In this document: one piece after another, positions 1-64,000 of the stretch
How positions within the stretch are numbered: position 1 is the stretch's first letter
How the letters are laid out: each line of letters begins with the position of its first letter
Assembly: GCA_947624565.1 (NCBI GenBank)
Contig: CANQKX010000004.1
Span: 3,273 to 67,272 of the forward strand
Length of the DNA: 64,000 bases
From: an uncultured Bacilli bacterium
Lineage (GTDB): Bacteria > Bacillota_I > Bacilli_A > RF39 > UBA660
Direction of reading: 5' to 3'
Notes under the pieces: generated by a model
Told to the model about the DNA's origin: nothing
The model's input: only the letters and a program-made list of their open reading frames with translations
The model's database searches: none
Translations under genes and position numbers: made by a program

Positions 1-231
1 TTTTCATCCTTAAATTTGTTACGCTTAATGCAACTAATCGTGTAACTTACTGCTATAATCATATCATTAAATTCATAATGCTGAAGTAGATTTTCGAATA
101 GAGCATCAAATAAGTATAAATCAAATTCATTATCACTTGAAATAAACTTTCTTCTAATAAGTTCTCTTGTAAAAAAGTGATGTGTTTGGGGTGTTTTATC
201 ATTTTTCATAAATTTTCTTGTATCTTGGTTC
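1..231 (-). CDS. Partial hypothetical CDS; the N-terminal part lies in the window and the 3' end runs off the left edge
   Basis: A minus-strand ATG at 231..229 opens a reading frame through position 1 (MNQDTRKFMKNDKTPQTHHFFTRELIRRKF...). It is absent from the ORF track because no stop lies in the window. No family was recognised. Confidence 0.25.
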
Positions 232-331
232 ATTTTTCCATTATCTAAACTCCTAATCTAATACATTTAAACTTAGTAAGATAATAAAAGTCAATAGAGT
301 TATAAGATTATCCTATTAAAAATTAGTTGTA

Positions 332-361
332 AAAAATAGAGCAACCCATGATTCGGTTGCT
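332..361 (-). terminator. Rho-independent terminator after the paralog pair
   Basis: A GC-containing hairpin, agcaacc-catgattc-ggttgct, sits immediately after the stop codon at 362-364. On the minus strand a T-run follows it (ctatttttt). Confidence 0.5.
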
Positions 362-802
362 TTACTCACACATACTTAATATTCTATTTGTCACCGCATC
401 CAGATCTTCTGCTTGAATCATGTTATCCAGCTCTCCAGTTGCACGCAACTCTTCAATCAAAGATATAACTGAATCAAGCATTTCAGGAGGATGCTTAATA
501 CTATCTCCCTGATAAACAATTTTGATGATCTTTTTATAGAATTCTCTATCAGTACTAACAAAACCTCCATCAGTATCACGATTGCATTTAACTAAACATT
601 TTGCATCAAAACTATCAGTTAAATGTGGGGGTTCGTACTCAATAACCAGTTTCCTCAACTTTTCCATAGTTGCTCTCTTCAAAACAAACAACTTCTTCTG
701 CTTGTTGTCAACAACATAACCATCTTGCTTAACAGTTACTGAATACAAACCATTATTTCTTTCTGTAACAAGCATAAGTAACCAATTAATATTGTTCTTC
801 AT
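362..802 (-). CDS. Hypothetical protein; downstream member of a tandem paralog pair of unknown family
   Basis: The 146-aa ORF has a GGGGAG SD 7 nt upstream. Its N-terminal half aligns by eye with the 808..1191 protein (MK..W...; YSVTVKQDGYVVDN vs YTLSVFPDGTIYGN; VLKRATMEKLRKLV vs LLTDDAIAKIQALV). G+C is visibly higher than in the rest of the window. Confidence 0.5.
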   Translation of the reverse strand: MKNNINWLLMLVTERNNGLYSVTVKQDGYVVDNKQKKLFVLKRATMEKLRKLVIEYEPPHLTDSFDAKCLVKCNRDTDGGFVSTDREFYKKIIKIVYQGDSIKHPPEMLDSVISLIEELRATGELDNMIQAEDLDAVTNRILSMCE

Positions 803-807
803 CAGAG

Positions 808-1191
808 TTACTCCCCATAAAAAGTTTCTAAAACTGAAATCAGGTCATCCCTTCCACCGAACGCCTTATCAATATTTGACTCATTAAATATAACACGCAT
901 AACATCTTCAGCATAACGCCAACCTTTAACCTTTAATTCACGCCTTTTGTTACTAATATCCCAAAATTTAACTATTAATCCAGTTGGATCCTGAACATCA
1001 TATCCATAATTCTTAATAATGGATAAATCCTCATGAACTAAGGCTTGAATCTTTGCAATTGCATCATCAGTTAACAGGCAAACCTTATGTCCACACTCAT
1101 TCCCATATATGGTTCCATCAGGAAACACACTAAGCGTGTACTTCGTTCTAGGATTTTGAATCTTAATAAGCCAATGTGTAACAGCTTTCAT
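808..1191 (-). CDS. Hypothetical protein; upstream member of the tandem paralog pair
   Basis: The 127-aa ORF lies 5 nt upstream of its paralog, so the two probably form an operon. No known motif was recognised. Nucleotide composition is atypical for this window. Confidence 0.5.
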   Translation of the reverse strand: MKAVTHWLIKIQNPRTKYTLSVFPDGTIYGNECGHKVCLLTDDAIAKIQALVHEDLSIIKNYGYDVQDPTGLIVKFWDISNKRRELKVKGWRYAEDVMRVIFNESNIDKAFGGRDDLISVLETFYGE

Positions 1192-1442
1192 AACACGTAC
1201 CTTTCTATAATTCTCAAACAGCCATTATTTGACCACTTTCAAGCCCTTTGAGAACCCTTAACCAAGTGGCTAGAACAAATACCCATATAACCAGCAATAT
1301 CGCTCAAATAAGGCATTATTTAGGCTTCTTCTTATTCCAACTACTTAAGTTGGAGACACTAAGGTCTTCCAAATCATCATAAACTATCTCTTCAAATATT
1401 TTTCTAGTTAAAATATCTTAAACTTTGTTTTGGTTCTGTATA

Positions 1443-1628
1443 TTAATTAGTTTCTGTATATAATCTTGCTTCCTCTAATTTCTTATTCTTCTTTAAATTA
1501 AATTGAATCTTTAAAAAATGAATTGAAATTATTAGTAGTATTGGTATTAGAATTGTGAGCATTAGTATTATTGATAATCGTGCGTTTATTGGGGTTGCAC
1601 TTCCTCGCCTCGCCATAAGACATCCCAT
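1443..1628 (-). CDS. Possible small hydrophobic membrane peptide (61 aa)
   Basis: It has a single strongly hydrophobic stretch (LSIILMLTILIPILLIISIHFLKI) with a charged C-terminus. No SD precedes it and the 5' codons are GC-rich. It may be spurious. Confidence 0.2.
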   Translation of the reverse strand: MGCLMARRGSATPINARLSIILMLTILIPILLIISIHFLKIQFNLKKNKKLEEARLYTETN

Positions 1629-2014
1629 ATCGAAGTTGTAATATTCTACGCTGTAAATGTAACAGCTTGCTAAGCTATCATATTAATATATAAAAAATAT
1701 CTAAATTACTAGGAAATTATATGAATTACGTATTTGTAACTTAAATACTTTCATTTCAACTATTGAGGTAGAGAATAAGTTGAAACTATTCATTACATTA
1801 ATTGATAGCTCACACAAGTTGTCATATTACTATACGAAATTAATTAGAGAAATTACAAAAAAGTATCAAAAAATTATTATTTTCATTAATTCTACTATAA
1901 AATCTTCACTAAAAAATACTCAAATCAAAATTTCAAAAACGTTTCTTGGCCCTACTTGGTTATACTTTTGAACAAGCATAAAATATGCTAAAAAGCATTT
2001 TATTAGTTCTGTGT

Positions 2015-2046
2015 GTATTCTCTTATTTAGATTTAAATGTTATAAT
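2015..2046 (+). promoter_or_regulatory. Putative sigma-A promoter with extended -10 for the methyltransferase gene
   Basis: The sequence tgtTATAAT (TG at 2038-2039, TATAAT at 2041-2046) sits ~30 nt upstream of the GGAGG SD at 2066-2070. Confidence 0.4.
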
Positions 2047-2077
2047 ATCCATTGAATTAGGAAATGGAGGAATGCTA

Positions 2078-4264
2078 ATGTCAAAAGACAAAAAAACTGT
2101 AATAAGAAACTTAAATAAAGCATTGAAAGAATTTGATAGTAAAAATAAAGAAAACACATATCAAAACTATATCTTCGTAATCTTATTCTATCGCTACCTA
2201 TCTATCGATATAGTGAAGTATGTAAAAAATAAATACAATAAAAATTACGAAAAATTATCTAACACTGAAGCTGAAGAATTAAAAAATGAAATTATAAGTG
2301 ACAAAGACTATTTCATTTTACCAAGTGAATTATTTCAAAATGTTATTAAAGAAAGACAAGATGATCCTTACTTAGATTCAGTTATAAATAGTATCTTCAA
2401 TAAAATAAGAAAATCGTCTAAATATGATATTTGTGATATATTTAAAAATATTGACGTTGAAGATGAAAAACTAGGGCATAGCAATGAAGAACGAAGTCAG
2501 GCTTTATCCGTAGCATTAAAATCTATTGGCAATATTAAGTACGACTTTGATGATTCTGAATTCGATCTATTTGGGCTTGTCTATGAATTATTACTTAATA
2601 AATATGATGATAATCTAAAAATCAGTTTAGGTAATGGTGTATATTATACTCAAAGTACATTAGTTAAACTACTAATAGAAATTAGCCAATTATATGTATC
2701 TAATCCCAAGAATGTATACGATCCAACATGTGGAAGCGGTTCTTTACTAGTTGAATACTCAAAGTTCAATAATAAAATTTCTTTTTATGGTCAAGAATTA
2801 TTAAGTGTTCCATATGGTTTATGCAAAATGAATATGATCTTACATGGTGTAAAAGACTATCATATTACCAATGCTGATACTTTACTTACCTATAGCAAAA
2901 GCGATAAAGAAAAGTATGAACTAATACTATCTAATCCACCTTTCTCTGTTAGTTGGAATACACCATCCATAAATGATGAACGTTTCAATAATATTCCTGT
3001 CCTTCCACCTAAGAATTACGCTGACTATGCTTTTATTTACCATATACTATATACATTAAACCAAAATGGTGTGGCATTAGTAATTAATGGACCAGCTATG
3101 CTAAGTAGAACATTAAAAGGTAATGATGAAACTTCAATACGTGAACATCTAGTAAAAGAAAATGTAATTGATACTATAATTCAGCTACCAAACAACTTTT
3201 TCCTAAGAACTAGTATTGGAGCATGCTTATTTGTATTAAGAAAGAATAAAGCTGATAAAAATATATTATTTATTGACGCAACATCTATATATACTACTTC
3301 TGGTCATACAAAAACATTCAATGATGCCAATGTAGAAAATATCATTGATATAATAAAACATAGAGAAAATATCGATGATTTATCTTATTTAGCAACACCT
3401 GAAGAAATAGCAGACAACAATTATACCTTCTCCATTGAATCATATATAAATTACAAAAAAAAGAAAACTTTCAAAAAAACAACTACTAATTTATTAACTC
3501 CCAAATTATTACAAGAATTAGAGTATCAAAATGCTAGAAGATATAAATACTTCTTTAATCAACTAAAAGATATGGATGCAAAGCTTCCAGAAATCATTAA
3601 GAAATTAACAAATGATCGTGATATACAAACAGTTAAATTGAGCGATATAGCTGTCTCAATAAAATCAGGAACAAAACTTACACAAATTGGGGCAATTAGT
3701 AATGATGATTTTCCATACTACTATATTACATCAAAGGAAATAGAAAATGGTTCAATTATCCCTATTAGCACTAGAAAAAGTGGTGATGGTAGAGATATAA
3801 AAGGCACCCAAAAGATCAATAAAGAAGCTTTAAAAGAACTATTAAGATTGTCTAACTTGGAAAAAGGCGACATACTCTTTACTCTATCCGAAACTGGTCC
3901 TAAAGTTGCTATAGTAAATAGAACTGACTTTGGTTTCAACCATTCAATCTATATTCTTAAACCAAAAAAAGATAAAATTAATCCTTTGTTCTTAAGATAT
4001 ATGTTGGAATCTGACTATATGAAAAATCAAATATCAAATAAATTATCTCATGCTAATGCAAAGTCTATAAAGATAGAAGAATTCAGAAATTTAACTATAC
4101 CAGATATACCATTAGAATCACAAGAACAAATAGCTTCATTATTAGAAAAATTACAAGGTGAGTATACAATGACTATGGATAGTTATATTTATGAAGAATA
4201 CTTATATAAAGAAATATATAATAATTATAAGAATCAATTTTTTAATGACATAACTAAAAAATAA
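2078..4264 (+). CDS. Type I-like DNA N6-adenine methyltransferase fused to a single HsdS target-recognition domain (M-S fusion, ~729 aa); no restriction subunit is present
   Basis: The tracked ORF begins at 1985, but GGAGG at 2066-2070 is correctly spaced only for the ATG at 2078 (MSKDKK). The N-terminus is HsdM_N-like. Motif I is VYDPTCGSGSLLV and motif IV is LSNPPFS. The methylase ends in an HsdM-like tail (NNYTFSIESYI). About 280 further residues follow with HsdS features (VKLSDIAVSIKSG..., conserved PLESQEQIASLLEKL). Confidence 0.8.
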   Translation: MSKDKKTVIRNLNKALKEFDSKNKENTYQNYIFVILFYRYLSIDIVKYVKNKYNKNYEKLSNTEAEELKNEIISDKDYFILPSELFQNVIKERQDDPYLDSVINSIFNKIRKSSKYDICDIFKNIDVEDEKLGHSNEERSQALSVALKSIGNIKYDFDDSEFDLFGLVYELLLNKYDDNLKISLGNGVYYTQSTLVKLLIEISQLYVSNPKNVYDPTCGSGSLLVEYSKFNNKISFYGQELLSVPYGLCKMNMILHGVKDYHITNADTLLTYSKSDKEKYELILSNPPFSVSWNTPSINDERFNNIPVLPPKNYADYAFIYHILYTLNQNGVALVINGPAMLSRTLKGNDETSIREHLVKENVIDTIIQLPNNFFLRTSIGACLFVLRKNKADKNILFIDATSIYTTSGHTKTFNDANVENIIDIIKHRENIDDLSYLATPEEIADNNYTFSIESYINYKKKKTFKKTTTNLLTPKLLQELEYQNARRYKYFFNQLKDMDAKLPEIIKKLTNDRDIQTVKLSDIAVSIKSGTKLTQIGAISNDDFPYYYITSKEIENGSIIPISTRKSGDGRDIKGTQKINKEALKELLRLSNLEKGDILFTLSETGPKVAIVNRTDFGFNHSIYILKPKKDKINPLFLRYMLESDYMKNQISNKLSHANAKSIKIEEFRNLTIPDIPLESQEQIASLLEKLQGEYTMTMDSYIYEEYLYKEIYNNYKNQFFNDITKK

Positions 4265-4300
4265 AGGAAAGAGAAATAAAAACTCTTTCCTTTGTTTATA
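4263..4300. terminator. Bidirectional rho-independent terminator between the convergent MTase and ParB-like genes
   Basis: The perfect inverted repeat aaaggaaagag-aaataaaaa-ctctttccttt is followed by a T-rich tract. Confidence 0.6.
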
Positions 4301-4330
4301 TTGTTTACAAGATCAATAGGCTTTATTATC

Positions 4331-5182
4331 TTACTTATCTCTATTTCTATATGATTTAATGGCATTGATAATATAATCTTCAATATAACGTTTGTCTCTC
4401 TTAGTTAATTCATATGGTAAAGCCTGCTCTATTCTATCCCTATTAAATGATATTTTATCGTGTTGATTACCTTTCTCCTCAGCTAATATATTCTCTACAA
4501 TATCCGCACTGAGTTGCTTTGACTCACTTAACTTCCTTATTCTTATTGTCTGAGCATGAGAAGGACTTAAATCATCATAAACCATTGTTGAATAGACTAG
4601 CATCTGTTCATCCTTATTTAGGTATGATAGCTCTACAGCAGGCTTTATACCCATAGTAATATTATGCTTATCATTAAATCTAGCTGTATTATCGACTATC
4701 TTTAATAATTCAGGTATTAAATAAGTTAATCTAATGAATCTATATATTTGTGTCTTAGTGTCATTAATACCATTTAAAAGCTTTGTTCCCTTAGGGAACG
4801 AAGTATCTAATTTCTTTCCCTGGTGTTTCATGGCGTCCATTTTCATCTTGTAAGCAAAGGCACGCTCACTAGGCAATAATTTCTCCCTTTGAAGATTAGA
4901 ATCAACCATAAATATAACTGCTTCATCATCCGTTAAATCCTTAACATAGGCATCAACATATTCTTCGCCATTAAGTTCTAAAGCCTTTAATCTTCTATGT
5001 CCAGAAAGCATCTCGTACTTGCTACCTTTTGCTCTAACTACAACAGGATTTAACAAACCATTATCTTTAATACTCTGAGCCAATTCATTTAATAATGCAT
5101 CTACTTCTACAATAAATGGATGATTCTTAAATGGTTCTATATCAACAATTTTAATCTTCTTTAACTCGCTCATCTCTATCAC
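4331..5182 (-). CDS. ParB/Spo0J/Noc-family DNA-binding protein (ParB N-terminal domain plus HTH)
   Basis: The N-terminal ParB/Srx arginine patch is LSGHRRLKALEL. The HTH region ends in LSPSHAQTIR, matching the ParB LSxGHARAL signature. No parA-like ATPase lies adjacent. Confidence 0.7.
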   Translation of the reverse strand: MIEMSELKKIKIVDIEPFKNHPFIVEVDALLNELAQSIKDNGLLNPVVVRAKGSKYEMLSGHRRLKALELNGEEYVDAYVKDLTDDEAVIFMVDSNLQREKLLPSERAFAYKMKMDAMKHQGKKLDTSFPKGTKLLNGINDTKTQIYRFIRLTYLIPELLKIVDNTARFNDKHNITMGIKPAVELSYLNKDEQMLVYSTMVYDDLSPSHAQTIRIRKLSESKQLSADIVENILAEEKGNQHDKISFNRDRIEQALPYELTKRDKRYIEDYIINAIKSYRNRDK

Positions 5183-5666
5183 CTAAAGAATAAGTTATCT
5201 TCCATTCAATGTAATCAGCATATTTTATCTCTCTTCTCTTTCTCTTCTTCCTCATCAAATCCCATTGATTGACAAATGCTCTAATAATATTTAAGAATGC
5301 TTCATCACCAGTAGAAACATCAGATAAATCAAAACGATAATTTGGAAGTAATTCCTCCAACCATAATAAAGTATATATGAGATCAATTGGTTCCTTATAG
5401 TTATATTGCTTAATTGCTTCATAACTAACATTTAACAATTCAGCTATCTTCTTTGTTCTTGATATATTGGGGTTCCTATCTCCCTTCTCATATCTTGTCA
5501 TTGTACGTCTCCTATTATCACCTTTAGCACCTAATAAACCAGCTATTTCATCCTGAGTCTTGGATCTAAACTGTCTAACAAAAGCTATACGAGAGCCTTG
5601 CGATAAATCTCTTAAAATTGGCCTAGAATACATTAATTTCATTAGTAAATACCTCCTATTATTCAT
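5151..5666 (-). CDS. XRE-family helix-turn-helix DNA-binding protein
   Basis: The HTH_XRE-like segment is TQDEIAGLLG...TMTRYEKGDRNPNISRTKKIAELLNVSYEAI. The gene overlaps the downstream ParB-like start by ~30 nt, implying an operon. Confidence 0.5.
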   Translation of the reverse strand: MNNRRYLLMKLMYSRPILRDLSQGSRIAFVRQFRSKTQDEIAGLLGAKGDNRRRTMTRYEKGDRNPNISRTKKIAELLNVSYEAIKQYNYKEPIDLIYTLLWLEELLPNYRFDLSDVSTGDEAFLNIIRAFVNQWDLMRKKRKRREIKYADYIEWKITYSLGDRDERVKED

Positions 5667-5797
5667 CGCAGAATATCATCAAAAAAGACTAAATCAGCGA
5701 ATATATGCGATTATATATTCAGACTTAGTCTACATTTTATTATTAAGCTCAACAAATAATTGGGTATTAACACGATAAACTTAAGTATTATCGGCTA

Positions 5798-8437
5798 TTA
5801 TAAGTTCCTCCCATTTTTGATAGCAGCTTGTGCTGCGGCTAATCTTGCAATTGGAACTCTAAATGGAGAACAAGATACATATGTTAATCCAATATTATGA
5901 CAGAATTCAATAGTTGATGGATCCCCCCCATGTTCACCACAAATTCCTAAATGAATATCAGGTCTTGTTTTTTTACCATTTTCAACTGCCATTTTAACTA
6001 ATTGACCAACACCATTTTGATCAAGTTTAGCAAATGGATCTGACTCATAGATTTTATTTGAATAATAACTATCTAAGAATTTACCTGCATCATCACGAGA
6101 AAAACCGAATGTCATTTGTGTTAAATCATTTGTACCAAATGAGAAGAATTCTGCTGATTTAGCTATATCACCAGCAAGTAATGCTGCCCTTGGTATTTCA
6201 ATCATAGTTCCTATATGATATTTAATATCTGAATTTTTCTCTTTTTTAACTTGCTCTGCAGTTTTTACTACTATATCTTTTACAAAATCTAACTCCTTTT
6301 TTTCACCAACAAGTGGAATCATTATTTCTGGTTCAATTGAAAAACCATCTTCCTCACTTACTTCAATTGCTGCTTCAATTAAAGCTCTTGTTTGCATTTT
6401 AGCAATTTCAGGATAAGTAACTGCTAAACGACATCCTCTATGACCCATCATTGGATTAAATTCATGTAAATAATTAATTTTATCTGTTAATTTTTCTACT
6501 GAAACACCCATATCTTTTGCAAGAGCTTTAATATCTTCTTCATTAGTTGGTAAAAATTCATGTAAAGGTGGATCTAAATAACGAACTGTCATTGGTAATC
6601 CTTTTAACTCTTTATACATTGCTTTAAAATCACCTTTTTGAAATGGAATTAATTCATTTAAAGCACTTTCTCTTTCTTCAACAGTATCAGATAAAATCAT
6701 TTTCCTTATTTTAGGTATTCTTTCTTCATCAAAGAACATGTGTTCTGTACGACATAAACCAATACCTTGTGCACCTAATCTAACTGCATTTGCAGTATCT
6801 CTTGGATTATCAGCATTTGTTCTAACTTGTAATTTTCTAAACTTATCAGCCCATGACATAATTCTACCAAAGTTACCAGATACTGTAGCTTCTTCAGTTT
6901 CAACTTCACCTTTATAAATTTTACCTGTTGAACCATCTAATGAAATATAATCACCTTTTTTGAATGTATATCCTCCAAGAGTAAATTCTTCTTTTTCTTC
7001 ATTTATTTTAATATCACCACATCCTGATACACAACAAGTTCCCATACCACGAGCAACAACTGCAGCATGTGAAGTCATTCCACCACGAACTGTTAATATA
7101 CCTTGTGCAGCAACCATTCCTTCAATATCTTCTGGTGTAGTTTCAAGTCTAACTAATATTACTTTTTCTCCTTTTCCACCAGTACCTAATTTTTTTGCTT
7201 CTTCTGCAGTAAATACTATTTTACCTGTTGCTGCACCTGGAGATGCTGGAAGTGCTGATCCAACTTCTTGTGCCTTACTTAAAATATCTTTATTAAATGT
7301 TGGATGTAATAATTGATCTAATGATTTAGCTTCTATTCTAAGTACTGCTTCTTCTTCAGTAATCATTTTTTCATCAACTAAATCACATGCAATATTAATA
7401 GCGGCTTGAGCTGTTCTTTTACCATTTCTTGTTTGTAAGAAATATAATTTACCTTCTTCAATAGTAAATTCCATATCTTGCATATCACGATAGTGATTTT
7501 CTAGTTTAGTAGCAAGTTTCATAAATTCTTCATAACATTCTGGTAAATCTTCCTTTAATTTAGTTATTGGTTGTGGTGTTCTAACACCTGCAACAACATC
7601 TTCACCTTGTGCATTAATTAAATATTCACCAAATATACCTTTTTCTCCAGTAGATGGATTACGAGTAAATGCAACTCCTGTACCTGATGTATCTCCTTTA
7701 TTACCAAATACCATTGTTTGAACATTAACTGCTGTTCCCCAATCACCTGGAATATCATTCATTCTTCTATAAACGATTGCTCTTGGATTATCCCAAGATC
7801 TAAATACAGCTTTTACTGCACCCATCAATTGTTCTTTAGGATCTTGTGGAAATTCTTCACCATTCATAGTTTCTTTATAAATTTTCTTAAATCTTTCTAC
7901 TAATTCTTTTAAGTCATCAACTGTAAGTTCTGTATCATATTTAATACCTTTATCATTTTTTATTTCATCAATAATTTTTTCAAAATAAGACTTTGGTACT
8001 TCCATAACAACATCTGAATACATTTGAATAAATCTTCTATAAGAATCATATGCAAATCTTTCATTATTTGTTTTTTTTGCAAATCCTACTACTGCTTCAT
8101 CATTTAAACCTAAATTTAATATTGTATCCATCATCCCTGGCATAGATGCCCTTGCTCCTGATCTAACTGAAACAAGTAAAGGATCATTATTATCCCCAAA
8201 TTTCTTACCATTAATTTTTTCTATTTCTTTTAATGCAGTAAATATTTGATCTTGTATTTCGTTAGATATATTCTCCCCATCATTATAATATTCTGTACAA
8301 GCCTCTGTTGTAATAGTAAATCCTTGTGGTATAGGTAAGCCTAAATTAGTCATTTCTGCCAAATTAGCTCCTTTACCTCCAAGTAAATTTCTCATTTCAG
8401 CGTTTCCTTCACTGAATAAATAAACATATTTTTTCAT
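5798..8437 (-). CDS. ppdK: Pyruvate, phosphate dikinase
   Basis: The PEP-utilising His motif is GGMTSHAAVVARGMG. The N-terminus is MKKYVYLFSEGNAEMRNLLGGKGANLAEM. The ORF is full length, so the start was moved to M7 of the tracked ORF. Confidence 0.9.
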   Translation of the reverse strand: MKKYVYLFSEGNAEMRNLLGGKGANLAEMTNLGLPIPQGFTITTEACTEYYNDGENISNEIQDQIFTALKEIEKINGKKFGDNNDPLLVSVRSGARASMPGMMDTILNLGLNDEAVVGFAKKTNNERFAYDSYRRFIQMYSDVVMEVPKSYFEKIIDEIKNDKGIKYDTELTVDDLKELVERFKKIYKETMNGEEFPQDPKEQLMGAVKAVFRSWDNPRAIVYRRMNDIPGDWGTAVNVQTMVFGNKGDTSGTGVAFTRNPSTGEKGIFGEYLINAQGEDVVAGVRTPQPITKLKEDLPECYEEFMKLATKLENHYRDMQDMEFTIEEGKLYFLQTRNGKRTAQAAINIACDLVDEKMITEEEAVLRIEAKSLDQLLHPTFNKDILSKAQEVGSALPASPGAATGKIVFTAEEAKKLGTGGKGEKVILVRLETTPEDIEGMVAAQGILTVRGGMTSHAAVVARGMGTCCVSGCGDIKINEEKEEFTLGGYTFKKGDYISLDGSTGKIYKGEVETEEATVSGNFGRIMSWADKFRKLQVRTNADNPRDTANAVRLGAQGIGLCRTEHMFFDEERIPKIRKMILSDTVEERESALNELIPFQKGDFKAMYKELKGLPMTVRYLDPPLHEFLPTNEEDIKALAKDMGVSVEKLTDKINYLHEFNPMMGHRGCRLAVTYPEIAKMQTRALIEAAIEVSEEDGFSIEPEIMIPLVGEKKELDFVKDIVVKTAEQVKKEKNSDIKYHIGTMIEIPRAALLAGDIAKSAEFFSFGTNDLTQMTFGFSRDDAGKFLDSYYSNKIYESDPFAKLDQNGVGQLVKMAVENGKKTRPDIHLGICGEHGGDPSTIEFCHNIGLTYVSCSPFRVPIARLAAAQAAIKNGRNL

Positions 8438-8461
8438 ACAATCACCCAATACCATTATACC

Positions 8462-8499
8462 AAAAAAAAATGTATTTTCTATAAAAATACACTTTTTTT
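8462..8499 (-). terminator. Rho-independent terminator downstream of the recombinase gene
   Basis: The hairpin tgtatttt-ctata-aaaataca is flanked by an A9 run on one side and a T7 run on the other. Confidence 0.5.
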
Positions 8500-8503
8500 A
8501 CAA

Positions 8504-9394
8504 TTATTTTCTATTTCTTGGATGACATTTATTAAATACATCTCTTAAATGTTCATTACTTACATGTGTATATATCTCTGTTGAAGATAATGATTCGTGA
8601 CCCAAAAGTTCTTGAACTGCCAATAAATCACAACCATTATCCAAAAGATGTGTAGCAAACGTATGTCTAAACATATGTGGAGTTATATTTAATTTTATAC
8701 TTGTTCTTTTTATAATATCATCTATTATTTGTTCAATTCTTCTTGTTGTTAATCTATCTTTTTTTTCTCCTACAATTAAATATTCACTTTCTGTTTGCAT
8801 AAGTAATTTTTTTCTGCCATCATTTATATACATATTCATTATATCATTAGCATAATCACCAAAAGATACAATTCTTTCTTTGCTACCTTTACCAAATATT
8901 AATATAGTTTTATTACTAAAATCTATATCTTTTAATTTTATATTAACAAGTTCAGATACCCTTATACCACATCCATATAATATCTCTAAAATAAGTTTTT
9001 CTCTTTGACCTTCTTTAGTATTAATATTAGGTACATTAAATATTTCTTCAATATTATTATAGTTAATAAACTTAGGTATTCTTTTTTCCTTTTTAGGAGA
9101 CGATATTAACAAAAACGGATTTGATTTAATTTTATTATTTATAACCAAATATTTATAAAATGTTCTAAGTGAACTTAATTTTCTAGATATTGATGATTTG
9201 GAATTATTCTTATCAGTTAAATAATTGAGATATTTAATACATTCATTATAATTCATATTTTTATAATCTAATTTTTCATTTTTTAAAAATATATTAAATT
9301 CCTGTATATCTCTAGTATAATTTTTACAAGTAAAATCAGAATAATTTTTCTGATATTTTAAATATTCTATAAAATTATTTATATTTTTTTCCAT
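8504..9394 (-). CDS. Tyrosine site-specific recombinase of the XerC/XerD family
   Basis: The C-terminal catalytic region is HMFRHTFATHLLDNGCDLLAVQELLGHESLSSTEIYTHV (R..HxxR..Y). The N-terminal core-binding region is MEKNINNFIEYL...SISRKLSSLRTFYKYL. The tracked ORF extends 28 codons further upstream, and the true start is uncertain. Confidence 0.8.
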   Translation of the reverse strand: MEKNINNFIEYLKYQKNYSDFTCKNYTRDIQEFNIFLKNEKLDYKNMNYNECIKYLNYLTDKNNSKSSISRKLSSLRTFYKYLVINNKIKSNPFLLISSPKKEKRIPKFINYNNIEEIFNVPNINTKEGQREKLILEILYGCGIRVSELVNIKLKDIDFSNKTILIFGKGSKERIVSFGDYANDIMNMYINDGRKKLLMQTESEYLIVGEKKDRLTTRRIEQIIDDIIKRTSIKLNITPHMFRHTFATHLLDNGCDLLAVQELLGHESLSSTEIYTHVSNEHLRDVFNKCHPRNRK

Positions 9395-10148
9395 ATGGAG
9401 TATTATCCATTTCATCTGGAATATACCAATCATCATATTCAATTTCTTCTTTTGGTTGTTGATAATCTTCATCTTCACGTGTTAGACAAATCTTTTTCTT
9501 TTTTTCTTTTTTACTATTTAATGCTTTTAAATATTCTTTTTCTAAATTTCTTCCTGCTATTTCACATTTATATAAATTTTTGTCTGATGGTCTATTATCC
9601 CTTTTATTTAATTCTTCTCTTTCTTCCGCATCAAGTGTATAAAATATAAAATCTCTTATTATGTTATAATATGGTTCTATTTTTTTAATAAAGAAATTAT
9701 AATAATTTGCATCATATTTAAAATTTTTATCAGTTATCATATTATATAAATCATAAATAACTGCATATTTGTATTTTTTTGTATAAATTTTTCTATTTGT
9801 ATCATCTAATAAAAATAAGAAATAAAAATTACCTTCAATATAACTAATTATTCTTTCTTTATCTTTTTTTGAAATAAATATACGAGCATTTCTTCTAAGT
9901 AAAGAATCAGTTATAAATTTATAGTCTTTAAACATAACAAATCTTCGACCTTCACTATCTTGAATATAAAAATTATATTTTTCTATATCATTAATATCGA
10001 TACTATTACTATAATTTAATATTTTTTCAAATAATTCTTTACTATCTTTAAATTCTGTTGTAAATTGATCAATTTCAATAAGATTACCTTCACTTACATT
10101 TATTTTTATATTATTATCTTTAGATTGTATATTAAGAACCAATTGCAT
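9375..10148 (-). CDS. Hypothetical protein (257 aa, Lys/Tyr-rich with an acidic C-terminus)
   Basis: The ORF has an AAGGTAGGT SD-like sequence upstream. No recognisable motifs were found. Confidence 0.4.
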   Translation of the reverse strand: MQLVLNIQSKDNNIKINVSEGNLIEIDQFTTEFKDSKELFEKILNYSNSIDINDIEKYNFYIQDSEGRRFVMFKDYKFITDSLLRRNARIFISKKDKERIISYIEGNFYFLFLLDDTNRKIYTKKYKYAVIYDLYNMITDKNFKYDANYYNFFIKKIEPYYNIIRDFIFYTLDAEEREELNKRDNRPSDKNLYKCEIAGRNLEKEYLKALNSKKEKKKKICLTREDEDYQQPKEEIEYDDWYIPDEMDNTPYGKKYK

Positions 10149-10156
10149 ATATTTAC

Positions 10157-11254
10157 CTACCTTATTGTATATGGGTTTTCTAAACTTCCATCTCCTGAAT
10201 TGTATATAGATAAATTATCAATGTATATAACAGGATACAATGAAAAACTAGCAGAGGCTCTTACTAAATCTGCAACACCATTATTTACAAGATATACTTG
10301 GTATGTATTATCCGCTGAAGCAGTTATTGTTCTCATAGAAGAACTAATATTTTTCATATAATTATAATTTATACATGCTTTATCATTAATAGTTTTACAA
10401 TTTGGATCAATACTAGCTCTACTATATTCACTTAATTGAATTATACTAATTTTTTGATTTGGATATTGTTGTTGACATTCTGATGCACCATCAATACTTA
10501 CATCTGTTTTTGTTCTTTTTCCAATACAAATATCATGTTCAACAATTTTATTTTTCTCTTCTTCTGTAAAAAATTCAACATCTTCAAAAACTTCTTTTAA
10601 ACTATCCTTTAGTCTACTTTTAGAAAAATCATTTATTCCATCATCTTTATCTCTTTCAACATTGTACCTATCATCCCATACTACTTGATCTATATATCTC
10701 TCAGTTGATATTAATTTTAATTCTCCTTTTTCATTTATTTCGATAATTCTATAAATTCTATTTCCTAATTTAATGTAATTATTTGGATCTTCTCCTTTAA
10801 ATACATACTTTTCACCCATTTTATATAATCCATCTTCATTTACAATTTCAACATAATTATCTAATATATAATCTGATATTTTCTTTGTTTCATAATATTT
10901 ACCACATTTTACATATGGAACATAATCATAATTTCCTTCTTTATTTATTATTTGTACATAACCACTACATTTAATATTACTATCTTCAATTGCAAATAAA
11001 TCTTTCATATACTTTTCATTAACTAATGTGTCAATATTTACTTTTGATATTTCTCCATTATTTTTTGGAATTAATTTCTTATTGTCATTAAGATATTTTT
11101 TTGTTGTCAATACCAAATTACTTTCCATATTAGAATAACTTGAACTACTTTTTACATTTTTACCTCCAAAAAAGACAACAATTACAACAATAGCAATTAT
11201 AAAAACTACAACTATTGTTAGTATTTTTAAAATATTTTCTCTAATAAATCCCAT
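10157..11254 (-). CDS. Hypothetical membrane-anchored extracellular protein
   Basis: The N-terminus is a single TM helix (ILKILTIVVVFIIAIVVIVVFFGG). Several Cys residues lie in the ectodomain. The protein ends GDGSLENPYTIR, a G-x-x-E-N-P-Y motif like the one preceding each GLUG-type module in the 29736..32699 protein. Confidence 0.45.
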   Translation of the reverse strand: MGFIRENILKILTIVVVFIIAIVVIVVFFGGKNVKSSSSYSNMESNLVLTTKKYLNDNKKLIPKNNGEISKVNIDTLVNEKYMKDLFAIEDSNIKCSGYVQIINKEGNYDYVPYVKCGKYYETKKISDYILDNYVEIVNEDGLYKMGEKYVFKGEDPNNYIKLGNRIYRIIEINEKGELKLISTERYIDQVVWDDRYNVERDKDDGINDFSKSRLKDSLKEVFEDVEFFTEEEKNKIVEHDICIGKRTKTDVSIDGASECQQQYPNQKISIIQLSEYSRASIDPNCKTINDKACINYNYMKNISSSMRTITASADNTYQVYLVNNGVADLVRASASFSLYPVIYIDNLSIYNSGDGSLENPYTIR

Positions 11255-11298
11255 TATAAATCCCTACCTTTTCTTAATTATAACACATTAAATAAATA

Positions 11299-11323
11299 AA
11301 AAAAAGCACTATTGCTTTTTTAT
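11299..11323 (-). terminator. Rho-independent terminator downstream of the SPFH gene
   Basis: The hairpin aaaaaagc-actatt-gctttttt is AT-rich. Confidence 0.35.
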
Positions 11324-11325
11324 CA

Positions 11326-12207
11326 TTAATCTTTTTTTAATAATTCACTAGCAGTTGTTAACATTCCTGCCATATTTTGCATATCAGATGGAATAATAAT
11401 CTTTGTTGATTGACCATTTGCTACTTTTTCAAATGTTTCAAATGATTTTAATGTAAGTACTGAACTATCAGCCTTTGCATCTTTCAATAATTTTATACCA
11501 GCAGCTGTTGCTTCTTGCACCTTAAGTATTGCTTCTGCTTCACCTTCTGCAAGTTTAATTTGTGATTCTTTTTGTGCTTCTGCTCGTAATATTGCACTTT
11601 CCTTTTCACCTTCTGCAATAAGTATACTTGATTTTTTCTCACCTTCTGCTTGAAGAATTTTTTCTCTTCTTTCTCTTTCTGCTCTCATTTGTTTTTCCAT
11701 TGCTTCTTGAATATCTCTAGGAGGAATTATATTTTTAACTTCTACACGATTTATTTTAATTCCCCATGGATCTGTTGCTTCATCAAGTATCATACACATC
11801 TTACTATTAATTAAATCCCTAGATGTTAATGTTTCATCAAGTTCAAGATCACCTATTATATTTCTAAGTGTTGTTGCAGTTAAATTTTCAATAGCGTTAA
11901 TTGGATTTTCAACACCATAAGTATATAATTTTGGATCTGTAATTTGAAAATAAACTACTGTATCAATTTGCATTGTAACATTATCTTTTGTAATAACTGG
12001 TTGTGGTGCAAAATCACGTACCTTTTCTTTTAATGATACATTATTTGCAATTCTTTCTATAAATGGAATTTTTATATGTAAACCTGTTTGCCAAGTTGCA
12101 TTATAACTTCCAAGTCTTTCTATAACATAAGTTTTTGATTGTGGAACAATCTTAATATTTAATATTATAATAACTATCAATAATATTAATAATATAATTA
12201 TAAGCAT
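11326..12207 (-). CDS. SPFH/band-7 (stomatin/HflC-like) membrane protein
   Basis: The N-terminus is a TM helix. A stomatin-like core is present (YVIERLGSYNATWQTGLHIKIPFIERI...), followed by an Ala/Glu-rich coiled coil. Confidence 0.8.
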   Translation of the reverse strand: MLIIILLILLIVIIILNIKIVPQSKTYVIERLGSYNATWQTGLHIKIPFIERIANNVSLKEKVRDFAPQPVITKDNVTMQIDTVVYFQITDPKLYTYGVENPINAIENLTATTLRNIIGDLELDETLTSRDLINSKMCMILDEATDPWGIKINRVEVKNIIPPRDIQEAMEKQMRAERERREKILQAEGEKKSSILIAEGEKESAILRAEAQKESQIKLAEGEAEAILKVQEATAAGIKLLKDAKADSSVLTLKSFETFEKVANGQSTKIIIPSDMQNMAGMLTTASELLKKD

Positions 12208-12210
12208 AAA

Positions 12211-12624
12211 TTATCTCTCCTTTTCCTTAACTATAACTTTGGCACCCTCTATTTTTATTATTTCAACAATAGTGCCTTCTTTAATTTCAGTTTTAGATGT
12301 TGCCATCCAATCTTTACCATCTACTTTAACTCTACCATTTTCATTTTTCTTTATGTCTTTTGTAACAATACCTTCTTTACCGATAATTACATCAAAATTT
12401 GTCTTTACAATATTTTTCTTAATATATTTATCAAATATTGGTTTTGTAATTATTAATGATAATATTGTTGTAATTGTAAATACAATTAACTGAATAACTA
12501 TATTATTAGTAAAATAAGTACTTATAAAAGCACATAAACTACCAAATGCGAACCATATAGTAACTAGATTAAGCGTAAGTGATTCAAATATTAAAAATGC
12601 AAATATTAGTATAAACCAAATCAT
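12211..12624 (-). CDS. NfeD-family membrane protein (short form, partner of the SPFH protein)
   Basis: Two N-terminal TM helices are followed by a C-terminal OB-fold-like beta domain (GKEGIVTKDIKKNENGRVKVDGKDWMATS). Its stop overlaps the SPFH start (ATGA). Confidence 0.7.
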   Translation of the reverse strand: MIWFILIFAFLIFESLTLNLVTIWFAFGSLCAFISTYFTNNIVIQLIVFTITTILSLIITKPIFDKYIKKNIVKTNFDVIIGKEGIVTKDIKKNENGRVKVDGKDWMATSKTEIKEGTIVEIIKIEGAKVIVKEKER

Positions 12625-12693
12625 AGTAGTACCTCCTTTAAATAATTATATGACCAAAACAATATAAAAAGCAAGAAAAAAATAGACAAAAGT

Positions 12694-13113
12694 CTATTTA
12701 TTTAATAAATCTAGTAAATTTATTTTAAACATGTCCTTATCAGCATTTTCTTTACTAATCATAACACCTTTATATGCACCTAATTCTGTAGCATGACCTT
12801 CTAAGAATAAATCTTCTGGATCAATAGTTTTAAGTAAAATTATATTTTTATTTGTATATACATCATAGTGAAGTACTATTTCTCCATGAACTTTAGTAAA
12901 TAATTCATCTGCAGGTAAAACTAATTCATATGAAACGGTATTTTTATCTGCATTTTCACTTATTTTTTCTCCTAAAAAAATTCCATCCTTCATTTTAGGA
13001 TAAAAATCAAAAATTAATTTTTTAAAGGCAAACATGTTATACTTCTTTACAGAACGTTCACACTTTTTAAATTTTTGTTCATCTAAATATTCAAATATGT
13101 AATTTTCTTTCAT
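12694..13113 (-). CDS. Hypothetical protein (139 aa)
   Basis: The ORF contains a weak RelE/ParE-like stretch (GEIVLHYDVYTNKNIILLKTID). No firm family assignment was made. Confidence 0.35.
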   Translation of the reverse strand: MKENYIFEYLDEQKFKKCERSVKKYNMFAFKKLIFDFYPKMKDGIFLGEKISENADKNTVSYELVLPADELFTKVHGEIVLHYDVYTNKNIILLKTIDPEDLFLEGHATELGAYKGVMISKENADKDMFKINLLDLLNK

Positions 13114-13282
13114 TTTTATCCTCCTTTCAAGATGTCATTATTCCATTTGGCTTTGAAATTGTAACATAAACAACTAAAAATGTCAAATAAAATAAAGATT
13201 TACACATACCTTACAATATTATTATACCATTAAAAAATGCGAGTAATACATCTAAAATGTGTAATTTACTTGCATTTTACAT

Positions 13283-15871
13283 CTATTTTGCATCATACCA
13301 ATTATTTCCTGTTGATACATCTACTTTTAAAGGTACATTTAATTTATATGCATTCTCCATATTATTTATTACTATATTCTTAACTATTTCTTCTTCATTT
13401 TTTAAAACATTAAAAATTAGTTCATCATGTACTTGAAGTATCATTTTACTTTTTAAATTCAATTTATTAAATTCATTATAAATATCAATCATTGCCTTTT
13501 TTAGTATATCTGCACTAGATCCTTGAACTGGAGTATTTAATGCCATTCTTTCTCCTTGGGATTTAATCATATAATTGGTATTATATAACTCATCTATTTT
13601 TCTTTTTCTATTCATTATAGTTTTTACATATCCATTTGCATATGCATCTTTTATTACTTTATCCATATAATTTCTTATTCCAGGGAATGTATCTAAATAA
13701 TTATCCATAAACTTTTTAGCAGATTTAATATCTAAATTTAAATCTTCTGCAAGACCAAAACTACTTATTCCATATATAATTCCAAAATTAACTGCCTTAG
13801 CATCTCTTCTCATATTACTAGTTACTTCTTCTTTAGAAACATGATATATATCCATTGCAGTTTTTGTATGAATATCTAAATCATTATTAAATGCATCTAT
13901 TAAATTTTTTTCGCCTGACATATGCGCGAACATCCTAAGTTCTATTTGAGAATAATCACTAGATAAAAATATAGAATTTTCTTCTGGAATAAAAGCTTTT
14001 CTTATTTCTTTACCTTCTTTATATCTTATTGGTATATTTTGTAAATTAGGTTCAATAGAAGAAAGTCTACCAGTTCTAGTTAATGTTTGTGTATATATTG
14101 TATGAAGTTTCCCATCTTCTTTTATCATATTTTCTATACCCAATACATATGTATTATATATTTTGCTTAAAGTTCTATGTTCAATTATCTTCTCTACTAT
14201 TGGATGATAATCTACTATTTTATCTAATATTTCTCTTGCTGTTGAATAAGATTCTTTTTTCTTTTTAGGATATGGTATTTCAAGTTTATTAAATAAAACA
14301 TCTCCTAATTGTTTTGGTGATTGAATATTAAATTCATATCCAGCATAACTATATATTTCTTCTGTTAATAACTTAATTTTTTTATTTATATTTTCTCCCA
14401 TTTTATTTAATACATCTTTATCTACTCTTACTCCTGTTATTTCCATATCAGCAAGTACATAAGAAAGTTTCATTTCAATATTATTAAATAAATCTAATTG
14501 ATCTTCCTCTTTCATTTTATCTATTAATTTATCTTTCATTTCATATATAAATACTGCTTTTTTACATATAAATTCTTCTATTTTTTCTAAAGTTAAATCT
14601 TTTTCTTTAATAAAATTATCATATAAAGGAATATCATAATCAAAATTATTTGATAAGTATGCAATATCGTCTTTAACATTATAATTTAATATATATGCTG
14701 CAATCATTAAATCAAAAGTACAATTATAAAACTTAATATTATATTTATTTAGCAATACTATATTTTTCTTTAAATCATATGTATATTTTTCTATATTATT
14801 AAATATGCTTGGATTATTAACTATTACATCTTTAGAAATATAATATAAATTATCTCCATCGTATATAGAAGCCCCTATTATATTTGAATCATGATAATTT
14901 AGTTTATCTGTTTCTATATATATTGCTGCTTTATCTTTTAATATTAAATCCTTAATATTATCTATTTTTTTATAACTTATACTGCTACTTGTTTTTGACT
15001 TATAATTATCATCTTTTAAAAAACTATAAAACTCAAGTTCATTATACATATTTTTAAGTTCATCATAATTTGGTCCTTCATATTTTAACTCTTCTAAAGT
15101 ATACTGTACATCTACATCTTTATATATAGTTGCAATTTTTTTACTCATAAATGCAGATTCTTTACCATCTACTAATTTTTGTTTTACAGAACCTTTTATA
15201 TTTTCTAAATTATCATATAAATTTTCTATAGATTCATATTCTTGTAATAATTTTAATGCTGTTTTTTCTCCTATACCTTTTACACCTGGTATATTATCAG
15301 AAGGATCTCCTTCAAGACCTTTTAAATCTATCATTCTAATAGGTTCTATACCATAAGTTTGTCTAAATACATTTTTATCCATTCGAATATAATCTTTTTG
15401 CTTAAGCAATTTTACATCAATTTGATCACTTATTAATTGCAATAAATCTTTATCACTACTAACTATAGTACCAATAAAATCATCATTTTCTTCAATAAGT
15501 TTAGCATATGTACCAATAATATCATCTGCTTCATAATTATCTATTTCAAACATTTTAATTCCTATTAAAGGTACTAATTTTTTAGCTATTACAAATTGTT
15601 TTTTTAAATCTTCTGGAGTTTCATCTCTTTTTCCTTTATAATCTTTAAACTGTTCATGTCTAAATGTTTTACCTTTATCAAATGCTACTACCATATATTC
15701 AGGTTTTTCTTCTTTAATTATTTTATTTAGCATATTTACAAGACCATAAAGACCATTTGTTGGAAAACCTTTACTATTTCTCATCATATTTCCAGTATAT
15801 GCGGTTGCAAAATAACTTCTAAATAATAAATTATTACCATCTACTAATATTACTTTCTTCATATAATTCAC
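13283..15871 (-). CDS. polA: DNA polymerase I
   Basis: The 5'-3' exonuclease N-terminus is present. Family-A polymerase motifs are DYSQIELRMFAH and NTPVQGSSADILK. The protein is 862 aa. Confidence 0.9.
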   Translation of the reverse strand: MNYMKKVILVDGNNLLFRSYFATAYTGNMMRNSKGFPTNGLYGLVNMLNKIIKEEKPEYMVVAFDKGKTFRHEQFKDYKGKRDETPEDLKKQFVIAKKLVPLIGIKMFEIDNYEADDIIGTYAKLIEENDDFIGTIVSSDKDLLQLISDQIDVKLLKQKDYIRMDKNVFRQTYGIEPIRMIDLKGLEGDPSDNIPGVKGIGEKTALKLLQEYESIENLYDNLENIKGSVKQKLVDGKESAFMSKKIATIYKDVDVQYTLEELKYEGPNYDELKNMYNELEFYSFLKDDNYKSKTSSSISYKKIDNIKDLILKDKAAIYIETDKLNYHDSNIIGASIYDGDNLYYISKDVIVNNPSIFNNIEKYTYDLKKNIVLLNKYNIKFYNCTFDLMIAAYILNYNVKDDIAYLSNNFDYDIPLYDNFIKEKDLTLEKIEEFICKKAVFIYEMKDKLIDKMKEEDQLDLFNNIEMKLSYVLADMEITGVRVDKDVLNKMGENINKKIKLLTEEIYSYAGYEFNIQSPKQLGDVLFNKLEIPYPKKKKESYSTAREILDKIVDYHPIVEKIIEHRTLSKIYNTYVLGIENMIKEDGKLHTIYTQTLTRTGRLSSIEPNLQNIPIRYKEGKEIRKAFIPEENSIFLSSDYSQIELRMFAHMSGEKNLIDAFNNDLDIHTKTAMDIYHVSKEEVTSNMRRDAKAVNFGIIYGISSFGLAEDLNLDIKSAKKFMDNYLDTFPGIRNYMDKVIKDAYANGYVKTIMNRKRKIDELYNTNYMIKSQGERMALNTPVQGSSADILKKAMIDIYNEFNKLNLKSKMILQVHDELIFNVLKNEEEIVKNIVINNMENAYKLNVPLKVDVSTGNNWYDAK

Positions 15872-15956
15872 CTACTTAAATATAATTATATCATGAAAAT
15901 TTGATTTATTTTTATTTTTAGTTATAATATTAATCAATTATTTTGGGGGTTATTAT

Positions 15957-16709
15957 ATGAAAAAAATAAATTTTGATAAAGGAAAAGTAATTAAAGTATT
16001 TAATAAAACCGGAGTAGAATCTACTATTTACTTATATGAACTAGATGGTAAAATTGTTTTATTAAAAAGATTTAAAGATGAAATAAAGTTTCATGATAGA
16101 GTTATAATAACATCTGAAAATATATTAGAAAATAAAGAAAAAAAGATAGAACTTATTGAAAATAAAATGTGTTTAAAAGATGAAGTTAAAATTTTAGCAA
16201 GTGCATATGAAGATGGAAAATTTATTGGATATTTTATGGAATTTGACGACTCATATTTAAAAACAGTTGATCAATTTTTAAAAAGAAAAAATAAAATTAA
16301 GATACTTAAGCAATTAAGAAAAAAAATAGAAGAGTTTAATAGTAACAATATTTTTATTGGAGATATGAAATTAGATAATATTCTTTTATCTAGTGACTAT
16401 GATATAAAATTATGTGACTTAGATAATTTTAAAATAGATAATCTTGATTTTGACATACAATCTGTAATTATGAAACATTTTAATAAAAGATGTTCTAAAA
16501 CAGAATATATTGATTCATATGTATTTAATTTATTTACAATATCATTAATAGAAAATATATACATGCCTTACATATTTGATTATTTAAGTAGCGAAAAACT
16601 TCCACATATAATAAATACTAAAGAAAACAAAGATGTTTTGGACAGTATTATTAATCTTGATAGTACATATGAAAGAAAATTTTTAATTGATAATATAAGA
16701 CATATGTAG
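15957..16709 (+). CDS. Small protein-kinase-like fold protein (atypical, 250 aa)
   Basis: A GGGGGT SD lies 6 nt upstream and TATAAT at 15924-15929. VLLKRF is a beta3-Lys-like element, IFIGDMKLDNILL is a catalytic-loop-like HRDLKPEN analogue, and KLCDLDNF is a DFG-like element. The Gly-loop is degenerate. Confidence 0.4.
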   Translation: MKKINFDKGKVIKVFNKTGVESTIYLYELDGKIVLLKRFKDEIKFHDRVIITSENILENKEKKIELIENKMCLKDEVKILASAYEDGKFIGYFMEFDDSYLKTVDQFLKRKNKIKILKQLRKKIEEFNSNNIFIGDMKLDNILLSSDYDIKLCDLDNFKIDNLDFDIQSVIMKHFNKRCSKTEYIDSYVFNLFTISLIENIYMPYIFDYLSSEKLPHIINTKENKDVLDSIINLDSTYERKFLIDNIRHM

Positions 16710-16757
16710 AATATAATTATTTTTTTTGGTAATAATATCAAAGAAAGGATTGATATT

Positions 16758-16958
16758 ATGAGTATAAAAGATTATATAGTACAAAATTTTAAAGATGATG
16801 ATGAAAATACTATTAAAAACGCTATTGATGAAAGTGTAAAAGAATATAATGAAGATGCTTTACCAGGTCTTGGAATATTTTTTATGCTTGTTTGGGAAAA
16901 TTCCAATGAGGAAGAAAAAAATACTATTTTAGAGAAGATTAAATCTAATCTAAAATAG
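16758..16958 (+). CDS. Hypothetical small protein (66 aa)
   Basis: The ORF lies 45 nt downstream of the kinase-like gene on the same strand. No motif was recognised. Confidence 0.3.
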   Translation: MSIKDYIVQNFKDDDENTIKNAIDESVKEYNEDALPGLGIFFMLVWENSNEEEKNTILEKIKSNLK

Positions 16959-16963
16959 TATTT

Positions 16964-17305
16964 TTATTCTTCGTATAAAAGTTCATTAGCATATCTAAGT
17001 GCTAATTTCTTTTCTGCTAAATCTTTTGTTGATGTAATATTAGTTTGTAATGCATTTTCAATATTATTTTGTCTTTTAGAAATAAGAATTTTTTCAGATT
17101 CATCTATTAAACTTTCATCAATGCAAGAATGTATATCACGAAGCATTAATTCTTTTATTTTAAATAAATCTGCATCAGTTTTTATCATTTCTTGAAGTTG
17201 TTCATAAGTTAATCCACTTTCTAATAATTCTTTGTATTTTTTAGTTAACTCAACAACCTTATTAATATCATAATAAATTATTTCATTTAAAATATCATCT
17301 GTCAT
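16964..17305 (-). CDS. Hypothetical coiled-coil protein (113 aa)
   Basis: The ORF sits between pheT and the kinase-like gene. It is predicted to be all-alpha. Confidence 0.35.
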   Translation of the reverse strand: MTDDILNEIIYYDINKVVELTKKYKELLESGLTYEQLQEMIKTDADLFKIKELMLRDIHSCIDESLIDESEKILISKRQNNIENALQTNITSTKDLAEKKLALRYANELLYEE

Positions 17306-17371
17306 TATAAATCTCCTCTACTTTCCTTTTTTTGCATTGTATATTATATGAAATAATTACTATAATGTCAA

Positions 17372-19747
17372 CTATATATTTCTAAGTTTTGCATTTATTT
17401 TCTTTTCAACATCACTTATTATCATATTAAATATTTCAGTTACCTCTTCATCTGTTAAAGTTTTTTTAGTATCATTAAATGTTAAAGAATACGCAATTGA
17501 TTTTTCATTTTTTCCTACATTATCTCCAGTATATACATCAAATACTTCTATATTTGTAAGTAATGATCCTCCTGATTTTTTAATTACCATTTCTATATCT
17601 TTTGACTCTATATTTTTATCAACTATAAAAGCTACATCTTTCTTTATATTTGGAAATTTAGAAATTTCTTTAAATTTCATTTTTCCTACTTTTTTACTTA
17701 ATAACTTATCTAAATTTATTTCCATTACAAAAACTGAATCTTTTACTTCTTTCGGATGCAATTTTCCAACAATTCCAACTATATCGCCATTTACATTTAT
17801 TTCTGATACTTGTCCAGGATGAAATTCATTTGGAATTTTATCTGGCACTACAAAACTATATCTGTTTTCATATCCTAAATAATCTAATAATTCTTCAACT
17901 ATTCCTTTAATTATATAAAAATCAACATTACATTCATTTTCTAATCCTATATAATACTTACCTGTCATAAGAGCTGCTATTTTTTGATCTTCACCATATT
18001 CTCCATTCTTTTTGAAAAATCCTTTTCCTATTTCAAAAATAGATATGTCTTTATTATAGTGAGATTTATTATATTGATAGATTTTAAATAATGAAGGTAT
18101 TACACTATATCTTAAAGTATTATGATCTTCAGTAATTGGATCTAATAATCTTATTTCTTCAAAATCATCCAAAGTATATTTATGAACTTCTTTATCATTA
18201 ATTAAAATATATGTTAATGTTTCATTTAATCCTAAATCCATCATCTTATGCCTTATACTTCTTATAGTATTATCATAATTTGGCATTTTTTCTCCCATTA
18301 CAGGAAGTGTTCCCTTAATATTATCAACGCCATACATTCTACTAACTTCTTCAATTAAATCTTCTTTTATTGATATATCACGTCTTCTACTTGGTACATT
18401 AACTATAGCCTCATCTTCATTTGCTTCATATGTAAATCCAAGTCTTCTAAATACATCTAAAATTTCTTCTTTAGAAATGTTTGAACCTAATACATCATTT
18501 ATATTTTTATATTTTATAGTAATTTTTTTGTCATCTTCTTTTATATTATCATATTTACATATACCTTTTAATATAGTTGCATTTGCATACTTTTCTAAAA
18601 GGTGACATGCTCTTTCAATTGCCATATATGTTCTGTTTGGATCTAAGCCTTTTTCAAATCTATTACTTGCTTCACTTCTAATTATTTTCTTTGATGTTTT
18701 TCTAACTTTAACTCCATCAAATATAGCAGATTCAATTATTATATCTTTTGTTGTTAATTCAACTTCTGTATCAAGTCCACCCATTACACCTGCTAAACCC
18801 ACTGACTTTTCTTTATTTGCAATAACAATATCATTTTCATCTAATATTCTTTCTATATTATCTAAAGTTGTTAGTTTTTCATTATTTTTAGCCATTCTAA
18901 CTACTAATAAATCTCCTAAATTATCTGCATCATAAAAATGAAGTGGTTGACCAAGTTCTAACATTACATAATTACTTATATCAACAACATTATTAATAGG
19001 TCTTATTCCGCATGCCATTAACCTATTTTTTATAAATTCAGGACTTTCTTTAATCTCAACATTCTTTACTTTTTTTGCTAAAAATAGTTTACAATTTTCT
19101 GTTTTTATATCAATTTTAAATTGATCATTTACATCTTCATTTGATTCTTTATGAGATAAATCTACATCTTTTACTTGTTTATCATAAATAGCTCCTAGTT
19201 CATATGCCATTCCTAGTATACTAAGTAAATCTCCTCTATTAGCAGTTAATTCAAAATCAATTATTTCATCATCTAAACCTAAATATTTAATAGGATCTTC
19301 TCCAATAGGTGCATCTTCATTTAATTCTGCAATTCCTTCTTTATCTTCTGGTTTTAAAAATTTGTTATCTAATCCAAGTTCTTCTATAGAACATAACATT
19401 CCATTTGATTCTTGACCACGAATAACTCCTTTTTTTATTTCTCCTTTTGGAAGTATAGCACCTGCAAGTGCTACTATTACTTTTATTCCAACTCTTGCAT
19501 TTGGCGCTCCACAAACTATTTGCAAAACATCACTTTTGATATTTACTTTACATATATGTAAATGATCTGAATCGGGATGATTTATACATTCAACTATTTC
19601 TCCAATAACAAGATTTGTACAATTTATAAATTTTTCAGCAAGATCATATTCATTTCCAACTCTTGTCATATCTTCAGCAATAGTTTTAATATCCAAATTA
19701 TCATCTAAATTGATATAATCTTTTACAAAATTTCTACTTAATATCAT
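17372..19747 (-). CDS. pheT: Phenylalanine--tRNA ligase beta subunit
   Basis: The protein is 791 aa with N-terminal tRNA-binding, B3/B4, B5 and C-terminal FDX-ACB-like domains. It lies immediately downstream of pheS. Confidence 0.9.
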   Translation of the reverse strand: MILSRNFVKDYINLDDNLDIKTIAEDMTRVGNEYDLAEKFINCTNLVIGEIVECINHPDSDHLHICKVNIKSDVLQIVCGAPNARVGIKVIVALAGAILPKGEIKKGVIRGQESNGMLCSIEELGLDNKFLKPEDKEGIAELNEDAPIGEDPIKYLGLDDEIIDFELTANRGDLLSILGMAYELGAIYDKQVKDVDLSHKESNEDVNDQFKIDIKTENCKLFLAKKVKNVEIKESPEFIKNRLMACGIRPINNVVDISNYVMLELGQPLHFYDADNLGDLLVVRMAKNNEKLTTLDNIERILDENDIVIANKEKSVGLAGVMGGLDTEVELTTKDIIIESAIFDGVKVRKTSKKIIRSEASNRFEKGLDPNRTYMAIERACHLLEKYANATILKGICKYDNIKEDDKKITIKYKNINDVLGSNISKEEILDVFRRLGFTYEANEDEAIVNVPSRRRDISIKEDLIEEVSRMYGVDNIKGTLPVMGEKMPNYDNTIRSIRHKMMDLGLNETLTYILINDKEVHKYTLDDFEEIRLLDPITEDHNTLRYSVIPSLFKIYQYNKSHYNKDISIFEIGKGFFKKNGEYGEDQKIAALMTGKYYIGLENECNVDFYIIKGIVEELLDYLGYENRYSFVVPDKIPNEFHPGQVSEINVNGDIVGIVGKLHPKEVKDSVFVMEINLDKLLSKKVGKMKFKEISKFPNIKKDVAFIVDKNIESKDIEMVIKKSGGSLLTNIEVFDVYTGDNVGKNEKSIAYSLTFNDTKKTLTDEEVTEIFNMIISDVEKKINAKLRNI

Positions 19748-19761
19748 ATTTTTACCTCCTT

Positions 19762-20817
19762 TTAATCTATATCTTTTCTATCAAATTGTTTTAAAAATCT
19801 TACATCATTAGTATATAAATATCTCATATCTGGTATTCCATACTTAAACATTGCTAATCTATCAATACCAGTACCAAATGCAAAACCTCCCCAAACTTCT
19901 GGATCATAACCATTCATTCTTAAAACATTTGGATGTACTATTCCAGATCCTAAAACTTCTATCCATCCTGTTTGTTTACATAAATTACATCCTTTACCAC
20001 CACATTTAAAACAAGTGCAGTCAACTTCATAAGAAGGTTCTGTAAAAGGAAAATAACTTGGTCTAAAACGTAATTGAGTATTTTCTCCAAGCATTTTTTT
20101 CATAAATACTTCTAATGTTCCTTTTAAGTCTGCAAGAGAAATTTTATTTTCTTTTTTATCAATTACTAGTCCTTCTACTTGATTAAATTGATGTGAATGA
20201 GTCGCATCATCTTCTCTTCTATATGTCTTACCAATACATATCATTTTAATAGGTTTTGTTCCGCCATATTTTAACATTGTTCTTGCTTGAACTGCAGAAG
20301 TTTGAGCACGCAAAACATATTCATCTGTTATATAGAAAGAATCTTGCATATCTCTTGCAGGATGTCCTTTTGGAAGATTTAATCTTTCAAAGCAAAATTC
20401 ATCTGTTTCAAGTTCAGGGCCTTCTACAACTTCATATCCCATAGAAACAAATAAATCTTCTATCTCCTCTATAGTTCTATTTAAAGGATGTTCACTACCT
20501 CTTACCGTCTTTTTACTTGGAAGTGTTATATCTATTTTTTCACTTTCTAATTTTTTATTTAATTCCTCATCTTCTAATTTTTTCTTTATAGTTTCAAATT
20601 TTTCATTAATATTATTTTTTAATTCATTTAAAAGTTTACCATATTCTTTTTTTTCTTCATTATCTAAATCTTTCATAAAAGATGATAACTGTGATACTGG
20701 ACCATTTTTACTTAAATATTCTATTTTTAATTCATTAAGCATTTTTAAATCATCAACTTTTTCTAATTTTATTGATATTTCTTCATTTAATTGTTTTATT
20801 TTTTCTTCTTTATTCAT
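19762..20817 (-). CDS. pheS: Phenylalanine--tRNA ligase alpha subunit
   Basis: The class II aaRS core shows motif 2/3-like GHPARDMQDSFY...FRPSYFPFTEPS. A T-box leader lies upstream. Confidence 0.9.
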   Translation of the reverse strand: MNKEEKIKQLNEEISIKLEKVDDLKMLNELKIEYLSKNGPVSQLSSFMKDLDNEEKKEYGKLLNELKNNINEKFETIKKKLEDEELNKKLESEKIDITLPSKKTVRGSEHPLNRTIEEIEDLFVSMGYEVVEGPELETDEFCFERLNLPKGHPARDMQDSFYITDEYVLRAQTSAVQARTMLKYGGTKPIKMICIGKTYRREDDATHSHQFNQVEGLVIDKKENKISLADLKGTLEVFMKKMLGENTQLRFRPSYFPFTEPSYEVDCTCFKCGGKGCNLCKQTGWIEVLGSGIVHPNVLRMNGYDPEVWGGFAFGTGIDRLAMFKYGIPDMRYLYTNDVRFLKQFDRKDID

Positions 20818-20833
20818 TTTTATCCTCCTAAAT

Positions 20834-21045
20834 AAAAAAATCCATGATGTAAGGACTAATTATAGCGGTACCACCTTACTTCATAGATTTCTATGCTCTT
20901 AAACTCTTAACGCGAGTATACGTTATAACTTTAATTATACTGCTAAAAGGTGAATTCATATAATAATATTATTAGCTTACACCAAATGCTAACTCTCTTT
21001 AAATATTTAATTATATTACTACTCCTTTATAATCGCTTTGACAAA
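20834..21045 (-). promoter_or_regulatory. T-box riboswitch leader of pheST with intrinsic terminator
   Basis: The minus strand carries the T-box core GGTGGTACCGC (plus-strand 20865-20875). The AGAGA box is the complement of tctctt near 20994. The terminator helix is atgaagtaagg/ccttacatcat followed by a U7 run, then the GGAGG SD and the pheS ATG. Confidence 0.7.
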
Positions 21046-21048
21046 TGT

Positions 21049-21077
21049 ATTATATCAATTAATTTAGTTTTTTGCAA
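21049..21077 (-). promoter_or_regulatory. Sigma-A promoter driving the pheST T-box leader
   Basis: On the minus strand, TTGCAA (-35) is separated by 17 nt from TATAAT (-10, complement of 21049-21054). Confidence 0.5.
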
Positions 21078-21142
21078 GATATATATAAATATTTAATTAA
21101 TTATTAAAATGTGATATAATCAGAGTGTTAGGAGAACATACG

Positions 21143-22051
21143 ATGAAAAAGAAGAAAGAAAAAAAAGTAAAAAAGATTAATAGAAAGAAATTTGATTTTA
21201 ATTCAATATTTGGTGGAATGTTTGTTGGTATTGCTAATATAATTCCTGGTGTATCAGGTGGAACCATGCTTGTTATATTTAACTTATTTGATAAATTAAT
21301 GTATGCGATTAGTGATATATTTAAAAAGAAAACTGATACCAGAAAACAAAGTATATTTTTACTATTAAAAGTATTAATAGGTGCATTTATTGGAGTTATA
21401 ATATTTGCAAAATTATTAGGTATCACATTAAAATATCTAGAAGCAGAAACTATATTTTGCTTTATGGGATTAATATTATTTAGTATACCTATTATTATAA
21501 AACAAGAAATGAAAGGTGAAAAATTTAATATTTTTGCTTTTATAATTGGATTTGCTTTTATTATTTTACTTGAGTATTTACAAAAAAAATATTCTAGCAA
21601 TAATTCAAATGAAACTATGAATATTGTTCACTTTATAAGTTTAATATTATATGGAATTATTGGTGGTGCGACTATGATATTCCCTGGTGTATCTGGTTCA
21701 ATGGTTTTATTAGTACTTGGTAAATATGAAATGATTAGAAGTTATATAGATAAACTTACTAGTTTAGATTTTCAAGCATTTATATCTTTATGTTTCTTTG
21801 GTATAGGTGTAATACTTGGAATTATATTAAGTGCTAAATTAACTAATTATTTACTAAAAAATTACAAAGGTCAAACTGTTAGTGTAATACTTGGATTTAT
21901 AATAGCAAGTGCATTAGTATTACCATTAAATATTGAAAATGCATTTGATATTACTACTTTAAAAACATGTTCAATATTAATAAGTTTTATATTTGGTGGA
22001 ATAATTATATATTATATAAACAGATTACAAGTAAAAAAAGAAAATGCCTAA
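21143..22051 (+). CDS. DUF368-family membrane protein (putative undecaprenyl-phosphate translocase, PopT-like)
   Basis: Two DUF368 half-repeats carry PGVSGG/PGVSGS motifs (IPGVSGGTML, FPGVSGSMVL). There are ~8 TM helices. An AGGAGA SD sits 7 nt before the ATG at 21143, and an extended -10 (tgaTATAAT) at 21112-21120. Confidence 0.7.
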   Translation: MKKKKEKKVKKINRKKFDFNSIFGGMFVGIANIIPGVSGGTMLVIFNLFDKLMYAISDIFKKKTDTRKQSIFLLLKVLIGAFIGVIIFAKLLGITLKYLEAETIFCFMGLILFSIPIIIKQEMKGEKFNIFAFIIGFAFIILLEYLQKKYSSNNSNETMNIVHFISLILYGIIGGATMIFPGVSGSMVLLVLGKYEMIRSYIDKLTSLDFQAFISLCFFGIGVILGIILSAKLTNYLLKNYKGQTVSVILGFIIASALVLPLNIENAFDITTLKTCSILISFIFGGIIIYYINRLQVKKENA

Positions 22052-22065
22052 GGCATTTTTTTATT
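22041..22065. terminator. Bidirectional terminator between the DUF368 gene and polC
   Basis: The hairpin aaaatgcc-taa-ggcatttt is followed by a T-run. Confidence 0.5.
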
Positions 22066-22067
22066 AT

Positions 22068-25000
22068 TTAAAATAAACTAAGTTGACTTGTTTCTGGCAT
22101 ACCATCAAATATACCCATTATACGCATTTTATCTATTAATGTAGCAGATACTTTACATCTTGTTTGAAATTCTTCTATTGATATAAATGGTGATTTATTT
22201 CTTTCTTCTACTATATTATGTGCAACTGTATCACCAAGTCCATCTATTGAATTAAATGGTGGAATTATATCGGTATCATTTATTGCATTATATGTTGTTG
22301 CTTCACTTTTATATAAATCAATATTTAAGAACTTAATACCCCTTGCAGTTGCTTCTAAACATAAATGAAGTGATTCTCTTATTCCTGCATCTTTATTAGT
22401 TGCATCTCTTCCTTTTTCATCAATTTCTATTATTTTTTCTTTAATAGAATCATAACCTTTCATCATTGATATAATATCAACATCAGTTGCTTTACAAGAA
22501 AGCCAAGACGCATAGTAATATACTGGCATATGTACTTTATACCAAGCTATTCTAAATGCACTAGTAACATATGCTGCTGCATGCGCTTTTGGGAACATGT
22601 ATTTTATTTTATAACATGAATCTATATACCAATCAGCAATCCCCGCTTCTTTTAAAATATTTTCATATTCTAACCATTGTTGTTTTTCTTTAGGTTTACT
22701 TGCTTTTCCTTTACGCACAAACTCCATTATTTTAAATGCTGTAATAGGTTTTAATCCATTATACATAAGATAAACCATTATATCATCTCTACATCCTATA
22801 ACTTCACTAAAAGGTACAATATTGTTTCTAATTAATTCTTGAGCATTACCAAGCCAAACATCAGTACCATGTGATAATCCTGATAATTTTATTAAATCAC
22901 CAAATGTAGTTGGTTTTGTATCTTCAACCATTTGAATTGTAAATTTAGTACCAAATTCTGGTATACCTAAAGTTCCTGTATTACACATAATTTGATCACA
23001 TGTTACACCAAGTGGTTCTGGTGATAAGAATATTCCCATAGTTTCTTTATCATCAAGAGGTACTTTAGTTACATCTGTTTTAGTCATATCTTGTATCATT
23101 CTAAGCTGTGTAGGATCTGAGTGACCTAAAATATCTAATTTTAATACATCATCTTCTATTTTATGATAATCAAAGTGAGTAGTTCTCCAAGCAGAATTTA
23201 TATCATCAGCAGGATATTGATATGGTGTAAAATCAAATACATCCATATAATCTGGAATAACTACAATTCCTCCAGGATGTTGTCCTGTTGTTCTTTTAAC
23301 ACCTGTACATTTTTTTGATAATCTTTCTATTTCTACAGATCTTTTACTTATTCCTTTATCTTCAAAATATCCCTTTGTATAACCATAGGCAGTTTTTTCA
23401 GCAACTGTACCAATAGTACCTGCCCTATAAACATTATCTACACCAAATAATACTTTAGTATATTCATGTATTGCTGCTTGATTTAAATCTGAAAAATTAA
23501 GATCTATATCTGGTACTTTATCTGCATTAAATCCAAGAAAAGTAGCAAATGGTATATCTTGTCCATCTTTTAACATATCAGCACTACATTTAGGACACTT
23601 TTTATTTGGTAAATCAAACCCACTTGAATAAATCGCACCAAGTGCTTTACCATCTTCTTCAAATATACTATTTTTACATTTAGGACATCTATAATGGGCA
23701 GGTAATGGATTTACTTCTGTTATTCCCATCATAGTTGCTACAAAAGATGAACCTACTGAACCACGAGATCCAACTAAAAATCCATCATCATTAGATTTCT
23801 TAACTAGTCTTTGAGCAATTAAATATATTGGGTCAAATCCTGCACCTATTACTCCACCTAAACTTTTCTTTAATTTTTTATCAAGTTCATCATCTGTTAA
23901 ATCTTCTTGAGTTGTATCCTTTAAATACTTTCTAACTAAATCTTTTACTTCATCAGAACCTTTTAATATTAGATCATGCAATTTTTTAAAAGAAACCTCT
24001 TTAACTTTTTCTTCACTTAAATTTTTATCTAAATAATATTTTACACTTGTTAAAACTATATCACCATATAACTCTGTCCCAAGTCTTTCTTCTATATTGT
24101 ATGGAAGAGGATTACCATACCAATCTTCTGCTTTTTTATATACTAAATCAGTTACTACTCGTGGACAATCTAAGTAACTTTTTCCATCATCTGCTTTTAC
24201 TCTTGGTGAAAAAGGAACTCCACCAGTTTGAACAATTACATCAAATATATCTACCATATCTAGTATTTTATTAGTATTATCAACTACTATTTCTTTGGCT
24301 AACTCTTTTCCTAAGAAAGAAAAATTTTCAAGCATTTCATTAGTTGTTCTAAAATGCTGTGTAGGAATTTGACCACCTTTACTATTTCTAATTAAAGGAT
24401 GTCTTCCTCTTCCAGGAACATTTTGATTTATAATTATTTCTCTATATATTTTATCTTCCTTTTTCAAATGATGTACATCACCTGTTGCTACTATTATTTT
24501 ACCTGCTTCTTTAGTTACCCTAATAATTTTTTCTATATTTTGTATTAATTGTGCCTCATTTTCAAATACTGCTGGAACTAAATGACAATATTCATCTACT
24601 GGTTGAACTTCTACATAATCATAAAATTTAATTATATTTGCAAGTTCTTCATCACTTTTTGTTGCTGCCTCTTTAAAAACTTCACTTTCATAACAACCAC
24701 TACCAATTAAAAGACCTTTTCTATATTTTTCTATTTCACTTCTAAGTATTCTTGGGGTTTTATATAAATATTTTGTATTTGCATATGAAATTATTTTAAA
24801 TATATTTTTAAGTCCTTCTTTATTTAAAGTTAATATATTAATATCATGTGTTTTACCATATTTATGTATTTCATCTTTTGGTACTAAATTGTTAAGTTCA
24901 CTTACTTTTCTAAAATTTTGATCATATAATTTTTTTAACATTTTAGAAAGTACATATGCAGTCCCTTCAGCATCATAGTTTGCTCTATGATGAGAATCTT

Positions 25001-26717
25001 CATCAAATACTACACCATATCTTTTAGTAATTGCAGAAAGTGAATGTCTTGCTTCACCAGAATCAAGTGCACGAGAAAGTTCAAGTGTATCTATTATTGG
25101 ATTTTTAAATATACCCAAATTATATTTTTGATATGCCATTTCAATAAAAGAAACATCAAACTTAGCATTATGCGCAACCATAGGAACATCATCTGATCCT
25201 ATCCATGAAATGAATTTTTTAACACCTTCTTCTTCATTTATCTTACCCTTAAGCATATCATCAGTTATGTTTGTTATATCTATTATTTTTTTGGAAAGTT
25301 TTCTTTTTGGATCAATAAGTTCATCAAACTCATCAATAATTTCTCCATTACATATTTTAACTGCTCCTATTTCAATTATAGAATCTTCCCCACCTGCATT
25401 AAAACCAGTTGTTTCAAGGTCAAATACTACATAAGTAGTATCTAAAATATTATCATCATTAGGTCTAATTACTATGTCTATATTATCATCAACCATTACA
25501 AGTTCGCAGCCATATATTACTTTAAAAGGTTCTTCACCATCTTTTAATTCTTTATTCATAGATCTAACTAAATTAAATGCATTAGGAAAACTTTGCGCAC
25601 CATCATGATCAGTAATTGCAATTCCTCTATGTCCCCATGATTTTGCCTGTTTTATTAAATCTTCAACTGATACTACACCATCCATTTGACTCATTAAAGT
25701 ATGAGCATGTAATTCTACTCTTTTTTCTTTTTCTGTATCTTCTTCTTTAGTAAATTTACTTTCAATTGGTACTATGTTTTTTGCACTTAATACTAAATCA
25801 CTTGCAAAACTATCATATGAAACTCTACCATTTATCTTATACCAAGAGTTTTCATTTATCTCACTATCTACTCTTTTAAAATCTTCTTCATTTCTGAAAA
25901 ATATTTTTACTAAAAGACTATCTGTTAAATCAGATACTTTTAATGTTATTATCTTAAATACACTTTTACTACTTTCAAATAATTCTTTTCCAAATACATA
26001 TCCTTCAATAGTAACATCATCTATTTCATTTTGTACTTCGCTTATTTTTGATACATCAGAAGTTATATCAAAACCAATAATAGCATTACTATCTGGATCT
26101 TTTTTAGTACTTACCATTTGAACTCTTTCTTTTGGTTTATCTATAATATTTTTATGATTTTCAAAATTTTTAATCGCATCTTGTGCTTCTGTTTTTATAC
26201 TATTTTCTAATTCTTTTTTAATATTATCTTCTTCTATAATTAATTCTACTGATAAAGAAAAATCTTCAAACCCAATTTGTTTAAATTTATTAATTATATC
26301 TTTTAATTTATTATTTATAACATTTTCTTCAGCTTTATTAAATGCCTCAAGTACAAGACCATTTGTTGTAAATTTGATAGTCTTATTTAAAAATATCATA
26401 GATATTGCTTTACCTAATTTTAAACTATCTATTACATATGGGTAATATTCATTTAACTTTGATTTATTTACATTTTTACATTTAATGGTATAAGTAACAG
26501 AATCTAAATTACTAAATGAACTTTCTAAATTATTATCAAAACAAGTAAGAATACTTATTGGTAGTAATTCATTTACTTCAATTATAAAATTCCAATTTAA
26601 TTTATCTTTAGACGAAATTATTTTAAGTATTTTTGCATTAGAAAAATTTTTATAATCTTCATTATTAATATTTATCTTATCTAAAAGTAATTCTAATTTA
26701 CTATCCATTACTACCAC
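22068..26717 (-). CDS. polC: DNA polymerase III PolC-type (Gram-positive replicative polymerase)
   Basis: The PHP domain shows ELHAHTLMSQMDG. The 3'-5' exonuclease DEDD domain shows VVFDLETTG. The polymerase core shows GSRGSVGSS. A zinc finger shows CPKCK...CPKC. The protein is 1549 aa. Confidence 0.9.
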   Translation of the reverse strand: MVVMDSKLELLLDKININNEDYKNFSNAKILKIISSKDKLNWNFIIEVNELLPISILTCFDNNLESSFSNLDSVTYTIKCKNVNKSKLNEYYPYVIDSLKLGKAISMIFLNKTIKFTTNGLVLEAFNKAEENVINNKLKDIINKFKQIGFEDFSLSVELIIEEDNIKKELENSIKTEAQDAIKNFENHKNIIDKPKERVQMVSTKKDPDSNAIIGFDITSDVSKISEVQNEIDDVTIEGYVFGKELFESSKSVFKIITLKVSDLTDSLLVKIFFRNEEDFKRVDSEINENSWYKINGRVSYDSFASDLVLSAKNIVPIESKFTKEEDTEKEKRVELHAHTLMSQMDGVVSVEDLIKQAKSWGHRGIAITDHDGAQSFPNAFNLVRSMNKELKDGEEPFKVIYGCELVMVDDNIDIVIRPNDDNILDTTYVVFDLETTGFNAGGEDSIIEIGAVKICNGEIIDEFDELIDPKRKLSKKIIDITNITDDMLKGKINEEEGVKKFISWIGSDDVPMVAHNAKFDVSFIEMAYQKYNLGIFKNPIIDTLELSRALDSGEARHSLSAITKRYGVVFDEDSHHRANYDAEGTAYVLSKMLKKLYDQNFRKVSELNNLVPKDEIHKYGKTHDINILTLNKEGLKNIFKIISYANTKYLYKTPRILRSEIEKYRKGLLIGSGCYESEVFKEAATKSDEELANIIKFYDYVEVQPVDEYCHLVPAVFENEAQLIQNIEKIIRVTKEAGKIIVATGDVHHLKKEDKIYREIIINQNVPGRGRHPLIRNSKGGQIPTQHFRTTNEMLENFSFLGKELAKEIVVDNTNKILDMVDIFDVIVQTGGVPFSPRVKADDGKSYLDCPRVVTDLVYKKAEDWYGNPLPYNIEERLGTELYGDIVLTSVKYYLDKNLSEEKVKEVSFKKLHDLILKGSDEVKDLVRKYLKDTTQEDLTDDELDKKLKKSLGGVIGAGFDPIYLIAQRLVKKSNDDGFLVGSRGSVGSSFVATMMGITEVNPLPAHYRCPKCKNSIFEEDGKALGAIYSSGFDLPNKKCPKCSADMLKDGQDIPFATFLGFNADKVPDIDLNFSDLNQAAIHEYTKVLFGVDNVYRAGTIGTVAEKTAYGYTKGYFEDKGISKRSVEIERLSKKCTGVKRTTGQHPGGIVVIPDYMDVFDFTPYQYPADDINSAWRTTHFDYHKIEDDVLKLDILGHSDPTQLRMIQDMTKTDVTKVPLDDKETMGIFLSPEPLGVTCDQIMCNTGTLGIPEFGTKFTIQMVEDTKPTTFGDLIKLSGLSHGTDVWLGNAQELIRNNIVPFSEVIGCRDDIMVYLMYNGLKPITAFKIMEFVRKGKASKPKEKQQWLEYENILKEAGIADWYIDSCYKIKYMFPKAHAAAYVTSAFRIAWYKVHMPVYYYASWLSCKATDVDIISMMKGYDSIKEKIIEIDEKGRDATNKDAGIRESLHLCLEATARGIKFLNIDLYKSEATTYNAINDTDIIPPFNSIDGLGDTVAHNIVEERNKSPFISIEEFQTRCKVSATLIDKMRIMGIFDGMPETSQLSLF

Positions 26718-26828
26718 CCTAACTTCAATATAATTATATCAATTTTTTAATTACTAATAAATAAGAAAAAAGAAAAAAATTAATTTTATTTCTTATAGTT
26801 TATGTTCTTTTAAAATAAATATCTTATT

Positions 26829-27734
26829 TTAATTATTATTTTTTACATACTTGTAAATATTTTTAATTAAAGAATTAAGAACAAATTTATCTTCTATAAT
26901 ATTTATAGAAAAAGTCTTACTACCTGCATAATTTATTGATGATCCTAAATGATATAATTTAGTATTATCAATTAGTATATATCTATCATGAAATGTATCA
27001 TTATACATTATTTCTAAATTATTATATTGTTTATTATATTTTTCTATATCTATATTTTTTAATAAACTATTTTTCTTTGTTATCAATATTACTTTTACAT
27101 ATATTTTAGATATCATATCAAGTACACTTTTATCTGCATAATTATCTATTATTATTACTTTTTCTTTACCTTGTTTCATTATTTCTATTATTTTAGAATA
27201 TGCATCATATATTTGACCATTAAAATATATTTCATTTACTTTTTCTTTCTTTTCTAATTTTGAAAAAGATTCTTCTAGTAAATTTATTCTTTCATTATCT
27301 TTTATAACTAAATTATTTATATATTTTTGTTCTATTAAATTACTTGATGTATATTTCCTAAGTTGCACAAATGCATTTATGATTAATATATTTACTTTTG
27401 ATGCTACATCACTTTTTAATAAACCTGATAACATCATAATACCATGTTCTGTAAATACATATGGTAAATATTTAATATTTTTCCCTCTTTGATTACCAGA
27501 TTTGTTCAAGGTAACAAAATGTGACCTTGAATATATTTTATTTAATTCTTCTGTTGTAAGTTGAAAACAAAAATCTAATGGGAATCTATTTATATTTCTT
27601 TTTACTACCTGGTTTATTACCTTAGTTTGTGAATCATACAATTTTGCAACATCACAATCAAGCATTACTTGTTTTCCTCTTATTTCATATATCATACTTT
27701 CTATATCTATTTTATTATCTAAAGTCTCAGTCAT
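26829..27734 (-). CDS. ORF6N-domain protein (antirepressor/KilA-N-like N-terminus fused to an uncharacterised C-terminal domain)
   Basis: The N-terminus, MIYEIRGKQVMLDCDVAKLYDSQTKVINQVVKRNINRFPLDFCFQLTTEE, matches the ORF6N fold by eye. The C-terminal ~200 aa are of unknown family. Confidence 0.5.
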   Translation of the reverse strand: MTETLDNKIDIESMIYEIRGKQVMLDCDVAKLYDSQTKVINQVVKRNINRFPLDFCFQLTTEELNKIYSRSHFVTLNKSGNQRGKNIKYLPYVFTEHGIMMLSGLLKSDVASKVNILIINAFVQLRKYTSSNLIEQKYINNLVIKDNERINLLEESFSKLEKKEKVNEIYFNGQIYDAYSKIIEIMKQGKEKVIIIDNYADKSVLDMISKIYVKVILITKKNSLLKNIDIEKYNKQYNNLEIMYNDTFHDRYILIDNTKLYHLGSSINYAGSKTFSINIIEDKFVLNSLIKNIYKYVKNNN

Positions 27735-27782
27735 AATAAAACCTCCTAAATAAATTATTATCTATTTAGAAGGTATTTTCCC

Positions 27783-28073
27783 CTATTTATAATTCTTTAA
27801 TCTTTGTTTTATTAATAATATTAATTCTATTGGAGCATCTATTTTATTTAATATAATTAAACTAGATTGTAATTTTGTCTTAATAGATACATTATCTTTA
27901 ATATACTCTGCTTGTTTTTTATAATCAAAATCTGATATTTTATATTCATTAACAAAATTTCTTATATTATCTTCTATTTCTTTCAATACATATATCTTTA
28001 AATCATACTCATCCATATCAAGTATTCCATAATAACATTCTACCAAACATTTAAATTGATTTTCTAAACTCAT
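27783..28073 (-). CDS. Hypothetical protein (96 aa), translationally coupled to the ABC-F gene
   Basis: Its ATG overlaps the ABC-F stop (TAATG at 28071-28075). Confidence 0.35.
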   Translation of the reverse strand: MSLENQFKCLVECYYGILDMDEYDLKIYVLKEIEDNIRNFVNEYKISDFDYKKQAEYIKDNVSIKTKLQSSLIILNKIDAPIELILLIKQRLKNYK

Positions 28074-29656
28074 TATTTCTTCTCCAAATACTCATCATAA
28101 GTCATCATTTTATCTATATATTTTCCATCTTCTTTAAATTCTATTATACGATTAGCCACTGTAGATAAAAGTTCATGATCATGTGATGAAAATAATATTG
28201 ATCCTTTATATTCTTTCATTCCTTTATTTAATGAAGTAATTGATTCAATATCTAAATGATTTGTAGGATCATCCATTATAAGTACATTTGCACCACTTAA
28301 CATTAACTTAGACATCATACATCTAACTTTTTCTCCACCTGATAATACTTTAACTTTTTTGAAAACTTCATCAGCAGAAAATAACATTCTTCCAAGGAAT
28401 CCTCTAATAAATGGTTCTTCTTGATTTTTAGAAAATTGTCTAAGAAATTCAATTAAATCTAAATCATTATTGAAATATTTATCATGATTTTTTTCAAAAT
28501 AAGAATATGTAACTGTAGTTCCCCATTTAATTTCCCCGCTATCAGGTTTCATTTCACCAGTAATAATATTAAATAATGTCGTAATAGCAAGTTCATTAGT
28601 ACCAACAAATGCTACTTTATCATTAGTATTTATAGTTAAATTCATATTTTTTAAGACAACATGTCCATCAATAGTCTTTGATATTCCTTTAAGTTCAAGT
28701 ACATCTTTTCCTAAAGGTCTATCTATTTCAAAATTAATATATGGATATTTTCTTGATGATGCTTTTAATTCTTCAAGTTCTATTTTTTCTAGTGACCTCT
28801 TTCTACTTGTTGCTTGTCTAGATTTAGACGCATTAGCAGAAAATCTTGCAATAAAATCTTTTAATTCTTTTATTTTTTCTTCTTTTTTCTTATTTTGATC
28901 TTTCATCTGTTTTAATATTAATTGACTAGATTCATACCAAAAATCATAATTTCCTATAAATAATGTTATCTTACCATAATCTATATCAAGCATATGTGTA
29001 CATACTTTATTTAAAAAATGTCTATCATGTGATACTACAATTATAGTATTATCAAAATTAATTAAAAATTCTTCAAGCCACATTTTAGCATCTATATCTA
29101 AATAGTTCGTTGGTTCATCAAGTATAAGTATATCAGGATTTCCAAAAAGCGCCCTCGCAAGTAAAACTTTTACTTTCTCTTTACCATCTAAGTCTCTCAT
29201 TAACTTATCATGATAACTAGTATCAATACCAAGTCCGCTTAAAAGTATTGCTGCATCACTTTCAGCATTCCATCCATTTAAATCAGCAAATTCAGATTCT
29301 AATTCACCTGCTTTTATACCATCTTCTTCAGTAAAATCTTCTTTTGAATACAATGCTTCTTTTTCTTTCATAATGTTATATAATTTTGAATTGCCCATTA
29401 TAACCGTCTGTATAACATTATATTCATCATATGCATTATGATCTTGTTTTAACACAGATAATCTTTCGCCTTTAGATATAATTATATCTCCTGTTGTTGA
29501 TTCTAATTCACCACTTAATAATTTTAAAAAAGTAGATTTACCTGCTCCATTGGCACCAATTACACCATAACAATTACCTTTTTCAAACTTCAAATTTACA
29601 TTTTCAAATAATACTCTAGTATTAAATCTTAAACTTAAATTATTTACCTGTAACAT
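28073..29656 (-). CDS. ABC-F family ATPase (tandem ABC domains, no TMD)
   Basis: There are two Walker A motifs (GANGAGKST; second NBD GTNELAITT). There are two signature motifs (LSGG-like) and Walker B motifs (ILILDEPTN, VLIMDDPTN). The interdomain linker is ~60 aa. Confidence 0.85.
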   Translation of the reverse strand: MLQVNNLSLRFNTRVLFENVNLKFEKGNCYGVIGANGAGKSTFLKLLSGELESTTGDIIISKGERLSVLKQDHNAYDEYNVIQTVIMGNSKLYNIMKEKEALYSKEDFTEEDGIKAGELESEFADLNGWNAESDAAILLSGLGIDTSYHDKLMRDLDGKEKVKVLLARALFGNPDILILDEPTNYLDIDAKMWLEEFLINFDNTIIVVSHDRHFLNKVCTHMLDIDYGKITLFIGNYDFWYESSQLILKQMKDQNKKKEEKIKELKDFIARFSANASKSRQATSRKRSLEKIELEELKASSRKYPYINFEIDRPLGKDVLELKGISKTIDGHVVLKNMNLTINTNDKVAFVGTNELAITTLFNIITGEMKPDSGEIKWGTTVTYSYFEKNHDKYFNNDLDLIEFLRQFSKNQEEPFIRGFLGRMLFSADEVFKKVKVLSGGEKVRCMMSKLMLSGANVLIMDDPTNHLDIESITSLNKGMKEYKGSILFSSHDHELLSTVANRIIEFKEDGKYIDKMMTYDEYLEKK

Positions 29657-29703
29657 AAAATCACTTCCAATCTAATTTTACTTTATAAAAATAATAAAGG
29701 CAA

Positions 29704-29735
29704 GAAAAAAAGTATAAATTAAACTATTTATACTA
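29704..29735 (-). terminator. Rho-independent terminator after the prepilin/GLUG-repeat gene
   Basis: The hairpin agtataaat-taaact-atttatact is followed on the minus strand by a T7 run. Confidence 0.4.
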
Positions 29736-32699
29736 TTATTTTTCTACTACATATATTCCTTTTTTACTATCTACATAATCAAAATAGTATCCTGTATTAT
29801 TAACATCTCCATTATTTTTTGTTTCTACTTTATCTGTATAAAATTCCAAATTTCCTATATTATCTGATGAGAATCCATCTGTTTGTGATGTACCATTTAT
29901 AACAACTTTATTGGAATAATACCCTCCAATTGGTTCTCCACCAGTAATTATGCCAAAATTACTACCTGCCGTTAACTTTCCTCCTTCTACTATTCTTGAT
30001 GTATTATAACTGTAAGTTAATCCATATATAATTCCTACATAATCTTGGCCTGTTACATTTGCTTCTATTATTATATTTGGAGTTTCAACATATGAATCAG
30101 TACTTCCTACTAATCCTCCTACACAGTTATTCCCTATTATATTGGAATTTCTTATTACTATTTCTCTTGCTGTCGACCATGCATATGGACTTGCTCTACC
30201 TAATACACCGGCTAATCCTCCTACATTATCTTTTCCTGTTACATTTATATTCTCTATGTTTAAGCCTACCAATTCTCCTGTAATCATATATCCTACTATT
30301 CCTATGTTATCTACTTTTGATGCATGTATTGTTACATTATTTATTGTCTTTGCTCCTCCATCTAATGTTCCAGTAAGTTGATTGTAATAACTTCCAAGCA
30401 TATAAAATTTATTATTACTAAAGTTTAAATCATTTTTTATTTTATATACTTTATTTAGTTGTAAAGTTGCTGTCTTCCAATCTTTCTCATTTTCTATTAA
30501 ATATGGTTCTTCTTTTGTTCCTTGTCCTTTTAAATTGATGTCCATTGGATTTTTTTCTACACTCTTTAAAATTATTTCTCCTTTATCATCATAATCAAAA
30601 TAATATCCTGTGGAGTTATTATCTCCTCCTATCCATGTATCTAATCCTGCTGCTTCATAAAAGTTTATATCATTTAAATCTGTTTCATAATTAAATCCAT
30701 CACCTTGGTGCACTTCATTTATAGTAACTTTATTGGAATAATACCCTCCAATTGGTTCTCCACCAGTAATTATGCCAAAATTACTACCTGCCGTTAACTT
30801 TCCTCCTTCTACTATTCTTGATGTATTATAACTGTAAGTTAATCCATATATAATTCCTACATAATCTTGGCCTGTTACATTTGCTTCTATTATTATATTT
30901 GGAGTTTCAACATATGAATCAGTACTTCCTACTAATCCTCCTACACAGTTATTCCCTATTATATTGGAATTTCTTATTACTATTTCTCTTGCTGTCGACC
31001 ATGCATATGGACTTGCTCTACCTAATACACCGGCTAATCCTCCTACATTATCTTTTCCTGTTACATTTATATTCTCTATGTTTAAGCCTACCAATTCTCC
31101 TGTAATCATATATCCTACTATTCCTATGTTATCTACTTTTGATGCATGTATTGTTACATTATTTATTGTCTTTGCTCCTCCATCTAATGTTCCAGTAAGT
31201 TGATTGTAATAACTTCCAAGCATATAAAATTTATTATTACTAAAGTTTAAATCATTTTTTATTTTATATACTTTATTTAGTTGTAAAGTTGCTGTCTTCC
31301 AATCTTTCTCATTTTCTATTAAATATGGTTCTTCTTTTGTTCCTTGTCCTTTTAAATTGATGTCCATTGGATTTTTTTCTACACTCTTTAAAATTATTTC
31401 TCCTTTATCATCATAATCAAAATAATATCCTGTGGAGTTATTATCTCCTCCTATCCATGTATCTAATCCTGCTGCTTCATAAAAGTTTATATCATTTAAA
31501 TCTGTTTCATAATTAAATCCATCACCTTGGTGCACTTCATTTATAGTAACTTTATTGGAATAATACCCTCCAATTGGTTCTCCACCAGTAATTATGCCAA
31601 AATTACTACCTGCCGTTAACTTTCCTCCTTCTACTATTCTTGATGTATTATTATTAACGGTTGAACCATATATAATTCCTACATAATCTTGGCCTGTTAC
31701 ATTTGCTTTCGCTATTATACTTGTAGTTTCAACATATGAATCAGTACTTCCTACTAATCCTCCTACGTAGTTATTCCCTGTTATATTGGAATTTCTTATT
31801 ATTATTTCTCTTGCTGTCGACCATGCATATGGACTTGCTCCTAATACACCTACTAATCCTCCTACATTATCTTTTCCTGTTACATTTATGTTCTCTAGGT
31901 TTAATCCTACTATCTCCCCTGCACTCATGTGTCCAAATAATCCTACATTATCATCATTTGGCAAATTTATTGTTAAATTACTTATTGTTTTTGCTCCTCC
32001 ATCAAATTTACCTTTAAATGGATTTTCTGCAGTTCCTATTGGTTTAAAACTTTCTTCTCCACATGTGTTTTTATTATCACTCATGTCTAAATCATTTCTT
32101 AGTTTTATTACTTTTCCTTCATATGATGTCCCATTATTTACATCTCTTGATAATTTATATAAATCACTTACTGAATCTATATATAATGTTACTTTATCTT
32201 CATCTTCTTCTAATTCACATGGTTTTTTATCTGTGATTGGTTTTTCTTCTTCTATTACACATTTAAATCCTTCATCTGTTGATCTTCCTACTTTTACACC
32301 TTTTTCATTTTCGTTTTTTATCGCACACCATTTCTTATTCTTACTTACTAATTTTTCTACTATTACATTTTTATTTTCTAATAGTGTTAAACTTCCACTA
32401 CTTGGTTTATCTCCCTTAAATTTTAATAATCCTACTTCATTTTCATTTATTTGTACTGTATCTTTCCCATTTTCTCCATATATATACTCTATTGGTAGAC
32501 TTCTTGCTTCTCCTTTTATATCATCTAATTCATACTGCATTTTTGCTGTATGTACCATTAATTCTACACTTTCTTTATATGCTTGCATTTCTGCTTTTTC
32601 TATAACATCTAATACTTTTGGTACTGCCAATACCATTATTATTGCTAGTATTACTATAACCGCTAGTAACTCTATTAATGTAAATCCTTTTTTCTTCAT
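29736..32699 (-). CDS. Large surface protein with a type IV prepilin-type N-terminal cleavage/methylation signal and three tandem GLUG-like beta-helix repeat modules
   Basis: The N-terminus is MKKKGFTLIELLAVIVILAIIMVLAVPKV, a class III signal of the G-F-T-L-I-E type. The ~274-aa modules contain GGLVG/GGLAG motifs, each preceded by a G-T-x-E-[NE]-P-[YF] motif. Upstream lie an extended -10 (tgaTATACT) and an AGGAGAA SD. Confidence 0.7.
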   Translation of the reverse strand: MKKKGFTLIELLAVIVILAIIMVLAVPKVLDVIEKAEMQAYKESVELMVHTAKMQYELDDIKGEARSLPIEYIYGENGKDTVQINENEVGLLKFKGDKPSSGSLTLLENKNVIVEKLVSKNKKWCAIKNENEKGVKVGRSTDEGFKCVIEEEKPITDKKPCELEEDEDKVTLYIDSVSDLYKLSRDVNNGTSYEGKVIKLRNDLDMSDNKNTCGEESFKPIGTAENPFKGKFDGGAKTISNLTINLPNDDNVGLFGHMSAGEIVGLNLENINVTGKDNVGGLVGVLGASPYAWSTAREIIIRNSNITGNNYVGGLVGSTDSYVETTSIIAKANVTGQDYVGIIYGSTVNNNTSRIVEGGKLTAGSNFGIITGGEPIGGYYSNKVTINEVHQGDGFNYETDLNDINFYEAAGLDTWIGGDNNSTGYYFDYDDKGEIILKSVEKNPMDINLKGQGTKEEPYLIENEKDWKTATLQLNKVYKIKNDLNFSNNKFYMLGSYYNQLTGTLDGGAKTINNVTIHASKVDNIGIVGYMITGELVGLNIENINVTGKDNVGGLAGVLGRASPYAWSTAREIVIRNSNIIGNNCVGGLVGSTDSYVETPNIIIEANVTGQDYVGIIYGLTYSYNTSRIVEGGKLTAGSNFGIITGGEPIGGYYSNKVTINEVHQGDGFNYETDLNDINFYEAAGLDTWIGGDNNSTGYYFDYDDKGEIILKSVEKNPMDINLKGQGTKEEPYLIENEKDWKTATLQLNKVYKIKNDLNFSNNKFYMLGSYYNQLTGTLDGGAKTINNVTIHASKVDNIGIVGYMITGELVGLNIENINVTGKDNVGGLAGVLGRASPYAWSTAREIVIRNSNIIGNNCVGGLVGSTDSYVETPNIIIEANVTGQDYVGIIYGLTYSYNTSRIVEGGKLTAGSNFGIITGGEPIGGYYSNKVVINGTSQTDGFSSDNIGNLEFYTDKVETKNNGDVNNTGYYFDYVDSKKGIYVVEK
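29895..31640. repeat. Perfect or near-perfect 822-bp tandem direct repeat (~2.1 copies) inside the prepilin/GLUG gene; a third, diverged copy extends to ~32030
   Basis: Antisense shadow ORFs 30059..30283 and 30881..31105 give identical translations (offset exactly 822). The same holds for 30142..30381 and 30964..31203. Direct reading shows identity from ~29895 to ~31640. Confidence 0.85.
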
Positions 32700-32737
32700 T
32701 TTATTCTCCTACTCTTATTTTAGTATATCATATTTTT

Positions 32738-32769
32738 ATACAAAAAAAAAGATATCAATATAATATCTT
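32738..32769 (-). terminator. Rho-independent terminator after the 32770..34605 gene
   Basis: The hairpin aaagatat-caatataat-atcttt is followed on the minus strand by T-runs. Confidence 0.4.
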
Positions 32770-34605
32770 TTACTCAACTACATAAACTCCATAATTATCT
32801 TTTTTATCAATATTTTTCTTTACTATTAAATAAATTTTTTTATCGTTTAAATTTATTTTAACTGATGATAATTCTAAATTATTTAGTTTTTTTATTTGAT
32901 CTGTTTTATAATTTAATATTTTTACATATTTATCTGCAGTATTGTTTATTATAATTCCTCTATATGGTTGAACTTCTTTTCCTGATTCATCATTTAATGT
33001 TTCATTTTCTTTAAGTTTATATTTATATGTTTTATCTTTATTTATATTATATATATTTATAATATTATTTTTTATATATATATAATTTTCTAAATTAGCA
33101 ACAAAGTAATCATTACTATTAACATTAATTATTTTTTTACCATTTTTATTTAATATTATTATACTATCATTTTTATCTTTATATCTATATAAAATATCAT
33201 TGTTAATTTTAATAATAGATACTTTATTATCACTTAACAATTTTTCTTTTTTCGCTGAATATATTGATAATGAACTAGTTGGTTCTTGCCCTATAACTAA
33301 TTTTTTATCACATATTGCAATATCATTATTTGATTGAAATAATATTTTATTTTTCTTATCATATAATATATATTTATTTGAATTATTATATTTTATTACT
33401 TTATACCCACCATCATAACCTGTATAACTATATATAGTTTGATTTTTCTTTGTTTCAAAAACTTTCTTATTTTCACCTAAATTATATATAATAGATTTTT
33501 TATTATTACATGAATTTTTTAAACATGTTAACTTAAAATAATATTCATTATTATTTGACTTTAATTTATCTATAGATAAACGAGCATAACCATTATCTTT
33601 TTTATAATTATATATTTTTTCATATTTATTATTTTTTGTATTAAGTACACCTGCTGAATTTTCTTTTTTATTATCTACTAAAATATATTTTTGATTTTTT
33701 TCATATACACTTTCTTCATATAAATCATATGTTTCTAAATCTAATTGTTTTGTTAACTCTTCAATATAAAGTTCACTTTCTAATCTTTTTTGTTTACCAT
33801 TTTCAAGTAATGTATATTTAATATTTTTATTATCAATTATAGTATAACTTAAATCTTCATTTATAATATAACTATTAAAACTATTTCCAATTATTTTCTC
33901 TTTATCTAAACTAAAATAATTATAATTATTCTCTTTTTCATTTTTTAAAATAAAGAAGTCATTATTTTCAGATACTTTAGATATACTATAATTATCTAAT
34001 ATTTTATTTGCTTTTTTATCTAATAAAATATAATTATCATCAATTTTAATTTGTATATATTTTTTATCTAAATATGATTTAATATCAGAAATATTTTCAT
34101 ATATTATTTTTCCTTTTTTATCTAGTAATGTATATAAATTTTTTTCTTTATTAAACATTGATATAACATTATCATTTATGATAGTTAGTTCATTTATTGT
34201 TTCATATATAATATCACCATTTTTATCTCTAACAGAATAATTTATAATATTTAATTTTGAATCAACTAATTTTGAAATATAATAATCATCACCTATTTGC
34301 ACAGGAATTTGTTTAGTTTCATTCTTATTTTCCTTATAATCTGCTACTTTCTTACCATCATTATTATATATTAATGATTCATTTTTTTCTTTAACTATAA
34401 AACCATTACAAAATTCATCTATACATTCAACATCATCATACTTTACACTTAAAATCTTTCTAACACCAGATATACTATCTTCATCTTTAAATTTAATAAA
34501 TGCAAGATGTCCCACTACAACTATAAAAAATATTATTACAATAGTAATTACTATTTTTAATATCAATGATTTATTTATATTATTAATTTTATTTTTTGTT
34601 GTCAT
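32770..34605 (-). CDS. Membrane-anchored repetitive extracellular protein (hypothetical)
   Basis: The N-terminal TM anchor is LILKIVITIVIIFFIVVVGHLAFI. Degenerate ~25-30 aa repeats rich in K/N/Y/I follow (LDKKGKIIYENISDIKSY, LDKKANKILDNYSISK...). They resemble WG-type beta-propeller repeats but lack the WG motif. Confidence 0.45.
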   Translation of the reverse strand: MTTKNKINNINKSLILKIVITIVIIFFIVVVGHLAFIKFKDEDSISGVRKILSVKYDDVECIDEFCNGFIVKEKNESLIYNNDGKKVADYKENKNETKQIPVQIGDDYYISKLVDSKLNIINYSVRDKNGDIIYETINELTIINDNVISMFNKEKNLYTLLDKKGKIIYENISDIKSYLDKKYIQIKIDDNYILLDKKANKILDNYSISKVSENNDFFILKNEKENNYNYFSLDKEKIIGNSFNSYIINEDLSYTIIDNKNIKYTLLENGKQKRLESELYIEELTKQLDLETYDLYEESVYEKNQKYILVDNKKENSAGVLNTKNNKYEKIYNYKKDNGYARLSIDKLKSNNNEYYFKLTCLKNSCNNKKSIIYNLGENKKVFETKKNQTIYSYTGYDGGYKVIKYNNSNKYILYDKKNKILFQSNNDIAICDKKLVIGQEPTSSLSIYSAKKEKLLSDNKVSIIKINNDILYRYKDKNDSIIILNKNGKKIINVNSNDYFVANLENYIYIKNNIINIYNINKDKTYKYKLKENETLNDESGKEVQPYRGIIINNTADKYVKILNYKTDQIKKLNNLELSSVKINLNDKKIYLIVKKNIDKKDNYGVYVVE

Positions 34606-34656
34606 ATTTAACTCTCCTAATCTAAAGTATAATACAAATATTCACATTTTACAATA

Positions 34657-36231
34657 TTACTTTATAACACCTATTATATTGCCATTTACTACATCTATAT
34701 TTAAGTAATTAGAATTTTTTGATAATCCAGGCATAGTAATAACATTTCCAATATATATAACTATAAACCCTGCTCCGTTTTTTATTTTTACATCTGTAAT
34801 TGTCATATCAAAATCTTTAGGATATCCTAAAAATTTAGGATTGCCTGTTATTGAAGTAGGATTTTTTGATATACATATAGGTAAATTTTTGAATTCACTA
34901 TTATTTATATAATCTAATTTTTCTTTTATATCATTATTTATAATAACATTTTTAGCATGAAGTAAATCTTTACATAAAATATTTATTTTCTTATATATAT
35001 CATCATTTAAATTATATAACTCTTTTGAAATTATATTATTTTCACACATTTTAATAATTGTATTTGCTAAATTAATAGATTTATCTAATGAATCACTATA
35101 AAGATAACTAATTTCAAAAGGTACATTAAGTTTTTTACAAAAATCTTGTATATATTTAATATCTTCATCAGCATCACTTTCAAATTTATTTAAAACAACT
35201 AAAATATTATTTGAAAAGTTTTTCATGTTTTCAATATGAAATTGTAAATTAGATATACCTTTTTGTAAATCATTATCTCCATTATATTTTAAAGATTGTA
35301 TTGTTGCATTAATAATTACTAAATTTGGATATACATTAAGTTTTCTTTCTTTTATATCAAAGAATTTAATCGCACCCATATCACTACCAAAACCAGATTC
35401 TACAATTGTATAATCACATAATTTTAATGCATAATTTGTTGATATCAATGAATTACATCCATGTGCTATATTAGCAAATGGACCACCGTGTATAATCGCA
35501 GGATTATTATATAAAGTTTGAACTATATTAGGTTTAAAGGCATGTTTTAAAAGGGCAAGGATAGAACCTGTACAATTTAAATCTTTAACATATATAATTT
35601 TATTATCTATTGTATAACCAACTATAATATTATCAATATTTTTTCTTAAATCTTCCATATCTTTTGAAAGACAAAAAACACTCATTATTTCAGATGCCGC
35701 TGTTATATCAAATTTTTCTTTTCTATCAATATTATTTAAATATATACTTCTAAGTGCTCTATCATTTATATCAATACATCTATTAAAAAATATCCTGTTT
35801 TTATCCAAATTAAGTTCATTTCCTTGATATATATGATTATCAATTATAGAACATATTAAATTATTAGCACTTGTTATCGCATGAATATCTGAAGTAAAAT
35901 GAAGATTTATATCTTCTTCAGGAACTACCTTTGATTTTCCCCCTCCAGTTGCTCCACCTTTAACTCCAAATACTGGTCCCAAAGATGGCTCTCTTAATAC
36001 AACTATACTTTTTTTATTTACATAATTTAGTAAATCGCATATTCCTATTGAAAGAGTTGTTTTACCCTCTCCATATTTAGTTGGACTTATTGATGTTACT
36101 AGTATAAGTTTACCATTTTTATTTTTTATATTAGATAAATCAGTATCTATTTTTGCAATATATTTTCCGTAATGATATAAATCATCACTATTTAGATTTA
36201 TTTTTTTAACAACTTCATCTATATTAATCAT
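34657..36231 (-). CDS. fhs: Formate--tetrahydrofolate ligase
   Basis: The P-loop is PTKYGEGKTTLSIGI. Length and overall architecture are Fhs-like. Confidence 0.85.
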   Translation of the reverse strand: MINIDEVVKKINLNSDDLYHYGKYIAKIDTDLSNIKNKNGKLILVTSISPTKYGEGKTTLSIGICDLLNYVNKKSIVVLREPSLGPVFGVKGGATGGGKSKVVPEEDINLHFTSDIHAITSANNLICSIIDNHIYQGNELNLDKNRIFFNRCIDINDRALRSIYLNNIDRKEKFDITAASEIMSVFCLSKDMEDLRKNIDNIIVGYTIDNKIIYVKDLNCTGSILALLKHAFKPNIVQTLYNNPAIIHGGPFANIAHGCNSLISTNYALKLCDYTIVESGFGSDMGAIKFFDIKERKLNVYPNLVIINATIQSLKYNGDNDLQKGISNLQFHIENMKNFSNNILVVLNKFESDADEDIKYIQDFCKKLNVPFEISYLYSDSLDKSINLANTIIKMCENNIISKELYNLNDDIYKKINILCKDLLHAKNVIINNDIKEKLDYINNSEFKNLPICISKNPTSITGNPKFLGYPKDFDMTITDVKIKNGAGFIVIYIGNVITMPGLSKNSNYLNIDVVNGNIIGVIK

Positions 36232-36239
36232 ATTATGAC

Positions 36240-37280
36240 CTACCTTTTCATTATTTCTTTTATATATTTGCCACTTTCAGATAAATATTTATCATCCAAA
36301 CTATCTATAGGAGATCCTTCTAATAATAAAGCAGAAGATTCATTTTTATCAGATAAAGACCAGTTAGCCCAAGAAATATTATTTTCATCCATAAAATCTA
36401 CCCATTTATTTGCTTCTTGTAAATAAACTCCACCATTACCTGATGCATCACTTACTCCCCATTCACTTACAAATATAGGTATTTTATTTATTGCTTCTTT
36501 TACTCTTTGCCTTAAATCATCTTTATGTGTACCTGCATAAAAATGAAATGCATACATTACATTTTTATCATTAATTGGATCTATCATAGGTTTATCTACT
36601 TCTTGACTCCATGTTGGTGTCCCAACTATTATAATGCTATTTTTACTATTTTTTCTTATTACATCAATAACTTCATTAGCATATGGTTTTATTGTTTCAC
36701 TCCATGTAACATTAGAATTTGGCTCATTACATATTTCATAAATAACATTTGGATAATCTTTATATTTACTACTCATTCTACTAAAAAAATCTTTTGCCTC
36801 CTTTATATATGTTAAAGGATTATTATCACTTAATATATGCCAATCAATTATTACATACATATCTAATTTTATTGCCGTATCTACAATTTTTATTACATCA
36901 TTTTCTAAATTTCTATTTTCAATATATCCACCCTCAGCAGTATACATTGCTATTCTAAATAAATTACTATTCCACTCATCTCGTAATTTTTTTATCATTT
37001 CTTCATTAGCAAATTTACCATACCACTGAATACCATGTGTACTCATTCCTTTTAATTGAATCTTATTACCTTTTTCATTTACAAGAGTATTATTCTTTAT
37101 TTCTAACCATCCATTAGAACTAACTAAATTATTATCAATAGTAGTACTTGATTGCACATCTTTTTTAACGTCTTGTTTATTACTTTTTTGATTATTATCC
37201 TTTTTTAAGTACAAAAATCCAATAACTACAATTAAAGAAATAATTATAAATAATAATATTTTTTTCATATTTATCACCAT
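36240..37280 (-). CDS. Secreted glycoside hydrolase family 5 endoglucanase (cellulase)
   Basis: A signal or TM helix sits at the N-terminus. The GH5 catalytic acid lies in the NEP context (YEICNEPN) and the nucleophile region is VSEWGVSDASGNGG. Confidence 0.8.
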   Translation of the reverse strand: MVINMKKILLFIIISLIVVIGFLYLKKDNNQKSNKQDVKKDVQSSTTIDNNLVSSNGWLEIKNNTLVNEKGNKIQLKGMSTHGIQWYGKFANEEMIKKLRDEWNSNLFRIAMYTAEGGYIENRNLENDVIKIVDTAIKLDMYVIIDWHILSDNNPLTYIKEAKDFFSRMSSKYKDYPNVIYEICNEPNSNVTWSETIKPYANEVIDVIRKNSKNSIIIVGTPTWSQEVDKPMIDPINDKNVMYAFHFYAGTHKDDLRQRVKEAINKIPIFVSEWGVSDASGNGGVYLQEANKWVDFMDENNISWANWSLSDKNESSALLLEGSPIDSLDDKYLSESGKYIKEIMKR

Positions 37281-37285
37281 ATTGA

Positions 37286-37324
37286 TTATAACAAAAAAGA
37301 TGATATATTTCTATATCATCATGG
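37286..37324 (-). terminator. Palindromic terminator-like repeat, copy 1, downstream of the TraG-like gene
   Basis: The sequence is ttataacaaaaaaGATGATATAtttcTATATCATCatgg. Its perfect 9-bp arms are followed on the minus strand by a T6 run. It is near-identical to the copy at 38953..38990. Confidence 0.5.
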
Positions 37325-37436
37325 AACTAATTTTAATACTTTCACATCTTTATTTTCATATTCATTCTTTAATTGATTATATAAATATAATTTTAAATAA
37401 TTTAAATCAATTTGTAATCTAATAATTTTTTGTAAC

Positions 37437-38489
37437 TTATTCATTATTTAGTTTATCCATAAAATTAAAGTAATGATTTTTTTTATTTTCTAATATTGGA
37501 TAATCATTATAATCTCCAACATTTATTAATGGATAATCTCCTTGTTTTATTTCTATTTGATATTCAAATTTATCTACAAAAAATTCACCATATATCTTAT
37601 TTATACTTTCTATATTTCTTGATATAACGTAAATTTTTTGATTATTAGATATTGCATTTTCAAGTAAATCATCTAAGTACTCTATTCTTGTAAAAATATC
37701 AAAATTATCAATAATATAATTAAATGAAATGTTATTTTTTCTTGACACTTTTGAAACTTGATTTAAAAGTATATTAGTAAATCTATTATACTGAGAATTA
37801 CTAATTATAAATATTGCTGTTTTATTATCTAACTTACTTAAATCTATTTCATTACTGCATAATAAATTTAATAAATTTTCACTTGTAACATATTTATTTA
37901 ATTCTGTTTTTAATACAGATATAATACCACTTCTAGTTTCTACTGGTGAAAGTGCAGTTGGTGATAAGAATGTATATTCTGGACTTGTTAAATCTAGGTT
38001 ATTAATATATTGCTTTAATTCTGCATAATTTTTATTTGATTGTTCTGTTTGAGAAATCATTACTTGAACACTAGCTAAATTTATTTCTTCTTCTTTTGCT
38101 TCTTTAAATAATAATAATATAATTCCTGTTAAATAATCTGATGCACAATTACCCCAGAAAGGATCTATTGCAAAATCATTTTTCATAAGTTCATATGAAA
38201 AGTTTTTAATTAAACTAATAGCCATATCTTTCTTATTATCTTTATATAATTTATATGGTAATAATAAAGGATTAAAACCATTTGATTTTGATGCATCTTT
38301 ATAATTTATTACATATACATTATATCCATTTTCTTTTAACTTTTTTCCAAAAGTTTTATAATATTCTTCTTTATTATCAACAATTAACATATTCTCATTT
38401 TTACTTATTATATTTTTTACTTCATTAAACATTAATCCTGTAGTTTTTCCTACAGATGTTTTTCCTAAAATTAAATTTGTATTTTTCAT
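37437..38489 (-). CDS. Soluble TraG/VirD4-like (type IV coupling protein family) P-loop ATPase, lacking the N-terminal TM domain
   Basis: Walker A is LILGKTSVGKTTGL. Conserved T4CP blocks are LIVDNKEEYYKTF...GYNVYVINYKDASKSNGFNPL and DPFWGNCASDYLTGIILLL. Walker B is like YIIDNFDIF. The downstream QKIYVISRNIESINKIYGE matches the T4CP QS..QL..YG motif. The protein is only 350 aa. Confidence 0.6.
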   Translation of the reverse strand: MKNTNLILGKTSVGKTTGLMFNEVKNIISKNENMLIVDNKEEYYKTFGKKLKENGYNVYVINYKDASKSNGFNPLLLPYKLYKDNKKDMAISLIKNFSYELMKNDFAIDPFWGNCASDYLTGIILLLFKEAKEEEINLASVQVMISQTEQSNKNYAELKQYINNLDLTSPEYTFLSPTALSPVETRSGIISVLKTELNKYVTSENLLNLLCSNEIDLSKLDNKTAIFIISNSQYNRFTNILLNQVSKVSRKNNISFNYIIDNFDIFTRIEYLDDLLENAISNNQKIYVISRNIESINKIYGEFFVDKFEYQIEIKQGDYPLINVGDYNDYPILENKKNHYFNFMDKLNNE

Positions 38490-38490
38490 T

Positions 38491-38883
38491 TTATATCTCC
38501 TTCTTTTTCATTTTTATTTGATTTTCTTTTATTATTTTATTTTCTAAAATAATTTTACCACCTACTATATTACTTCTTAAATAGTCAATTTCTCTTATTT
38601 TTTCTTCAAATAAATTTATATGTTTTAATAATTCTTCTTTTTTCTTAAGCATAGTATCATTAGTAAAATTATTCCAATTTTCCTTTATTTCTTCTAAAGA
38701 AAAACCTACCCTTTTTAAACTTAATATTAAATTTAAATCATTTATTTGATCATCACTATAATACCTATATCCTGTGAATAAATCAATTTCGACAGGTTTA
38801 AATAGATTTATTTCATCATAATATCTAAGTGTTTTAACTGGTACATTAGTTTTCTTAGAGAAATCACCTATTTTATATAACAT
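38491..38883 (-). CDS. MerR-family transcriptional regulator
   Basis: The N-terminal MerR HTH is YKIGDFSKKTNVPVKTLRYYDEINLFKP, followed by a coiled coil. Its stop lies 1 nt from the TraG-like start, implying an operon. Confidence 0.7.
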   Translation of the reverse strand: MLYKIGDFSKKTNVPVKTLRYYDEINLFKPVEIDLFTGYRYYSDDQINDLNLILSLKRVGFSLEEIKENWNNFTNDTMLKKKEELLKHINLFEEKIREIDYLRSNIVGGKIILENKIIKENQIKMKKKEI

Positions 38884-38952
38884 TTTCCCTCCTTCTTTTT
38901 GAGTATAACATTACAGTTAACTGGAAAGTCAAGATGTTAAAATCTTTAATAA

Positions 38953-38990
38953 TTATAACAAAAAATATGATATATTTCTATATCATATAT
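38953..38990 (-). terminator. Palindromic terminator-like repeat, copy 2, overlapping the 3' end of sod
   Basis: The sequence is ttataacaaaaaaTATGATATAtttcTATATCATATat. About 33 of 38 nt match copy 1. Confidence 0.5.
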
Positions 38991-39586
38991 ATACTATTAT
39001 ATCTATTATTTACAACATTAAAATCAAGTATAAAAAATAAATTTCTAATATATTCTTTCTTATCTGTTTTATATTGAAGATAATATGAATGTTCCCATAC
39101 ATCTATTACAAGTAATGGAATAAAATCTATTAAAGTAAGTTCCTGATGTTTTTCAATTTGAATTATTAATAATTTATCTAAATATTTATCATAACCAAAT
39201 ACTACCCAACCAGGTCCTTCTATATTTAACAAAGATGCATTTAATTCATCAATAAATGCATCATATGAACCAAAATCTTTTTTTATATGATTAACAAGTT
39301 CATTACTTAGTAAAGTCTTATTAGGCATTGGAGTTAAATTTTCAAAAAACAATCCATGAAGTATGTAAGCATTTGCGTTAAATGATAATCTTTTAGATAA
39401 ATTTTGTATGTTACTAAAATCACTATTTTTTCTATTATTATTAAATTCATCCATTATTTTATTTAAGTTATCAGTATAACCTTTATATAATGTATTATAA
39501 TGATAATTAAACATATTACTGTCATAATAAGGTTCTAAATCTTTATAATTATACTTTAATTTCTTCATTTCATACATAAATTTCAC
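38978..39586 (-). CDS. sodA: Fe/Mn superoxide dismutase
   Basis: The N-terminus is LPYAYDALEP-like (YNYKDLEPYYDSNMFNYHYNTLY). The C-terminal metal-binding motif is DVWEHSYYLQYKTDKKEY. Confidence 0.85.
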   Translation of the reverse strand: MKFMYEMKKLKYNYKDLEPYYDSNMFNYHYNTLYKGYTDNLNKIMDEFNNNRKNSDFSNIQNLSKRLSFNANAYILHGLFFENLTPMPNKTLLSNELVNHIKKDFGSYDAFIDELNASLLNIEGPGWVVFGYDKYLDKLLIIQIEKHQELTLIDFIPLLVIDVWEHSYYLQYKTDKKEYIRNLFFILDFNVVNNRYNSIYMI

Positions 39587-39628
39587 CTAATAAAATATAT
39601 GAAATATATTTATTAACTTGATAAAATA

Positions 39629-40744
39629 TTAATTTTTTAATTGATTATAAACAATATCAAAACATCTTAAAAATTCATCTAGTTCATCTTTTGTAGTTAA
39701 ATGTGATAGACTTATTCTAAGTGATGATGCTGATCTTTGTTCATCTTTAGTAAGAGCATATATAACTTTTGAAATATTTTTATCACTTGAACAAGCTGAT
39801 TTTGTACTAATATATATATCATAATCTTCTAATTTACTTGCAAATTCTTTAGAATTAATACCTTTAATAGATATATTTAATGTATTATATATTGATTTAT
39901 CAGTACTATTAAAATATACATCAGGATACTTTGATAATTTATCTTTTAAATATTTATTTAAATCTTTTATATATTCATTATTTTTATCCATATTATTAAG
40001 TGCTAATTCTAAAGTCTTTTTTATAGATAAAATTAAAGCTAATGCTGGAGTACCACTTCTATATTTACTTGTACTTTTTCCTCCATGAATAATAGGTAAT
40101 AATTTAACATTATCTCTTTTTATTAAAACACCTACTCCATTTATACCATATATTTTATGAGTTGCAAATGTAATCATATCTACATTTTCAAAATTAATAT
40201 TTACTTTACCTATTGCTTGTGTTGCATCTGTATGAAAAACAACATTATCATATTTTTTTAGTACTTTAGCTATTTCTTCAATATCTAAAACTATACCTGT
40301 TTCACTTTCAACACATGTTATACTTACTAGTGTTTTTTTGTCATCTATTAAACTTTCTAAATTATTAATATCAATTTGTCCATTTTCATTAACAGGTAAT
40401 ATATCAATATTATAGCCTTTTGATAATAGATAATTACATGGTGAAATTATAGATGAATGTTCTATTTCAGTAGTAATAATATGACAATCCTTATTAAGTT
40501 CTGCAAAACCTTTTATTACTAAATTATTTGATTCTGTTGAACCACTTGTATATATTACATCATCAATATTGCATTTAAAAATATCAGCAATATATTTTGT
40601 AGTTTCATCTATTTTCTCTTTTGCTTCTATACCTAATTTGTGTGAAGAATTAGGATTTGCGTAATATAAAATACTATTTAAGTTAAAATCTTCTAATACT
40701 TTTTTATCTACAGGACAATTAGCTGCATAATCTAAATATACCAT
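39629..40744 (-). CDS. Cysteine desulfurase (class V aminotransferase, NifS/IscS-like)
   Basis: The PLP-lysine region is FATHKIYGINGVGVL. The catalytic Cys loop is STKSACSS. Confidence 0.8.
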   Translation of the reverse strand: MVYLDYAANCPVDKKVLEDFNLNSILYYANPNSSHKLGIEAKEKIDETTKYIADIFKCNIDDVIYTSGSTESNNLVIKGFAELNKDCHIITTEIEHSSIISPCNYLLSKGYNIDILPVNENGQIDINNLESLIDDKKTLVSITCVESETGIVLDIEEIAKVLKKYDNVVFHTDATQAIGKVNINFENVDMITFATHKIYGINGVGVLIKRDNVKLLPIIHGGKSTSKYRSGTPALALILSIKKTLELALNNMDKNNEYIKDLNKYLKDKLSKYPDVYFNSTDKSIYNTLNISIKGINSKEFASKLEDYDIYISTKSACSSDKNISKVIYALTKDEQRSASSLRISLSHLTTKDELDEFLRCFDIVYNQLKN

Positions 40745-40756
40745 AATATCAACTCC

Positions 40757-42838
40757 TTACTCAAATACAAATGATAATTTGCCATCATCTTCTAATTTTA
40801 ATTTAGCAGAAAATTCTTTATTATTTTTAGATATAAAACCAGTTATATTACTTGATACTTTATTTTCAAGTATTTCTTTTGCAATATTTTTATTTATTAT
40901 TTTCTTACATATATTCATACTTATTTTAAAATTACATCCATCTTTATATCCTGTACATCCATAATTATATTTTCCTTTAATTACATCTTTTCCACATAAT
41001 GGACATTTACCTATATAATCTTTATAAAAACCTGTATCATATTGTAAATTATTATTAAATACTTCACTTATTTCATCTTCAGCTAATTTTACTACATCAC
41101 AGACTTTTTTGTTACCTTTATATACTTGTTTTAATCCTTTACCTAGTTCACTTGTTTTGTATTTATCCATACTAATATTCATATTTGATAAAGATTCAAT
41201 TAAATATTTCCCTTCAGGAAGTATATAATATACATCTTTTTTAAGTTCAATATATTTACTATTAATAGCATTATTTATAATACCTGTTCTAGTTGCTTCT
41301 GTACCAAGTTCAAGTCCATCAAATATTGCTTTATAATCTTCTGTATCATCGTCTTCTTCATCATTTAATTTAACTTTATCTTCTTTAAATGGATTTTTTA
41401 GATAATTATTAAGTGTTTCAATTGTATAGTGTTTTGGTGCAGATTTCTTTTTTTCTTTAGGTTTAAAATCAATATTTATTTCATCACCTACATTTAAATT
41501 TGGAAGAACTTTATCATTTTTATTATATTCATCATATCTAGTCCATCCTTTTTCTATTATAACATTTCCTTTTAATATAAACTCTTCTTTTTCACCTAAT
41601 TTTATCTTTATTTCTGTCTTTTCTATTTTACAATCATCAGCACAAAATACTGCGGCAAACCTTCTCATAACTGCAGTATAAACTTTTATTTCATCATCAC
41701 TCATATTTTCTTTTTTAGGTATTTTATATGTTGGAGTTAGTGCAGAGTGAGATTCTATTTTACTATCATCAAATATAGTTTTCTTATCTTTAAATTTTAT
41801 TTTATATCCTAAATTAGATACTATGTTAATTATTTCTTTTATTTTATCTTTTTCATTAGTTGCCAGATATTCTGAGTTAGTTCTTGGATATGTTAAATAT
41901 CCTTCTTCATATAATTTTTGTACTACAGCAAGTGATTTATTCATAGGCATTTTATATTTTTTACCTAAATAGTTTTGTAGTTTTGTAAGTGAATAAAGTT
42001 TACCAGGTGCAAGAGTATCTTTTTTAGTTGTTTTATTTATTACAATTGCTTTTTCTTTATTATATATATCACATAATTTTTTAGCATCTTCTATTTTTTC
42101 TTTTTCAAATTTTTCTTTTGAAGTAAGTTCTACATCTTCACCATTAGTTTTTTGATTACTTACTATACCATAGTATATATCTGGAACAAATTCTTCTATT
42201 TGTTTATCTCTATCATAAATTGCTTTTACAATAGGAACTATTACTCTTCCTACTCTAAGAAGTGTACCTGTTTTTAAAGTTGCATATCTAGTTAAATTAA
42301 CTCCATAAAGCCAGTCAACATATGTTCTTGCAAATCCCTCATTTGCTAAATTATCATATTCTTTTTCATCTTTCATATTATTTAATGCTTCATTTACAGT
42401 TTTAGATGTTTGATCTTTAAGCCAAAGCCTAACTTGTTTTTTATCACTTTCAAGAGAATTACTTATACACAATCTAACAATTATTTCTCCTTCTCTATCA
42501 GAATCTCCTGCATTAACAATAGTATCTACATCTTCTCTATTTACTAATTGTTTTATTATATTAAATTGTTTTACAACACCCTCATCTATTCTTTTATTTT
42601 GATCTTTTTTTAAGTTAAATTTAAACTCTTTTGGAAAGAAAGGTAAATTATCTATTTTCCATTTTCTATCTTCTAAATTATCATAATCTTCTATATCATA
42701 AAGGGTAAATAAATGACCAAATGCCCATGATACTAAATAATTATCATTTTCAAAATATCCATCTTTTCTTTTCATGTTTCCAATTGCTGATACTATATTA
42801 CGTGCTAAAGATGGTTTTTCTGCAATTATTAATTTCAT
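40757..42838 (-). CDS. topB: DNA topoisomerase III
   Basis: The Toprim N-terminus is MKLIIAEKPSLARNI. Topo IA domains are present, with C-terminal Cys4 zinc ribbons (CPLCGK...C..C). Confidence 0.85.
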   Translation of the reverse strand: MKLIIAEKPSLARNIVSAIGNMKRKDGYFENDNYLVSWAFGHLFTLYDIEDYDNLEDRKWKIDNLPFFPKEFKFNLKKDQNKRIDEGVVKQFNIIKQLVNREDVDTIVNAGDSDREGEIIVRLCISNSLESDKKQVRLWLKDQTSKTVNEALNNMKDEKEYDNLANEGFARTYVDWLYGVNLTRYATLKTGTLLRVGRVIVPIVKAIYDRDKQIEEFVPDIYYGIVSNQKTNGEDVELTSKEKFEKEKIEDAKKLCDIYNKEKAIVINKTTKKDTLAPGKLYSLTKLQNYLGKKYKMPMNKSLAVVQKLYEEGYLTYPRTNSEYLATNEKDKIKEIINIVSNLGYKIKFKDKKTIFDDSKIESHSALTPTYKIPKKENMSDDEIKVYTAVMRRFAAVFCADDCKIEKTEIKIKLGEKEEFILKGNVIIEKGWTRYDEYNKNDKVLPNLNVGDEINIDFKPKEKKKSAPKHYTIETLNNYLKNPFKEDKVKLNDEEDDDTEDYKAIFDGLELGTEATRTGIINNAINSKYIELKKDVYYILPEGKYLIESLSNMNISMDKYKTSELGKGLKQVYKGNKKVCDVVKLAEDEISEVFNNNLQYDTGFYKDYIGKCPLCGKDVIKGKYNYGCTGYKDGCNFKISMNICKKIINKNIAKEILENKVSSNITGFISKNNKEFSAKLKLEDDGKLSFVFE

Positions 42839-42965
42839 ATATTTACCTCCTTAATTTATTTTAATATATATTATTTAAAATCTCAAGACTTTATAAATAT
42901 ATAATTTGCATTATTAGAAGTTATATTTTTATATATTTTGTAAATAATAAAATTAGGAGGAAATT

Positions 42966-43403
42966 ATGAAAGAAAACTACGAATTAATTGAACATATTTA
43001 TGAAGATGCAAATATGGCATGTTATACTTTAGAAAAATTAACTGAAGATTTAATAGAAAAAGATAATAAAATAAAAAGATGTTTAGAAGATATTTTAAAA
43101 GAATATACATCTTATATGAATGAAGCAAGAAAATTACTTGAAGAAAATGGTATTAAAATTAAAGAGAAAAGTTCAATAAGTAAAATGATGGCGAATAAAG
43201 GAATCAAAAAAGAAGTAAAAAAAGATAATAGTGATTCCGCAATTGCAGAACTTTTAATTCAAGGCATTTCAATGGGCAGTTTAGATATGGATAAAAAAAT
43301 AAGTTCTTATGATAAAGATACTAAAAAGGAATGTATTAAATTTGCTAAAGACTTTCTAAAATTTCAAGAAAAAACTATTAATGAATTAAAAAAATATCTT
43401 TAA
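42966..43403 (+). CDS. Hypothetical protein (145 aa, predicted all-alpha)
   Basis: The ORF has a GGAGG SD. No motif was recognised. Confidence 0.35.
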   Translation: MKENYELIEHIYEDANMACYTLEKLTEDLIEKDNKIKRCLEDILKEYTSYMNEARKLLEENGIKIKEKSSISKMMANKGIKKEVKKDNSDSAIAELLIQGISMGSLDMDKKISSYDKDTKKECIKFAKDFLKFQEKTINELKKYL

Positions 43404-43972
43404 AAGATATTTTTATTTATGTTACTTTGCACTTGTTTTAACATTTTTATACCTTCAGTTTGCTGAATTATTATGTTATTAGCAAGCATTCTAAGTCTTA
43501 CATCTATTGGATATTTTAATACATTTTGACACATTTTAATTGCTCCTTCATGATGAGGAATCATTTCATTTATAAAATCTAAATTAATATTTATAGTTGT
43601 TTTACTATTTCTCATTTCATTTATCATATTTTGAACGATTTTAAAATATTTTTTAAAATAACTATCTACATCTTTTTGAAAATTCATATATGGTATAGTA
43701 GTTTTCGCTATTTCATTCATATATTCTACTTCATATTTTTGTACCTTTACTATATTGTCTGCTATATTTATTAAAGGATAATAATTTGTATAATTAAGCA
43801 AATTTTCACACATATATATTGCTGCCATATGATGAGGAATCATACACCTAATAAAATCTATAGTGATATTATTTGTTGTATCTTTTATCATCATTTCATT
43901 AGACATATTATATAATATTTCATTAAACCTTGCTAAATAATAATTAGTATTTATCTCATTTTGATAGTTCAT
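43400..43972 (-). CDS. DUF305-family protein (duplicated HH-motif four-helix domain)
   Basis: Two repeats carry MIPHHMAAIYMCENLL and MIPHHEGAIKMCQNVL, matching the DUF305 signature. Confidence 0.6.
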   Translation of the reverse strand: MNYQNEINTNYYLARFNEILYNMSNEMMIKDTTNNITIDFIRCMIPHHMAAIYMCENLLNYTNYYPLINIADNIVKVQKYEVEYMNEIAKTTIPYMNFQKDVDSYFKKYFKIVQNMINEMRNSKTTININLDFINEMIPHHEGAIKMCQNVLKYPIDVRLRMLANNIIIQQTEGIKMLKQVQSNINKNIF

Positions 43973-44098
43973 TTTCTCACCCTAATCTTGTAATCTTACT
44001 AATATATAATATTAAAATATTAGAAATTTAATACAAATTATTAAAATATTACTTTATTTTTAACAAAAAAATACCAAATTAAATTGGTATTTTTTATA

Positions 44099-45160
44099 TT
44101 ACATTAATATTTCTTTTGCTTTACTATATATTTTTCCCATTTCTCTAACTTCACTTGGACGACCATTAACTAAGTCATTTAAAATTTCTTTTGCACATGC
44201 TTCACTATAATTATATTTTTGTACTATATAATTTACAAAACCATTTACATATTCTCTTTCTTGTTGTTCATAAGATTCTATATCTTTTATAGCACCATCT
44301 AATCCCAAATTATTATATTTAAAATCATTTATATTCATATCTGATTGCTTTTTACCAAGAACTTCTAATAATTTTGAAGCAACTTTTTCAGCAATTATTT
44401 CATATCCCTTTGAAGTTGGATGAAAATCAATTATTTTAGACTTTAAACTATTTATATCAATATAATCTTGATTGTATTCTTTAGAAACTTGTTGTAATTT
44501 TGAATTAATTTCCTGAAATATAAAATCAAAATCTTTAGGCATTATATTTGGTCTATAGATTCCAAATAGACAAATACAAGCTTTATCATTAATTCCTAAA
44601 ATTTGTTCGATATTCGTTTTTATTCCATCAATAATTGACTGTCTTAATTTTATATCTTCTAATAATATTTTAGTTCTTTCTAAAGCAGTTTTATCCATAA
44701 AAGGTAATTTTGCAATCATATTACCAATTGGATTAGCATAAACTGAATTCATCATATCATTAGATACACAAGATAATAAAACTCCTACTTGTTTTGATTC
44801 TTTAATTGCATCTGATATATGTATATCATAATCTCTTTCATCTACATTATAATAATTCTTTATTTTTTCACTAATTCCTAATTTAGCAATACCATGTCTT
44901 GCGGCATCAATACCTAATTTTTGAATAGTTTTTATTTCTGCTAAAGATAAATTATTTTTCAAAAATTCTGTAATATTGTGTTGTTTATTAATAAATAAAT
45001 TTCCGCAATCAATTGGTAAAATATTACCCACATTTTTTTGACTTAACTTTTCTGCAACATTATATACAACAATATCAGTTTTCTTTTGTTTACTAGGATG
45101 TAAATTTTGTAATAACGAATCATTTAGCGATACTAAAGTTGTTTTATTTCCATATTCCAT
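44099..45160 (-). CDS. Hypothetical protein, possibly SGNH/GDSL-like hydrolase fold
   Basis: The block III-like motif is GINDKA and the block V-like motif is DFHPTSKGYEIIAEKV (DxxH). The N-terminal NDSLL replaces a canonical GDSL. The assignment is weak. Confidence 0.3.
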   Translation of the reverse strand: MEYGNKTTLVSLNDSLLQNLHPSKQKKTDIVVYNVAEKLSQKNVGNILPIDCGNLFINKQHNITEFLKNNLSLAEIKTIQKLGIDAARHGIAKLGISEKIKNYYNVDERDYDIHISDAIKESKQVGVLLSCVSNDMMNSVYANPIGNMIAKLPFMDKTALERTKILLEDIKLRQSIIDGIKTNIEQILGINDKACICLFGIYRPNIMPKDFDFIFQEINSKLQQVSKEYNQDYIDINSLKSKIIDFHPTSKGYEIIAEKVASKLLEVLGKKQSDMNINDFKYNNLGLDGAIKDIESYEQQEREYVNGFVNYIVQKYNYSEACAKEILNDLVNGRPSEVREMGKIYSKAKEILM

Positions 45161-45227
45161 AACAAATCTCCCTTTTTTTTCAAGATATTGTATCTTAATA
45201 TGTATAAAATGTCAAATTATATGCTTA

Positions 45228-46418
45228 TTATTTTATAATTATTATTAGTATTATTATAAGTATTATAACTATAAATGTTAAAATAATAATATTACCAAAA
45301 CCATAATTATTTGGTTCATTTTTATAAACCTTATTCATTCGATTTTTATTATTTTTTAATTCCATTTTTTCAGCTAACATACTAACAAATCTCTCATAAA
45401 ATTCTCTTTCTTCACTAGTTAAACTAATCATTAAATCAGGATTTTTATAGTATTTTATTACATTTTCTGCAATTTCTTTTGTATTTACTTCACTTAAATC
45501 TTTTTTTTCTTCTATTAATTGTGCTTCAATTAAATCAGGTATATCTTCTAAATCGTTATATGATATATCATTTTCTTGTTCATTTGATGATTGTTCACTA
45601 AATTGATTTGAATCTTGATCATTTGATAATATATCTTGATTTTCTGTTTTATCTTTATTACTCATTTCATTTATATTATAACTATATTCTTTAGGTTCTT
45701 CTATAACAGCATTCTGCTTTTTATCATCATATACTGCTTCATATATTTTTCCATCTTTATCAAGTGCTAATAAATTTTCTATATTTACATATACAATATT
45801 TAATTCATCTTTTCTTTCTATTAATTTTGTAAAACTAATTAAATCCTTTTCTTCTAATTTTGATATTAAATGTTCATATCTATTAATATCGCCTATATAT
45901 ATCATATCAAGTTCACAGTCAATTTTTTTTGATTGTTCATCTAACATTTTTATAGAATTTTCTTTATAATTATCTGTTTGAAAATTTTCATTTGCATTTT
46001 GAATTTTTTTTAATTGTTCAGTTAATGATTCACCATTTGATAAATTTTCTAAAATTCTATTTCTACCTATTTTAATATCATAAAAAATAAATACATCTTT
46101 ATCATTATTCAACATTCTATGTTGTATATCAGTAATATCAACACCAAAGGTTTTGCTTATAATTTCTTTTTCATTTTTAGCAGTTTTTATTTCCAAATTT
46201 GATATATAATTATCTATCATTGTGTTTCTTAAATTATAATTTGAAGTTTTCTTTAAATTGGTAACAAAATCACCTAGTTCCTTATTTGTTTTACATTCAT
46301 AAGTTATTTGCAAAATTGCATTTTTTGAATTTGAATCAATAGACAAATCAGAATTATTATAATTACTTAAAAATTTCGAATATTCATCTAAATATTCCTT
46401 TAATTCATCAATACTCAT
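45228..46418 (-). CDS. Hypothetical C-terminally membrane-anchored protein
   Basis: The ORF is 396 aa and ends in a hydrophobic tail (IIILTFIVIILIIILIIIIK). A central region is acidic and Ser/Asn/Gln-rich. Confidence 0.35.
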   Translation of the reverse strand: MSIDELKEYLDEYSKFLSNYNNSDLSIDSNSKNAILQITYECKTNKELGDFVTNLKKTSNYNLRNTMIDNYISNLEIKTAKNEKEIISKTFGVDITDIQHRMLNNDKDVFIFYDIKIGRNRILENLSNGESLTEQLKKIQNANENFQTDNYKENSIKMLDEQSKKIDCELDMIYIGDINRYEHLISKLEEKDLISFTKLIERKDELNIVYVNIENLLALDKDGKIYEAVYDDKKQNAVIEEPKEYSYNINEMSNKDKTENQDILSNDQDSNQFSEQSSNEQENDISYNDLEDIPDLIEAQLIEEKKDLSEVNTKEIAENVIKYYKNPDLMISLTSEEREFYERFVSMLAEKMELKNNKNRMNKVYKNEPNNYGFGNIIILTFIVIILIIILIIIIK

Positions 46419-46572
46419 ATATACTCTCCTATACTATAAACAAATTATATCATAATATAATATCTAACATATGATTAATTACATTAACTTTACATATATT
46501 TTTTTTAAATAATAAACATATAACCCTAACATTTTTTTATTTTTTCAATATTATATTATGAGGTAAAATATT

Positions 46573-47106
46573 ATGTTTATAGAGGCAATTATAACTGCAA
46601 TTATTGTAAGTATAGATGGATTTTTTTCAGGATTTGCAGTAGGTATAAAGAAAACTAAAATAAATATCAAAAAATTATTTATAATAGCAACAATACCTGT
46701 AATTATGGCTATGCCTATTATGTTAATAGGAAATTATGTTAGTGAGTTTATAAATAATAAAGTTGCTAATTGGATTGGTTTTTCATTATTCATATTTTTA
46801 GCAATATCATCTTATATAAATATAAGAAAAAACAAAGAAAATATAGATTATGAAAATAATATTAATTTATCTAATAGCATTATTATAGGTTTTACAATAG
46901 GTATTGATTCATCAATAAGTGCATTTTCTCTTGCACTTATGCATCATAATCCTTTTATTACACCATTTTATTTTGGTATTACACATGGCATTTTAATATG
47001 GTTAGGAAATAAATTAGCTTTAAGTAAAAAAATATCTAAAATTAATTTAATAGAATATTTAAGTCCAATATTATTTATAATAATTGCGATTAGTAAAGTA
47101 ATTTAA
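46573..47106 (+). CDS. mntP: MntP-family (DUF204) putative manganese efflux pump
   Basis: The protein is 177 aa with 6 TM helices and internal repeat motifs SIDGFFSGFAVG and GIDSSISAFSLAL. Confidence 0.6.
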   Translation: MFIEAIITAIIVSIDGFFSGFAVGIKKTKINIKKLFIIATIPVIMAMPIMLIGNYVSEFINNKVANWIGFSLFIFLAISSYINIRKNKENIDYENNINLSNSIIIGFTIGIDSSISAFSLALMHHNPFITPFYFGITHGILIWLGNKLALSKKISKINLIEYLSPILFIIIAISKVI

Positions 47107-47130
47107 AAAAGAACATTAAATGTTCCTTTT

Positions 47131-47883
47131 TTAATCTAATCTTGGAGTTAATATTTCATATCCATCTTTTGTAACTAGTACAGTATGTTCAAAATGTGCA
47201 GAACTTTTTCCGTCATCTGTTTTTATTGTCCATCCATCATCTAATTGATATATATCTGCAGTTCCTAAATTAAGCATTGGCTCTATAGCAATTACCATAC
47301 CTTCTTTTAATCTTGGTCCTGTTGCTTTTTTACCATAATTTGGAACATTAGGATCTTCGTGCATATCAGTTCCAATACCATGACCACATAGTTCTTTTAC
47401 AATTCCAAGATTATGTTTAGTAGCATATTCTTCAATAGCAGCAGATATATCACCTATCCTATTACCAGGTTTTACTTGTTTTATTCCTTCATATAAGGCT
47501 TTTTCAGTATGTTCCATTAAATATTTTTTATCATCTGAAACTTCTCCAACAACATATGTCCATGCTGCATCACCTTGATATCCTTTATAACCTATTACCA
47601 TATCTATTGTAATAATATCACCATTTTTTAATTTTCTATCACTAGGTATACCATGAACTACTTCATCATTAACGCTTGTACATAAAGTTGAAGGAAAACC
47701 TTCATATCCAAGACATGTAGGTACACCATCATTTTTAATAATAAAATCATATGCTAATTTATCTAATTCTTTTGTAGTTATACCTTCTTTTATAAATGGT
47801 TTTAAATATTTATGAGTTAATGATACTAAATATCCAGCATGTCTCATAAGTTCTATTTCTCTTTCATTTTTTATTGTTATCAT
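47131..47883 (-). CDS. map: Methionine aminopeptidase type I
   Basis: The metal-ligand pita-bread fold motifs are HGIP, DISAAIEEY, CGHGIG and HFEHTVLVT. Confidence 0.9.
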   Translation of the reverse strand: MITIKNEREIELMRHAGYLVSLTHKYLKPFIKEGITTKELDKLAYDFIIKNDGVPTCLGYEGFPSTLCTSVNDEVVHGIPSDRKLKNGDIITIDMVIGYKGYQGDAAWTYVVGEVSDDKKYLMEHTEKALYEGIKQVKPGNRIGDISAAIEEYATKHNLGIVKELCGHGIGTDMHEDPNVPNYGKKATGPRLKEGMVIAIEPMLNLGTADIYQLDDGWTIKTDDGKSSAHFEHTVLVTKDGYEILTPRLD

Positions 47884-47894
47884 ACAATCACCCT

Positions 47895-48632
47895 CTAATC
47901 AATTATACTACTATTTCCATTAGAATAATCTATTTTTATTTTGTCTTGAACATTATATACAAAAACATTAAATTTGATTCCTTTACCATTATCTTCTATA
48001 GATTGTGCTTCTATTTGAACACCATCTACTAATAAATTTTTACCCTTAAATATAGGTGTTACTCTATAAATAACATGATTAGATGTTTTTCGTACATATT
48101 CAGCTACCTCATTTTCAAATTTTAACATACCAACAGTATTCATATATCTTGTACAAGTTATTAAATTTTTTTCATTAGCATTTTCACCTGTCAATTGATA
48201 TCCAATTAAATGACATCTATTATATAAATATTTTCCATCAATAAAATCATATTTTACTGTATGCCATCCTGTTGGTTTAACTTGACCTATTGATCCTCTT
48301 TCTTCTGTTGGCATAGTATCTTTACTTACAATTGCAGTTGCTACTCCACATCTACCTAATATATCAAAATCACTATATTCTTCATATTCTTTCTTACTTA
48401 ATTGTTCTTGAGTAAATTTAGGTTCATTATTATTTATATATACATAGGGTTTATTAGTATACTCTGGTACATCTTCAATATTATATGATCTAATATATTT
48501 TTGAGGAATTAAATTAACTATAAAATTCTCTATATCTTCTATATTAAAGGTACAAAAAGATAGTACAATAATTATAATTAATGAAATTATAGATTTTTTC
48601 ATTTTTTTATTTATTTTCATATATACTCCCAA
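47895..48632 (-). CDS. Secreted DNA/RNA non-specific endonuclease (Endonuclea_NS_2-like)
   Basis: A signal peptide sits at the N-terminus. The catalytic region NRCHLIGYQLTGENANEKNLITCTRYMN resembles streptococcal EndA-type nucleases. Confidence 0.55.
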   Translation of the reverse strand: MGVYMKINKKMKKSIISLIIIIVLSFCTFNIEDIENFIVNLIPQKYIRSYNIEDVPEYTNKPYVYINNNEPKFTQEQLSKKEYEEYSDFDILGRCGVATAIVSKDTMPTEERGSIGQVKPTGWHTVKYDFIDGKYLYNRCHLIGYQLTGENANEKNLITCTRYMNTVGMLKFENEVAEYVRKTSNHVIYRVTPIFKGKNLLVDGVQIEAQSIEDNGKGIKFNVFVYNVQDKIKIDYSNGNSSIID

Positions 48633-48666
48633 TATAATTATACTAAATAAACAAGTATTAATAAAG

Positions 48667-49542
48667 TTATTTTACATTTAAATCAACTGGATTTACATGT
48701 ATTATTGTTAAATATATTTCATCTATTTTTTTAGTAATTTCTTTTTCTAAATCATCTGCTATTTTATGACTATCAAATGTAGATAAATTACCATCTACAT
48801 ATATAGTAAATGATATTTGATACTTATACCCTACAGGTGTTGAATTAAAATGTATTACTTTTTTTATCTCACTATGTGTATTAATTATTTCAAGTACCAT
48901 GTTTTTAGTATCTTCACTAATAGATTTATCCATAAGTACATCATAACTTTCTATAAATATTTTTATTGATGTAATAAGTATCCAAATAGATATGATTGAT
49001 CCTACTATTGCATCTAAAAAATATATGTTATAAATAGTAAATAAACAGGACATTAAGTTTAATGATGTTAAAAAACAATCATTTCTATGATCTTTTGAAT
49101 TTGCTTTTATAAGTAAATTATTATATTTTTTTGATAATTTATCCGTATATATAAATAATATAAATTTAATTACAATTGTTATTATACATACAATAATTAA
49201 CCATATAGAAAATTCATATTTATTATTATTAAATAAAGATAAAATTGAATCTTTAAATACTACAATAGATGTTAAAATCATTGCGATACTTATAAGCATA
49301 GAATAAATATATTCTGCTTTACCATGTCCTAAATTATGATCATCATCTGATGGTTTACTTGCTATTTTATTACCTATAAAAGTCATTATTGAAGAAAAAA
49401 TATCACCTGCGCTATTAAATGCATCTGCAATCATAGCCTGACTATTAAAAACAAATCCTACTATACTCTTTATAAATAACAAAAATAAATTACCTATTAT
49501 TCCAATAATACTTGCTAACTTTACACTTTTAAATCTATCCAT
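48667..49542 (-). CDS. Cation diffusion facilitator family transporter
   Basis: It has 6 TM helices, the CDF signature region (NSQAMIADAFNSAGDIFSSIM) and a C-terminal cytoplasmic domain. Confidence 0.8.
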   Translation of the reverse strand: MDRFKSVKLASIIGIIGNLFLLFIKSIVGFVFNSQAMIADAFNSAGDIFSSIMTFIGNKIASKPSDDDHNLGHGKAEYIYSMLISIAMILTSIVVFKDSILSLFNNNKYEFSIWLIIVCIITIVIKFILFIYTDKLSKKYNNLLIKANSKDHRNDCFLTSLNLMSCLFTIYNIYFLDAIVGSIISIWILITSIKIFIESYDVLMDKSISEDTKNMVLEIINTHSEIKKVIHFNSTPVGYKYQISFTIYVDGNLSTFDSHKIADDLEKEITKKIDEIYLTIIHVNPVDLNVK

Positions 49543-49660
49543 ACTACCATCCTCAACTACTTAATTATATTAATTTATACAAAGTGTTAGTATAATAATA
49601 CCATTATAACATAAAAAAAGTACTTTAATACTTTTTTATTTTTTAAGAAATATATATAAA

Positions 49661-50728
49661 TTAATTTTTATTATTTATCAAGTGATTAAAATTAAACTTT
49701 ATAAAATCTTCTACTAATTTTTTTGTTTCTTCATCAATACTTTTTAAATTTTTAATAACTTTTATTGCATTTCTTAAATCTAATATATCATTTATTTCAT
49801 AGATATTAGAATCTTCTAATGCTTTAAATACAGTCATAATCATTTTTTCTCTTTTGATATCATCATGTTTATCAAGCCACATAATTACACTTTCTTCTAA
49901 GTTCTTACTAATATTACTTAAAGTTGTTTCTTTTAATTTATTATCTTGTATTTCCCATGTAGATAAACTATGGGCAAGTATATCCTTTCTATATGATTTT
50001 ATAACTTTATATTTATCATTTCTAAGTAATATACCTACAAAACTATAATCTGGTACTATATGTATATATCTATCTTTTATTTTTTTGTAATTAGATGATT
50101 CAATTTGACTTTTTCTAAGTCCTGGACCATCATTACTATATATTAATTTTATTTTTCTTTTTATTAAATTCTTACAATACATACTTGATACTAAAGCTAA
50201 ATTACCACCTTTAGAATGTCCACCTACTATAATATTTTTATCAAATATTTTTATATTTTTATTTAAATATTTAATGGCATATTCTTGTGATGGAATAGGA
50301 AACTTATATGACATTTGAAAATCTTCTTTCCATCCACTTAATAAATTATCCGTACCTTCAAATGCAACATAAATAAAATGTTTTTTTACTTTTATACACA
50401 TCGCACCAAATTGTTTATTAACATCACCAATATAAAGAAAATTATATAAAAGAACATCTTTATATCTAATAGTATTTACAATTGATTTTAATATATTATA
50501 ACTAACTTGCTGAGCAATTCCATACCAACTTACTTCAAAGTAATTATTATTTTTTAAAAATATATTACCTGCTTCTTGTAGTGTAATATATTTTTTATTA
50601 CTTGGTACAATATCAATAAAATTTAAATATATTAATGATGAAAAAACTAAATTATCTACTTCATTAAATGGTTCTTCATCAAAAGTTTTATTTTTATTTT
50701 TTCTTATATAAGTATATATACTTGACAT
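49661..50728 (-). CDS. DUF2974/Mbeg1-like alpha/beta-hydrolase (lipase-like)
   Basis: The nucleophile elbow is GGHSKGGNLALVSS. Confidence 0.55.
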   Translation of the reverse strand: MSSIYTYIRKNKNKTFDEEPFNEVDNLVFSSLIYLNFIDIVPSNKKYITLQEAGNIFLKNNNYFEVSWYGIAQQVSYNILKSIVNTIRYKDVLLYNFLYIGDVNKQFGAMCIKVKKHFIYVAFEGTDNLLSGWKEDFQMSYKFPIPSQEYAIKYLNKNIKIFDKNIIVGGHSKGGNLALVSSMYCKNLIKRKIKLIYSNDGPGLRKSQIESSNYKKIKDRYIHIVPDYSFVGILLRNDKYKVIKSYRKDILAHSLSTWEIQDNKLKETTLSNISKNLEESVIMWLDKHDDIKREKMIMTVFKALEDSNIYEINDILDLRNAIKVIKNLKSIDEETKKLVEDFIKFNFNHLINNKN

Positions 50729-50780
50729 AATACCACCTTTTAATAATTATAATTTTTTTTAAACTAACTTTCAAGAATAT

Positions 50781-51584
50781 TTATTCTTTAAAAAAATCTC
50801 TTTTTCTAAATGATGATGTAATAAATCTAAAAGCTGCTCGTGAATTAGTAAGCCATGTAAACTTAACATTATTTTTTTTATTATTTATAATTTTATCTAC
50901 CATATATTTAGCAATTGTTTCTGGATAATCACCAAGTATATTATAAACCTTTTTAGTTTTATCATCTAGTATTATTTTTTCCTTATCTCCTAATGAAGTA
51001 TTAATAAAATTTGTTATCATGATCCCTGGTGTAATTTTACCAATTAATACATTAGTATTTAACTTTTCTGATTCATATGCTAAACTTTCTGTAAAATAAG
51101 TAATTGCTCTTTTAGCAGTTCCATATATAGAAAGACCTAATATTTTTGCATCATTACTACCATGACCTTCTACGTTATATATTTGCCCATGACCTTGATT
51201 AATCATAACAGGCATGATTAATTTACTACATAATATACTACCCTTTAAATCAATATCAATTAAAGTATCAATTACATTTTTTTCTAATTCCCATATAGGT
51301 TTATTTGGTTGATTTACTCCTGCATTATTTATCCATATATCAATAGTTTTAAATTCTTTTATAGTATTATCTATTAAATTTCTTATTGTATCTTCTTTAG
51401 TTATATCTACTTCAAAAGACAATATTTTACCCTTTGAAGTTATACTTTGTAATTTATTTTTTGCAATATCTAAATTTTCCTTTGATACATCACATAAAAC
51501 AACATTATAATTTTTTTCTCTAAATAATTTAAGTAACTCAAAACCAAATCCTCTTGCACTACCCGTTATTACAACTGTATTCAT
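50781..51584 (-). CDS. Short-chain dehydrogenase/reductase family oxidoreductase
   Basis: The Rossmann motif is VVITGSARGFGFEL. The catalytic motif is YGTAKRA (YxxxK). Confidence 0.75.
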   Translation of the reverse strand: MNTVVITGSARGFGFELLKLFREKNYNVVLCDVSKENLDIAKNKLQSITSKGKILSFEVDITKEDTIRNLIDNTIKEFKTIDIWINNAGVNQPNKPIWELEKNVIDTLIDIDLKGSILCSKLIMPVMINQGHGQIYNVEGHGSNDAKILGLSIYGTAKRAITYFTESLAYESEKLNTNVLIGKITPGIMITNFINTSLGDKEKIILDDKTKKVYNILGDYPETIAKYMVDKIINNKKNNVKFTWLTNSRAAFRFITSSFRKRDFFKE

Positions 51585-52242
51585 TATTTTTCACATCCTT
51601 TATATTTTTTAAATAATCTATTATATATAAAACACATAAATCTAATACTTTATCTAATTGTTCTTTATTCATAAAAATATAATTATCTATTTTTATTCTA
51701 CTTGGATCATCAACATCCATATTAGCATTTATAATATATTGCTGTAAAAATTCTTTATCATATTTTACATCACCTAAATCAGGAATATCATTAATTACAT
51801 TTATATTTTTAAACTTACTTATATATCCATTATTAATTAAATATTCATCATATTTCCAAAAATCATTTTTTTTATATTTCCATATTAATCTATGCTCTGG
51901 ATATATTATCTCATTATCTTTTTTTATACCAATTGCATAATTATTATCAAATATTATATAATTATCAAATACATATTTATTATAAAATCTATCAGTTAAT
52001 ATATGAATTAAATATCCAATCATTATTTCATTATCTAATTTATCTTTATATTTTAATAAAAATTTATCTGGATTTGCTAAATTATCATAACCATGTCCAT
52101 CCGCTTGAAAATGACTTAATTTATGATTCCTATCAATTGTCAAATCAGGTAATACACTGCCGAGCATTAAATTATCTAAATTCATATTTAATGTTTCATT
52201 TACCCTTTTTGCAATATACATATGTATTTTATGACTAGGCAT
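51559..52242 (-). CDS. Hypothetical protein with His-rich motifs (possible metal-dependent hydrolase)
   Basis: The motifs are HKIHMYIA...GSVLPDLTID...HFQADGHGYD...HILTD. Its stop overlaps the SDR start by 26 nt, implying an operon. Confidence 0.3.
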   Translation of the reverse strand: MPSHKIHMYIAKRVNETLNMNLDNLMLGSVLPDLTIDRNHKLSHFQADGHGYDNLANPDKFLLKYKDKLDNEIMIGYLIHILTDRFYNKYVFDNYIIFDNNYAIGIKKDNEIIYPEHRLIWKYKKNDFWKYDEYLINNGYISKFKNINVINDIPDLGDVKYDKEFLQQYIINANMDVDDPSRIKIDNYIFMNKEQLDKVLDLCVLYIIDYLKNIKDVKNNEYSCNNG

Positions 52243-52301
52243 ATTATCACTACTTTCTAAATAAATTATATCATAAAAAAAATAAACTTTTTAGTTTATT
52301 T

Positions 52302-52502
52302 TTAATCTATTGAAATTAATTCATATTCTCTTGTTCCAATACCTAATTTTTCTGCTTCTTCTACTGTACGAATTGCATGTTTTTCATTCATTCTATTTAC
52401 TAGTGGTGCCTTACCTTCATCCGTAGAATTAATAATTTGGTCATAACAACATTGATCAATAGCAACTGGATCAACTGATGCAAATATTCCAATATCTTTC
52501 AT
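52302..52502 (-). pseudogene. Truncated 3' fragment (C-terminal ~66-89 codons) of a DUF362 gene, duplicated from 54481..55365
   Basis: The 66-aa ORF is ~90% identical to the C-terminus of the 54481..55365 protein. Nucleotide identity extends over ~52301..52571 versus ~54487..54751. There is no upstream start or N-terminal domain. Confidence 0.6.
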
Positions 52503-52662
52503 TTCTGGATCATGAGGATTTGAATCACAATCACAATCAATAGAAATATTATTTGCAATATTTATATATACGATATTTTACTTTTTTGCTAAAAAAAGTA
52601 AATCTTTTTCCAAATTTACCATTTTTAACTAATTTATTACTGAAAATTTGATCAAATATGCA

Positions 52663-54279
52663 TTAATCAATTATTTGTGAACTATAAAAATAATAATTAC
52701 CCTTATGTTTTTTAAATGTATATTTAACCATAGATAATTTATCATAATATTCTGTTATATCAATATCATCTTTACTATAAGTAGCATGTAATTCTTTTAT
52801 TGGTCTTGTTTCTTGAATGTCTTTATATATTCCAGATGGTTCAAAATTTGTATCACTACCATCACTATAAATTAATCGCGCTACATCTATAAAAGCAAAT
52901 TTTTCATAAATTATAATTTTATCACCATTTATAACATAATCATAATATTTATTTTCTATCCAATTTTCAAGAAGCCCACCACACCCGCCTTCTACAGCTA
53001 TGTATTTTTTTTCTTTTTTATCATATTTATACATATCACATTGAGTAGGCATAAAGTCTTTTTTACTATATTTTATACTATCTCCAAATACCTTTTTCAT
53101 AGCTTTATCTAAACTATTGATATCAATTATTTTAATATTTTCTATGTAACTGCCGTCATCTGATTTTTTTACATCATCAATTATTTCATTTTCTGGTATT
53201 TGATTGAAAGCTAATAACAATTTTTGATTATCACTAATATCATTAATAGTAACCTTTTGATTTTCATAAAAGTACCTTTCTTTTAATAAATCATCGTGAA
53301 CTGCTACCATTTTATATAAATCTTTTATAGTTTCATCACTTTCTTGATAGAAAAAAGTATCAGAATTTAAAGAATAGAGATAATTACCATTATTATATAA
53401 ATCTAATGCTGTTGTTTTTTGAAGTATACTTTTACTTCCATTTTCATCAAGTATTTCATTTAACGTTATTAATACTTTTTGTTTTTCAAGTTTGTAAATT
53501 CCATAAAAAGTTTCATCACTTTCAAAGTTATGTAATGTAATACTCCCATCTTTATAAAATTTCATTTCCGATTCTATACCTTCAAATATTTTATCTTTAT
53601 TTACTTTTAAATAACGACCTGTTGTCTTAATATTATTGTTGACATTTGGTATAAAATATGCAAATATACTAAAATAACTATCATCATCTTCATAAATAAT
53701 CACATCAATAATTTTATCTTTATAGAATACAAATTTCATTTTTTTAGATTGATCTTTTACTCTGTTATTCAAGTCATAATTAACATTTACTAAAGCACTA
53801 TATAAATTATTTTTTATCTTAATCACATCAAATGTATTTTGAACAAGTTCTATCTTTTCAATTTTATTATTTGTAGCAAGACTTTGAATATAAAATTTTA
53901 TTCTATATTCCATTTCTAATTCTGCTTTAGTTTTTTGGTCTTTATCATTATTATGCCAAGTTCCATCTGGCGTTTTATAATTTTCATATATTTTTTCATA
54001 CTCTTTTTCAAAATTGTTAAAATCATTTTCAATTTTTTTTAATGTATATATTCCTTTACTATCTATATTTTTAAAAATTTCATTAGAATTTTGTGAGGCT
54101 GCAAATAAACTAATAAAATTTGTAATTATATTTTTATACGATTCTTTTTTATCTTTCTCTACTTCAAAATTTTCCATTACATTATTAGTATTATTCTTAA
54201 TTTCACTTTTACTTTTAGTACAACCCGATAATATAATTAATAAACAAAGTACACTTATTAATATTACTTTTTTAAACAT
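52663..54279 (-). CDS. Lipoprotein (hypothetical, 538 aa)
   Basis: The signal peptide has the lipobox LSGC (MFKKVILISVLCLLIILSGCTKS). An A/T hairpin terminator follows at ~52585..52612. Confidence 0.6.
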   Translation of the reverse strand: MFKKVILISVLCLLIILSGCTKSKSEIKNNTNNVMENFEVEKDKKESYKNIITNFISLFAASQNSNEIFKNIDSKGIYTLKKIENDFNNFEKEYEKIYENYKTPDGTWHNNDKDQKTKAELEMEYRIKFYIQSLATNNKIEKIELVQNTFDVIKIKNNLYSALVNVNYDLNNRVKDQSKKMKFVFYKDKIIDVIIYEDDDSYFSIFAYFIPNVNNNIKTTGRYLKVNKDKIFEGIESEMKFYKDGSITLHNFESDETFYGIYKLEKQKVLITLNEILDENGSKSILQKTTALDLYNNGNYLYSLNSDTFFYQESDETIKDLYKMVAVHDDLLKERYFYENQKVTINDISDNQKLLLAFNQIPENEIIDDVKKSDDGSYIENIKIIDINSLDKAMKKVFGDSIKYSKKDFMPTQCDMYKYDKKEKKYIAVEGGCGGLLENWIENKYYDYVINGDKIIIYEKFAFIDVARLIYSDGSDTNFEPSGIYKDIQETRPIKELHATYSKDDIDITEYYDKLSMVKYTFKKHKGNYYFYSSQIID

Positions 54280-54439
54280 CTTACCACCTCAATACCTTTT
54301 CTTCATTTATTATAACATTTTTACAAAAATAAAAATAGTAAATTTTTACTATTTTTAAAGATTAAAACCCCTTTTGTGAGTTTTTACAGTAGTAAGGAGT
54401 GTTCAGCGATTTCTTCTTCATAAACTCTCATATTTTATT

Positions 54440-54468
54440 GCAAAAAAAGACTGAATAATCAGTCTTAA
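54440..54468 (-). terminator. Rho-independent terminator after the DUF362 gene
   Basis: The hairpin aagactg-aataat-cagtctt is flanked by A7/T-runs. Confidence 0.55.
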
Positions 54469-54480
54469 AAATAAATTTTA

Positions 54481-55365
54481 TTATATTTCAATTAATTCAT
54501 AGTCAGTAGAACCTAAACCTAATTTTTCTGCTTCTTCTACTGTATGAATTGCATGTTTTTCATTCATTCTATTTACTAGTGATGCCTTACCTTCATCCGT
54601 AGAATTAATAATTTGGTCATAACAACATTGATCAATAGCAACTGGATCAACCGATGCAAATATTCCAATATCTTTCATTTCTGGATCATGAGGATTTGAA
54701 TCACAATCACAATCAATAGAAATATTATTTGCAATATTTATATATACCATATTTTCCTTCTTAAAATAATCTACAACTGATTTATCTGCTTCTGCCATAC
54801 TTTCTAAGAAACCATCTTGATCATCTGTATAGGACCACATTTCATCTGGATCAGTAGTAATACCAACAGAATGAATCCATGCCTTACCATTTCTTGATGC
54901 AACTCCAATACTCATATTTTTAAGTGCTCCTCCAAATCCACCCATCGCATGACCTTTAAAATGAGACAACATAAGCATTGAATCATAATTTTTTATATGT
55001 GATCCTACATAATTTATACCATTTAAATGTTTACCACCATTAATAGGTATTGTAATTTCACCTTCACAGTCCATAATATCACATGGTGCGATTTTGGTAA
55101 ATCCATGTTCTTCAATTGCTTTTAAATGATCTTCTACATCAAATCTTCTACCTCTATATGCAGTACAACACTCTACAATTGTACCATTTAGTTTATTTAC
55201 AAGACCTTTTATTAAATCAGGATTCAAAAAATTATGACCTCCTGGTTCACCTGTTGATATTTTTACAGCAACTTTACCTTTTAAATCTACATTTAATACT
55301 TCATAAATTTTAATTAAACTCTCACTTGTTATTTCTTTTGTAAAATATACTTTTGATTTTTCCAT
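54481..55365 (-). CDS. DUF362-domain protein
   Basis: The N-terminus is KVYFTKEITSESL. The conserved block is LSHFKGHAMGGFGGALKNMSIG. The protein is 294 aa. Confidence 0.65.
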   Translation of the reverse strand: MEKSKVYFTKEITSESLIKIYEVLNVDLKGKVAVKISTGEPGGHNFLNPDLIKGLVNKLNGTIVECCTAYRGRRFDVEDHLKAIEEHGFTKIAPCDIMDCEGEITIPINGGKHLNGINYVGSHIKNYDSMLMLSHFKGHAMGGFGGALKNMSIGVASRNGKAWIHSVGITTDPDEMWSYTDDQDGFLESMAEADKSVVDYFKKENMVYINIANNISIDCDCDSNPHDPEMKDIGIFASVDPVAIDQCCYDQIINSTDEGKASLVNRMNEKHAIHTVEEAEKLGLGSTDYELIEI

Positions 55366-55460
55366 ACAAATTTCTCCTTTATATACAATTAAATTATACT
55401 ATATTTTTTTACTTTTTGAATAAATTTACATAAAAAACTACCAATATGGTAGTTTTAGAT

Positions 55461-57602
55461 TTATTCAATACCTTCTGGTCTTTCTACTTTAGTATTATTT
55501 ACATCACTAATAACTAAATCTAAATTATATTCTTCACTATTTATATGTATTTCTTTTATATACCCATCTTTACCTATAGTTACAGTAAATGTAATGTTTG
55601 AACTAAATACATCATTAGATTCATCATATGAATAACTATAAGCCTGATTTGCATATTGTTTAAGAACTTCAATAGTATATGTTACACCATCTGATTGTTC
55701 TTCTACACTTGCTACATCAAATATTAAACGTAAGAAATATAATTCTCTTGGAATAAAACAATTATGTTTTTTTACATTTTTAACCCAAATATCTGAATCC
55801 TTTGCTTTAGTCCAACTATCTTGATGAAATTCTGGTGTTACATAATTATGATCTACATATTTATTATCTTCACCATCATAGTATGTAATAGTTCCATCTT
55901 CTTTTTCTCTTATAGCAGAGTTACTTTGTAAATCATACTTAACTTTATCACCATTTAATTCATAAGTTGCACTATTTGCTTTATATGTTTTTTCATATGC
56001 TTCATAAATACTACTTTTTATATTTTCCTTTTTATTTGGAGTTAATTCATTTCTTACATCAGGATAATCAATTGGACTATCATTTAAATCCTTAGGTCTA
56101 TCAATTGTAGTTGAGTTAAAATCACCCATATGAACAGTTATAACTACTGGTCCAAGAGCTGGATTATTTAATACATCTTTTCCCCAGTTACAATCAATAC
56201 TTCTAATATAACCATCAAAATCAATCATAACAGTTATTGTTACATCTTTATTAAACATATTAGGAGTATTAAGTAAATTTTCTCCTGCTTTATTAGCATA
56301 AGTTTGATCAAGAGTTACAGTATAAACACCATATGGACAATGTATATCTAATTTTTCAACTGATTTTATTTTAGCTAAAAATCCTAATTCACTAATACCA
56401 AATACTGAATGTAAAGGAGTTCTTCTTTCCCATAAATTTGTTTCTTTATTTCTTGACCACCAAGTTTGATAAAAATATCTGACAGGATTAAATTCTGTTG
56501 TATATCTTCCTGGGAAACCTTCTAAATACTCTTCAATATCTTCATTTATATACCAATTTCTGTTTTGACTTTTGTTATATCTTATTTTTGAATTTTCTGG
56601 ATATAATCCAGTTCTACGTCTTGTAAAATAAACACTATCAGCATTTAAAGTTTTTTTAACAGCATTTTGAACTATTTCAATATATTCACTACTTTTATCA
56701 GTGTTTTCCTCAACATTTGGTGTTTGTGGAGCAACTGGTGATTGTTCAGGTTCTTGAGGTTCTGTTGGTGTTTGTGGTTGTTCTTCTGGCTTTGTTTCAC
56801 TTTCCTCAGGTTCATTTTGATCTTTTTCAGTTGATGTAGATTGATCTTGTTCTGAAACACTTGGTTCTGTAACACTTGGTGTTTGTTGCTCTTCTGGTTT
56901 TGTTTCACTCTCTTCAGATTCATTTTGATCTGATTCAGTTGATGGTGATTGATTTTGCTCTGTAACACTTGGTTCTGTAACACTTGGTGTTTGTTGTTCT
57001 TCTTTTGATTTTTCAATTTCTTCAGGTTCTTGTTGTTCTTCTTTTTGTGTTGATTGATTTTGCTGTGTAACACTAGGTGTTTGTTGCTCTATTGGTGTTT
57101 TTTCACTTTCTACTTGTTTATTTTGTTCTTCTTTAGATGGTGATTGATTTTGCTCTGTAACACTTGGTGTTTGTGAAGATTCAAAATTTTCATTATCTTG
57201 ACTTACTTGATTATTAGATTCTACAGTACTTTGTGTTTCCCCACTTTTTTCATCTTCATCATTGCTAGTACTTTCTGAAGTAGTTACATTAGAATTTTGA
57301 TATAAATATGCAACTTTACTTGAATCTACTATCACACCAGATGGTTTTTTACTTTCTAAAGATGATGTTTCTTCTGTATTAGATTTTTCATCTTCATTAG
57401 GTAAATCTTCGACTTTTTCTTGATTATCTATTTTATCTTGTATTTGACTTACATTCTTCTTTGCAACACTATTACTTTGATTTTCATCATTCTTAGATAC
57501 ACTTGGTATAATAACTGCTGTTGTAACGGCTGCAGATGCACATACAGTAGCAATTACTACTACTGATTTTTTGTAAAATAGACTCATTAAGAATTTTTTC
57601 AT
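55461..57602 (-). CDS. Secreted or membrane-anchored protein with a long low-complexity Ser/Thr/Glu/Gln/Pro-rich repeat region and a C-terminal globular domain
   Basis: A GGAGG SD sits 7 nt before the internal ATG (MKKFLMSLF..., signal anchor). Repeats of the type EQQTPSVTEPSVTEQNQSPSTE...ESETKPEEQ are present. Confidence 0.5.
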   Translation of the reverse strand: MKKFLMSLFYKKSVVVIATVCASAAVTTAVIIPSVSKNDENQSNSVAKKNVSQIQDKIDNQEKVEDLPNEDEKSNTEETSSLESKKPSGVIVDSSKVAYLYQNSNVTTSESTSNDEDEKSGETQSTVESNNQVSQDNENFESSQTPSVTEQNQSPSKEEQNKQVESEKTPIEQQTPSVTQQNQSTQKEEQQEPEEIEKSKEEQQTPSVTEPSVTEQNQSPSTESDQNESEESETKPEEQQTPSVTEPSVSEQDQSTSTEKDQNEPEESETKPEEQPQTPTEPQEPEQSPVAPQTPNVEENTDKSSEYIEIVQNAVKKTLNADSVYFTRRRTGLYPENSKIRYNKSQNRNWYINEDIEEYLEGFPGRYTTEFNPVRYFYQTWWSRNKETNLWERRTPLHSVFGISELGFLAKIKSVEKLDIHCPYGVYTVTLDQTYANKAGENLLNTPNMFNKDVTITVMIDFDGYIRSIDCNWGKDVLNNPALGPVVITVHMGDFNSTTIDRPKDLNDSPIDYPDVRNELTPNKKENIKSSIYEAYEKTYKANSATYELNGDKVKYDLQSNSAIREKEDGTITYYDGEDNKYVDHNYVTPEFHQDSWTKAKDSDIWVKNVKKHNCFIPRELYFLRLIFDVASVEEQSDGVTYTIEVLKQYANQAYSYSYDESNDVFSSNITFTVTIGKDGYIKEIHINSEEYNLDLVISDVNNTKVERPEGIE

Positions 57603-57726
57603 ATTTTTTCCTCCTTTGTTATTTGTATTATAACATTTTAAAACAAAATAAGTCAATATTTATATATAAAATGCTATATCATCATTTATATAATATTCAA
57701 AATAATTTAAATGATAATAATTTATA

Positions 57727-58806
57727 TTACTTAATATTATCTTTAACAAATTTAACTAAATCCTCAGCAGCATTTTTATTTATTATTTTACTTTGATTTT
57801 TTATCATTTCCTTTTGTAATTTTTTATCTTCCAATAATCTTTTTGTATTTTCTATTATTTCATCTATTGTATTTGAAACTAAACTTAAATTATTATCATT
57901 GAAAAATTTTGCATTATAATTTTCAACCCCAGGTATTGGCATAATATGTACCATTGGCTTATTTAAAACTGCAACTTCAGTACTTGTAAGTCCTCCAGGT
58001 TTAGTTAAAACAACATCACATTCTTTAATATAATCATTCATATTATGAACAAAACCCTTAACTATTAAATTGGAATTTTTAATCTTTGATAACTTTTTTA
58101 ATAAATTTTTATTATTACCACAAATTACAATAACATATGCATCTATGTTATCTAAAATTTTCCTAACTAATTTATTCAAATTTCCAAATCCCATACTTCC
58201 TGAAGTAACTAATATATTTGGTTTATCTTTTTTTAATAATAAATTTTTCTTTTTTTCTTTAAAATCAGTTGAAACTGGGATACCAATTGGGACCAAAATT
58301 TTTTCATCTATCCTTTTTTTTATAAATTCATTTTTCAAAGATTCATGTGGTATTACAAAATAATCTGGTTTTGTTTCATTCCAAAATGGAATATTAGTAT
58401 AATCTGTCGCTACATTTATAAGATTTATTTTAAATCCATTTTTCTTTAACGAAGTTATTGCCATTGATGGAAATAAATGTGGACAAATTACTAAATCATA
58501 ATTATTTTTTTTAATATAATCCAATACTTTATTTTTGCCAAGTTTATTTAATTCATATACGGGACTTATTAAACCAACCTTACTATAAGTTTCACCAAGT
58601 TTATAAACACCTTTAAATACATTTCCTTTTCCTTTAGTTGTTTTCAAATATATTTTTTCTATTCTTCTAGATAATTTATCACCAAGTATACTAAAATAAT
58701 CTACAAAATCACATTCTATTTTATTTAAATCAAATTCATTTTTGATATATTTAGCACAAGAATTATGTCCACCACCTGTACTACAAGATAATACTAATAC
58801 TTTCAT
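57727..58806 (-). CDS. GT28-family glycosyltransferase (MGDG synthase/UgtP-like diacylglycerol glycosyltransferase)
   Basis: The N-terminal MGDG_synth-like motif is KVLVLSCSTGGGHNSCAKYI. The C-terminal GT-B domain is present. Confidence 0.7.
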   Translation of the reverse strand: MKVLVLSCSTGGGHNSCAKYIKNEFDLNKIECDFVDYFSILGDKLSRRIEKIYLKTTKGKGNVFKGVYKLGETYSKVGLISPVYELNKLGKNKVLDYIKKNNYDLVICPHLFPSMAITSLKKNGFKINLINVATDYTNIPFWNETKPDYFVIPHESLKNEFIKKRIDEKILVPIGIPVSTDFKEKKKNLLLKKDKPNILVTSGSMGFGNLNKLVRKILDNIDAYVIVICGNNKNLLKKLSKIKNSNLIVKGFVHNMNDYIKECDVVLTKPGGLTSTEVAVLNKPMVHIMPIPGVENYNAKFFNDNNLSLVSNTIDEIIENTKRLLEDKKLQKEMIKNQSKIINKNAAEDLVKFVKDNIK

Positions 58807-59463
58807 CTACTCACTCCAATTATTATTAAACATATTATATAAATAATCTTTATTAAATGTTTTATCTAAAAACTTTTCATATGAATTACTTGGTTTTATT
58901 CCTTTTTCATATTCTTTTGCTCTTATACATGCACTGATTGTTAATGCTAAATCAAATACTAAAAAAACTAATAAAATAATAACAAGTTTCTTCCCCTTAT
59001 TTGTACATAATTTACTAATAATCTTTTCAATATATGGATAAATATATTTAATCCAAACTATTCCAAGTATTCCCCAAAGGCATGACATTAACAAACATAC
59101 TCTGCCATTTATATTTAAAACCATATCACTATAATCCCATGCAGTAAATCCAAGTATTAATTCCATTCCTAAACTCATAATATATTCCAAAATTGAACCT
59201 AAAAAGAAACTTATAAAAAATAGCTTAATATTTCCTTTGTCTTTAAATTTATATAATAAAAATGTTAAAGCACAGGCACAAATTCCATAACAAATATTAA
59301 ATGGACCAATTACAAGTGCAGAATGATTAATAAATACTCCATGAACTAACAAACTAAATACTACTTCATATATCCATCCAAAAATACTACCAAATATAAA
59401 TAACCAAAACATATCATAAAATCCTACTTTTTTATTTGTACTAATATCGTTCACTACTTTCAC
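58807..59463 (-). CDS. Polytopic membrane protein (hypothetical; possibly CmpB-like putative ABC-transporter type IV family)
   Basis: The protein is 218 aa with ~6 TM helices and the motif FGWIYEVVFSL. It is contiguous with the GT28 gene (stop 58807, start 58806). Confidence 0.4.
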   Translation of the reverse strand: MKVVNDISTNKKVGFYDMFWLFIFGSIFGWIYEVVFSLLVHGVFINHSALVIGPFNICYGICACALTFLLYKFKDKGNIKLFFISFFLGSILEYIMSLGMELILGFTAWDYSDMVLNINGRVCLLMSCLWGILGIVWIKYIYPYIEKIISKLCTNKGKKLVIILLVFLVFDLALTISACIRAKEYEKGIKPSNSYEKFLDKTFNKDYLYNMFNNNWSE

Positions 59464-59647
59464 CTACTACCTACTACTAATATATTATTACTAAAATTTA
59501 TTTAATTCAATAGGTATTATTAAAATCTGTGTATTAATTTATGTAAACTATAACATTTATTTACATCTTTTTGATTTTTATAATGAAATATAATATACAA
59601 ATTAAATAATTAAAAATATATAAAAAACTGATAATTAAAATTATCAG

Positions 59648-60178
59648 TTACAACATGTTATTTTGTTTTATCCAATTTTCAATTATACTTTTTGAATTAT
59701 TTACATCACTTCCAAAAATTGCAAGTCCTTCTTTAACATCTGCACCTAATGCAATCTTTTTAATTTCAGATACACTATTTGCAAGTCCACTACCTTCATG
59801 AGTTGTAAATGGCATTACAATCTTACCATCCCAATTTAATTTTTCAAGTTGTGTATATATTACCATTGGAGGATATCCCCACCAAACAGGATTTCCTACA
59901 TATATTACATCATAATTATCTATGTTATCTAAATAATTAACAAGTTCAGGTCTTCTATTATTATTCAATTCTTCTTTAGCAACATTGCAACATTCACTAT
60001 AATTATACGGATAACTTTTTAAAGGTTCTATCTTAAATAAATCACAATTTGTAATTTTTCTAATAAATTCTGCAACTACTTCAGTATTACCTTTATTAAT
60101 ATTCCTTATACCATCTTTCATATAATTTTCACCAGTATGTGAAAAATATATAACTAAACTTTTTTTATCACTATTCAT
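59648..60178 (-). CDS. Flavodoxin-family protein
   Basis: The N-terminus, SLVIYFSHTGENY, is of the Flavodoxin_4 type. The protein is 176 aa. Confidence 0.55.
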   Translation of the reverse strand: MNSDKKSLVIYFSHTGENYMKDGIRNINKGNTEVVAEFIRKITNCDLFKIEPLKSYPYNYSECCNVAKEELNNNRRPELVNYLDNIDNYDVIYVGNPVWWGYPPMVIYTQLEKLNWDGKIVMPFTTHEGSGLANSVSEIKKIALGADVKEGLAIFGSDVNNSKSIIENWIKQNNML

Positions 60179-60243
60179 ATACTTTTCCTTTCTTTAAATT
60201 TATCTGTTTTTAATTATTAATTTGAAATATTTATACATTTTTA

Positions 60244-61944
60244 CTATATAAAATTAAATTTTAAATATAAATTATATTCTTTATTATAATCTCTAATTAA
60301 AATTGTAGTCCTATCTTGAATATTTGGATTATCAGGTGAGCTACAAATATATAATTCTTTTTTATCTAATTCTATAATGGTTTCTACTAAAAAATTTTTA
60401 AACCTAAAATATAATTCTATAATATTATCACATTTTACTTTTTTAATATTTTTCAAATATGGATAATTATCGATTTTTATTTCTTTATCGAATATTAAAC
60501 TTGATATTAATTTTCCATCAATATGAAAAAAATAATCAATATATTTATTTTCTTTGCATTTAACATAAAATTTATCTTCAACACTATTTTGATTTACTTT
60601 TACTCTTCTTCTTAAAATACAATTTTCATATGCATTTTTTACTGTGACATCAATAAAATCATCTGAATAATCATTAACTTTACTTATACAATTTAAAAAT
60701 TGATCTTGACTATTAATTACAACAGTATTATGTGAATAAGTCCTTTTGTAAAAGTCTTTTGAAATATTACTTCCATATCCTGATGTTGATAAATCATGAG
60801 TAAAAAATTCATTTTTATATTTAACTTCTATATTTAATTTGTCAGGATGAGCATGAGATAAATCATTATCGCAATATTTTATAAATACATTTAAATCCCT
60901 TTTCTTTAAGTTTGAAAAACCAGTTTTTATTAAATGAACACTTTTAGATGAATTAGTATTATTTTTAATATTATTAATAATATCAGTAAAATAACCATCA
61001 AAAATAATATCAGCCTTCTTATATAAGTCTATATATTTAATTAGAAATAAATTAGGCCATCCATCATTTGGACTAGGTAAAGAACAATCATTAAAACTAA
61101 CATTATATATTTTCAATAACATATTTTTGGTTATATAATAATATCTCTTTTTTATTTTATAATTATACTTTTTTGCGATATAAAGAAAATCAATTATTGG
61201 TTTTAACACATATAAATGATAATGAAAAGAACCTTCATTCCAAAAATAATCTTTTGTTACACCTTTATCTAGTTGTTCATAAAATGAATATTTTGAATTA
61301 AGTGCAAAATCTATCATTTTTTTATTATTAGAAATTATACCCATCATACCTATTGAACATATTTCATAACACCGTATATTTTGTATCCTGTCAACCTGAG
61401 GTTTTAATAATTCATAAACTTTCAAAAATAAATTATTAAAAATATTATTTTTTAAATTCTCGGGAATATATTGTCCTACATTATCAATACAATAAACAAC
61501 TTGAATAAAAATACTTGCCTCATTTAAACCTTGTGCAGTTATTTTCCCACAATGATTTGATTTATTAATGTATGAATCAAAAATATTTCCATCCTTATCA
61601 TGAATACTAAATAAATCATAGTTATCACAATAAAAATTTAGTGCATCTACAATAAATTTCAAATATAATTTGTTTTTATTTTGTAGATAAAGTTCTGAAT
61701 ATCTTTGAATTCGATCAAATATTGAGTATCTATATTTTGTTATCCATGCACTTTTTCTTTTTTCATCTTTATACCTTTTATGACACATAGGACACTCAAA
61801 ATATTTACTATTATTAGAATCAAAAATAAGTTCTGAACCATCCATATCACAAAAATAATTATGATACCACCCACTCAACAAATTATAATCGTCAAAAAAT
61901 ATTAATTCATTATCAACTTTATCATTTTTGTCTAACTCGTTCAT
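60244..61944 (-). CDS. Heparinase II/III-like domain protein with an N-terminal zinc-ribbon
   Basis: The Hepar_II_III signature is HAHPDKLNIEV...YSHNTVVINSQDQ. The N-terminus has CDMDG...CPMCHKRY. Confidence 0.5.
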   Translation of the reverse strand: MNELDKNDKVDNELIFFDDYNLLSGWYHNYFCDMDGSELIFDSNNSKYFECPMCHKRYKDEKRKSAWITKYRYSIFDRIQRYSELYLQNKNKLYLKFIVDALNFYCDNYDLFSIHDKDGNIFDSYINKSNHCGKITAQGLNEASIFIQVVYCIDNVGQYIPENLKNNIFNNLFLKVYELLKPQVDRIQNIRCYEICSIGMMGIISNNKKMIDFALNSKYSFYEQLDKGVTKDYFWNEGSFHYHLYVLKPIIDFLYIAKKYNYKIKKRYYYITKNMLLKIYNVSFNDCSLPSPNDGWPNLFLIKYIDLYKKADIIFDGYFTDIINNIKNNTNSSKSVHLIKTGFSNLKKRDLNVFIKYCDNDLSHAHPDKLNIEVKYKNEFFTHDLSTSGYGSNISKDFYKRTYSHNTVVINSQDQFLNCISKVNDYSDDFIDVTVKNAYENCILRRRVKVNQNSVEDKFYVKCKENKYIDYFFHIDGKLISSLIFDKEIKIDNYPYLKNIKKVKCDNIIELYFRFKNFLVETIIELDKKELYICSSPDNPNIQDRTTILIRDYNKEYNLYLKFNFI

Positions 61945-63176
61945 ATTTCCTCCTCAGATAATTTGTTAGTTCTTATAAAATAAACAAATAAAATTATATA
62001 GAATATTATTGATATTGCAAATGTGATTTTTATAATATTAGTATTTTCTGACAAAATTGTATGTGATAAAATTGGTAAAAATATAGTAACTATACCTTCA
62101 ATAAATCGCTCAAATGTTACATATGATGTTTGCATTCGATCTTTTGAATTTTCATATATAGCAATATTATCAAATATTTCATATGATGAATTACCAAATC
62201 CTAGTAAAATATACACGATTGGTAAAAAATATATTAAATACGAATTGTCAATTGAAAATAATATTGTAAAAGCAGCAATAAATAGTATAGACATTGGTAA
62301 AATTAATTTTTCCCATTTTCTTTCTTTAGACTTAGCACTCCAAAATTTACTAGAAAATGCATCTGTGAGATTTAATATAACATTTAAGATGCTATAATAT
62401 ATATAATTAATTTTCAAATATCTTAGCAAAAAAACATTCAAATACATAGTTCCCATACCATATGCAAATCTATTTAATCCACAAGTTACCAAAACCCTTC
62501 TGAATTTTTTATCTTTTGCAGGAATTATTATATTATCTTTTATTTTTATTTTTTCTTGTATAATTTCAGGTTTATACGTAAAAACTTTAAGACAAATATC
62601 TATAAGTGAAATAATAAAAACTATAAAAAATAATATTATAAATCCATATAATTCATGATTATTTAAAGTAAACTGATTAAGAACTACACCCATAATTAAA
62701 CTGAACGCTAATACAATTGTATTTTTAATTGCATTTCTTGTTGAAGCAAATTTTGCCCTATCTTCTTTCTTAAGTAATGTCATGCGCCAATTAACAAATG
62801 TTATATATCCCATTTCACCTGTAATTGCATATATTGAAGCAAATATAAAAAAATATATTGTCCTAATAGATAAATTATCTGATATAAAAGGTATAATTGC
62901 AAAACACACAGATGAAATTCTATATATTGAATAATTAATCAATACTACTTTTTTTGATTGACCTATCTTTGAAAATAAAGGTGCAGCAAAAATCTGAATT
63001 ACATTAGTCATTGTATCTAACAAAACATATATTCCTATTGCAAAATCCCTAAGTCCTAAATATATAGCGAATGCAGATATAAATGAACTACTTACTATTT
63101 TATTATTTGCAGTATCTAATACTGATGATGCTAAATATTTTTTATATTCCTTTTTATAATTCATTAATATCACCAC
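61941..63176 (-). CDS. Polytopic membrane transporter (MFS-like, ~12 TM)
   Basis: The protein is 411 aa, hydrophobic throughout, with a central loop. Its stop overlaps the heparinase-like start. Confidence 0.45.
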   Translation of the reverse strand: MVILMNYKKEYKKYLASSVLDTANNKIVSSSFISAFAIYLGLRDFAIGIYVLLDTMTNVIQIFAAPLFSKIGQSKKVVLINYSIYRISSVCFAIIPFISDNLSIRTIYFFIFASIYAITGEMGYITFVNWRMTLLKKEDRAKFASTRNAIKNTIVLAFSLIMGVVLNQFTLNNHELYGFIILFFIVFIISLIDICLKVFTYKPEIIQEKIKIKDNIIIPAKDKKFRRVLVTCGLNRFAYGMGTMYLNVFLLRYLKINYIYYSILNVILNLTDAFSSKFWSAKSKERKWEKLILPMSILFIAAFTILFSIDNSYLIYFLPIVYILLGFGNSSYEIFDNIAIYENSKDRMQTSYVTFERFIEGIVTIFLPILSHTILSENTNIIKITFAISIIFYIILFVYFIRTNKLSEEEI

Positions 63177-63409
63177 ACAACAGATAATTATACTTTTATT
63201 AAAATAAAATATAACAGTAATTTTAAATACTCATTTAACTTCTTTTTATTTTCATATACATTTTTAAATAATTATAATTAATATTTTACTAATTTATAAT
63301 ATGATTATTTTATCATAATTTTTTATATTTTAAAACTCAAACTATAAAATTCACGGTTTTCATGACAATATTACACCTAAAGGAAAAAGTTCAACAATCC
63401 TTTTTGTAA

Positions 63410-63934
63410 TTATAATTCATAAATTTTTATTTCACAATTTTTAAGACCCCTATTTAAAAATTTGCCATCTTTAATTCCTTTAAAATAAGCACTAAATGCT
63501 TTGGATACTCCACTATGAGTAACTATAAGTACATTTTTATATTCTTTTTCTTTTAATTCATCTAAAAAATCCCATACCCTTTTAAAGAAAAGTTTTATAT
63601 TTTCTGATGTTCCGTATTGTATAGTTGTATTGTAGTTCCAATATTCTTCTCTATTAGTAACTTCAAGAGGTTTTCCGCTTAAATCCCCACAATTTCTTTC
63701 TTTAATTCTATCATCAAACATTATTTCTATATTATTAGAATTTATTATATTTGCAGTATGTTTAGCTCTAATTAATGGAGATACTATTATGATATCAAAT
63801 TTTATATTTTTTATTTTTTCTCGTAATTCTTCCGACTGTTTAATCCCTAAGTCGTTTAAATCTTCATCAATTATATTATATTGTCTTAAAGCATTATGTG
63901 GAACTTCTCCGTGCCTTGTAATATATACTTTCAT
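63410..63934 (-). CDS. Histidine phosphatase family protein (phosphoglycerate mutase-like)
   Basis: The N-terminus, MKVYITRHGEVPHN, carries the RHG catalytic motif. A second His lies in VTHSGV. Confidence 0.75.
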   Translation of the reverse strand: MKVYITRHGEVPHNALRQYNIIDEDLNDLGIKQSEELREKIKNIKFDIIIVSPLIRAKHTANIINSNNIEIMFDDRIKERNCGDLSGKPLEVTNREEYWNYNTTIQYGTSENIKLFFKRVWDFLDELKEKEYKNVLIVTHSGVSKAFSAYFKGIKDGKFLNRGLKNCEIKIYEL

Positions 63935-64000
63935 ATTAATTAGACTCCTTTTATTTTATTAATTTACATTAAAAACATAATAACATAAATTGAAACATTT

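Follow-up and report, generated by a model that had tools for sequence, protein, structure and literature searches.

What kind of DNA follows ppdK in an uncultured Bacilli bacterium of the RF39 lineage (UBA660), and where does that DNA begin and end? The window analysed here, a stretch of 64,000 nucleotides (contig CANQKX010000004.1, assembly GCA_947624565.1), opens with a block of genes that a sequence-only reading had described as a foreign 5.8-kb module of six genes. All of the open reading frames listed in that reading are present where it had placed them, and horizontal acquisition of the block and its membership in a mobile element are borne out by third-codon G+C, by a step in sequence identity at ppdK and by the existence of sister elements. 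Rather than a compact module, however, window positions 1 to ~5830 are probably the ppdK-proximal (attL) end of a genomic island that is integrated there and horizontally mobile. This is a far longer integrative element, of which at least 12.5 kb was seen when the window part is joined to a contig extending it leftward; a sister element is ~18 kb long. The whole island probably measures roughly 18-20 kb, and the window shows its first ~5.8 kb.

The foreign character of the block had been argued from a G+C contrast judged by eye, mid-30s against mid-20s percent. Calculated G+C is 29.1% for the block and 23.7% for the rest of the window, but this contrast is confounded because ppdK itself (31.2%) and several housekeeping stretches (29-31%) reach the same values, and raw G+C was dropped as evidence. 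Third-codon G+C is decisive and marks the block as foreign. Host open reading frames average 0.097±0.026 (n=45) and ppdK lies at 0.097, whereas the island genes, with 0.184 for the methyltransferase, 0.25-0.26 for XRE and ParB, and 0.27-0.30 for orfB and orfA, stand 3 to 8 standard deviations above the host mean. The claim of foreignness therefore holds on codon composition, and the claimed contrast in raw G+C does not.

The right boundary of the block, originally set at 5780, actually falls within ppdK, at about 5816-5836. Five contigs from other samples (L087-L090 and L092) are at least 99.7% identical to the window from 1786 to 5824-5836, with 0-10 mismatches over 1786-5749 followed by 40-60 mismatches per 250 nt in ppdK, which beyond the breakpoint is ~20% diverged from the ppdK of the window. 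The same island thus occupies the same junction in different host backgrounds. Identity breaks off at about 5825-5837, within the last ~10 codons of ppdK, and the proximal junction (attL crossover region) is assigned to 5816..5836 on the minus strand. Since identity ends inside these codons, the element supplies its own ppdK tail, a replacement ending in …AIKNGRNL and a stop (5798..5824, minus strand) that is identical across hosts whose ppdK genes are ~20% different. Part of this tail, GAGGAACT (5804-5811), agrees with the P' arm in the reconstructed attP of the sister element, and the core GCTATCAAA, corresponding to 5816-5824 on the plus strand, is common to the attL and attR of that sister. 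The exact crossover base is ambiguous: the dyad centre of attP falls between AC and AA, and one host variant differs at a point 4-5 nt away from this centre, on the element side.

Between the ppdK stop and the XRE start lies a long AU-rich hairpin followed by U6 (inverted repeat I2; 5681..5731, minus strand), with a minimum free energy in RNA folding of -31.2 kcal/mol vs -20.6±3.3 in shuffles (z = -3.2). A related sequence is also found in L105. By its predicted fold this hairpin looks like a terminator or an operator, and the earlier statement that ppdK has no obvious terminator is not upheld.

The other end of such an element is seen in a fully read sister, which lies on one 69.7-kb contig (L105 and L110) and encodes a ParB 72% identical to that of the window. 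The sister is collinear with the window's island, and its distal end carries a small resolvase, a 568-aa large serine recombinase possessing Resolvase and Recombinase domains, a displaced ppdK tail and the host ppdK terminator. Its attR reads …GGGACAAGCTGCTATCAAATCTAAAGGGCAATCAAAATAG, then the terminator, then host ABC-F and tRNA-synthetase genes, and its reconstructed attP has the dyad arms TTCCTCTTAT and ATAAGAGGAA, as in large-serine-recombinase sites. In a second lineage (L097-L101, ParB 76% identical), a near-identical element again stands beside ppdK genes that are 20-30% diverged; the sequence of L097, from this closest lineage, extends as far as a 200-aa resolvase and no further. All three lineages (window, L097, L105) share the order XRE, ParB, convergent M-S methyltransferase, a gap of ~0.8 kb, orfB, orfA and small open reading frames. 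Additionally, L025, L070 and L075 each have a pseudo-ppdK tail, and the last or next-to-last gene ahead of it encodes a recombinase of 43-46% identity; both junctions were found in the sister element, L019, L025, L070, L075 and L078.

The recombinase of the window's own element would belong to its far end, which is off-window and beyond the 12.5 kb seen. No ppdK-tail direct repeat occurs within the 12.5 kb of window plus L082, and neither an excised circle nor a same-species empty site was observed. The element would end like its sister, with a recombinase at the distal edge and a second ppdK tail; that end would show an arm like AACTTCCTCTTAT and a second …ACAAGCNGCNATCAAA… ppdK tail with another ending. 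In the manner of SCCmec in staphylococci, the island most likely entered the last codons of ppdK by means of a large serine recombinase, which would cross a ppdK-tail-mimicking attP with an attB in the conserved …AAQAAIK… codons. Because attP mimics the ppdK tail, ppdK would stay intact. Two other routes were considered and dropped: integration of the dif/Xer (IMEX-like) type, through the xer gene that lies upstream of ppdK, because neither gene orientation nor GC skew switches here and a serine recombinase is present at the distal junctions, and a Tn7-like insertion or group II intron, as a source of the conserved element-side ends, because of the long tail duplications and the recombinase.

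The block is not conserved in all relatives. Among 62 loci of related species, 17 have an XRE homologue (33-73% identity) after ppdK, and these XRE-headed islands are patchy in distribution. In L019 a duplication of the ppdK tail bounds the island, forming an 81-nt repeat whose copies are 7 kb apart, and L078 contains three tandem cassettes bounded by ppdK-tail copies; these short islands, like that of L056, carry no recombinase. One could imagine instead a variable defence-island hotspot after ppdK that is swapped by homologous recombination via conserved flanks and contains no discrete element. Nearly all of the 62 loci are hypervariable beyond ppdK, no recombinase is present in many of the islands, and 17 of the 80 contigs end no more than 500 bp past ppdK, all of which fits such a hotspot. 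We nevertheless consider it very unlikely: breakpoints are sharp and recur within a ~20-nt stretch of ppdK, the duplicated ppdK tails carry element-side arm sequences, attP has dyad symmetry, and a homologous large serine recombinase sits beside the distal tail in two element lineages.

The left end of the island lies off-window, as had been expected. Two contigs, L001 and L082, match window positions 1-903 (100%) and 1-1317 (99.3%), respectively, and both carry the full 112-aa backbone gene of which the window holds the first 77 codons (1..233, minus strand) before it runs off the left edge. From there L082 extends the island at least 6.7 kb further left through small backbone open reading frames and HTH, membrane, receiver-domain and HEPN proteins. 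It also contains, 3.2-6.7 kb past the left edge, a canonical type I operon comprising hsdM (520 aa), hsdS (389 aa), a 233-aa open reading frame and the N-terminus of hsdR, the last 43 aa of L082 being 64% identical to the HsdR N-terminus of L105. PADLOC recognized type I M and S among these off-window open reading frames. Neither hsdR nor parA, helicase or nuclease was detected by Pfam, NCBIfam or PADLOC among the six proteins of 1-5780, and within the block the methyltransferase does stand alone; beyond it an hsdM-hsdS-hsdR operon is present, and an off-window hsdR was the very finding that the sequence-only reading had beforehand set against its own proposal. The HsdM of this operon is only 37% identical to the methyltransferase at 2078-4264. 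The type I system, the HEPN protein and the rest of this region may represent exchangeable cargo. A scan of JGI metagenomes with the 233-aa open reading frame gave no match. Separately, a search for HsdR homologues reached an unrelated locus, and a resolvase homologue (P0255) reached a different element.

The largest gene of the block (2078..4264, plus strand) encodes a stand-alone gamma-class N6-adenine DNA methyltransferase (N6_Mtase, 8e-78), called as 728 aa in 13 contigs. As the sequence-only reading had proposed, an HsdM-type core, which scores 308.5 bits against TIGR00497 (cutoff 242.75), is fused to a single HsdS-type recognition domain with Specificity_I matches at residues ~548-725. 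The translation contains NPPF and DPTCGSG motifs, and the closest solved structure is EcoR124 HsdM. In these features the protein resembles type I restriction-modification enzymes, but it differs from them in uniting M and a single half-S in one polypeptide, encoded by a gene that stands alone, convergent with parB, with no adjacent hsdR or hsdS. L097 and L105 likewise have a methyltransferase gene convergent at this position, and its recognition domain has diverged; this domain diverges much faster than the catalytic core. Within this lineage of elements the methyltransferase gene counts as part of the backbone. Acting as a dimer, it would methylate a symmetric target and so protect element or host DNA.

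Two non-coding stretches flank this gene. Between the convergent methyltransferase and parB genes is a hairpin (4259..4297; inverted repeat I3) with 15-nt arms, 93% complementary, and a 9-nt loop, which has the sequence features of a bidirectional terminator-like structure. On the other side, ~0.9 kb (1192..2077) contains no supported gene and comprises the promoter region of the methyltransferase and a conserved nucleotide block; the corresponding gaps in sister elements measure 745-883 bp and share the conserved TATATTAnTATGA…ATTTACAGCG. Eight metagenome contigs start or stop at 1198-1811. A 61-aa open reading frame noted earlier within this gap (1443-1628) is probably not a gene, since the homologous gaps of two sister elements lack its start codon. 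An Rfam search of the gap gave no match, and an invertible promoter was rejected because there are no convincing inverted repeats.

Beyond the gap lie two backbone genes on the minus strand, orfB (127 aa; 808..1191) and orfA (146 aa; 362..802). Each belongs to a tiny uncharacterised family with no family match and has orthologues in L097 and L105; a structure search with orfB gave no functional lead. Their description as tandem paralogs holds weakly: compared as three-sequence profiles, they match only over about the first 50 residues (hhalign, 84% probability, E 7e-6), whereas BLASTP between the two proteins finds nothing.

The element's first gene encodes an XRE-family HTH regulator with a C-terminal extension (5151..5666, minus strand; Pfam HTH_19, 2.7e-9), for which gene callers take a form of 158-163 aa. 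Its 3' end is overlapped by a gene for a ParB/Noc-like protein (4331..5173, minus strand; ParB_N 1.3e-15; TIGR00180 74 bits, cutoff 58) that keeps the GxRR motif as SGHRR. ParB had been described as lacking a ParA partner, and indeed no ParA is found in the six proteins of 1-5780, in the open reading frames of L082 or in the called genes of L105/L110. Among solved structures its relatives are Spo0J, Noc and ParB, with similarity to the N-domain only. Relatives are abundant in gut metagenomes, where 8000 candidates were found at E<=1e-20 and all 120 matches listed are at least 60% identical.

The linker-coding region of parB contains a 25-bp palindrome (12+1+12; 4780..4804) that is present in a single copy within the window and is a candidate parS-like site. 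This geometry recurs, at one and the same codon position, in 12 ParB genes, in which 90.3% of palindrome cells are paired vs 63.9% in shuffles (0/500) and 29-47% in slid controls. Furthermore, 8 of the 12 palindrome pairs change on both sides, and this covariation accompanies an inner part that varies between elements. ParB-CTPase clamps load at palindromic sites, and in Bacillus subtilis a parS site lies inside spo0J. The XRE-ParB pair is found at the same position without the methyltransferase in L056 and L061, and with conjugation genes in L102. Because it occurs without the methyltransferase, we regard the pair as a head or regulatory module and not as part of a methyltransferase-centred defence system; from its sequence context, XRE-ParB looks like such an element head or regulatory module. 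Its function would probably be regulation or maintenance, possibly through the palindrome in parB. Domains and gene position are the sole basis for the roles given here to XRE, ParB, the methyltransferase, orfA and orfB.

These observations bear on the proposal that the methyltransferase, ParB, XRE and the small proteins make up a new anti-phage system whose effector is unannotated. Such a system would be consistent with the gene order kept in three lineages with ParB 72-76% identical, with the fast-diverging recognition domain and with the tiny families of orfA and orfB. It is quite unlikely, given that L056, L061 and L102 have XRE-ParB but neither the methyltransferase nor orfA/orfB, that a canonical hsdR-bearing system lies in the same element, and that a position at the element's head fits regulation or maintenance. 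PADLOC returned in the window only type I M/S matches on one gene and a weak 'control protein' type HTH, and no complete PADLOC 2.0 anti-phage system was found, only type I components in the window and off-window.

The conjugation genes of L102 (NCBI GCA_045120805.1) raise the alternative that the block is the leading end of an integrative conjugative element, with type IV secretion and relaxase genes further left. There, ppdK is followed by XRE, a 68% identical ParB, and then a TED/SpaA adhesin, sortase, SSB, T4SS pilin, DUF8208 and VirB4-like ATPase; leading regions typically contain orphan methyltransferases and ParB-like genes. We think this unlikely for the window, in that L102 lacks the methyltransferase/orfB/orfA backbone shared by the window, L097 and L105, and no conjugation gene occurs in ~18 kb of L105/L110 or in the 12.5 kb seen of the window's element. 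Type IV secretion and relaxase genes were likewise not found in the six proteins of 1-5780, L082 and L105/L110, and T4SS genes were seen in L102 alone, which is more distant. A decayed prophage or phage satellite could be suspected from PHROG matches for ParB, methyltransferase and XRE and from a distant ParB and serine recombinase pair on an IMG/VR contig (L094). This origin is extremely unlikely: the window, L082 and L105/L110 contain no capsid, tail, terminase, primase or packaging gene, only three viral-contig relatives were found, at 38-41% identity, and DNA searches of phage and plasmid collections returned only ~100-nt ParB matches of 70-76% identity and none longer.

The kind of element to which the island probably belongs is already known. 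Like SCC/SCCmec, the ppdK islands insert site-specifically in the 3' end of a conserved housekeeping gene that is left intact, are bounded by short direct repeats containing the gene tail, carry restriction-modification cargo and form tandem arrays that include recombinase-less, pseudo-SCC-like cassettes. In NCBIfam, the recombinases of the ppdK islands match CcrB and CcrC best, but at 106-140 bits they score far below the Ccr cutoffs of 900 and are therefore not Ccr orthologues. The target of SCC is rlmH (orfX), whereas here it is ppdK in an AT-rich gut Bacillota lineage, and, unlike SCC, these islands combine a single large recombinase with a small resolvase and have XRE-ParB at their head and an M-S methyltransferase in their backbone. 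They share with SPbeta SprA, Tn5397 TndX, Tn4451 TnpX, phiC31 and A118 a recombinase at the element edge and a short quasi-palindromic attP, and the PDB relatives of the sister recombinase include a conjugative-transposon recombinase, SPbeta YokA and phiC31 integrase. Unlike other large-serine-recombinase elements, the sister showed no phage or conjugation functions, and its attP imitates the target gene's coding tail and takes its place. The head resembles KorA/KorB of IncP plasmids and ParB/Noc in combining a GxRR ParB N-domain with a small HTH repressor gene, no ParA and a palindrome in parB; the KorB operator is of odd length, as is the palindrome here. It differs from KorB, ParB and Noc in that only the N-domain is detectably similar to solved ParB/Noc and the candidate site is 25 bp long with a variable inner part. 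The target ppdK, the host and the XRE-ParB head look undescribed, and our search of the literature on ppdK or RF39 in connection with a serine recombinase or genomic island found no description.

We tentatively propose, as a possibility well short of a conclusion, that the ppdK tail is an SCC-like landing pad for a guild of elements and that their XRE-ParB head is a KorA/KorB-like, ParA-independent clamp acting on a palindrome in its own gene. If so, a major uncultured gut lineage would host a guild of serine-recombinase islands, recombinase-less tandem mini-cassettes and one or more conjugative elements, and the clamp would load at the 25-bp palindrome and control silencing, insulation against ppdK read-through or island maintenance. 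Annotators should note that in many metagenome-assembled genomes the ppdK stop region and the genes behind it come from such elements, and that contigs tend to end there. Recombinases of this kind and their att sites are of practical interest as integration tools, and the XRE-ParB heads with their covarying palindromes offer a natural series of matched proteins and sites for ParB-type specificity outside chromosome partition. Finally, the island offers a testable picture of the way in which defence and methylation genes pass from species to species in an uncultured gut lineage with reduced genomes, complete with an attB defined in ppdK and a family of candidate recombinases.

The sequence-only reading had described window positions 1-5780 (the block) as a foreign six-gene island standing out by its G+C content. 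All of the ORFs it listed were found, and the block is indeed compositionally foreign, as its six ORFs have a G+C content at third codon positions (GC3) of 0.18-0.30 versus a host mean of 0.097 (sd 0.026; 45 ORFs, ppdK onward), with ppdK itself at exactly 0.097. The reason originally offered does not hold: raw G+C is 24.2% in the whole window, 29.1% in positions 1-5780 and 23.7% in the remainder, and since ppdK reaches 31.2% and other conserved genes up to 29-31%, this measure cannot tell the block from housekeeping DNA. The foreign signature persists past the left edge of the window: in L001, a contig overlapping that edge, the ORFs of the adjoining 3.2 kb have a GC3 of 0.19-0.25.

The gene at 2078-4264 encodes an HsdM-type N6-adenine methyltransferase (TIGR00497, 308 bits versus a cutoff of 243) whose nearest solved relative is EcoR124 HsdM and whose core carries one fused HsdS-type recognition domain (M-S). 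With a half-S fused and hsdR not adjacent, this gene is not a type I system; it would rather supply a self-contained dimeric methylase guarding element or host DNA. A hairpin (4259-4297) separates it from the convergent parB gene (4331-5173), the product of which is a ParB_N protein; its similarity to the solved proteins Spo0J, Noc and ParB is confined to the N-domain. The parB gene overlaps the 3' end of a gene for an XRE/HTH_19 protein (5151-5666). The XRE-ParB pair has no ParA and is therefore not a ParABS system; it probably forms a head module with a regulatory or maintenance role. In the interval from the ppdK stop to the XRE start, the minus strand has a long hairpin and then U6 (5731-5681; z = -3.2), which makes it doubtful that ppdK lacks a terminator, as had been proposed. 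No match in Pfam, NCBIfam, PHROGs or PADLOC was obtained for orfA (362-802, minus strand, 146 aa), orfB (808-1191, minus strand, 127 aa) or a 61-aa ORF (1443-1628), and the orfB family has just 27 representatives among 1.84 billion proteins. The suggestion that orfA and orfB are paralogs is at best weakly borne out: BLASTP detects no similarity, and small profiles align over the first ~50 residues alone (probability 84%). Any roles given to these two proteins are putative.

The right boundary of the element lies within ppdK. An identical 728-aa methyltransferase is encoded by 13 contigs, five of which (L087-L090 and L092) differ from the window at 0-10 positions over 1786-5749; in ppdK the count rises to 40-60 per 250 nt. 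Identity switches at 5825-5837, within the last codons of ppdK, and the final 27 nt of the gene (…AIKNGRNL*) fall in the identical part; thus, the element brings its own ppdK tail. The same element is found in hosts whose ppdK is ~20% different, and is mobile. A second lineage (L097-L101; ParB 76% identical) exhibits the same step, with an essentially identical element next to ppdK genes that are 20-30% diverged, and the genes upstream of ppdK also differ.

Homologues of ppdK were taken from 80 species representatives (best identity, 88%) labelled as uncultured Bacilli, Clostridia, Tenericutes or Mycoplasma, 'Clostridium sp. CAG:508' and 'Acholeplasma sp. CAG:878'; these labels suggest a host in an RF39-like group. 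Seventeen of the 80 contigs stop within 500 bp past ppdK. Of the 62 loci that extend 700 bp or more past ppdK, 17 have an XRE homologue after it, with ParB in turn after XRE in about 8. Identity levels of XRE and ppdK do not run in parallel, and the genes further on vary by locus. A gene for an XerC/D-like tyrosine recombinase with host-like GC3 (0.138) lies immediately upstream of ppdK (8504-9478), and homologues occur within 10 kb upstream in 34 of the 80 related loci. This linkage is notable, yet nothing connects the XerC/D gene to the island.

Contigs overlapping the left end of the window were obtained via exact-protein look-ups; L001 covers window 1-903 with 100% identity, and L082 covers 1-1317 with 99.3%. 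The latter carries the element 6,735 bp beyond the left end, in agreement with a left boundary placed off-window. Its extension encodes, in order, ORFs of 112, 107 and 75 aa, a divergent 101-aa HTH protein, a 200-aa membrane protein, a 223-aa receiver-domain protein, a 174-aa HEPN protein, HsdM (520 aa), HsdS (389 aa, two recognition domains), a 233-aa ORF and the 43 N-terminal residues of a protein that shares 64% identity with the beginning of HsdR from a collinear sister element. A canonical type I operon is thus located 3.2-6.7 kb left of the window. An off-window hsdR or type I operon was the outcome that the sequence-only reading had itself counted in advance as a refutation of its orphan methyltransferase without nuclease partner. 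The receiver-domain protein is membrane-anchored; it and the HEPN protein that follows (L082 3142-4422, some 1.8-3.1 kb beyond the left edge) have no match in PADLOC and may constitute a small cargo module.

The sister element is complete, at ~18 kb, in two stretches (L105 and L110) of one 69.7-kb contig. It begins with the backbone common to the window, L097 and L105 (XRE, ParB, convergent M-S methyltransferase, a gap, orfB, orfA and small ORFs), continues with hsdM-hsdS-284aa-hsdR and then small ORFs and an HTH gene, and ends with genes for a 200-aa resolvase and, just downstream, a 568-aa large serine recombinase (Resolvase and Recombinase domains). Its distal junction consists of …GGGACAAGCTGCTATCAAATCTAAAGGGCAATCAAAATAG, which is a displaced ppdK tail, and a strong terminator hairpin, followed by host ABC-F and tRNA-synthetase genes; its proximal junction is GCACAAGCCGCTATCAAAAATAAGAGGAACTAG. 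In the attP rebuilt from the element-side halves, dyad arms TTCCTCTTAT / ATAAGAGGAA flank the core, as would be predicted for a site of a large serine recombinase, and the arm GAGGAACT is also present in the window's ppdK tail. In L025, L070 and L075, a pseudo-ppdK tail is preceded by the gene of a 43-46% identical recombinase, with at most one other gene between them; the corresponding gene in L039 is a pseudogene. Among curated families, these ppdK-island recombinases match CcrB and CcrC of SCC best, with scores far under the cutoffs. The 200-aa protein, a resolvase/invertase-type serine recombinase, is found at L110 10001-10603 and L097 19531-20133 (82% identity) and may act in resolution, inversion or directionality.

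The backbone gap has no supported gene and is kept, at 0.75-0.9 kb, in three element lineages (window 1192-2077; L097 13107-13989; L105 13089-13833). The 61-aa ORF, earlier a possible peptide gene, lies here and is not counted as a gene, since two sister elements have no start codon for it in their homologous gaps. All three gaps share a nucleotide block (TATATTAnTATGA … ATTTACAGCG); the gap also holds an Asn/Thr-rich, AAT/ACT-repetitive stretch, and eight independent metagenome contigs start or stop within it (window 1198-1811). It could contain a promoter, an RNA or an origin of transfer.

A 25-bp palindrome (12+1+12 nt) occupies the same codon position, right after KHQG in the linker-coding part, in 12 parB genes: once in the window (4780-4804) and in L017, L026, L033, L056, L061, L095 (two genes), L096, L101, L104 and L107. 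Conserved outer arms (ACTTCG…CGAAGT) enclose inner bases that vary between elements yet remain complementary, with both sides changed in 8 of 12 pairs. Pairing holds in 90.3% of cells versus 63.9% in shuffles (0/500), in a register picked from the sequences themselves; slid controls reach 29-47%. The window's copy uses the codons TCG and CCG, which end in G/C despite a host GC3 of ~0.10. The obvious reading from sequence is a candidate parS-like site for the protein of the surrounding parB gene, although paired arms may also represent an RNA hairpin.

Other cargo occupies the same ppdK site. In L019, a 7-kb island (12622-19700) lies between copies of an 81-nt repeat whose start is 20 nt ahead of the ppdK stop. 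Besides a decayed parB, the island has ORFs that look, by eye alone, like a nucleotidase, a radical-SAM enzyme, an HhH-type protein, a dNMP-kinase, a sugar-kinase/ATPase fusion and a MazG-type protein; the cargo could be nucleotide-modifying or defensive. Tandem short cassettes, each closed by a ppdK-tail copy and terminator hairpin and most without a recombinase gene, follow ppdK in L078, L039, L071, L046, L048, L057, L028 and L044; L078 (12628-18300) has three in succession, and the last six loci have no recombinase. The element-side sequence before these tails falls into a few conserved types, such as CCGAACTAAACTGTGG, GTTATCCTTAGTTTTTTGGTT and AACTTCCTCTTATAT. In L102 (GCA_045120805.1, JBGVFG010000006.1, 9529-20876), an XRE-ParB head at ppdK precedes genes for a TED/SpaA adhesin, a sortase, SSB, a T4SS pilin, DUF8208 and a VirB4-like ATPase before the contig stops short of the far end; the T4SS pilin, VirB4-like ATPase and associated genes indicate a conjugative element at this site.

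Full-text literature searches returned no paper tying ppdK or RF39 to serine recombinases or genomic islands. We consider it likely that the block belongs to an SCC-kind integrative island, driven by a serine recombinase, at the ppdK tail. The island works in a manner like that of SCC but is not a member, having neither the SCC target gene nor orthology to Ccr; as far as seen, it is not an ICE. The window's own element presumably closes with the same recombinase as its sister. From a gene at the island's far end, a large serine recombinase would join attP, a mimic of the ppdK tail, to an attB formed by the conserved …AAQAAIK… codons of ppdK. Integration would keep ppdK intact and displace its native terminator to that same end, and more elements could pile up at the same ppdK site.

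Follow-up and report, generated by a model that had tools for sequence, protein, structure and literature searches.

The gene at 2078-4264 on the forward strand of the window (the whole 64-kb stretch of DNA analysed here) encodes a 728-aa protein in which an HsdM-type DNA adenine methyltransferase runs on into half of an HsdS specificity subunit, an architecture abbreviated M-S½. It sits among the following features.

362-1191, reverse strand: two small paralogous genes of unassigned function (146 aa, 362-802; 127 aa, 808-1191), recognised by alignment
1672-1839, forward strand: conserved motif RTCATATTAMTATA with palindromic core ATATTAATAT, in two direct copies (1672-1695 and 1816-1839); candidate recombination or operator sites
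2038-2070, forward strand: predicted promoter and ribosome-binding site of the methylase, read directly (extended -10 TGTTATAAT, 2038-2046; GGAGG, 2066-2070)
2078-4264, forward strand: complete gene for the 728-aa M-S½ (HsdM-half-HsdS) DNA adenine methyltransferase (ORF call, HMMs, models)
2117-2512, forward strand: HsdM N-terminal helical domain, aa 14-145 (Pfam HsdM_N, 8.7e-7; all-helical in the model)
2561-3466, forward strand: gamma-class N6-adenine methyltransferase (MTase) catalytic domain, aa 162-463 (Pfam N6_Mtase, 7.6e-78)
3416-3499, forward strand: low-confidence linker, aa 447-474, with a KKKK..KK run encoded by A8 and A7 tracts (model, tract statistics)
3500-3616, forward strand: Helix A, aa 475-513, the HsdM C-terminal tail helix and half of a presumed four-helix dimerisation bundle (DSSP)
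3629-4102, forward strand: single HsdS-type target recognition domain (TRD), aa 518-675 (PADLOC Specificity_I, C-terminal model, Foldseek)
4112-4258, forward strand: Helix B, aa 679-727, the HsdS conserved-region (CR) helix (PLESQEQIASLLEKL...) and the other half of the presumed bundle (DSSP)
4263-4297, no strand assigned: hairpin AAAGGAAAGAG-N9-CTCTTTCCTTT followed by T-rich sequence, a probable bidirectional terminator (read directly)
4331-5182, reverse strand: ParB/Noc-family protein, 280-283 aa, in the same mobile cassette (Pfam ParB_N, 1.3e-15)
5151-5666, reverse strand: Xre-type HTH protein, 158-171 aa, in the same cassette (Pfam HTH_19, 2.7e-9)
5798-5840, no strand assigned: right element junction, which overlaps the ppdK 3' end (alignment)

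The methylase reading frame opens with ATG at 2078 and closes with a stop at 4262-4264, and the same 728-aa product, 100% identical, has been called independently on 13 public contigs. GGAGG stands 7 nt ahead of the ATG, and both it and TGTTATAAT are invariant in the window and in the related loci L011, L014 and L007. An earlier note on this DNA had asked whether some 90 further codons upstream (1985-2077) are ever translated; we count 31 codons there, unconserved. The extended -10 lies inside this extension, the GGAGG serves the start at 2078, and four other lineages carry in-frame stops 5-21 codons upstream with no alternative start, all of which speaks against translation; judged from sequence, the upstream codons are untranslated. 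Downstream, the probable terminator hairpin separates the convergent methylase and ParB-like genes and is nearly identical in L011. A promoter/terminator scan missed this hairpin because its loop is 9 nt long, and the sites that the scan reported are no more numerous than in shuffles. An Rfam scan of positions 1-6000 in E-value mode returned only a sub-threshold patAB leader, located at the hairpin (E 0.61).

Profile searches bear out the earlier recognition of an HsdM_N domain and gamma-class methyltransferase motifs in a single chain. In addition to the Pfam matches given above, the NCBIfam hsdM model TIGR00497 aligns to aa 28-463 with 309.1 bits, above its equivalog cutoff of 242.75. Motif I, DPTCGSGSLL, occupies aa 215-224 (nt 2720-2749) and motif IV, NPPF, occupies aa 286-289 (nt 2933-2944), in the order typical of the gamma class; both are invariant in an alignment of 15 relatives. 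The best sequence match of aa 28-463 to a solved structure is EcoR124 HsdM (7bst_D, 3.9e-70). The N-terminal part of the protein, in the first of two monomeric AlphaFold models (pLDDT 83.9 and 87.8), is matched by Foldseek to HsdM chains (3lkd_A, 1.1e-32). HMMs, PDB sequence matches and both confident models agree on the architecture.

Past the tail helix, the chain continues as an HsdS half. PADLOC Specificity_I models match aa 517-693 at ~1e-16, with model position 5-6 falling at aa 517-518, and the C-terminal part also matches HsdS chains in the PDB (1yf2, 5ybb_D, 3okg and 2y7c_A) and a PF01420-bearing HsdS of 418 aa (P0121, 2.3e-22). The model of this part (pLDDT 87.8, pTM 0.81) is placed by Foldseek with PacII S, 1yf2, EcoKI S and EcoR124I S, the HsdS chains scoring 2e-11 to 4e-6 (7vs4_C, 2.4e-11; 1yf2, 3.4e-10). 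Helix B aligns with the HsdS conserved region in the PDB sequence matches. Pfam PF01420 (Methylase_S) gives nothing at E<=0.01 on the 728-aa protein, while several other M-S½ proteins do match it; the TRD is a divergent member. Because Methylase_S stays below threshold, the TRD call rests on the PADLOC, PDB, P0121 and Foldseek evidence. A domain search of the C-terminal part had been proposed as a check on the HsdS assignment, and an HsdS-type TRD is what it finds, the sub-threshold Pfam family notwithstanding. The extension of one TRD and one conserved helix described earlier thus stands, the HsdS part measuring ~215 aa.

Stand-alone HsdMs of ~500-530 aa align with the fusion through Helix A and end at profile positions ~500-517, and the joint between the M and S parts falls at ~aa 513-517 (nt ~3615-3630). 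Neither a Type IIG PD-(D/E)xK nuclease nor an MmeI-type domain was found in the 728-aa chain, whose N-terminus is HsdM_N. Because the protein starts with HsdM_N, passes the hsdM equivalog cutoff and aligns with HsdMs to the end of their tail helix, it is an end-to-start fusion of HsdM and HsdS, which argues against the suggestion that it is a Type IIG-like enzyme that lost its nuclease. A full HsdM, tail helix included, is followed by one TRD and one CR helix, which make up the N-terminal HsdS half; the HsdM and HsdS folds stand in that order, and SAM-binding and catalytic motifs are intact. By modelled secondary structure and domain matches, this one chain has every element of an M-S½ enzyme, from the M domain and tail helix to the single TRD and CR helix.

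The fusion is natural and conserved, belonging to a family of at least 15 members with 41-100% identity, and several unrelated HsdM plus single-Methylase_S proteins of 685-793 aa were found in the protein library. A search with the C-terminal 264 aa alone returned three HsdS proteins only and missed the fusion family itself, so that it says little on prevalence. Scanning genome contigs with peptide words specific to the window protein (P0001), which underestimates other fusions, turned up a single full-length relative, L017, in 80 loci, the rest being ordinary HsdMs.

The single-chain M-S½ architecture has already been both solved structurally and engineered. The solved case, PDB 7EEW, is a Vibrio vulnificus protein reportedly published as a "minimal intact MTase" (2022, Int J Biol Macromol) under a title that makes it part of a Type I R-M system; we take it to be a natural single polypeptide of 638 aa in which an HsdM catalytic domain and tail helix precede a single TRD and CR helix. 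Foldseek matches 7eew_A to the M part of the window protein and, separately, to its C-terminal TRD model. The two proteins are distant, with a profile match (E 2.4e-13) confined to the M part and 14-15% identity in structural alignment, and are probably independent fusions. The window protein has the longer N-terminal HsdM_N domain (728 vs 638 aa in total), and its gene lies without hsdR in cis on a mobile element, whereas 7EEW belongs by title to a Type I R-M system. The engineered case, M½Sfus from S. aureus CC398-1, likewise runs from HsdM into half of HsdS; it is soluble and active, dimerises, and methylates a palindromic bipartite target (Bower et al. 2018, PMC6158711). M½Sfus is artificial, derives from a complete R-M-S system and restricts together with HsdR, whereas the window gene is natural and has no evident HsdR.

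Half-size S subunits are also known as separate chains. M.AhdI, a Type I-like M2S2 methylase of a Type II system (PMC2878638), EcoR124I-NT, EcoDXXI and the lactococcal S.Lcr033I-TRD1 pair via their conserved helices together with two M subunits and read symmetric split sites such as GACN5GTC or TTAAN5TTAA, and a truncated single-TRD HsdS gives TTAANNNNNTTAA (PMC12418389). These systems keep M and S apart and have a cognate nuclease, whereas the window gene fuses M and S. Type IC HsdM (EcoR124I/II, PDB 7BST) has its motifs, HsdM_N domain and tail helix in common with the window protein, but is ~520 aa long and partners an HsdR motor and an HsdS that is a separate chain with two TRDs, where the window protein has a single TRD of its own. 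Type IIG and ISP enzymes (MmeI, BpuSI, LlaGI) likewise place a single HsdS-like TRD after a gamma-class methyltransferase. They differ in carrying an N-terminal PD-(D/E)xK nuclease (plus a motor in ISP enzymes), in recognising asymmetric sites and in modifying one strand; the window protein has HsdM_N at its N-terminus and no nuclease, and BpuSI is a much weaker structural match (Foldseek, TM 0.38).

Because this architecture has been solved and engineered, and because the searches here recovered several unrelated fusions built alike, the gene opens no new mechanism. What it offers instead is a counterpart from nature, conserved in its family and moving horizontally, to the M½Sfus intermediate that Bower et al. 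engineered to argue that fusions and truncations link Type I, Type IIB/IIG and Type II systems (PMC6158711). Among the orphan methylases of mobile elements it is a further, Type I-derived representative, a compact single-gene enzyme that, by analogy, would be expected to write a long symmetric m6A motif.

On balance, we think it probable that the protein is a self-contained, Type I-derived m6A methylase that acts as a dimer on a symmetric split site and resides as an orphan on a mobile element. Two chains would join via a four-helix bundle of two tail and two CR helices, rebuilding the M2S1 geometry of a Type I methylase. Two identical TRDs would then read the two halves of a symmetric, bipartite palindromic sequence, and each catalytic domain would use SAM to flip and methylate one adenine, one per strand. 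The likeliest form is a homodimer that marks both strands of a split symmetric site with m6A. A dimer on a symmetric site had been proposed from the single TRD, and the proposal has direct precedent in M½Sfus (PMC6158711), the M2S2 enzyme M.AhdI (PMC2878638), the truncated lactococcal HsdS (PMC12418389) and PDB 7EEW.

The methylase is cargo at the right end of a mobile element that has integrated at the ppdK 3' end. From ~5825 onward, within that 3' end, the near-identity of the window and L011 decays; the ParB-like protein is 99% identical between these two hosts, the HTH protein 98% and the M part of the methylase 96-99%, whereas the adjacent ppdK is 67% identical. The ParB-like protein scores 74 bits against NCBIfam parB_part (cutoff 58). 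In L017, a 278-aa ORF downstream of the methylase was considered as a diverged ParB and rejected, having no similarity to it. The small 146- and 127-aa genes, divergent from the methylase, form part of the element-family backbone: they adjoin the methylase in five lineages and occur without it in L099/L100. Their products have no Pfam, PHROG or PADLOC match, and only 23 relatives were found. Homology to the methylase-less element L099 stops at 1696, and in window coordinates the contigs of L004 and L005 start at 1786 and that of L006 at 1811. At the ppdK junction, a search for one more copy of the 1672/1816 motif gave nothing above chance.

In related loci, the relatives lie beside serine recombinases, ImmR/ImmA-like pairs and varied RM cargo. 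Phage and plasmid collections held no close relative, the best matches being ordinary hsdM genes or adjacent hsdM+hsdS pairs at <=36% identity. The gene has the two marks of an orphan methylase, a place on a transferred element and no accompanying cognate nuclease gene, and as such it would mark the DNA of both element and host. Its most plausible role would be to shield the element from restriction systems of matching specificity on entering new hosts; alternatively, it may supply an element-linked epigenetic mark. Protection by orphan methyltransferases that mobile elements carry has been documented (PMC11541004).

The absence of a restriction partner noted earlier holds in cis. An HsdR-type helicase domain was found in 0 of the 10 other ORFs of at least 450 aa scanned in the window, a set outside which lies a 538-aa ORF at 52663-54279; the one remaining ORF of this size is ppdK. 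No hsdR thus appears among the scanned ORFs of at least 450 aa in the ~60 kb that follow the methylase in the window, nor in the 5.6 kb further upstream that a 99.7%-identical contig provides. The 5.6-10 kb upstream in L002, L011 and L014 contain none, and neither do L017, L097 and L105. In all, hsdR is absent from 8 of 9 related contexts. A typical HsdM has hsdS and hsdR in one locus; here half of hsdS is fused in and no hsdR lies in cis. The other M-S½ lineages P0150 and P0162 are likewise solitary.

These findings bear on a different reading, in which the protein is the modification-specificity core of a true Type I system and its dimer recruits an HsdR whose gene lies at another genomic site or farther along the element, past the window. 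Several observations fit this reading, which we nonetheless consider unlikely. Engineered M½Sfus together with HsdR restricts phage (eop ~0.1; PMC6158711), 7EEW is assigned by title to a Type I R-M system, the M part is nearest to Type IC HsdM, and the 64-kb window covers only part of the genome. Further, L106/L107 carry a complete Type IC hsdM-hsdS-hsdR operon, its HsdR with an EcoR124_C domain, ~2.4-5.4 kb away on the same element. This operon was rejected as the cognate system: the L106 hsdR has its own hsdM and hsdS, its HsdM is 36% identical to the M part of the fusion and so no closer than unrelated HsdMs, and its HsdS is marginally similar. Under the established definitions of Type I families, cross-family complementation is unexpected at 36% HsdM identity. 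The only ResIII-type gene near any relative, in L007, is paired with an N6_N4 methylase of its own, and similarity to Pfam HsdM_N is weak in the fusion family. Together with the hsdR-free flanks, these points favour the self-contained methylase.

A monomeric enzyme is improbable. The protein would in that case resemble M.TaqI, or the methylase-TRD part of a Type IIG/ISP enzyme, and would modify one strand of a short asymmetric site, its two long helices serving as an intramolecular scaffold. One methyltransferase and one TRD do suffice in MmeI-type and Type ISP enzymes (PMC2582602; PMC6158711), the C-terminal part models well as a monomer (pTM 0.81), and Foldseek returns weaker matches to M.TaqI, BpuSI and BrxX. 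By contrast, HsdS subunits are the best structural matches, at 1e-11 to 1e-6 compared with 7e-3 to 0.06 for M.TaqI and IIG enzymes. The counterparts of Helix A and Helix B in Type I methylases, namely the HsdM tail and the HsdS conserved region to which they are respectively homologous, serve an intermolecular four-helix bundle. The characterised half-HsdS cases, moreover, all dimerise.

The neighbouring genes raise the possibility that the methylase belongs to an unrecognised defence or anti-defence module with the 127- and 146-aa proteins and possibly the ParB-like protein. The small paralogues lie directly upstream and divergent in five lineages that span 41-100% methylase identity, the intergenic DNA between them and the methylase is conserved, and the ParB-like and HTH genes accompany the methylase in five lineages. 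However, in L099/L100 the small genes occur without a methylase in 89%-identical DNA, in L097 a Type II RM system is inserted between them and the methylase, and the P0010 and P0016 lineages lack the ParB and HTH genes. None of the neighbours showed a nuclease or other effector domain, and a shared element backbone accounts for the co-location, which makes a dedicated module quite improbable.

The A8 tract (3455-3462) and the A7 tract (3473-3479), covering codons 460-467, were said to sit exactly at the M/TRD junction, where slippage might uncouple specificity. They fall instead in the linker (pLDDT < 50 at aa 461-464) that connects catalytic domain and HsdM tail helix, ~50 codons 5' of the M/S joint. 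Their number is that expected by chance, with 4 runs of A>=7 against a mean of 3.1 and 1 run of A>=8 against 0.78 in synonymous shuffles; A/T runs of >=8 number 25 in the 64-kb window. They are missing in the 86%-identical allele P0002, which reads YINYEMKTAF there, and the A8 length check proposed earlier turns up no variation across six assemblies (L001-L006), located by exact protein and hence biased toward intact copies. A shift of ±1 in the tracts is predicted to reach a stop at aa 470-472, ahead of the tail helix, so that the enzyme would simply be lost and its specificity would not be uncoupled. No repeat tract conserved in the family and variable among isolates was found. A phase-variable methylase switched through A8/A7 slippage, for which both the existence of the tracts and the truncating effect of a ±1 shift could be cited, is highly implausible given their chance frequency, their loss even in a close allele, their constant length and an A8 that is rather short for slipping efficiently.

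Comparison of the window protein P0001 with its closest allele, P0002, reveals an unusual pattern of divergence. The M domain is 96-99% identical and the TRD 90-91% identical at the amino-acid level, whereas the linker with the tail helix (nt ~3408-3625) and the CR helix (nt ~4113-4258) have both been replaced by unrelated sequence, with sharp boundaries and ~45-50% nucleotide identity. A diversity-generating retroelement was considered as the source of these hypervariable patches and rejected, since substitutions are of all kinds rather than adenine-specific and no reverse transcriptase lies nearby. Direct DNA alignment likewise disposes of the idea that the divergent helices are the same DNA read in another frame. 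The concerted replacement lends indirect, sequence-level support to the bundle helices acting as one unit and to a homodimer joined by the four-helix bundle. It is conceivable, though rather unlikely, that the dimerisation bundle is a swappable specificity or compatibility module in this lineage. If exchange of the bundle shifts TRD spacing or register, the spacer length of the target would alter; if it blocks heterodimers of co-resident alleles, the alleles would be kept independent. Either effect, if true, would diversify a Type I-like methylase with its TRD untouched, on an element that moves between species. Both bundle helices are long in all 15 relatives.

The methylase gene (2078-4264, forward strand) is contained in a longer listed ORF (1985-4264). 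An earlier note put this upstream extension at about 90 codons and asked whether it is translated; it is 31 codons long, and two features within it favour the later start:

2038-2046, forward strand: conserved extended -10 element, TGTTATAAT, inside the upstream ORF extension
2066-2070, forward strand: GGAGG, the ribosome-binding site of the methylase gene, 7 nt before the ATG at 2078

Public gene calls also use the 2078 start, and in four other lineages an in-frame stop lies 5-21 codons upstream of the methylase start, without an alternative start, which likewise favours 2078. On these sequence grounds, 2078 is the start. The encoded 728-aa protein, P0001, matches HsdM_N (8.7e-7, aa 14-145) and N6_Mtase (7.6e-78, aa 162-463) in Pfam, and scores 309 bits against the NCBIfam hsdM equivalog TIGR00497 (cutoff 243). 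Its closest solved-structure relative is the Type IC EcoR124 HsdM (7bst_D, 3.9e-70, aa 28-463). The motifs DPTCGSGSLL (nt 2720-2749) and NPPF (nt 2933-2944) are unchanged across 15 relatives; the methylase is real, intact and, by prediction, probably active.

The earlier note described a fusion of HsdM domains to a half HsdS, and HMM searches, PDB matches and structural models bear out most of this anatomy. The C-terminal part is a half HsdS despite the lack of a Pfam Methylase_S match at E 0.01: about ten PADLOC Specificity_I models match aa 517-693 at 1e-13 to 1e-16, a genuine 418-aa PF01420 HsdS matches at 2.3e-22, and the PDB HsdS chains 1yf2, 5ybb_D, 3okg and 2y7c_A match in both sequence and profile searches. 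We built two AlphaFold models, one of full-length P0001 (pLDDT 83.9) and one of the C-terminal part (pLDDT 87.8, pTM 0.81). The full-length model comprises:

aa 1-206: helical N-domain
aa 207-446: Rossmann core
aa 447-474: floppy linker
aa 475-513: helix A
aa 518-675: target recognition domain (TRD), mixed alpha/beta
aa 679-727: helix B, the conserved-region (CR) helix of HsdS

In Foldseek, the C-terminal model matches PacII S (2.4e-11) and 1yf2 (3.4e-10), then the EcoKI, BsaXI and EcoR124I S subunits; M.TaqI, BpuSI and BrxX score far more weakly than these HsdS subunits. Its TRD and CR helix match PDB 8vsq/8vsr (Esub1, ~200 aa, co-crystallised with Prx) as well as they match full HsdS, and Esub1 seems to be a half-HsdS-like protein in its own right. 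Because alignments of stand-alone HsdMs (500-530 aa) to the family profile end at positions ~500-517, helix A is the HsdM tail helix; HsdS models start (at model position 5-6) at aa 517-518. These alignments place the joint at aa ~513-517 (nt ~3615-3630) and make P0001 a whole HsdM followed by TRD1 and the central conserved helix of HsdS (M-S½), rather than a nuclease-less descendant of a Type IIG enzyme, as one earlier suggestion had it.

This architecture is already known, and so is not new. Foldseek with the whole model matches 7eew_A, 'intact MTase from Vibrio vulnificus YJ016 with Ocr'; since this 638-aa chain is matched on its M part by the family profile and separately by the C-terminal model, one solved natural chain carries both parts. 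Seo and colleagues (2022) reportedly described a chain made up of an M domain, its tail helix and an S½ domain, which dimerises by means of a four-helix bundle. Of the top 150 cluster representatives in an exhaustive profile search, roughly one in three exceeds 650 aa, and five of ten sampled (P0150, P0152, P0158, P0162, P0238) have HsdM_N, N6_Mtase and one Methylase_S above the Pfam cutoff, with a sixth (P0174) just under it. The P0001 family itself is small (~16 clusters, 705-751 aa, 41-100% identity), and just one GTDB species representative, an uncultured Bacilli MAG, holds a member. 'M½Sfus', which Bower et al. (2018) derived by engineering an S. aureus system, dimerised and methylated a palindromic bipartite target (PMC6158711). 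Whereas M½Sfus was engineered, the window methylase is natural and mobile, and this natural counterpart of an engineered evolutionary intermediate is, with the helix replacement described below, the main point of interest.

The methylase lies among the following features:

362-802, reverse strand: 146-aa gene, paralogue of the 127-aa gene
808-1191, reverse strand: 127-aa gene, paralogue of the 146-aa gene
4331-5182: ParB/Noc-family gene (Pfam, NCBIfam), downstream of and convergent with the methylase gene
5151-5666: Xre-type HTH gene (Pfam), downstream of and convergent with the methylase gene
next after the HTH gene: ppdK
~5798-5840: element junction in the ppdK 3' end, an identity break against contig L011

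Between the window and L011, which carries the closest methylase allele, identity is 99% for the ParB-like protein, 98% for the HTH protein and 96-99% for the methylase M part (98% over aa 1-446), as against 67% for the adjacent ppdK; near-identity spans the intergenic DNA and the last ppdK codons, decaying from ~5825. Given this contrast, we read window positions 1 to ~5830 as the right arm of a mobile element that has passed from one host species to another, and the junction implies site-specific integration at the ppdK 3' end and recent interspecies transfer. Both small paralogues belong to the backbone of this element family. The order MTase-ParB-HTH-ppdK recurs in L014, L105 and L106, with methylases 48-67% identical, and other methylase relatives lie elsewhere, next to large serine recombinases and an HTH/M78-peptidase pair. 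A hairpin at 4263-4297 (11-bp stem, AAAGGAAAGAG / CTCTTTCCTTT, 9-nt loop) lies between the methylase gene and the convergent ParB-like gene and probably serves as a terminator in both directions; its loop exceeds the size limit of the terminator scan, which therefore missed it.

No helicase-nuclease (HsdR) is encoded by the ten other window ORFs of at least 450 aa that were scanned (beyond these ten come ppdK and a 538-aa ORF at 52663-54279), which include PolA, PheT, PolC, an ABC-F protein, FTHFS and a topoisomerase; within this scope, the earlier claim of no R gene in cis stands. With no nuclease, P0001 is most simply read as an orphan methylase that travels on a mobile element, a class documented as protecting against host restriction (PMC11541004). 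An HsdR supplied in trans is an unlikely alternative. M½Sfus restricted once HsdR was supplied (PMC6158711). No hsdR was found at the loci of the unrelated M-S½ proteins P0150 and P0162, one of which belongs to an element that also encodes a serine recombinase and DUF932. The complete Type IC hsdMSR operon in the sister elements L106/L107 (L106 167-6159) carries its own hsdM and hsdS, and the L106 HsdM shares 36% identity with the fusion, no more than unrelated HsdMs do. The region just past the small genes is a hotspot of differing RM cargo in sister elements (L007, L017, L097, L106), with a Type III-like mod and ResIII in L007 (442-4250), a SwaI-like REase and TaqI_C methylase in L017 (6445-9154), and a C5 methylase and Bsp6I-like REase in L097 (7467-10319); the window lineage (L002) has HEPN and response-regulator genes at this position.

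As an orphan methylase, P0001 would work as a pair of chains joined by tail helix and CR helix, rebuilding an M2S1-like enzyme with two identical TRDs; this dimer would read a symmetric split site and methylate one adenine per strand. M.AhdI is M2S2 (PMC2878638), and a truncated lactococcal HsdS yields TTAAN5TTAA (PMC12418389). P0001 and its closest allele, P0002, are 86% identical overall, with amino-acid identities of 99% in HsdM_N, 96% in the MTase core and 90-91% in the TRD, as against 50% in the linker, 33% in helix A and 24% in helix B. The divergent DNA patches are sharply bounded (window ~3408-3625 and ~4113-4258; L011 6370-6600 and 7078-7225), with ~45-50% identity within them and 85-100% outside. 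In every other family pair, helix divergence keeps pace with that of the remaining protein. The linker and both helices of the presumed bundle have thus been replaced together by unrelated sequence in this lineage, which fits with helices A and B interacting; such an exchange might alter TRD spacing or block heterodimers. A monomer acting through its one TRD on an asymmetric site seems to us quite improbable. In P0002 the stop codon is also lost to a T-to-C substitution, which adds six residues.

There is a slim chance that the methylase and the small neighbour genes together belong to an unrecognised module. These genes adjoin an M-S½ methylase in five lineages and are present without one in L099/L100. 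Their products match nothing in Pfam, PHROG or PADLOC, and a search of 5.8 billion proteins turned up only 23 relatives.

Two A tracts had been placed exactly at the M/TRD junction, where slippage might uncouple specificity. The tracts (A8 at 3455-3462, A7 at 3473-3479) code for a run of lysines within the linker that precedes the tail helix, ~50 codons 5' of the joint, and occur at chance level: against synonymous shuffles, the gene has four runs of at least seven A (3.1 expected) and one of at least eight (0.78 expected), and the whole window has 25 A/T runs of at least eight. P0002 lacks them (YINYEMKTAF there); they are identical in six assemblies, a look-up biased towards intact copies because it was done by exact protein. 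A ±1 slip leads to a stop at aa 470-472 and would destroy the enzyme, not uncouple specificity, so that idea fails and switching of a phase-variable methylase through these tracts can be set aside as very remote.

The ~880 nt at 1192-2077, which separate the methylase from the divergent small genes, hold no genes, no Rfam match and no conserved coding potential. They are conserved in blocks, even in L007, whose methylase is merely 45% identical, and include a GC-rich island (~1590-1625) amid AT-rich DNA and a palindrome (1980-2003) immediately 5' of the methylase promoter. A conserved motif, RTCATATTAMTATA(CGAAAT), with the palindromic core ATATTAATAT, occurs as two direct copies (1672-1695 and 1816-1839). 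Homology to the MTase-less sister element L099/L100 ends at 1696, immediately after copy 1. Metagenome contigs start at 1786 (L004/L005) and 1811 (L006), which would place an assembly-graph branch at ~1841, just past copy 2, if assemblers with k=55 and k=31 are assumed. The two copies may mark recombination joints or serve the ParB/HTH proteins as operators.

Follow-up and report, generated by a model that had tools for sequence, protein, structure and literature searches.

How a protein that begins like a type IV pilin comes to be 987 residues long and to consist mostly of repeats, at a site where pilus genes are missing, is the question raised by a single gene in a 64,000-nt stretch of DNA (the window) from an uncultured Bacilli bacterium of the RF39 lineage. 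An earlier note on this DNA had described a textbook type IV prepilin signal followed by GLUG-like modules, had judged the combination unusual, and had proposed HMM scans for N_methyl (PF07963) and GLUG (PF07581) together with structure prediction as checks. To our knowledge, uncultured reduced-genome gut Bacilli are common in humans and animals and have no cultured models; should the protein be a pilus-presented adhesin, it would be a candidate means by which they attach to partner microbes, to surfaces coated with IgA or to the mucus of their host. We report here the features of the gene (Table 1) and argue, with moderate confidence, that its product is a modular type IV pilin, in other words a minor pilin that shows a β-helix adhesin and is assembled by machinery encoded elsewhere.

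Table 1. Features of the modular pilin gene, in positions of the window
Feature	Position	Strand	Basis
Complete modular pilin gene, 987 aa	29736..32699	minus	ORF list; identical protein P0001 on an 84.6-kb contig in NCBI-derived collection
Stop codon of the gene	29736-29738	minus	
Shine-Dalgarno AGGAG, 6 nt 5' of ATG	32706..32710	minus	read from sequence
Leader peptide MKKKG (aa 1-5)	32685..32699	minus	Pfam N_methyl and TIGR02532 matches
Hydrophobic α1N segment FTLIELLAVIVILAIIMVLAVP (aa 6-27)	32619..32684	minus	sequence and alignment A3
Pilin module (aa 1-~150): helix aa 8-61, β-sheet aa 70-139, Cys125/Cys147 pair	32250..32699	minus	
Acidic linker (aa ~151-160), pilin module to β-helix module 1	32220..32249	minus	low pLDDT aa 151-157
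β-helix module 1 (aa 161-445)	31365..32219	minus	Foldseek, profile match to IgA1 protease
β-helix module 2 (aa 446-719)	30543..31364	minus	direct repeats at 822-nt spacing; hmmsearch-defined boundaries
β-helix module 3 (aa 720-987)	29739..30542	minus	direct repeats; hmmsearch-defined boundaries
Perfect tandem duplication, period 822 nt, ~2.1 copies, no mismatch	29904..31651	minus	exact self-match; repeat families D1-D3

Prepilin signal and pilin module

The open reading frame is intact, starts with ATG and encodes a protein with a computed mass of 107.4 kDa, so that the 'near-megadalton' size first attributed to it was overstated roughly ninefold. Its N-terminus reads MKKKG followed by FTLIELLAVIVILAIIMVLAVPK and features a class III (prepilin) signal peptide, with a basic leader ending in Gly, a hydrophobic stretch and Glu at mature position 5 of α1N, where a Pro is also found at mature position 22; the prepilin peptidase is predicted to cut behind Gly5, so that the mature protein would begin with Phe. 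Both curated cutoffs are passed: the N-terminus scores 29.7 bits against Pfam N_methyl PF07963 (cutoff 21.2) and 29.9 bits against TIGR02532 (cutoff 16.3). All 19 homologues in alignment A3 keep G-1, F1 and E5, and P22 is nearly invariant (at least 90%), and the G-F-T-L-I-E motif occurs a single time in the window across all six reading frames.

The AlphaFold model of the protein, which is of high confidence (pLDDT 88.9, pTM 0.78), features a helix at residues 8-61, then a β-sheet, then three β-rich modules, which is the order of pilin helix and β-helix that the structure prediction had been meant to test. The predicted pilin module shows the lollipop fold, a long α1 helix on an antiparallel β-sheet, and its structural neighbours are pilins; a PDB sequence search with the whole protein returned pilin matches confined to the N-terminal helix. 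Within the same alignment of 19 homologues Cys147 is invariant and Cys125 is present in most of them, and the linker between pilin module and β-helix differs in length. The N-terminal prepilin signal is a genuine one and leads into a predicted helix and β-sheet of pilin type, and with its pilin module, low-confidence linker and three β-helix modules the whole protein is a modular pilin in the sense of Raynaud et al. 2021.

Tandem β-helix modules

Past the linker, the gene is built of three units in tandem, each spanning 822 nt and encoding 274 aa, in agreement with the three modules of ~274 aa described from the letters, and the GGLVG/GGLAG motifs reported with them are likewise present. Over nucleotides 1049-2796 of the gene the tandem duplication is perfect, and the sequence matches itself exactly along 926 nt when shifted by 822; Tandem Repeats Finder missed this repeat because the period exceeds the program's limit of 500 nt. 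Short-read assembly can go wrong over an exact repeat of this length, so the true number of modules may differ. Module 1 comprises an N-cap, a right-handed β-helix with GGLVG rungs and a conserved C-terminal LDTWIGGDNNSTGYYFDYD subdomain, and module 3 ends with the conserved C-terminus of the family, in which GIYVVEK comes after the consensus GDxNNTGYYFDY. Conservation is highest in this small C-terminal subdomain of each module and not on a face of the β-helix, a distribution that might point to a structural joint and not to a binding site. An invariant cluster of this subdomain, D413/T414/D428/Y429 (LDTWIGGD...GYYFDYD), may bind Ca2+ or a ligand, or may do no more than form the joint between modules.

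Foldseek searches with the full AlphaFold model gave as best PDB match 3n6z, a putative IgA1 protease of Bacteroides ovatus (E 3.6e-4, prob 1.00), with the S. pneumoniae IgA1 protease 6xja at prob 0.98 and, as next matches, the β-solenoid of an L. reuteri SRRP adhesin and then generic right-handed β-helices. At the profile level, the module matches the β-helix NTD2 of the S. pneumoniae IgA1 protease (6xja residues 115-297) with an E of 8e-4; the fold is a right-handed β-helix like that of IgA1 protease NTD2 and 3n6z. Sequence families are matched by relatives more readily than by the protein itself. Glug PF07581 (gathering threshold 20.5 bits) gave no match on the whole protein at E<=1 and reached 13.5 bits (E 0.1), under the cutoff, on module 1 alone, and it matches 10 of 30 family modules at E<=1 (best E 0.002). 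Peptidase_M26_N PF05342, for which the Pfam scan of the protein itself was negative, matches 12 of the 30 (best E 1e-5) and is precomputed on homologues P0002, P0010, P0025 and others. With the whole protein as query, neither Pfam nor NCBIfam gave a match above threshold to GLUG, to M26 or to any passenger family. The GLUG-like reading of the earlier note thus holds at the level of fold and family profile, though the Glug HMM by which it was to be checked stays below its curated threshold on this protein; by their predicted fold the repeats are right-handed β-helices of the IgA1-protease N-terminal (GLUG / Peptidase_M26_N) type. An M26 IgA1 metalloprotease was considered and rejected, as the 987 residues contain neither an HExxH motif nor a Peptidase_M26_C match, and without HExxH the protein is not a protease.

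Relatives, machinery and mode of display

We found 785 homologues of the same build in MAGs of uncultured gut Bacilli/"Tenericutes"; among the best 120 of these nearly all carry N_methyl, with 1-4 detected modules. At the loci fetched for similarity to the pilin module, 71 of the 108 complete prepilin-motif ORFs exceed 300 aa, and small pilins of 125-200 aa are encoded at related loci as well, for instance those of 150 aa and 195 aa at locus L063. The architecture, put forward as unusual, is therefore not rare, and the combination IPR012902-IPR011493 had already been catalogued in 2021; as a single gene, ours fits that architecture and a kind of protein that is already routinely annotated. In related genomes the pilin module carries other passengers (BspA-type LRR, Flg_new, Ig-like and phage-baseplate-like domains), and both module copy number and passenger type vary freely. 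At least 4-5 paralogues sharing one pilin module were seen in single MAGs, and across the lineage such genes are numerous, mostly large and scattered among housekeeping genes, with conserved chromosomal 'slots' adjoining ABC-F, PolC and PheST in which the passenger varies by species.

These observations raise the tentative idea that the pilin module may be a general-purpose carrier of surface proteins in RF39-like small-genome gut Bacilli, with interchangeable passengers. If so, the type 4 filament machine would be a multi-adhesin display or secretion platform that replaces sortase-type anchoring, and the gene in the window would be one cassette, the module number of which shifts by recent tandem duplication. 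One pilin handle with many passengers, scattered genome-wide, hints that surface display in the lineage may run mainly through type 4 filaments, and the 'modular pilin' idea is extended to very large, repeat-expandable passengers. Literature searches combining GLUG with pilin yielded nothing specific, and those combining RF39 with type IV pili nothing about these proteins.

The window itself holds no T2SSE, T2SSF, Peptidase_A24 or PilM/N/O by Pfam scans of its ORFs (all those of at least 90 aa, except any inside or opposite a longer ORF), and tblastn against it with the machinery proteins of relatives returned nothing, in line with what had been read from the letters. Relatives carry T2SSF, Peptidase_A24 and T2SSE near a homologue or another pilin-module gene (loci L002/L003, L004, L025, L047 and L063), the PilB/PilC/PilD-type genes sometimes lying, in some of them, 4-5 kb from the homologue; these proteins are closer to PilB/GspE and PilC/GspF than to ComGA/ComGB. 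Judging from these sequences, the pilus machinery for the modular pilin is probably encoded elsewhere in the genome, as had been suggested, and the PilC-, PilD- and PilB-type genes of relatives speak for it. A promoter and terminator scan of the AT-rich DNA was uninformative (62 sites versus 53.6 expected; terminators 0). The upstream 611-aa membrane-anchored ORF (32770-34605) was rejected as a partner, being without a family match and without conserved linkage in related loci.

In the model that we propose, the protein starts with a pilin carrier, made of a 5-residue leader, Gly-1/Phe1/Glu5, an α1 helix of ~54 residues and a small β-sheet; a short acidic linker then connects this carrier with the three right-handed β-helix modules in tandem. 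An A24-family prepilin peptidase, encoded elsewhere in the genome, would cut after Gly5, the hydrophobic α1N would keep the protein in the membrane, and a PilB/PilC-type type-4-filament machine would build it into a filament; both processing and incorporation probably take place. The protein would be a minor pilin, most likely at the pilus tip or sparsely exposed, as its ~90-kDa passenger is too big for the filament body. A tip location is thus probable, and so is an adhesive function, in which the β-helix rods would attach to a ligand on host or microbial surfaces in the gut. β-Helices can also be enzymes or inert spacers.

The prepilin signal might alternatively be a device for processing and anchoring only, and the protein a stand-alone surface adhesin that is tethered by α1N, reaches through the wall and is never polymerised, much like the surface proteins of archaea that bear a class III signal, or like pseudopilins that stay short. 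We consider this unlikely, despite the number, dispersal among housekeeping genes and mostly large size of the lineage's pilin-module genes, passengers typical of wall proteins (BspA-type LRR, Flg_new, Ig-like) and the lack of linkage between gene and machinery within the window. The lack of LPXTG-type tails points the same way: 966 ORFs, from 1.36 Mb of DNA of the lineage, gave 0 true matches, which is weak evidence from a sample biased toward pilin loci. Against it stand the invariance of Glu5, the residue for subunit-subunit contacts in filaments, the retention of a full pilin head with its conserved Cys pair, beyond a mere helix, and the presence in relatives of an assembly ATPase and a platform protein besides the peptidase.

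Display of the modules on a pilus would also be compatible with a catalytic role, as polysaccharide lyase, glycoside hydrolase or protease accessory, in the degradation of mucus or dietary glycans at the pilus tip, and Raynaud et al. (PMC8179133) speculated that N_methyl-IPR011493 proteins are peptidases. Lower Foldseek matches do include polygalacturonases, PL6 alginate lyases and phage tailspike depolymerases, but with E of 0.039 to 0.8 and prob mostly <=0.1 they reflect the generic fold. No catalytic family is matched in Pfam or NCBIfam, the protein has neither HExxH nor the two catalytic domains, middle and C-terminal, of the M26 enzymes (domain map in PMC9637739), and three identical tandem copies fit stalk or adhesin repeats more than enzymes, all of which makes an enzyme improbable.

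That the protein is the major subunit and itself forms a type 4 filament, one unusually thick and 'decorated', is harder still to accept: Glu5 and a complete pilin module are present, and location in the filament body is conceivable with a flexible linker (Raynaud et al., PMC8179133), but no known T4P packing could take a ~90-kDa passenger on each subunit without steric clashes, the small pilins of related loci suit the major-pilin role, and among relatives neither copy number nor passenger type is fixed. Finally, many proteins start with a hydrophobic stretch and a peptidase gene is missing nearby, but an ordinary Sec signal-anchor with a coincidental likeness to pilins is scarcely credible in view of the two curated models passed, the exact G-F-T-L-I-E-L-L register with its invariant G-1, F1 and E5, the pilin neighbours of the predicted structure and the quite different N-termini of related β-helix proteins with Sec signals.

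Comparison with known systems

Counterparts of the modular pilin include two major subunits, the Com pilin ComGC and the T2SS pseudopilin GspG, with which its N-terminal ~55-58 residues align (NCBIfam 34.6 and 33.9 bits, far under the equivalog cutoffs of 75 and 88.85); identity with either was rejected, and they differ in being ~100-140 aa long versus 987 aa. Clostridioides difficile PilW and T2SS GspK are structural neighbours of the pilin module, both being bulky minor pilins or pseudopilins that are believed to cap filaments.

Giant Sec-dependent surface proteins share the β-helix core (profile positions ~5-200, a profile with 90,613 representative matches) in 10-30 repeats over 2,000-7,800 aa, but most of them have classical signal peptides and lack both the pilin module and the GYYFD subdomain. 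The right-handed β-helix with GLxG-type rungs is likewise shared with NTD2 of M26 IgA1 proteases (S. pneumoniae 6xja/6xjb; G. haemolysans 7uvk) and with BACOVA_03286 (3n6z). The M26 proteases have catalytic domains in their middle and C-terminal parts, with an HExxH zinc motif plus a downstream Glu, whereas the modular pilin lacks these domains and HExxH; it falls below the cutoffs of PF05342 and PF07581, both of which are matched by family members, and each of its modules bears an extra conserved C-terminal subdomain (LDTWIGGD...GYYFDY) that is found almost only in the pilin-linked family.

Closest in kind are modular type IV pilins, some of which bear IPR011493, the GLUG entry. The IPR012902-IPR011493 architecture is listed among the 'modular pilins' of Raynaud et al. 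2021 (6 proteins, Dataset S1; PMC8179133), a paper that calls IPR011493 a predicted peptidase module of the 'M26 family' and nothing more. In S. sanguinis, the modular pilins PilB, with a vWA module, and PilC, with a lectin module, act as adhesins and have been modelled at the tip of the pilus (PMC8179133, PMC9934059). Our protein shares with these the class III signal peptide and a small pilin module that a short linker connects to a bulky passenger, one that is not pilus-specific, as well as, with PilB and PilC, a monoderm host; an adhesive role as a minor or tip pilin is expected for both. It differs from PilB and PilC in that its gene lies outside a pil operon, and in its passenger, three tandem 274-aa β-helix modules (~90 kDa) versus one vWA or lectin domain (~35-40 kDa). 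Overall, it belongs to the modular pilins, which had been described before.

Prepilin signal and pilin module

The modular pilin gene encodes a product computed at 107.4 kDa with a pI of 4.75, so that the "near-megadalton" size given in the earlier note was an overstatement, about ninefold too high. The N-terminus reads MKKKG followed by FTLIELLAVIVILAIIMVLAVPK and scores 29.7 bits with N_methyl, the Pfam prepilin signal model (cutoff 21.2), and 29.9 bits with NCBIfam TIGR02532 (cutoff 16.3), which bears out the prepilin signal of the earlier note; we show here that it is a class III signal. Read in all six frames, the 64-kb window has the G-F-T-L-I-E motif once, at this N-terminus. Nineteen homologous N-terminal regions, when aligned, all have Gly-1, Phe1, Leu3 and Glu5, and at least 90% have Pro22 (mature numbering, from the Phe after the leader MKKKG); Cys147 is likewise common to all, and most have its partner Cys125.

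AlphaFold2 modelling of the full-length protein (26 aligned sequences, pLDDT 88.9, pTM 0.78) predicts an unbroken helix from residue 8 to 61 and then strands between 70 and 139, and residues 1-160 modelled alone (pLDDT 84.8) yield the same helix and strands. The predicted structure shows a pilin-type fold, with structural neighbours among P. aeruginosa pilins, the S. sanguinis minor pilin PilA, GspK, GspH, FimA, PilX and PilV. Identity as ComGC or GspG was rejected, as the NCBIfam equivalogs match the first ~58 residues only, far under their cutoffs.

Features of the modular pilin gene and its surroundings (positions in the window)
Feature	Position	Strand	Remarks
Modular pilin gene	29736-32699	-	unbroken ORF, ATG start, 987 aa
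AGGAG ribosome-binding site	6 nt 5' of modular pilin start	-	
C-terminal subdomain, module 1	~31365-31511	-	aa 397-445
C-terminal subdomain, module 2	30543-30689	-	aa 671-719
C-terminal subdomain, module 3	29739-29867	-	aa 945-987
611-aa Asn/Lys/Ile-rich protein	32770-34605	-	N-terminal membrane anchor; directly upstream of pilin gene
T-box leader	20848-21042	-	5' of pheS/pheT; Rfam RF00230, 114.6 bits

Tandem beta-helix modules

The repeats described earlier are real: three tandem units lie at 822-nt spacing, with a perfect tandem duplication at gene nt 1049-2796 (window 29904-31651, period 822 nt) and an exact self-match of 926 nt at offset 822. Over the conserved part, unit 1 shares 81-93% identity with the other two. 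So perfect a match implies that duplication or gene conversion was very recent, and leaves the module copy number open to short-read mis-assembly.

The HMM test of the GLUG assignment fails at curated stringency, as the whole protein matches neither Pfam Glug nor Peptidase_M26_N at E<=1 and module 1 alone reaches 13.5 bits with Glug against a cutoff of 20.5. Despite this, fold and family evidence agree on a GLUG-like beta-helix. The best PDB matches of the full model are 3n6z, a putative IgA1 protease of Bacteroides ovatus (top match; E 3.6e-4, prob 1.00), and the S. pneumoniae IgA1 protease 6xja (prob 0.98), followed by a G. haemolysans enzyme, the beta-solenoid of an L. reuteri SRRP adhesin and generic right-handed beta-helices. 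An HMM built from 30 diverse family modules (alignment A2) matches residues 115-297 of the 6xja chain (E 8e-4), which form the beta-helix "NTD2" gating domain of IgA1 protease (PMC9637739). Among these 30 modules, 12 are matched by Peptidase_M26_N (best E 1e-5) and 10 by Glug (best E 0.002), and several full-length homologues carry a precomputed PF05342 annotation. The entire 987-aa protein lacks an HExxH motif, and therefore the M26 catalytic part, so that identity as a protease is rejected; the three modules are shown here to be IgA1-protease-type beta-helices without the catalytic domain.

Against 1.84 billion representative proteins, the module profile gave 90,613 matches at E<=1e-3. The beta-helix core (profile positions ~5-200) is repeated 10-30 times in giant proteins 2,000-7,800 aa long that mostly start with a classical signal peptide; the complete module of 283 profile positions, including a small C-terminal subdomain, is almost confined to proteins of 700-1,900 aa, most of which begin with the prepilin motif. 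That subdomain, marked by the near-invariant motif LDTWIGGDxxxxGYYFDYD, is where the family is most conserved, and is a candidate inter-module joint, Ca2+ site or ligand site; the giant Sec-type proteins share the core with the modular pilin but lack the subdomain. Some giants of the same module (P0177, P0178, P0208 and P0263; 3,500-7,100 aa) have N_methyl-like starts, such as MKKRFTLIELLAVIMVLA, that miss the Gly at -1.

Protein searches recovered 785 homologues at E<=1e-3; the best 120 of them have one to four detected modules each, and nearly all of these 120 carry N_methyl. The window's protein is a singleton at 90% identity, occurring once, on an 84.6-kb NCBI contig. Its best full-length match among GTDB species representatives is 39% identical, and the matches there come from MAGs of uncultured gut "Bacilli / Tenericutes / Mollicutes" (humans, rabbits, mice, chickens and ruminants), as well as from Clostridium sp. 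CAG:433 and CAG:417. Many homologues (P0005, P0007, P0010, P0019, P0053 and others) carry an extra Cys-rich C-terminal domain beyond the last module, of at least two types ending in ...YYSCN or ...CYxY, which the window's protein does not have.

Assembly machinery and chromosomal setting

A Pfam scan of all window ORFs of at least 90 aa not inside or opposite a longer ORF found no T2SSE, T2SSF, Peptidase_A24 or PilM/N/O family, and tblastn of a relative's PilC-, PilD- and PilB-type proteins gave no match in the window, in keeping with the earlier note that pilus machinery is missing there. In relatives, the 45%-identical homologue P0012 is followed, 5-9 kb downstream, by genes for a 595-aa T2SSF protein, an A24 prepilin peptidase and a T2SSE ATPase; in locus L004 the T2SSF and A24 pair is found 4-6 kb upstream, L025, L047 and L063 have such genes too, and another relative, on a 1.3-Mb contig, has no machinery gene within 10 kb. 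By NCBIfam the ATPase scores nearer to GspE/PilB (497/490 bits versus 270 for ComGA) and the platform protein nearer to GspF/PilC (270/242 versus 153 for ComGB). The lineage therefore has a PilBCD-type core, whose linkage to the large pilin genes is loose or none. Its platform proteins (587-595 aa; L002:18377-20164, L004:3666-5429) bear an N-terminal extension of ~180 residues outside the T2SSF and GspF models.

Ordinary Firmicute chromosome of low GC content (19-31%) makes up the window, which encodes PolC, PheS/PheT, PolA, pyruvate phosphate dikinase, formate-tetrahydrofolate ligase, a topoisomerase, an ABC-F ATPase, SodA and others. The 611-aa upstream protein has no Pfam or NCBIfam match, and among the fetched loci its position beside a pilin gene is not conserved; short AT-rich tandem repeats occupy 32992-33214. 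Genes of mobile-element type are scattered at 1985-4264, 4331-5666, 8504-9478, 26829-27734 and 37437-38489; they encode an HsdM-type methylase, ParB-like and HTH proteins, a tyrosine recombinase, an ORF6N-domain protein and a short VirD4/TraG-like T4SS-DNA_transf fragment (350 aa), the last of which adjoins a GH5 cellulase and a MerR regulator. No Pfam family was found for ORFs of 396, 538, 731, 257 and 365 aa (45228-46418, 52663-54279, 55461-57656, 9375-11254).

The 83 loci fetched from relatives, a biased sample chosen by similarity to the pilin module, hold 108 complete prepilin-motif ORFs (median 356 aa, 71 above 300 aa), often in tandem pairs and several per MAG. Passengers on the same pilin module include DUF285 and BspA-type LRR, Flg_new / Flg_new_2 with Fib_succ_major (in a 1,419-aa protein), a phage Gp10_C-like domain, Bact_surface_Ig-like, DUF6273 and coiled coils, with varied-passenger genes in L010, L013, L018, L052, L055 and L056, each at about 10 kb. 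In L055 (9986-12274) the gene for a 481-aa DUF285/LRR pilin immediately precedes an ABC-F gene with 72% identity to that of the window; L067, L056 and L041 likewise resemble the window in having pilin-module genes close to homologues of PolC or PheST, with pilin pairs near PheST in L056 and L041 and a window-like arrangement at L067:10001-17074. In this recurring ABC-F/PolC/PheST arrangement the passengers differ from the window's and include a 358-aa coiled-coil protein; the locus has the look of a conserved chromosomal slot in which the passenger is replaced. No LPXTG-type C-terminus occurs in 966 ORFs from 1.36 Mb of lineage DNA, which is weak evidence. It is a tentative and rather doubtful proposal that these reduced-genome gut Bacilli use type 4 filaments as their general route of surface display; if true, it would be more interesting than the single gene.

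Proposed mechanism and known pilins

By analogy with type 4 filament biology, and with S. sanguinis PilB/PilC as the model (PMC8179133, PMC9934059), an A24 peptidase encoded elsewhere would cleave the modular pilin after Gly5, alpha1N would keep it in the membrane, and a PilB/PilC machine would incorporate it into a filament, at the tip or sparsely exposed, since the shaft has no room for a ~90-kDa passenger; the beta-helix rod would then probably act as an adhesin. Less likely rivals were also weighed. One is a surface protein tethered in the membrane and never built into a filament, for which the lack of linked machinery genes in the window speaks and against which the relatives' PilBCD-type core speaks; another is a displayed enzyme, against which the missing HExxH speaks. 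A major subunit would share the predicted pilin fold and would have to pack its passenger in the shaft. An ordinary signal anchor fits poorly with two prepilin models matching above cutoff.

Under the preferred reading of a tip or sparsely exposed pilin, the protein fits a known architecture, IPR012902-IPR011493, of which we take IPR011493 to be the GLUG entry. Raynaud et al. (2021), who defined modular pilins (>1,200 proteins, 264 architectures), listed this architecture with six proteins and treated its passenger as a predicted M26-family module (PMC8179133). The modular pilin concept is already established; particular to this protein are the size of the passenger and its tandem, recently duplicated make-up, to its family the modules' own C-terminal subdomain, and to its lineage the way in which a single pilin handle serves many passengers.

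Follow-up and report, generated by a model that had tools for sequence, protein, structure and literature searches.

A probable recent in-frame tandem duplication of 822 bp within a modular type IV pilin gene of an uncultured Bacilli bacterium

The locus encodes a predicted modular type IV pilin

The window, a 64,000-nucleotide stretch of contig CANQKX010000004.1 from an uncultured Bacilli bacterium, contains a 987-residue ORF on the minus strand (29736–32699). Based on its translation, Pfam and NCBIfam matches and homologs, we assign its product as a modular type IV pilin. The stop codon is located at 29736–29738, and the ATG is preceded, at a distance of a few bases, by a Shine-Dalgarno-like AGGAGA. 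The class III (prepilin) signal (residues 1–27; 32619–32699, minus strand) was recognized from the sequence and from Pfam and NCBIfam matches; it contains the leader MKKKG, a predicted cleavage site before Phe6 (MKKKG↓FTLIELLAVIVILAIIMVLAVP), Glu at +5 and a hydrophobic α1-N segment. The window protein scores 29.7 bits against Pfam N_methyl (PF07963; cut-off 21.2) and 29.9 bits against NCBIfam TIGR02532 (cut-off 16.3). By sequence, it carries the class III signal of a type IV pilin or pseudopilin. In a PDB sequence search, only the N-terminal region (residues 1–60) gave matches, the solved pilins being geopilin, MshA and S. sanguinis PilE1.

The pilin module (residues 1–150; 32250–32699, minus strand) was delimited with an AlphaFold2 model and DSSP. 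It is predicted to contain one long α1 helix (residues 8–61), packed on a small β-sheet head with strands between residues 70 and 139; the overall pLDDT of the model is 87.8. The modeled combination of an α1 helix and an antiparallel β-sheet head is that of type IV pilins. As modeled, the whole protein, one pilin module followed by C-terminal modules that are not pilus-specific, also fits the modular-pilin definition of Raynaud et al. 2021 (PMC8179133). The gene had originally been called an adhesin gene; owing to the N-methylation motif and the predicted pilin fold, modular type IV pilin describes it better, and a role in adhesion may be inferred from the predicted β-helix fold of the other modules.

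Several plus-strand shadow ORFs, of the kind used in the original prediction, overlap the gene (30059–30283, 30881–31105 and a 325-residue ORF at 31786–32763). They were ruled out as coding: it is the minus-strand frame that carries the pilin motif, matches hundreds of homologs and is predicted to fold with confidence. A promoter and terminator scan gave no clear signal; it picked up 27 promoter-like sites where 24 were expected, and it detected no terminator.

Three predicted β-solenoid modules and their fold

The remainder of the protein consists of three modules, all encoded on the minus strand; each ∼274-residue module is predicted to form one right-handed β-solenoid followed by a small C-terminal sub-domain. 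Module 1 (residues 160–459; 31323–32222), defined by module alignment, tail motif positions and structure, contains the β-solenoid, a small α/β sub-domain ending in GYYFDY, and a linker. The older, diverged copy of the repeat described below forms the N-terminal part of module 1; from residue 350 onward, its C-terminal part is identical to module 2. Module 2 (residues 460–733; 30501–31322), identified by protein self-comparison at an offset of 274 and by pairwise module alignments, is chimeric, matching module 3 exactly in its N-terminal part and module 1 exactly in its C-terminal part. Module 3 (residues 734–987; 29739–30500) was placed by module alignment, and its tail by alignment with the family consensus. 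It is the same as module 2 up to residue 932 and then continues into a diverged terminal tail (…GYYFDYVDSKKGIYVVEK), which is typical of the last module in the family.

In the Foldseek search, the best match of the modules was 3n6z, a putative IgA1 protease β-helix domain (E = 5.9e-5, probability 1.0); the matches after 3n6z were β-helix adhesins, enzymes and tailspikes, all of them weak (E > 1e-3). The predicted fold resembles the right-handed β-helix of the solved representatives. Searching the window protein against Pfam gave no match within the modules at E ≤ 0.1, and the protein did not reach the Pfam criterion for GLUG (PF07581) or Peptidase_M26_N (PF05342). PF05342 matches were found in 8 of 24 family members (best E = 3.7e-9), and distant tblastn matches carry the annotation ‘GLUG motif-containing protein’. 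Since the modules of the window protein lack a Pfam match, we describe them as having a related fold, not as members of GLUG or Peptidase_M26_N.

Like the GLUG/Peptidase_M26_N domains of the IgA1 protease N-terminal region (3n6z, 6xjb, 7uvk), the modules are right-handed parallel β-helices, as predicted. The G-x-[LIV]-[VAI]-G-type turns of those domains also have a counterpart, NVGGLVG, in the window protein. Different from IgA1 protease, the window protein has no metalloprotease domain; different from the GLUG/Peptidase_M26_N domains, its solenoids are followed by a family-specific sub-domain (…LDTWIGGDN..GYYFDY…).

An exact 822-bp tandem repeat within the gene

The original prediction of an exact tandem duplication of ∼822 bp was borne out by self-comparison. 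As aligned by BLAST of the unit, copy A (29904–30725) and copy B (30726–31547) share 100% identity over 822 bp. The longest exact match at an offset of 822 is 926 bp in length (29904–30829, identical to 30726–31651), and periodicity is perfect across 29904–31651 (1049–2796 in gene coordinates), which is 1748 bp or 2.13 units as assembled. In comparison, the longest exact repeat was 17–21 bp when 10 surrogates of the window were generated with a first-order Markov model. No ambiguous bases are present in the window. Tandem Repeats Finder reported no repeat in the pilin gene; its longest period is 500, so this is no evidence against an 822-bp repeat. A mobile element or a paralogous gene copy was rejected, as the unit is absent from the rest of the window and lies wholly inside one ORF.

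The repeat is in frame, as had been proposed. The unit length is a multiple of 3 (822 = 3 × 274); removal of one unit in silico leaves one intact 713-residue ORF, and insertion of one unit gives 1261 residues. The coordinates first given for the repeat were essentially right, but the phase was approximate; counted from 29894, the units are 820/822 identical. One unit does correspond to one 274-residue module's worth of protein, but its boundaries do not coincide with those of the structural module; the unit starts at residue 350, within the solenoid of module 1.

The exact run exceeds one unit by 104 bp (926 = 822 + 104). The extra 104-bp stretch (31548–31651) is identical to 30726–30829 and 29904–30007, and is therefore present in all three modules (residues 350–384, 624–658 and 898–932); it is the candidate zone for recombination or slippage. 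Next to it, module 1 resembles modules 2/3 over 31652–32007; this similarity is older and diverged, with ∼93% and then ∼81% identity and one 3-bp indel. BLAST of the unit located this third copy at 31548–32007 (89% over 465 bp, with indels), and the repeat search at 31538–31837 (93%) and 31840–32024 (81%, with a 3-bp shift); identity beside the exact run falls from 93% to 81% and then to background. The mismatches within 31652–32007 are clustered and mostly nonsynonymous; the first 189 nt contain 11 nonsynonymous versus 2 synonymous codon differences. An older, diverged third copy was thus correctly foreseen, but it follows the other two only on the plus strand; as the gene is on the minus strand, this copy is the N-terminal-most module. 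Older similarity was also found on the other side, between the C-terminal tail of module 3 (29768–29810) and 30584–30626 (79%).

Relatives vary in module number

At E ≤ 1e-10 we found 495 homologs, almost all with PF07963. The class III signal (Gly-1, Phe+1, Glu+5) and the α-β pilin head are kept in essentially all of 124 full-length relatives. A genome scan with the family alignment gave mostly generic matches to the pilin N-terminus, with L004 and L005 as the only full-length relatives, and placed the family in MAGs of uncultured gut Bacilli/‘Tenericutes’. Module count ranges from 2 to 4 across the family; three modules is the commonest architecture and occurs in many independent assemblies. 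In a single lineage whose pilin heads are nearly identical, two modules were counted in 27 proteins and three in 13. The nearest homolog of the window protein (P0004, 709 residues) has two.

The syntenic loci L001 (two modules) and L002 (three modules), from a related species, match at 98.7% identity in their flanks. Between the two genes there is an in-frame difference of 801 nt, which equals one module; elsewhere they are 98.5% identical. L001 sits on a 1.3-Mb contig and L002 on a short-read scaffold; most relatives come from short-read metagenome assemblies, and some of the 2-versus-3 module differences could be collapse artefacts. Independent intragenic DNA repeats were also observed in the relatives. 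In the two-module L001 the repeat covers 438 bp at 95% identity, and in L002 identity is 87%; L003 has 311 bp at 93%, whereas the repeat of L004 covers 776 bp at 97.7% and has a period of 915. For 36 of 50 modules the closest module lies in the same protein (median identity 62% versus 48%). As compared by sequence, modules within one protein generally resemble each other more than they resemble modules of other lineages, which suggests homogenization across the family.

Scanning genome contigs and metagenome contigs with the window protein gave no relatives and no second allele of the window species' gene, a contig look-up with the exact protein returned no record, and the protein cluster of the window protein has one member.

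Genomic context

Among about 40 ORFs of the 64-kb window that were scanned with Pfam, none encodes a prepilin peptidase, assembly ATPase or platform protein; the matches were to housekeeping genes, and only one prepilin-type ORF is present in the window. Downstream of the pilin gene is an ABC-F gene (at around 29500–29650). Next to the relatives' genes (L001/L002, L004, L005, L040 and L060) we found only housekeeping genes, with no pilus machinery, and these neighborhoods share no conserved operon partner. The pilin gene is an orphan in housekeeping neighborhoods. Our literature search for type IV pili or competence in RF39/Tenericutes returned nothing directly relevant.

Origin of the repeat and alternative explanations

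We consider it probable that the locus records a very recent in-frame 822-bp tandem duplication inside the modular type IV pilin gene. The expansion had been predicted to be recent, and we agree, since the units show 0 differences over 822 bp, compared to 87–98% identity for the intragenic repeats of relatives. The ancestral gene would have encoded 713 residues, with two partly similar modules; the intact de-duplicated 713-residue ORF and the two-module, 709-residue nearest homolog support such an ancestor. Fresh tandem duplication of length L gives an exact run of at least L, so the extra 104 bp represent pre-existing homology, and 926 = 822 + 104 points to one unequal crossover or slippage event within it. 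As we infer the mechanism, a single unequal sister-strand exchange, or replication template switch/slippage, inside the 104 bp identical in both modules would have added a third module to the gene and so given it its present form. This would make the middle module a chimera, with its front from the last module and its back from the first.

Because the 822 bp now form a perfect, direct, in-frame repeat, modules could be gained or lost without destroying the protein; further recombination or slippage could delete or add whole modules, and module number may be expected to vary within populations. The original prediction also proposed a length-variation hotspot at this site. This proposal is supported by analogy, through the two- and three-module loci L001 and L002 of a related species and the mixed module numbers within one lineage of the family; the searched data contain no second allele of the window species.

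Could the number of units be an artefact of assembly, the true number being one or more than two, with a de Bruijn-graph loop traversed arbitrarily? Such traversal would also print perfect identity, and neither short reads nor inserts of typical size reach across the exact periodic stretch of 1748 bp; as short reads cannot span a 926-bp exact repeat, the assembled 2.13 units could err either way. The original prediction warned that the repeat would collapse in short-read assemblies, and for comparable adhesin genes with DNA-identical repeats such mis-counting is documented (PMC6868369). One related protein cluster has members truncated at the ends of short contigs (592 and 314 residues, on 2–4 kb contigs), which shows that assemblies of this pilin family do break at repeats. 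However, assemblers usually collapse or break such repeats and seldom expand them, the contig is 84.6 kb in length without Ns, and three modules, the commonest architecture of the family, recur in many independent assemblies. At least two modules are needed in any case, as the N-terminal part of module 1 and the tail of module 3 are unique sequence. We regard a wrong unit number as quite unlikely. Gene conversion, in which a recent non-reciprocal tract homogenized neighbors among three long-standing modules and left the copy number unchanged, appears very improbable. It would suit the high-identity tracts of L001, L003 and L004, which are patchy and shorter than the period and for which conversion or old duplications are the simplest explanations. 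Homogenization of modules within proteins is general across the family, and the graded 93% to 81% identity adjoining the exact run suggests earlier exchanges. An exact run of just over one period (926 versus 822) is, however, specifically what a fresh tandem duplication leaves behind, whereas a conversion tract has arbitrary length and would need to exceed a whole unit in a shifted register. The two-module nearest relative and the intact 713-residue ORF also count against conversion.

A different doubt concerns the protein; the repeat may be real while the prepilin-like N-terminus is a mere anchor or secretion signal, the protein is not displayed on a pilus and module number is neutral. In favor of this, type IV filament genes are absent from the window and from beside the gene in four genomic contexts, the gene is an orphan, and β-helix folds include lyases and hydrolases as well. 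Nevertheless, the class III signal and pilin head persist in essentially every full-length relative, pilin genes are often scattered from their machinery, also in the relatives' MAGs, and large modular pilins are known to assemble into filaments (PMC8179133). We therefore think it unlikely that the protein is not pilus-displayed.

Proposed function

As a displayed pilin, the protein would probably be processed by a prepilin peptidase and presented on a type IV filament, with the tip as the most likely site. In that position, the β-helix modules would bind, or might cleave, a ligand outside the cell, for instance a glycan or a protein, and the number of modules would determine how far the display reaches and its valency. 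It is possible, and we suggest it only tentatively, that the protein represents a family of giant modular type IV pilins that is widespread but undescribed, with uncultured gut Bacilli/‘Tenericutes’ of small genome size as hosts, and that the IgA1-protease-like β-helix modules of this family are continually duplicated, deleted and homogenized. If so, the length, valency and perhaps antigenicity of a pilus-tip adhesin would be a rapidly tunable trait in host-associated bacteria that have never been cultured.

Comparison with known modular pilins and repeat-containing surface proteins

Raynaud et al. 2021 described modular pilins in which a functional module is grafted on and displayed; some architectures in their catalogue are multi-copy, among them an 860-residue pilin in which one motif occurs 12 times (PMC8179133). 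In S. sanguinis PilB and PilC, which carry a vWA and a lectin module, respectively (PMC8179133), filament-presented ligand binding is presumed, as it is here. Different from PilB and PilC, the graft of the present family consists of 2–4 tandem β-solenoids of ∼274 residues, mostly without Pfam/InterPro signature; the modules are DNA-identical in the window gene, and their fold is a predicted one. The gene is also located away from any pilus operon, and the hosts are MAGs of uncultured low-GC gut Bacilli/‘Tenericutes’. With more than 490 homologs and 2–4 β-helix modules, the family is a large uncharacterized group of modular pilins in uncultured gut bacteria, and it would model the acquisition of new binding functions by type IV filaments. 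Its close relatives that differ in module number would be a tractable model for concerted evolution.

Surface proteins with DNA-identical tandem repeats of variable copy number include the GBS alpha C protein/Rib, the B repeats of S. aureus SasG and Y. ruckeri Ilm (PMC6868369); identical repeats that vary in copy number in a surface protein are attributed to Michel et al. 1992 in the account given by PMC5900788. At the DNA level, the window gene has the repeat properties of this class, 100% identity and a unit length divisible by 3. Like alpha C/Rib, SasG and Ilm, it contains in-frame, DNA-identical repeats hundreds of bp long, each encoding a whole structural unit. Repeats of this kind, variable in number, are classic for bacterial adhesins, and in kind nothing here is surprising. 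In those genes, copy number differs between strains and is mis-counted by short-read assemblies; for users of genomes, assemblies and annotations at the pilin locus likely mis-state protein length as well. Compared to them, the unit here is much larger (822 bp) and the number of identical units smaller (∼2.1 versus 8 to more than 20); copy-number variation was seen here in a related species only. The anchor is a pilin module instead of an LPXTG motif or an autotransporter. With one exchange placed within 104 bp, the junction shows with unusual clarity how a surface protein built of repeat modules may grow.

An exact tandem repeat within the window

One exact 926-bp match was found in the window at an offset of 822 bp (29904–30829 is identical to 30726–31651); therefore, the 1748-bp stretch 29904–31651 is perfectly periodic, with a period of 822 bp. 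In a BLAST comparison of the unit 29904–30725 with the window, 29904–30725 and 30726–31547 matched at 100% over 822 bp and 31548–32007 matched at 89% over 465 bp, with small indels; BLAST found no further copies elsewhere in the window. A repeat search of the window returned the same three copies, at 100%, 99–100% and 93%/81%. Tandem Repeats Finder is blind to the repeat solely because its longest period is 500. In ten first-order Markov surrogates of the window, the longest exact repeats were 17–21 bp, which excludes chance as the origin of the 822-bp repeat. The window contains no ambiguous bases. These results bear out the original prediction of an exact 822-bp tandem duplication followed by a third, diverged copy: self-comparison put the identity of the two copies at 100% and not below ~99%, the exact run is far beyond chance, and the predicted boundaries (29895–32030) are correct to ~10–20 bp.

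The host gene encodes a modular type IV pilin

The repeat lies wholly within a minus-strand ORF of 987 aa (29736–32699). The product starts with MKKKG|FTLIELLAVIVILAIIMVLAVP, a class III (prepilin) signal with Gly-1, Phe+1 and Glu+5, and it scores 29.7 bits with Pfam N_methyl (cut-off 21.2) and 29.9 bits with NCBIfam TIGR02532 (cut-off 16.3). The family profile aligned with solved pilins, including geopilin, MshA and S. sanguinis PilE1, over residues 1–60 only. The AlphaFold2 model, for which an alignment of 24 three-module homologs was used as input, has a mean pLDDT of 87.8 and a pTM of 0.78. It contains a long α1 helix (aa 8–61) and a small β-sheet head extending to ~aa 139, followed by three modules rich in β-strands; each module is modelled as a solenoid followed by a small α/β sub-domain, which ends in G-Y-Y-F-D-Y, and then a short linker.

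When the model was compared to the PDB with Foldseek, the sole significant match was 3n6z (E 5.9e-5, probability 1.0), the 'putative immunoglobulin A1 protease' β-helix domain of Bacteroides ovatus. The long tail of weaker matches consists entirely of right-handed parallel β-helix proteins, including the L. reuteri SRRP adhesin, IgA1 proteases, PL6 lyases, phage tailspikes, pertactin and Ag43. Pfam gave no match within the modules of the window protein; Peptidase_M26_N was matched by 8 of 24 relatives (best E-value 3.7e-9), and distant tblastn matches on plasmids are annotated as 'GLUG motif-containing protein'. The modules resemble β-helix domains of the IgA1-protease N-terminal/GLUG type, to which they are called 'related in fold' only, since Pfam does not place the window protein in that domain family.

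The host gene is most aptly described as a modular type IV pilin, a term that Raynaud et al. 2021 (PMC8179133) use for pilin modules onto which functional modules are grafted. The original prediction had called it an adhesin gene; adhesion is a reasonable guess at its function, and what the prepilin signal and the predicted fold point to is a modular pilin.

Anatomy and origin of the duplication

Read in the direction of the gene, the periodic stretch covers nt 1049–2796 (aa 350–932). The N-terminal part of module 1 (aa 160–459) is diverged from module 2 (aa 460–733), and from aa 350 onwards the two are identical; module 2 is identical to module 3 (aa 734–987) up to aa 932, past which module 3 has a diverged, family-typical terminal tail. 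The middle module is a chimera of the last module's front and the first module's back, exactly the pattern that a single unequal exchange leaves behind when it joins two ancestral modules. After a fresh tandem duplication of length L, a sequence matches itself exactly over L or more, and here 926 is 822 plus 104. The two ancestral modules already matched perfectly over the surplus 104 bp (31548–31651, identical to 30726–30829 and 29904–30007), and the exchange or template switch must lie inside this segment. Outside this stretch, the identity is ~93% over 189 nt and then ~81%, with one 3-bp indel.

One unequal sister-strand exchange, or replication slippage, inside the 104 bp of identity would produce an 822-bp direct repeat, and a single crossover with this defined junction most likely accounts for the one observed. 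Gene conversion alone, which could also make modules identical, is a less likely source, because such a pattern would need a conversion tract slightly longer than the full period and in shifted register. We regard a genuine, recent in-frame module duplication as quite probable, the chief doubt being the copy number in the assembly: a 926-bp exact repeat is beyond the span of short reads, so that the assembled number needs confirmation by read depth or long reads.

Direct repeats are subject to both RecA-dependent unequal exchange and RecA-independent template switching, and a perfect in-frame repeat of 822 bp lends itself well to the further loss or gain of entire modules. As predicted, such changes would cause no frameshift: with one unit removed the ORF remains intact (713 aa), and with one added it encodes 1261 aa.

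In the 189-nt stretch (31652–31840; gene nt 859–1047), modules 1 and 2 differ by 11 nonsynonymous and two synonymous codons. The differences are confined to two short segments, where STVNNNT stands against LTYSYNT and TTSIIAK against TPNIIIE; the numbers are small, and either diversifying selection acting on surface loops of the solenoid or a mosaic of conversion patches could lie behind the clustering.

Module number in the family and at this locus

The exact protein is known from one NCBI contig (84.6 kb), and every other homolog is at most 49% identical. The closest in a database of 5.8 billion proteins, P0004, is a two-module protein of 709 aa (49% identity). The N_methyl motif is present in nearly all of the 495 homologs at E≤1e-10, the majority of which derive from gut metagenome assemblies; where the genome is named, full-length relatives belong to uncultured 'Tenericutes'/Bacilli MAGs. 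Counting of the tail motif, an approximate measure to which protein length is the safer guide, gave 2 to 4 modules among 124 full-length proteins.

In a nearest-neighbour test in which 20 lineages were represented by a single protein each, the closest module lay within the same protein rather than another lineage for 36 of 50 modules (median identity 62% versus 48%). The window modules are 68–90% identical among themselves and 38–53% identical to the best module elsewhere. Intragenic DNA repeats were also found in distant relatives, at loci L001 (95% over 438 bp), L002 (87% over 1265 bp), L003 (93% over 311 bp) and L004 (97.7% over 776 bp); being independent, they indicate that duplication or homogenisation of modules recurs in the family. 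The event in the window is the youngest seen in the family.

L001 (798 aa, two modules; a 1.3-Mb NCBI contig) and L002 (1065 aa, three modules; an ENA scaffold) have the same neighbours, and over 7.9 kb of flanking sequence they are 98.7% identical; an in-frame difference of 801 nt separates their pilin genes, which otherwise share 98.5% identity. Of the proteins in one lineage, whose pilin heads are at least 75% identical, 27 carry two modules and 13 carry three. These comparisons support a variable module number as a trait of the family, with the reservation that repeats of this kind can be collapsed in short-read assemblies. Many relatives (L004, P0002, P0005, P0010, P0053 and others) carry C-terminal extensions beyond the last module, absent from the window protein: one type is a Cys-rich tail (…CKVTYGAEVKGCYRY…YYSCN), another a ~130-aa domain (…APTCTL…CYYFSYG…). 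The L004 gene occupies 8001–11282 in uncultured Tenericutes UMGS872.

No second allele was found for the window's species in the protein database, the protein cluster, or genome and metagenome contigs; the predicted length-variation hotspot is therefore something we infer for this locus. The logic of large identical repeats is shared with SasG and Ilm (PMC6868369) and, as far as the account of Michel et al. 1992 in PMC5900788 goes, with the GBS alpha C protein; the protein class differs, that of the window being a modular type IV pilin (PMC8179133). SasG shows copy-number ladders within a culture, and the DNA-identical repeats of Y. ruckeri Ilm were under-counted (PMC6868369). The original interpretation holds for the most part and is refined on three points: the minus strand, the modular pilin and the single crossover at a 104-bp junction. 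Module duplication in a surface-protein gene is a well-known phenomenon; the more interesting lead is the uncharacterised giant modular pilins of uncultured gut bacteria, with module arrays both variable and homogenised.

Genomic neighbourhood and other features

The conserved signal and the predicted fold are what suggest that the protein may be displayed on a pilus. The 64-kb window has 24% GC and encodes PolC, which fits a low-GC organism of the Bacillota type. Genes for a prepilin peptidase or for type IV filament machinery were not found in it, and the host gene is its only prepilin-type ORF. It is an orphan among housekeeping genes, with an ABC-F ATPase downstream and PolC, FTHFS, PheS/T and PolA nearby. 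The relatives' genes lie in different and equally unrelated neighbourhoods; no machinery was found in the stretches fetched beside pilin clusters of related MAGs, nor in those examined next to the prepilin-type loci L007–L083. These uncultured gut Bacilli/'Tenericutes' MAGs often have several scattered prepilin-type genes per genome, for example three loci each in CANQIS, CABSFU, OMST01, CACYWH, CALVQV and CAKOTU, and up to four small pilins in tandem at locus L021.

The upstream neighbour (32770–34605, minus strand) encodes an unknown 611-aa membrane protein, Asn/Lys-rich with an N-terminal hydrophobic segment, for which Pfam gave no match. Its C-terminus (…NYGVYVVE) resembles that of the pilin (…KGIYVVEK), a likeness that may be fortuitous or may come from a terminal strand or motif common to both. 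An antisense ORF of 325 aa (31786–32763, plus strand, TTG start) over the 5' third of the pilin gene, and the duplicated plus-strand 'shadow' ORFs of 74 and 79 aa within the repeat, were judged to be non-coding by-products of AT-richness.

Amid the housekeeping genes are a GH5 cellulase gene (36240–37280) and a truncated-looking 350-aa T4SS coupling-protein (VirD4/TraG-like) ORF (37437–38489); further off are an HsdM-type methylase (1985–4264) and a tyrosine integrase (8504–9478). A near-exact direct repeat of 165 bp (one mismatch, spacing 2176 bp) joins 52407–52571, in the gap between ORFs 51559–52242 and 52663–54279, to 54583–54747, inside a DUF362 ORF (54481–55365, minus strand), and is probably a duplicated gene fragment.
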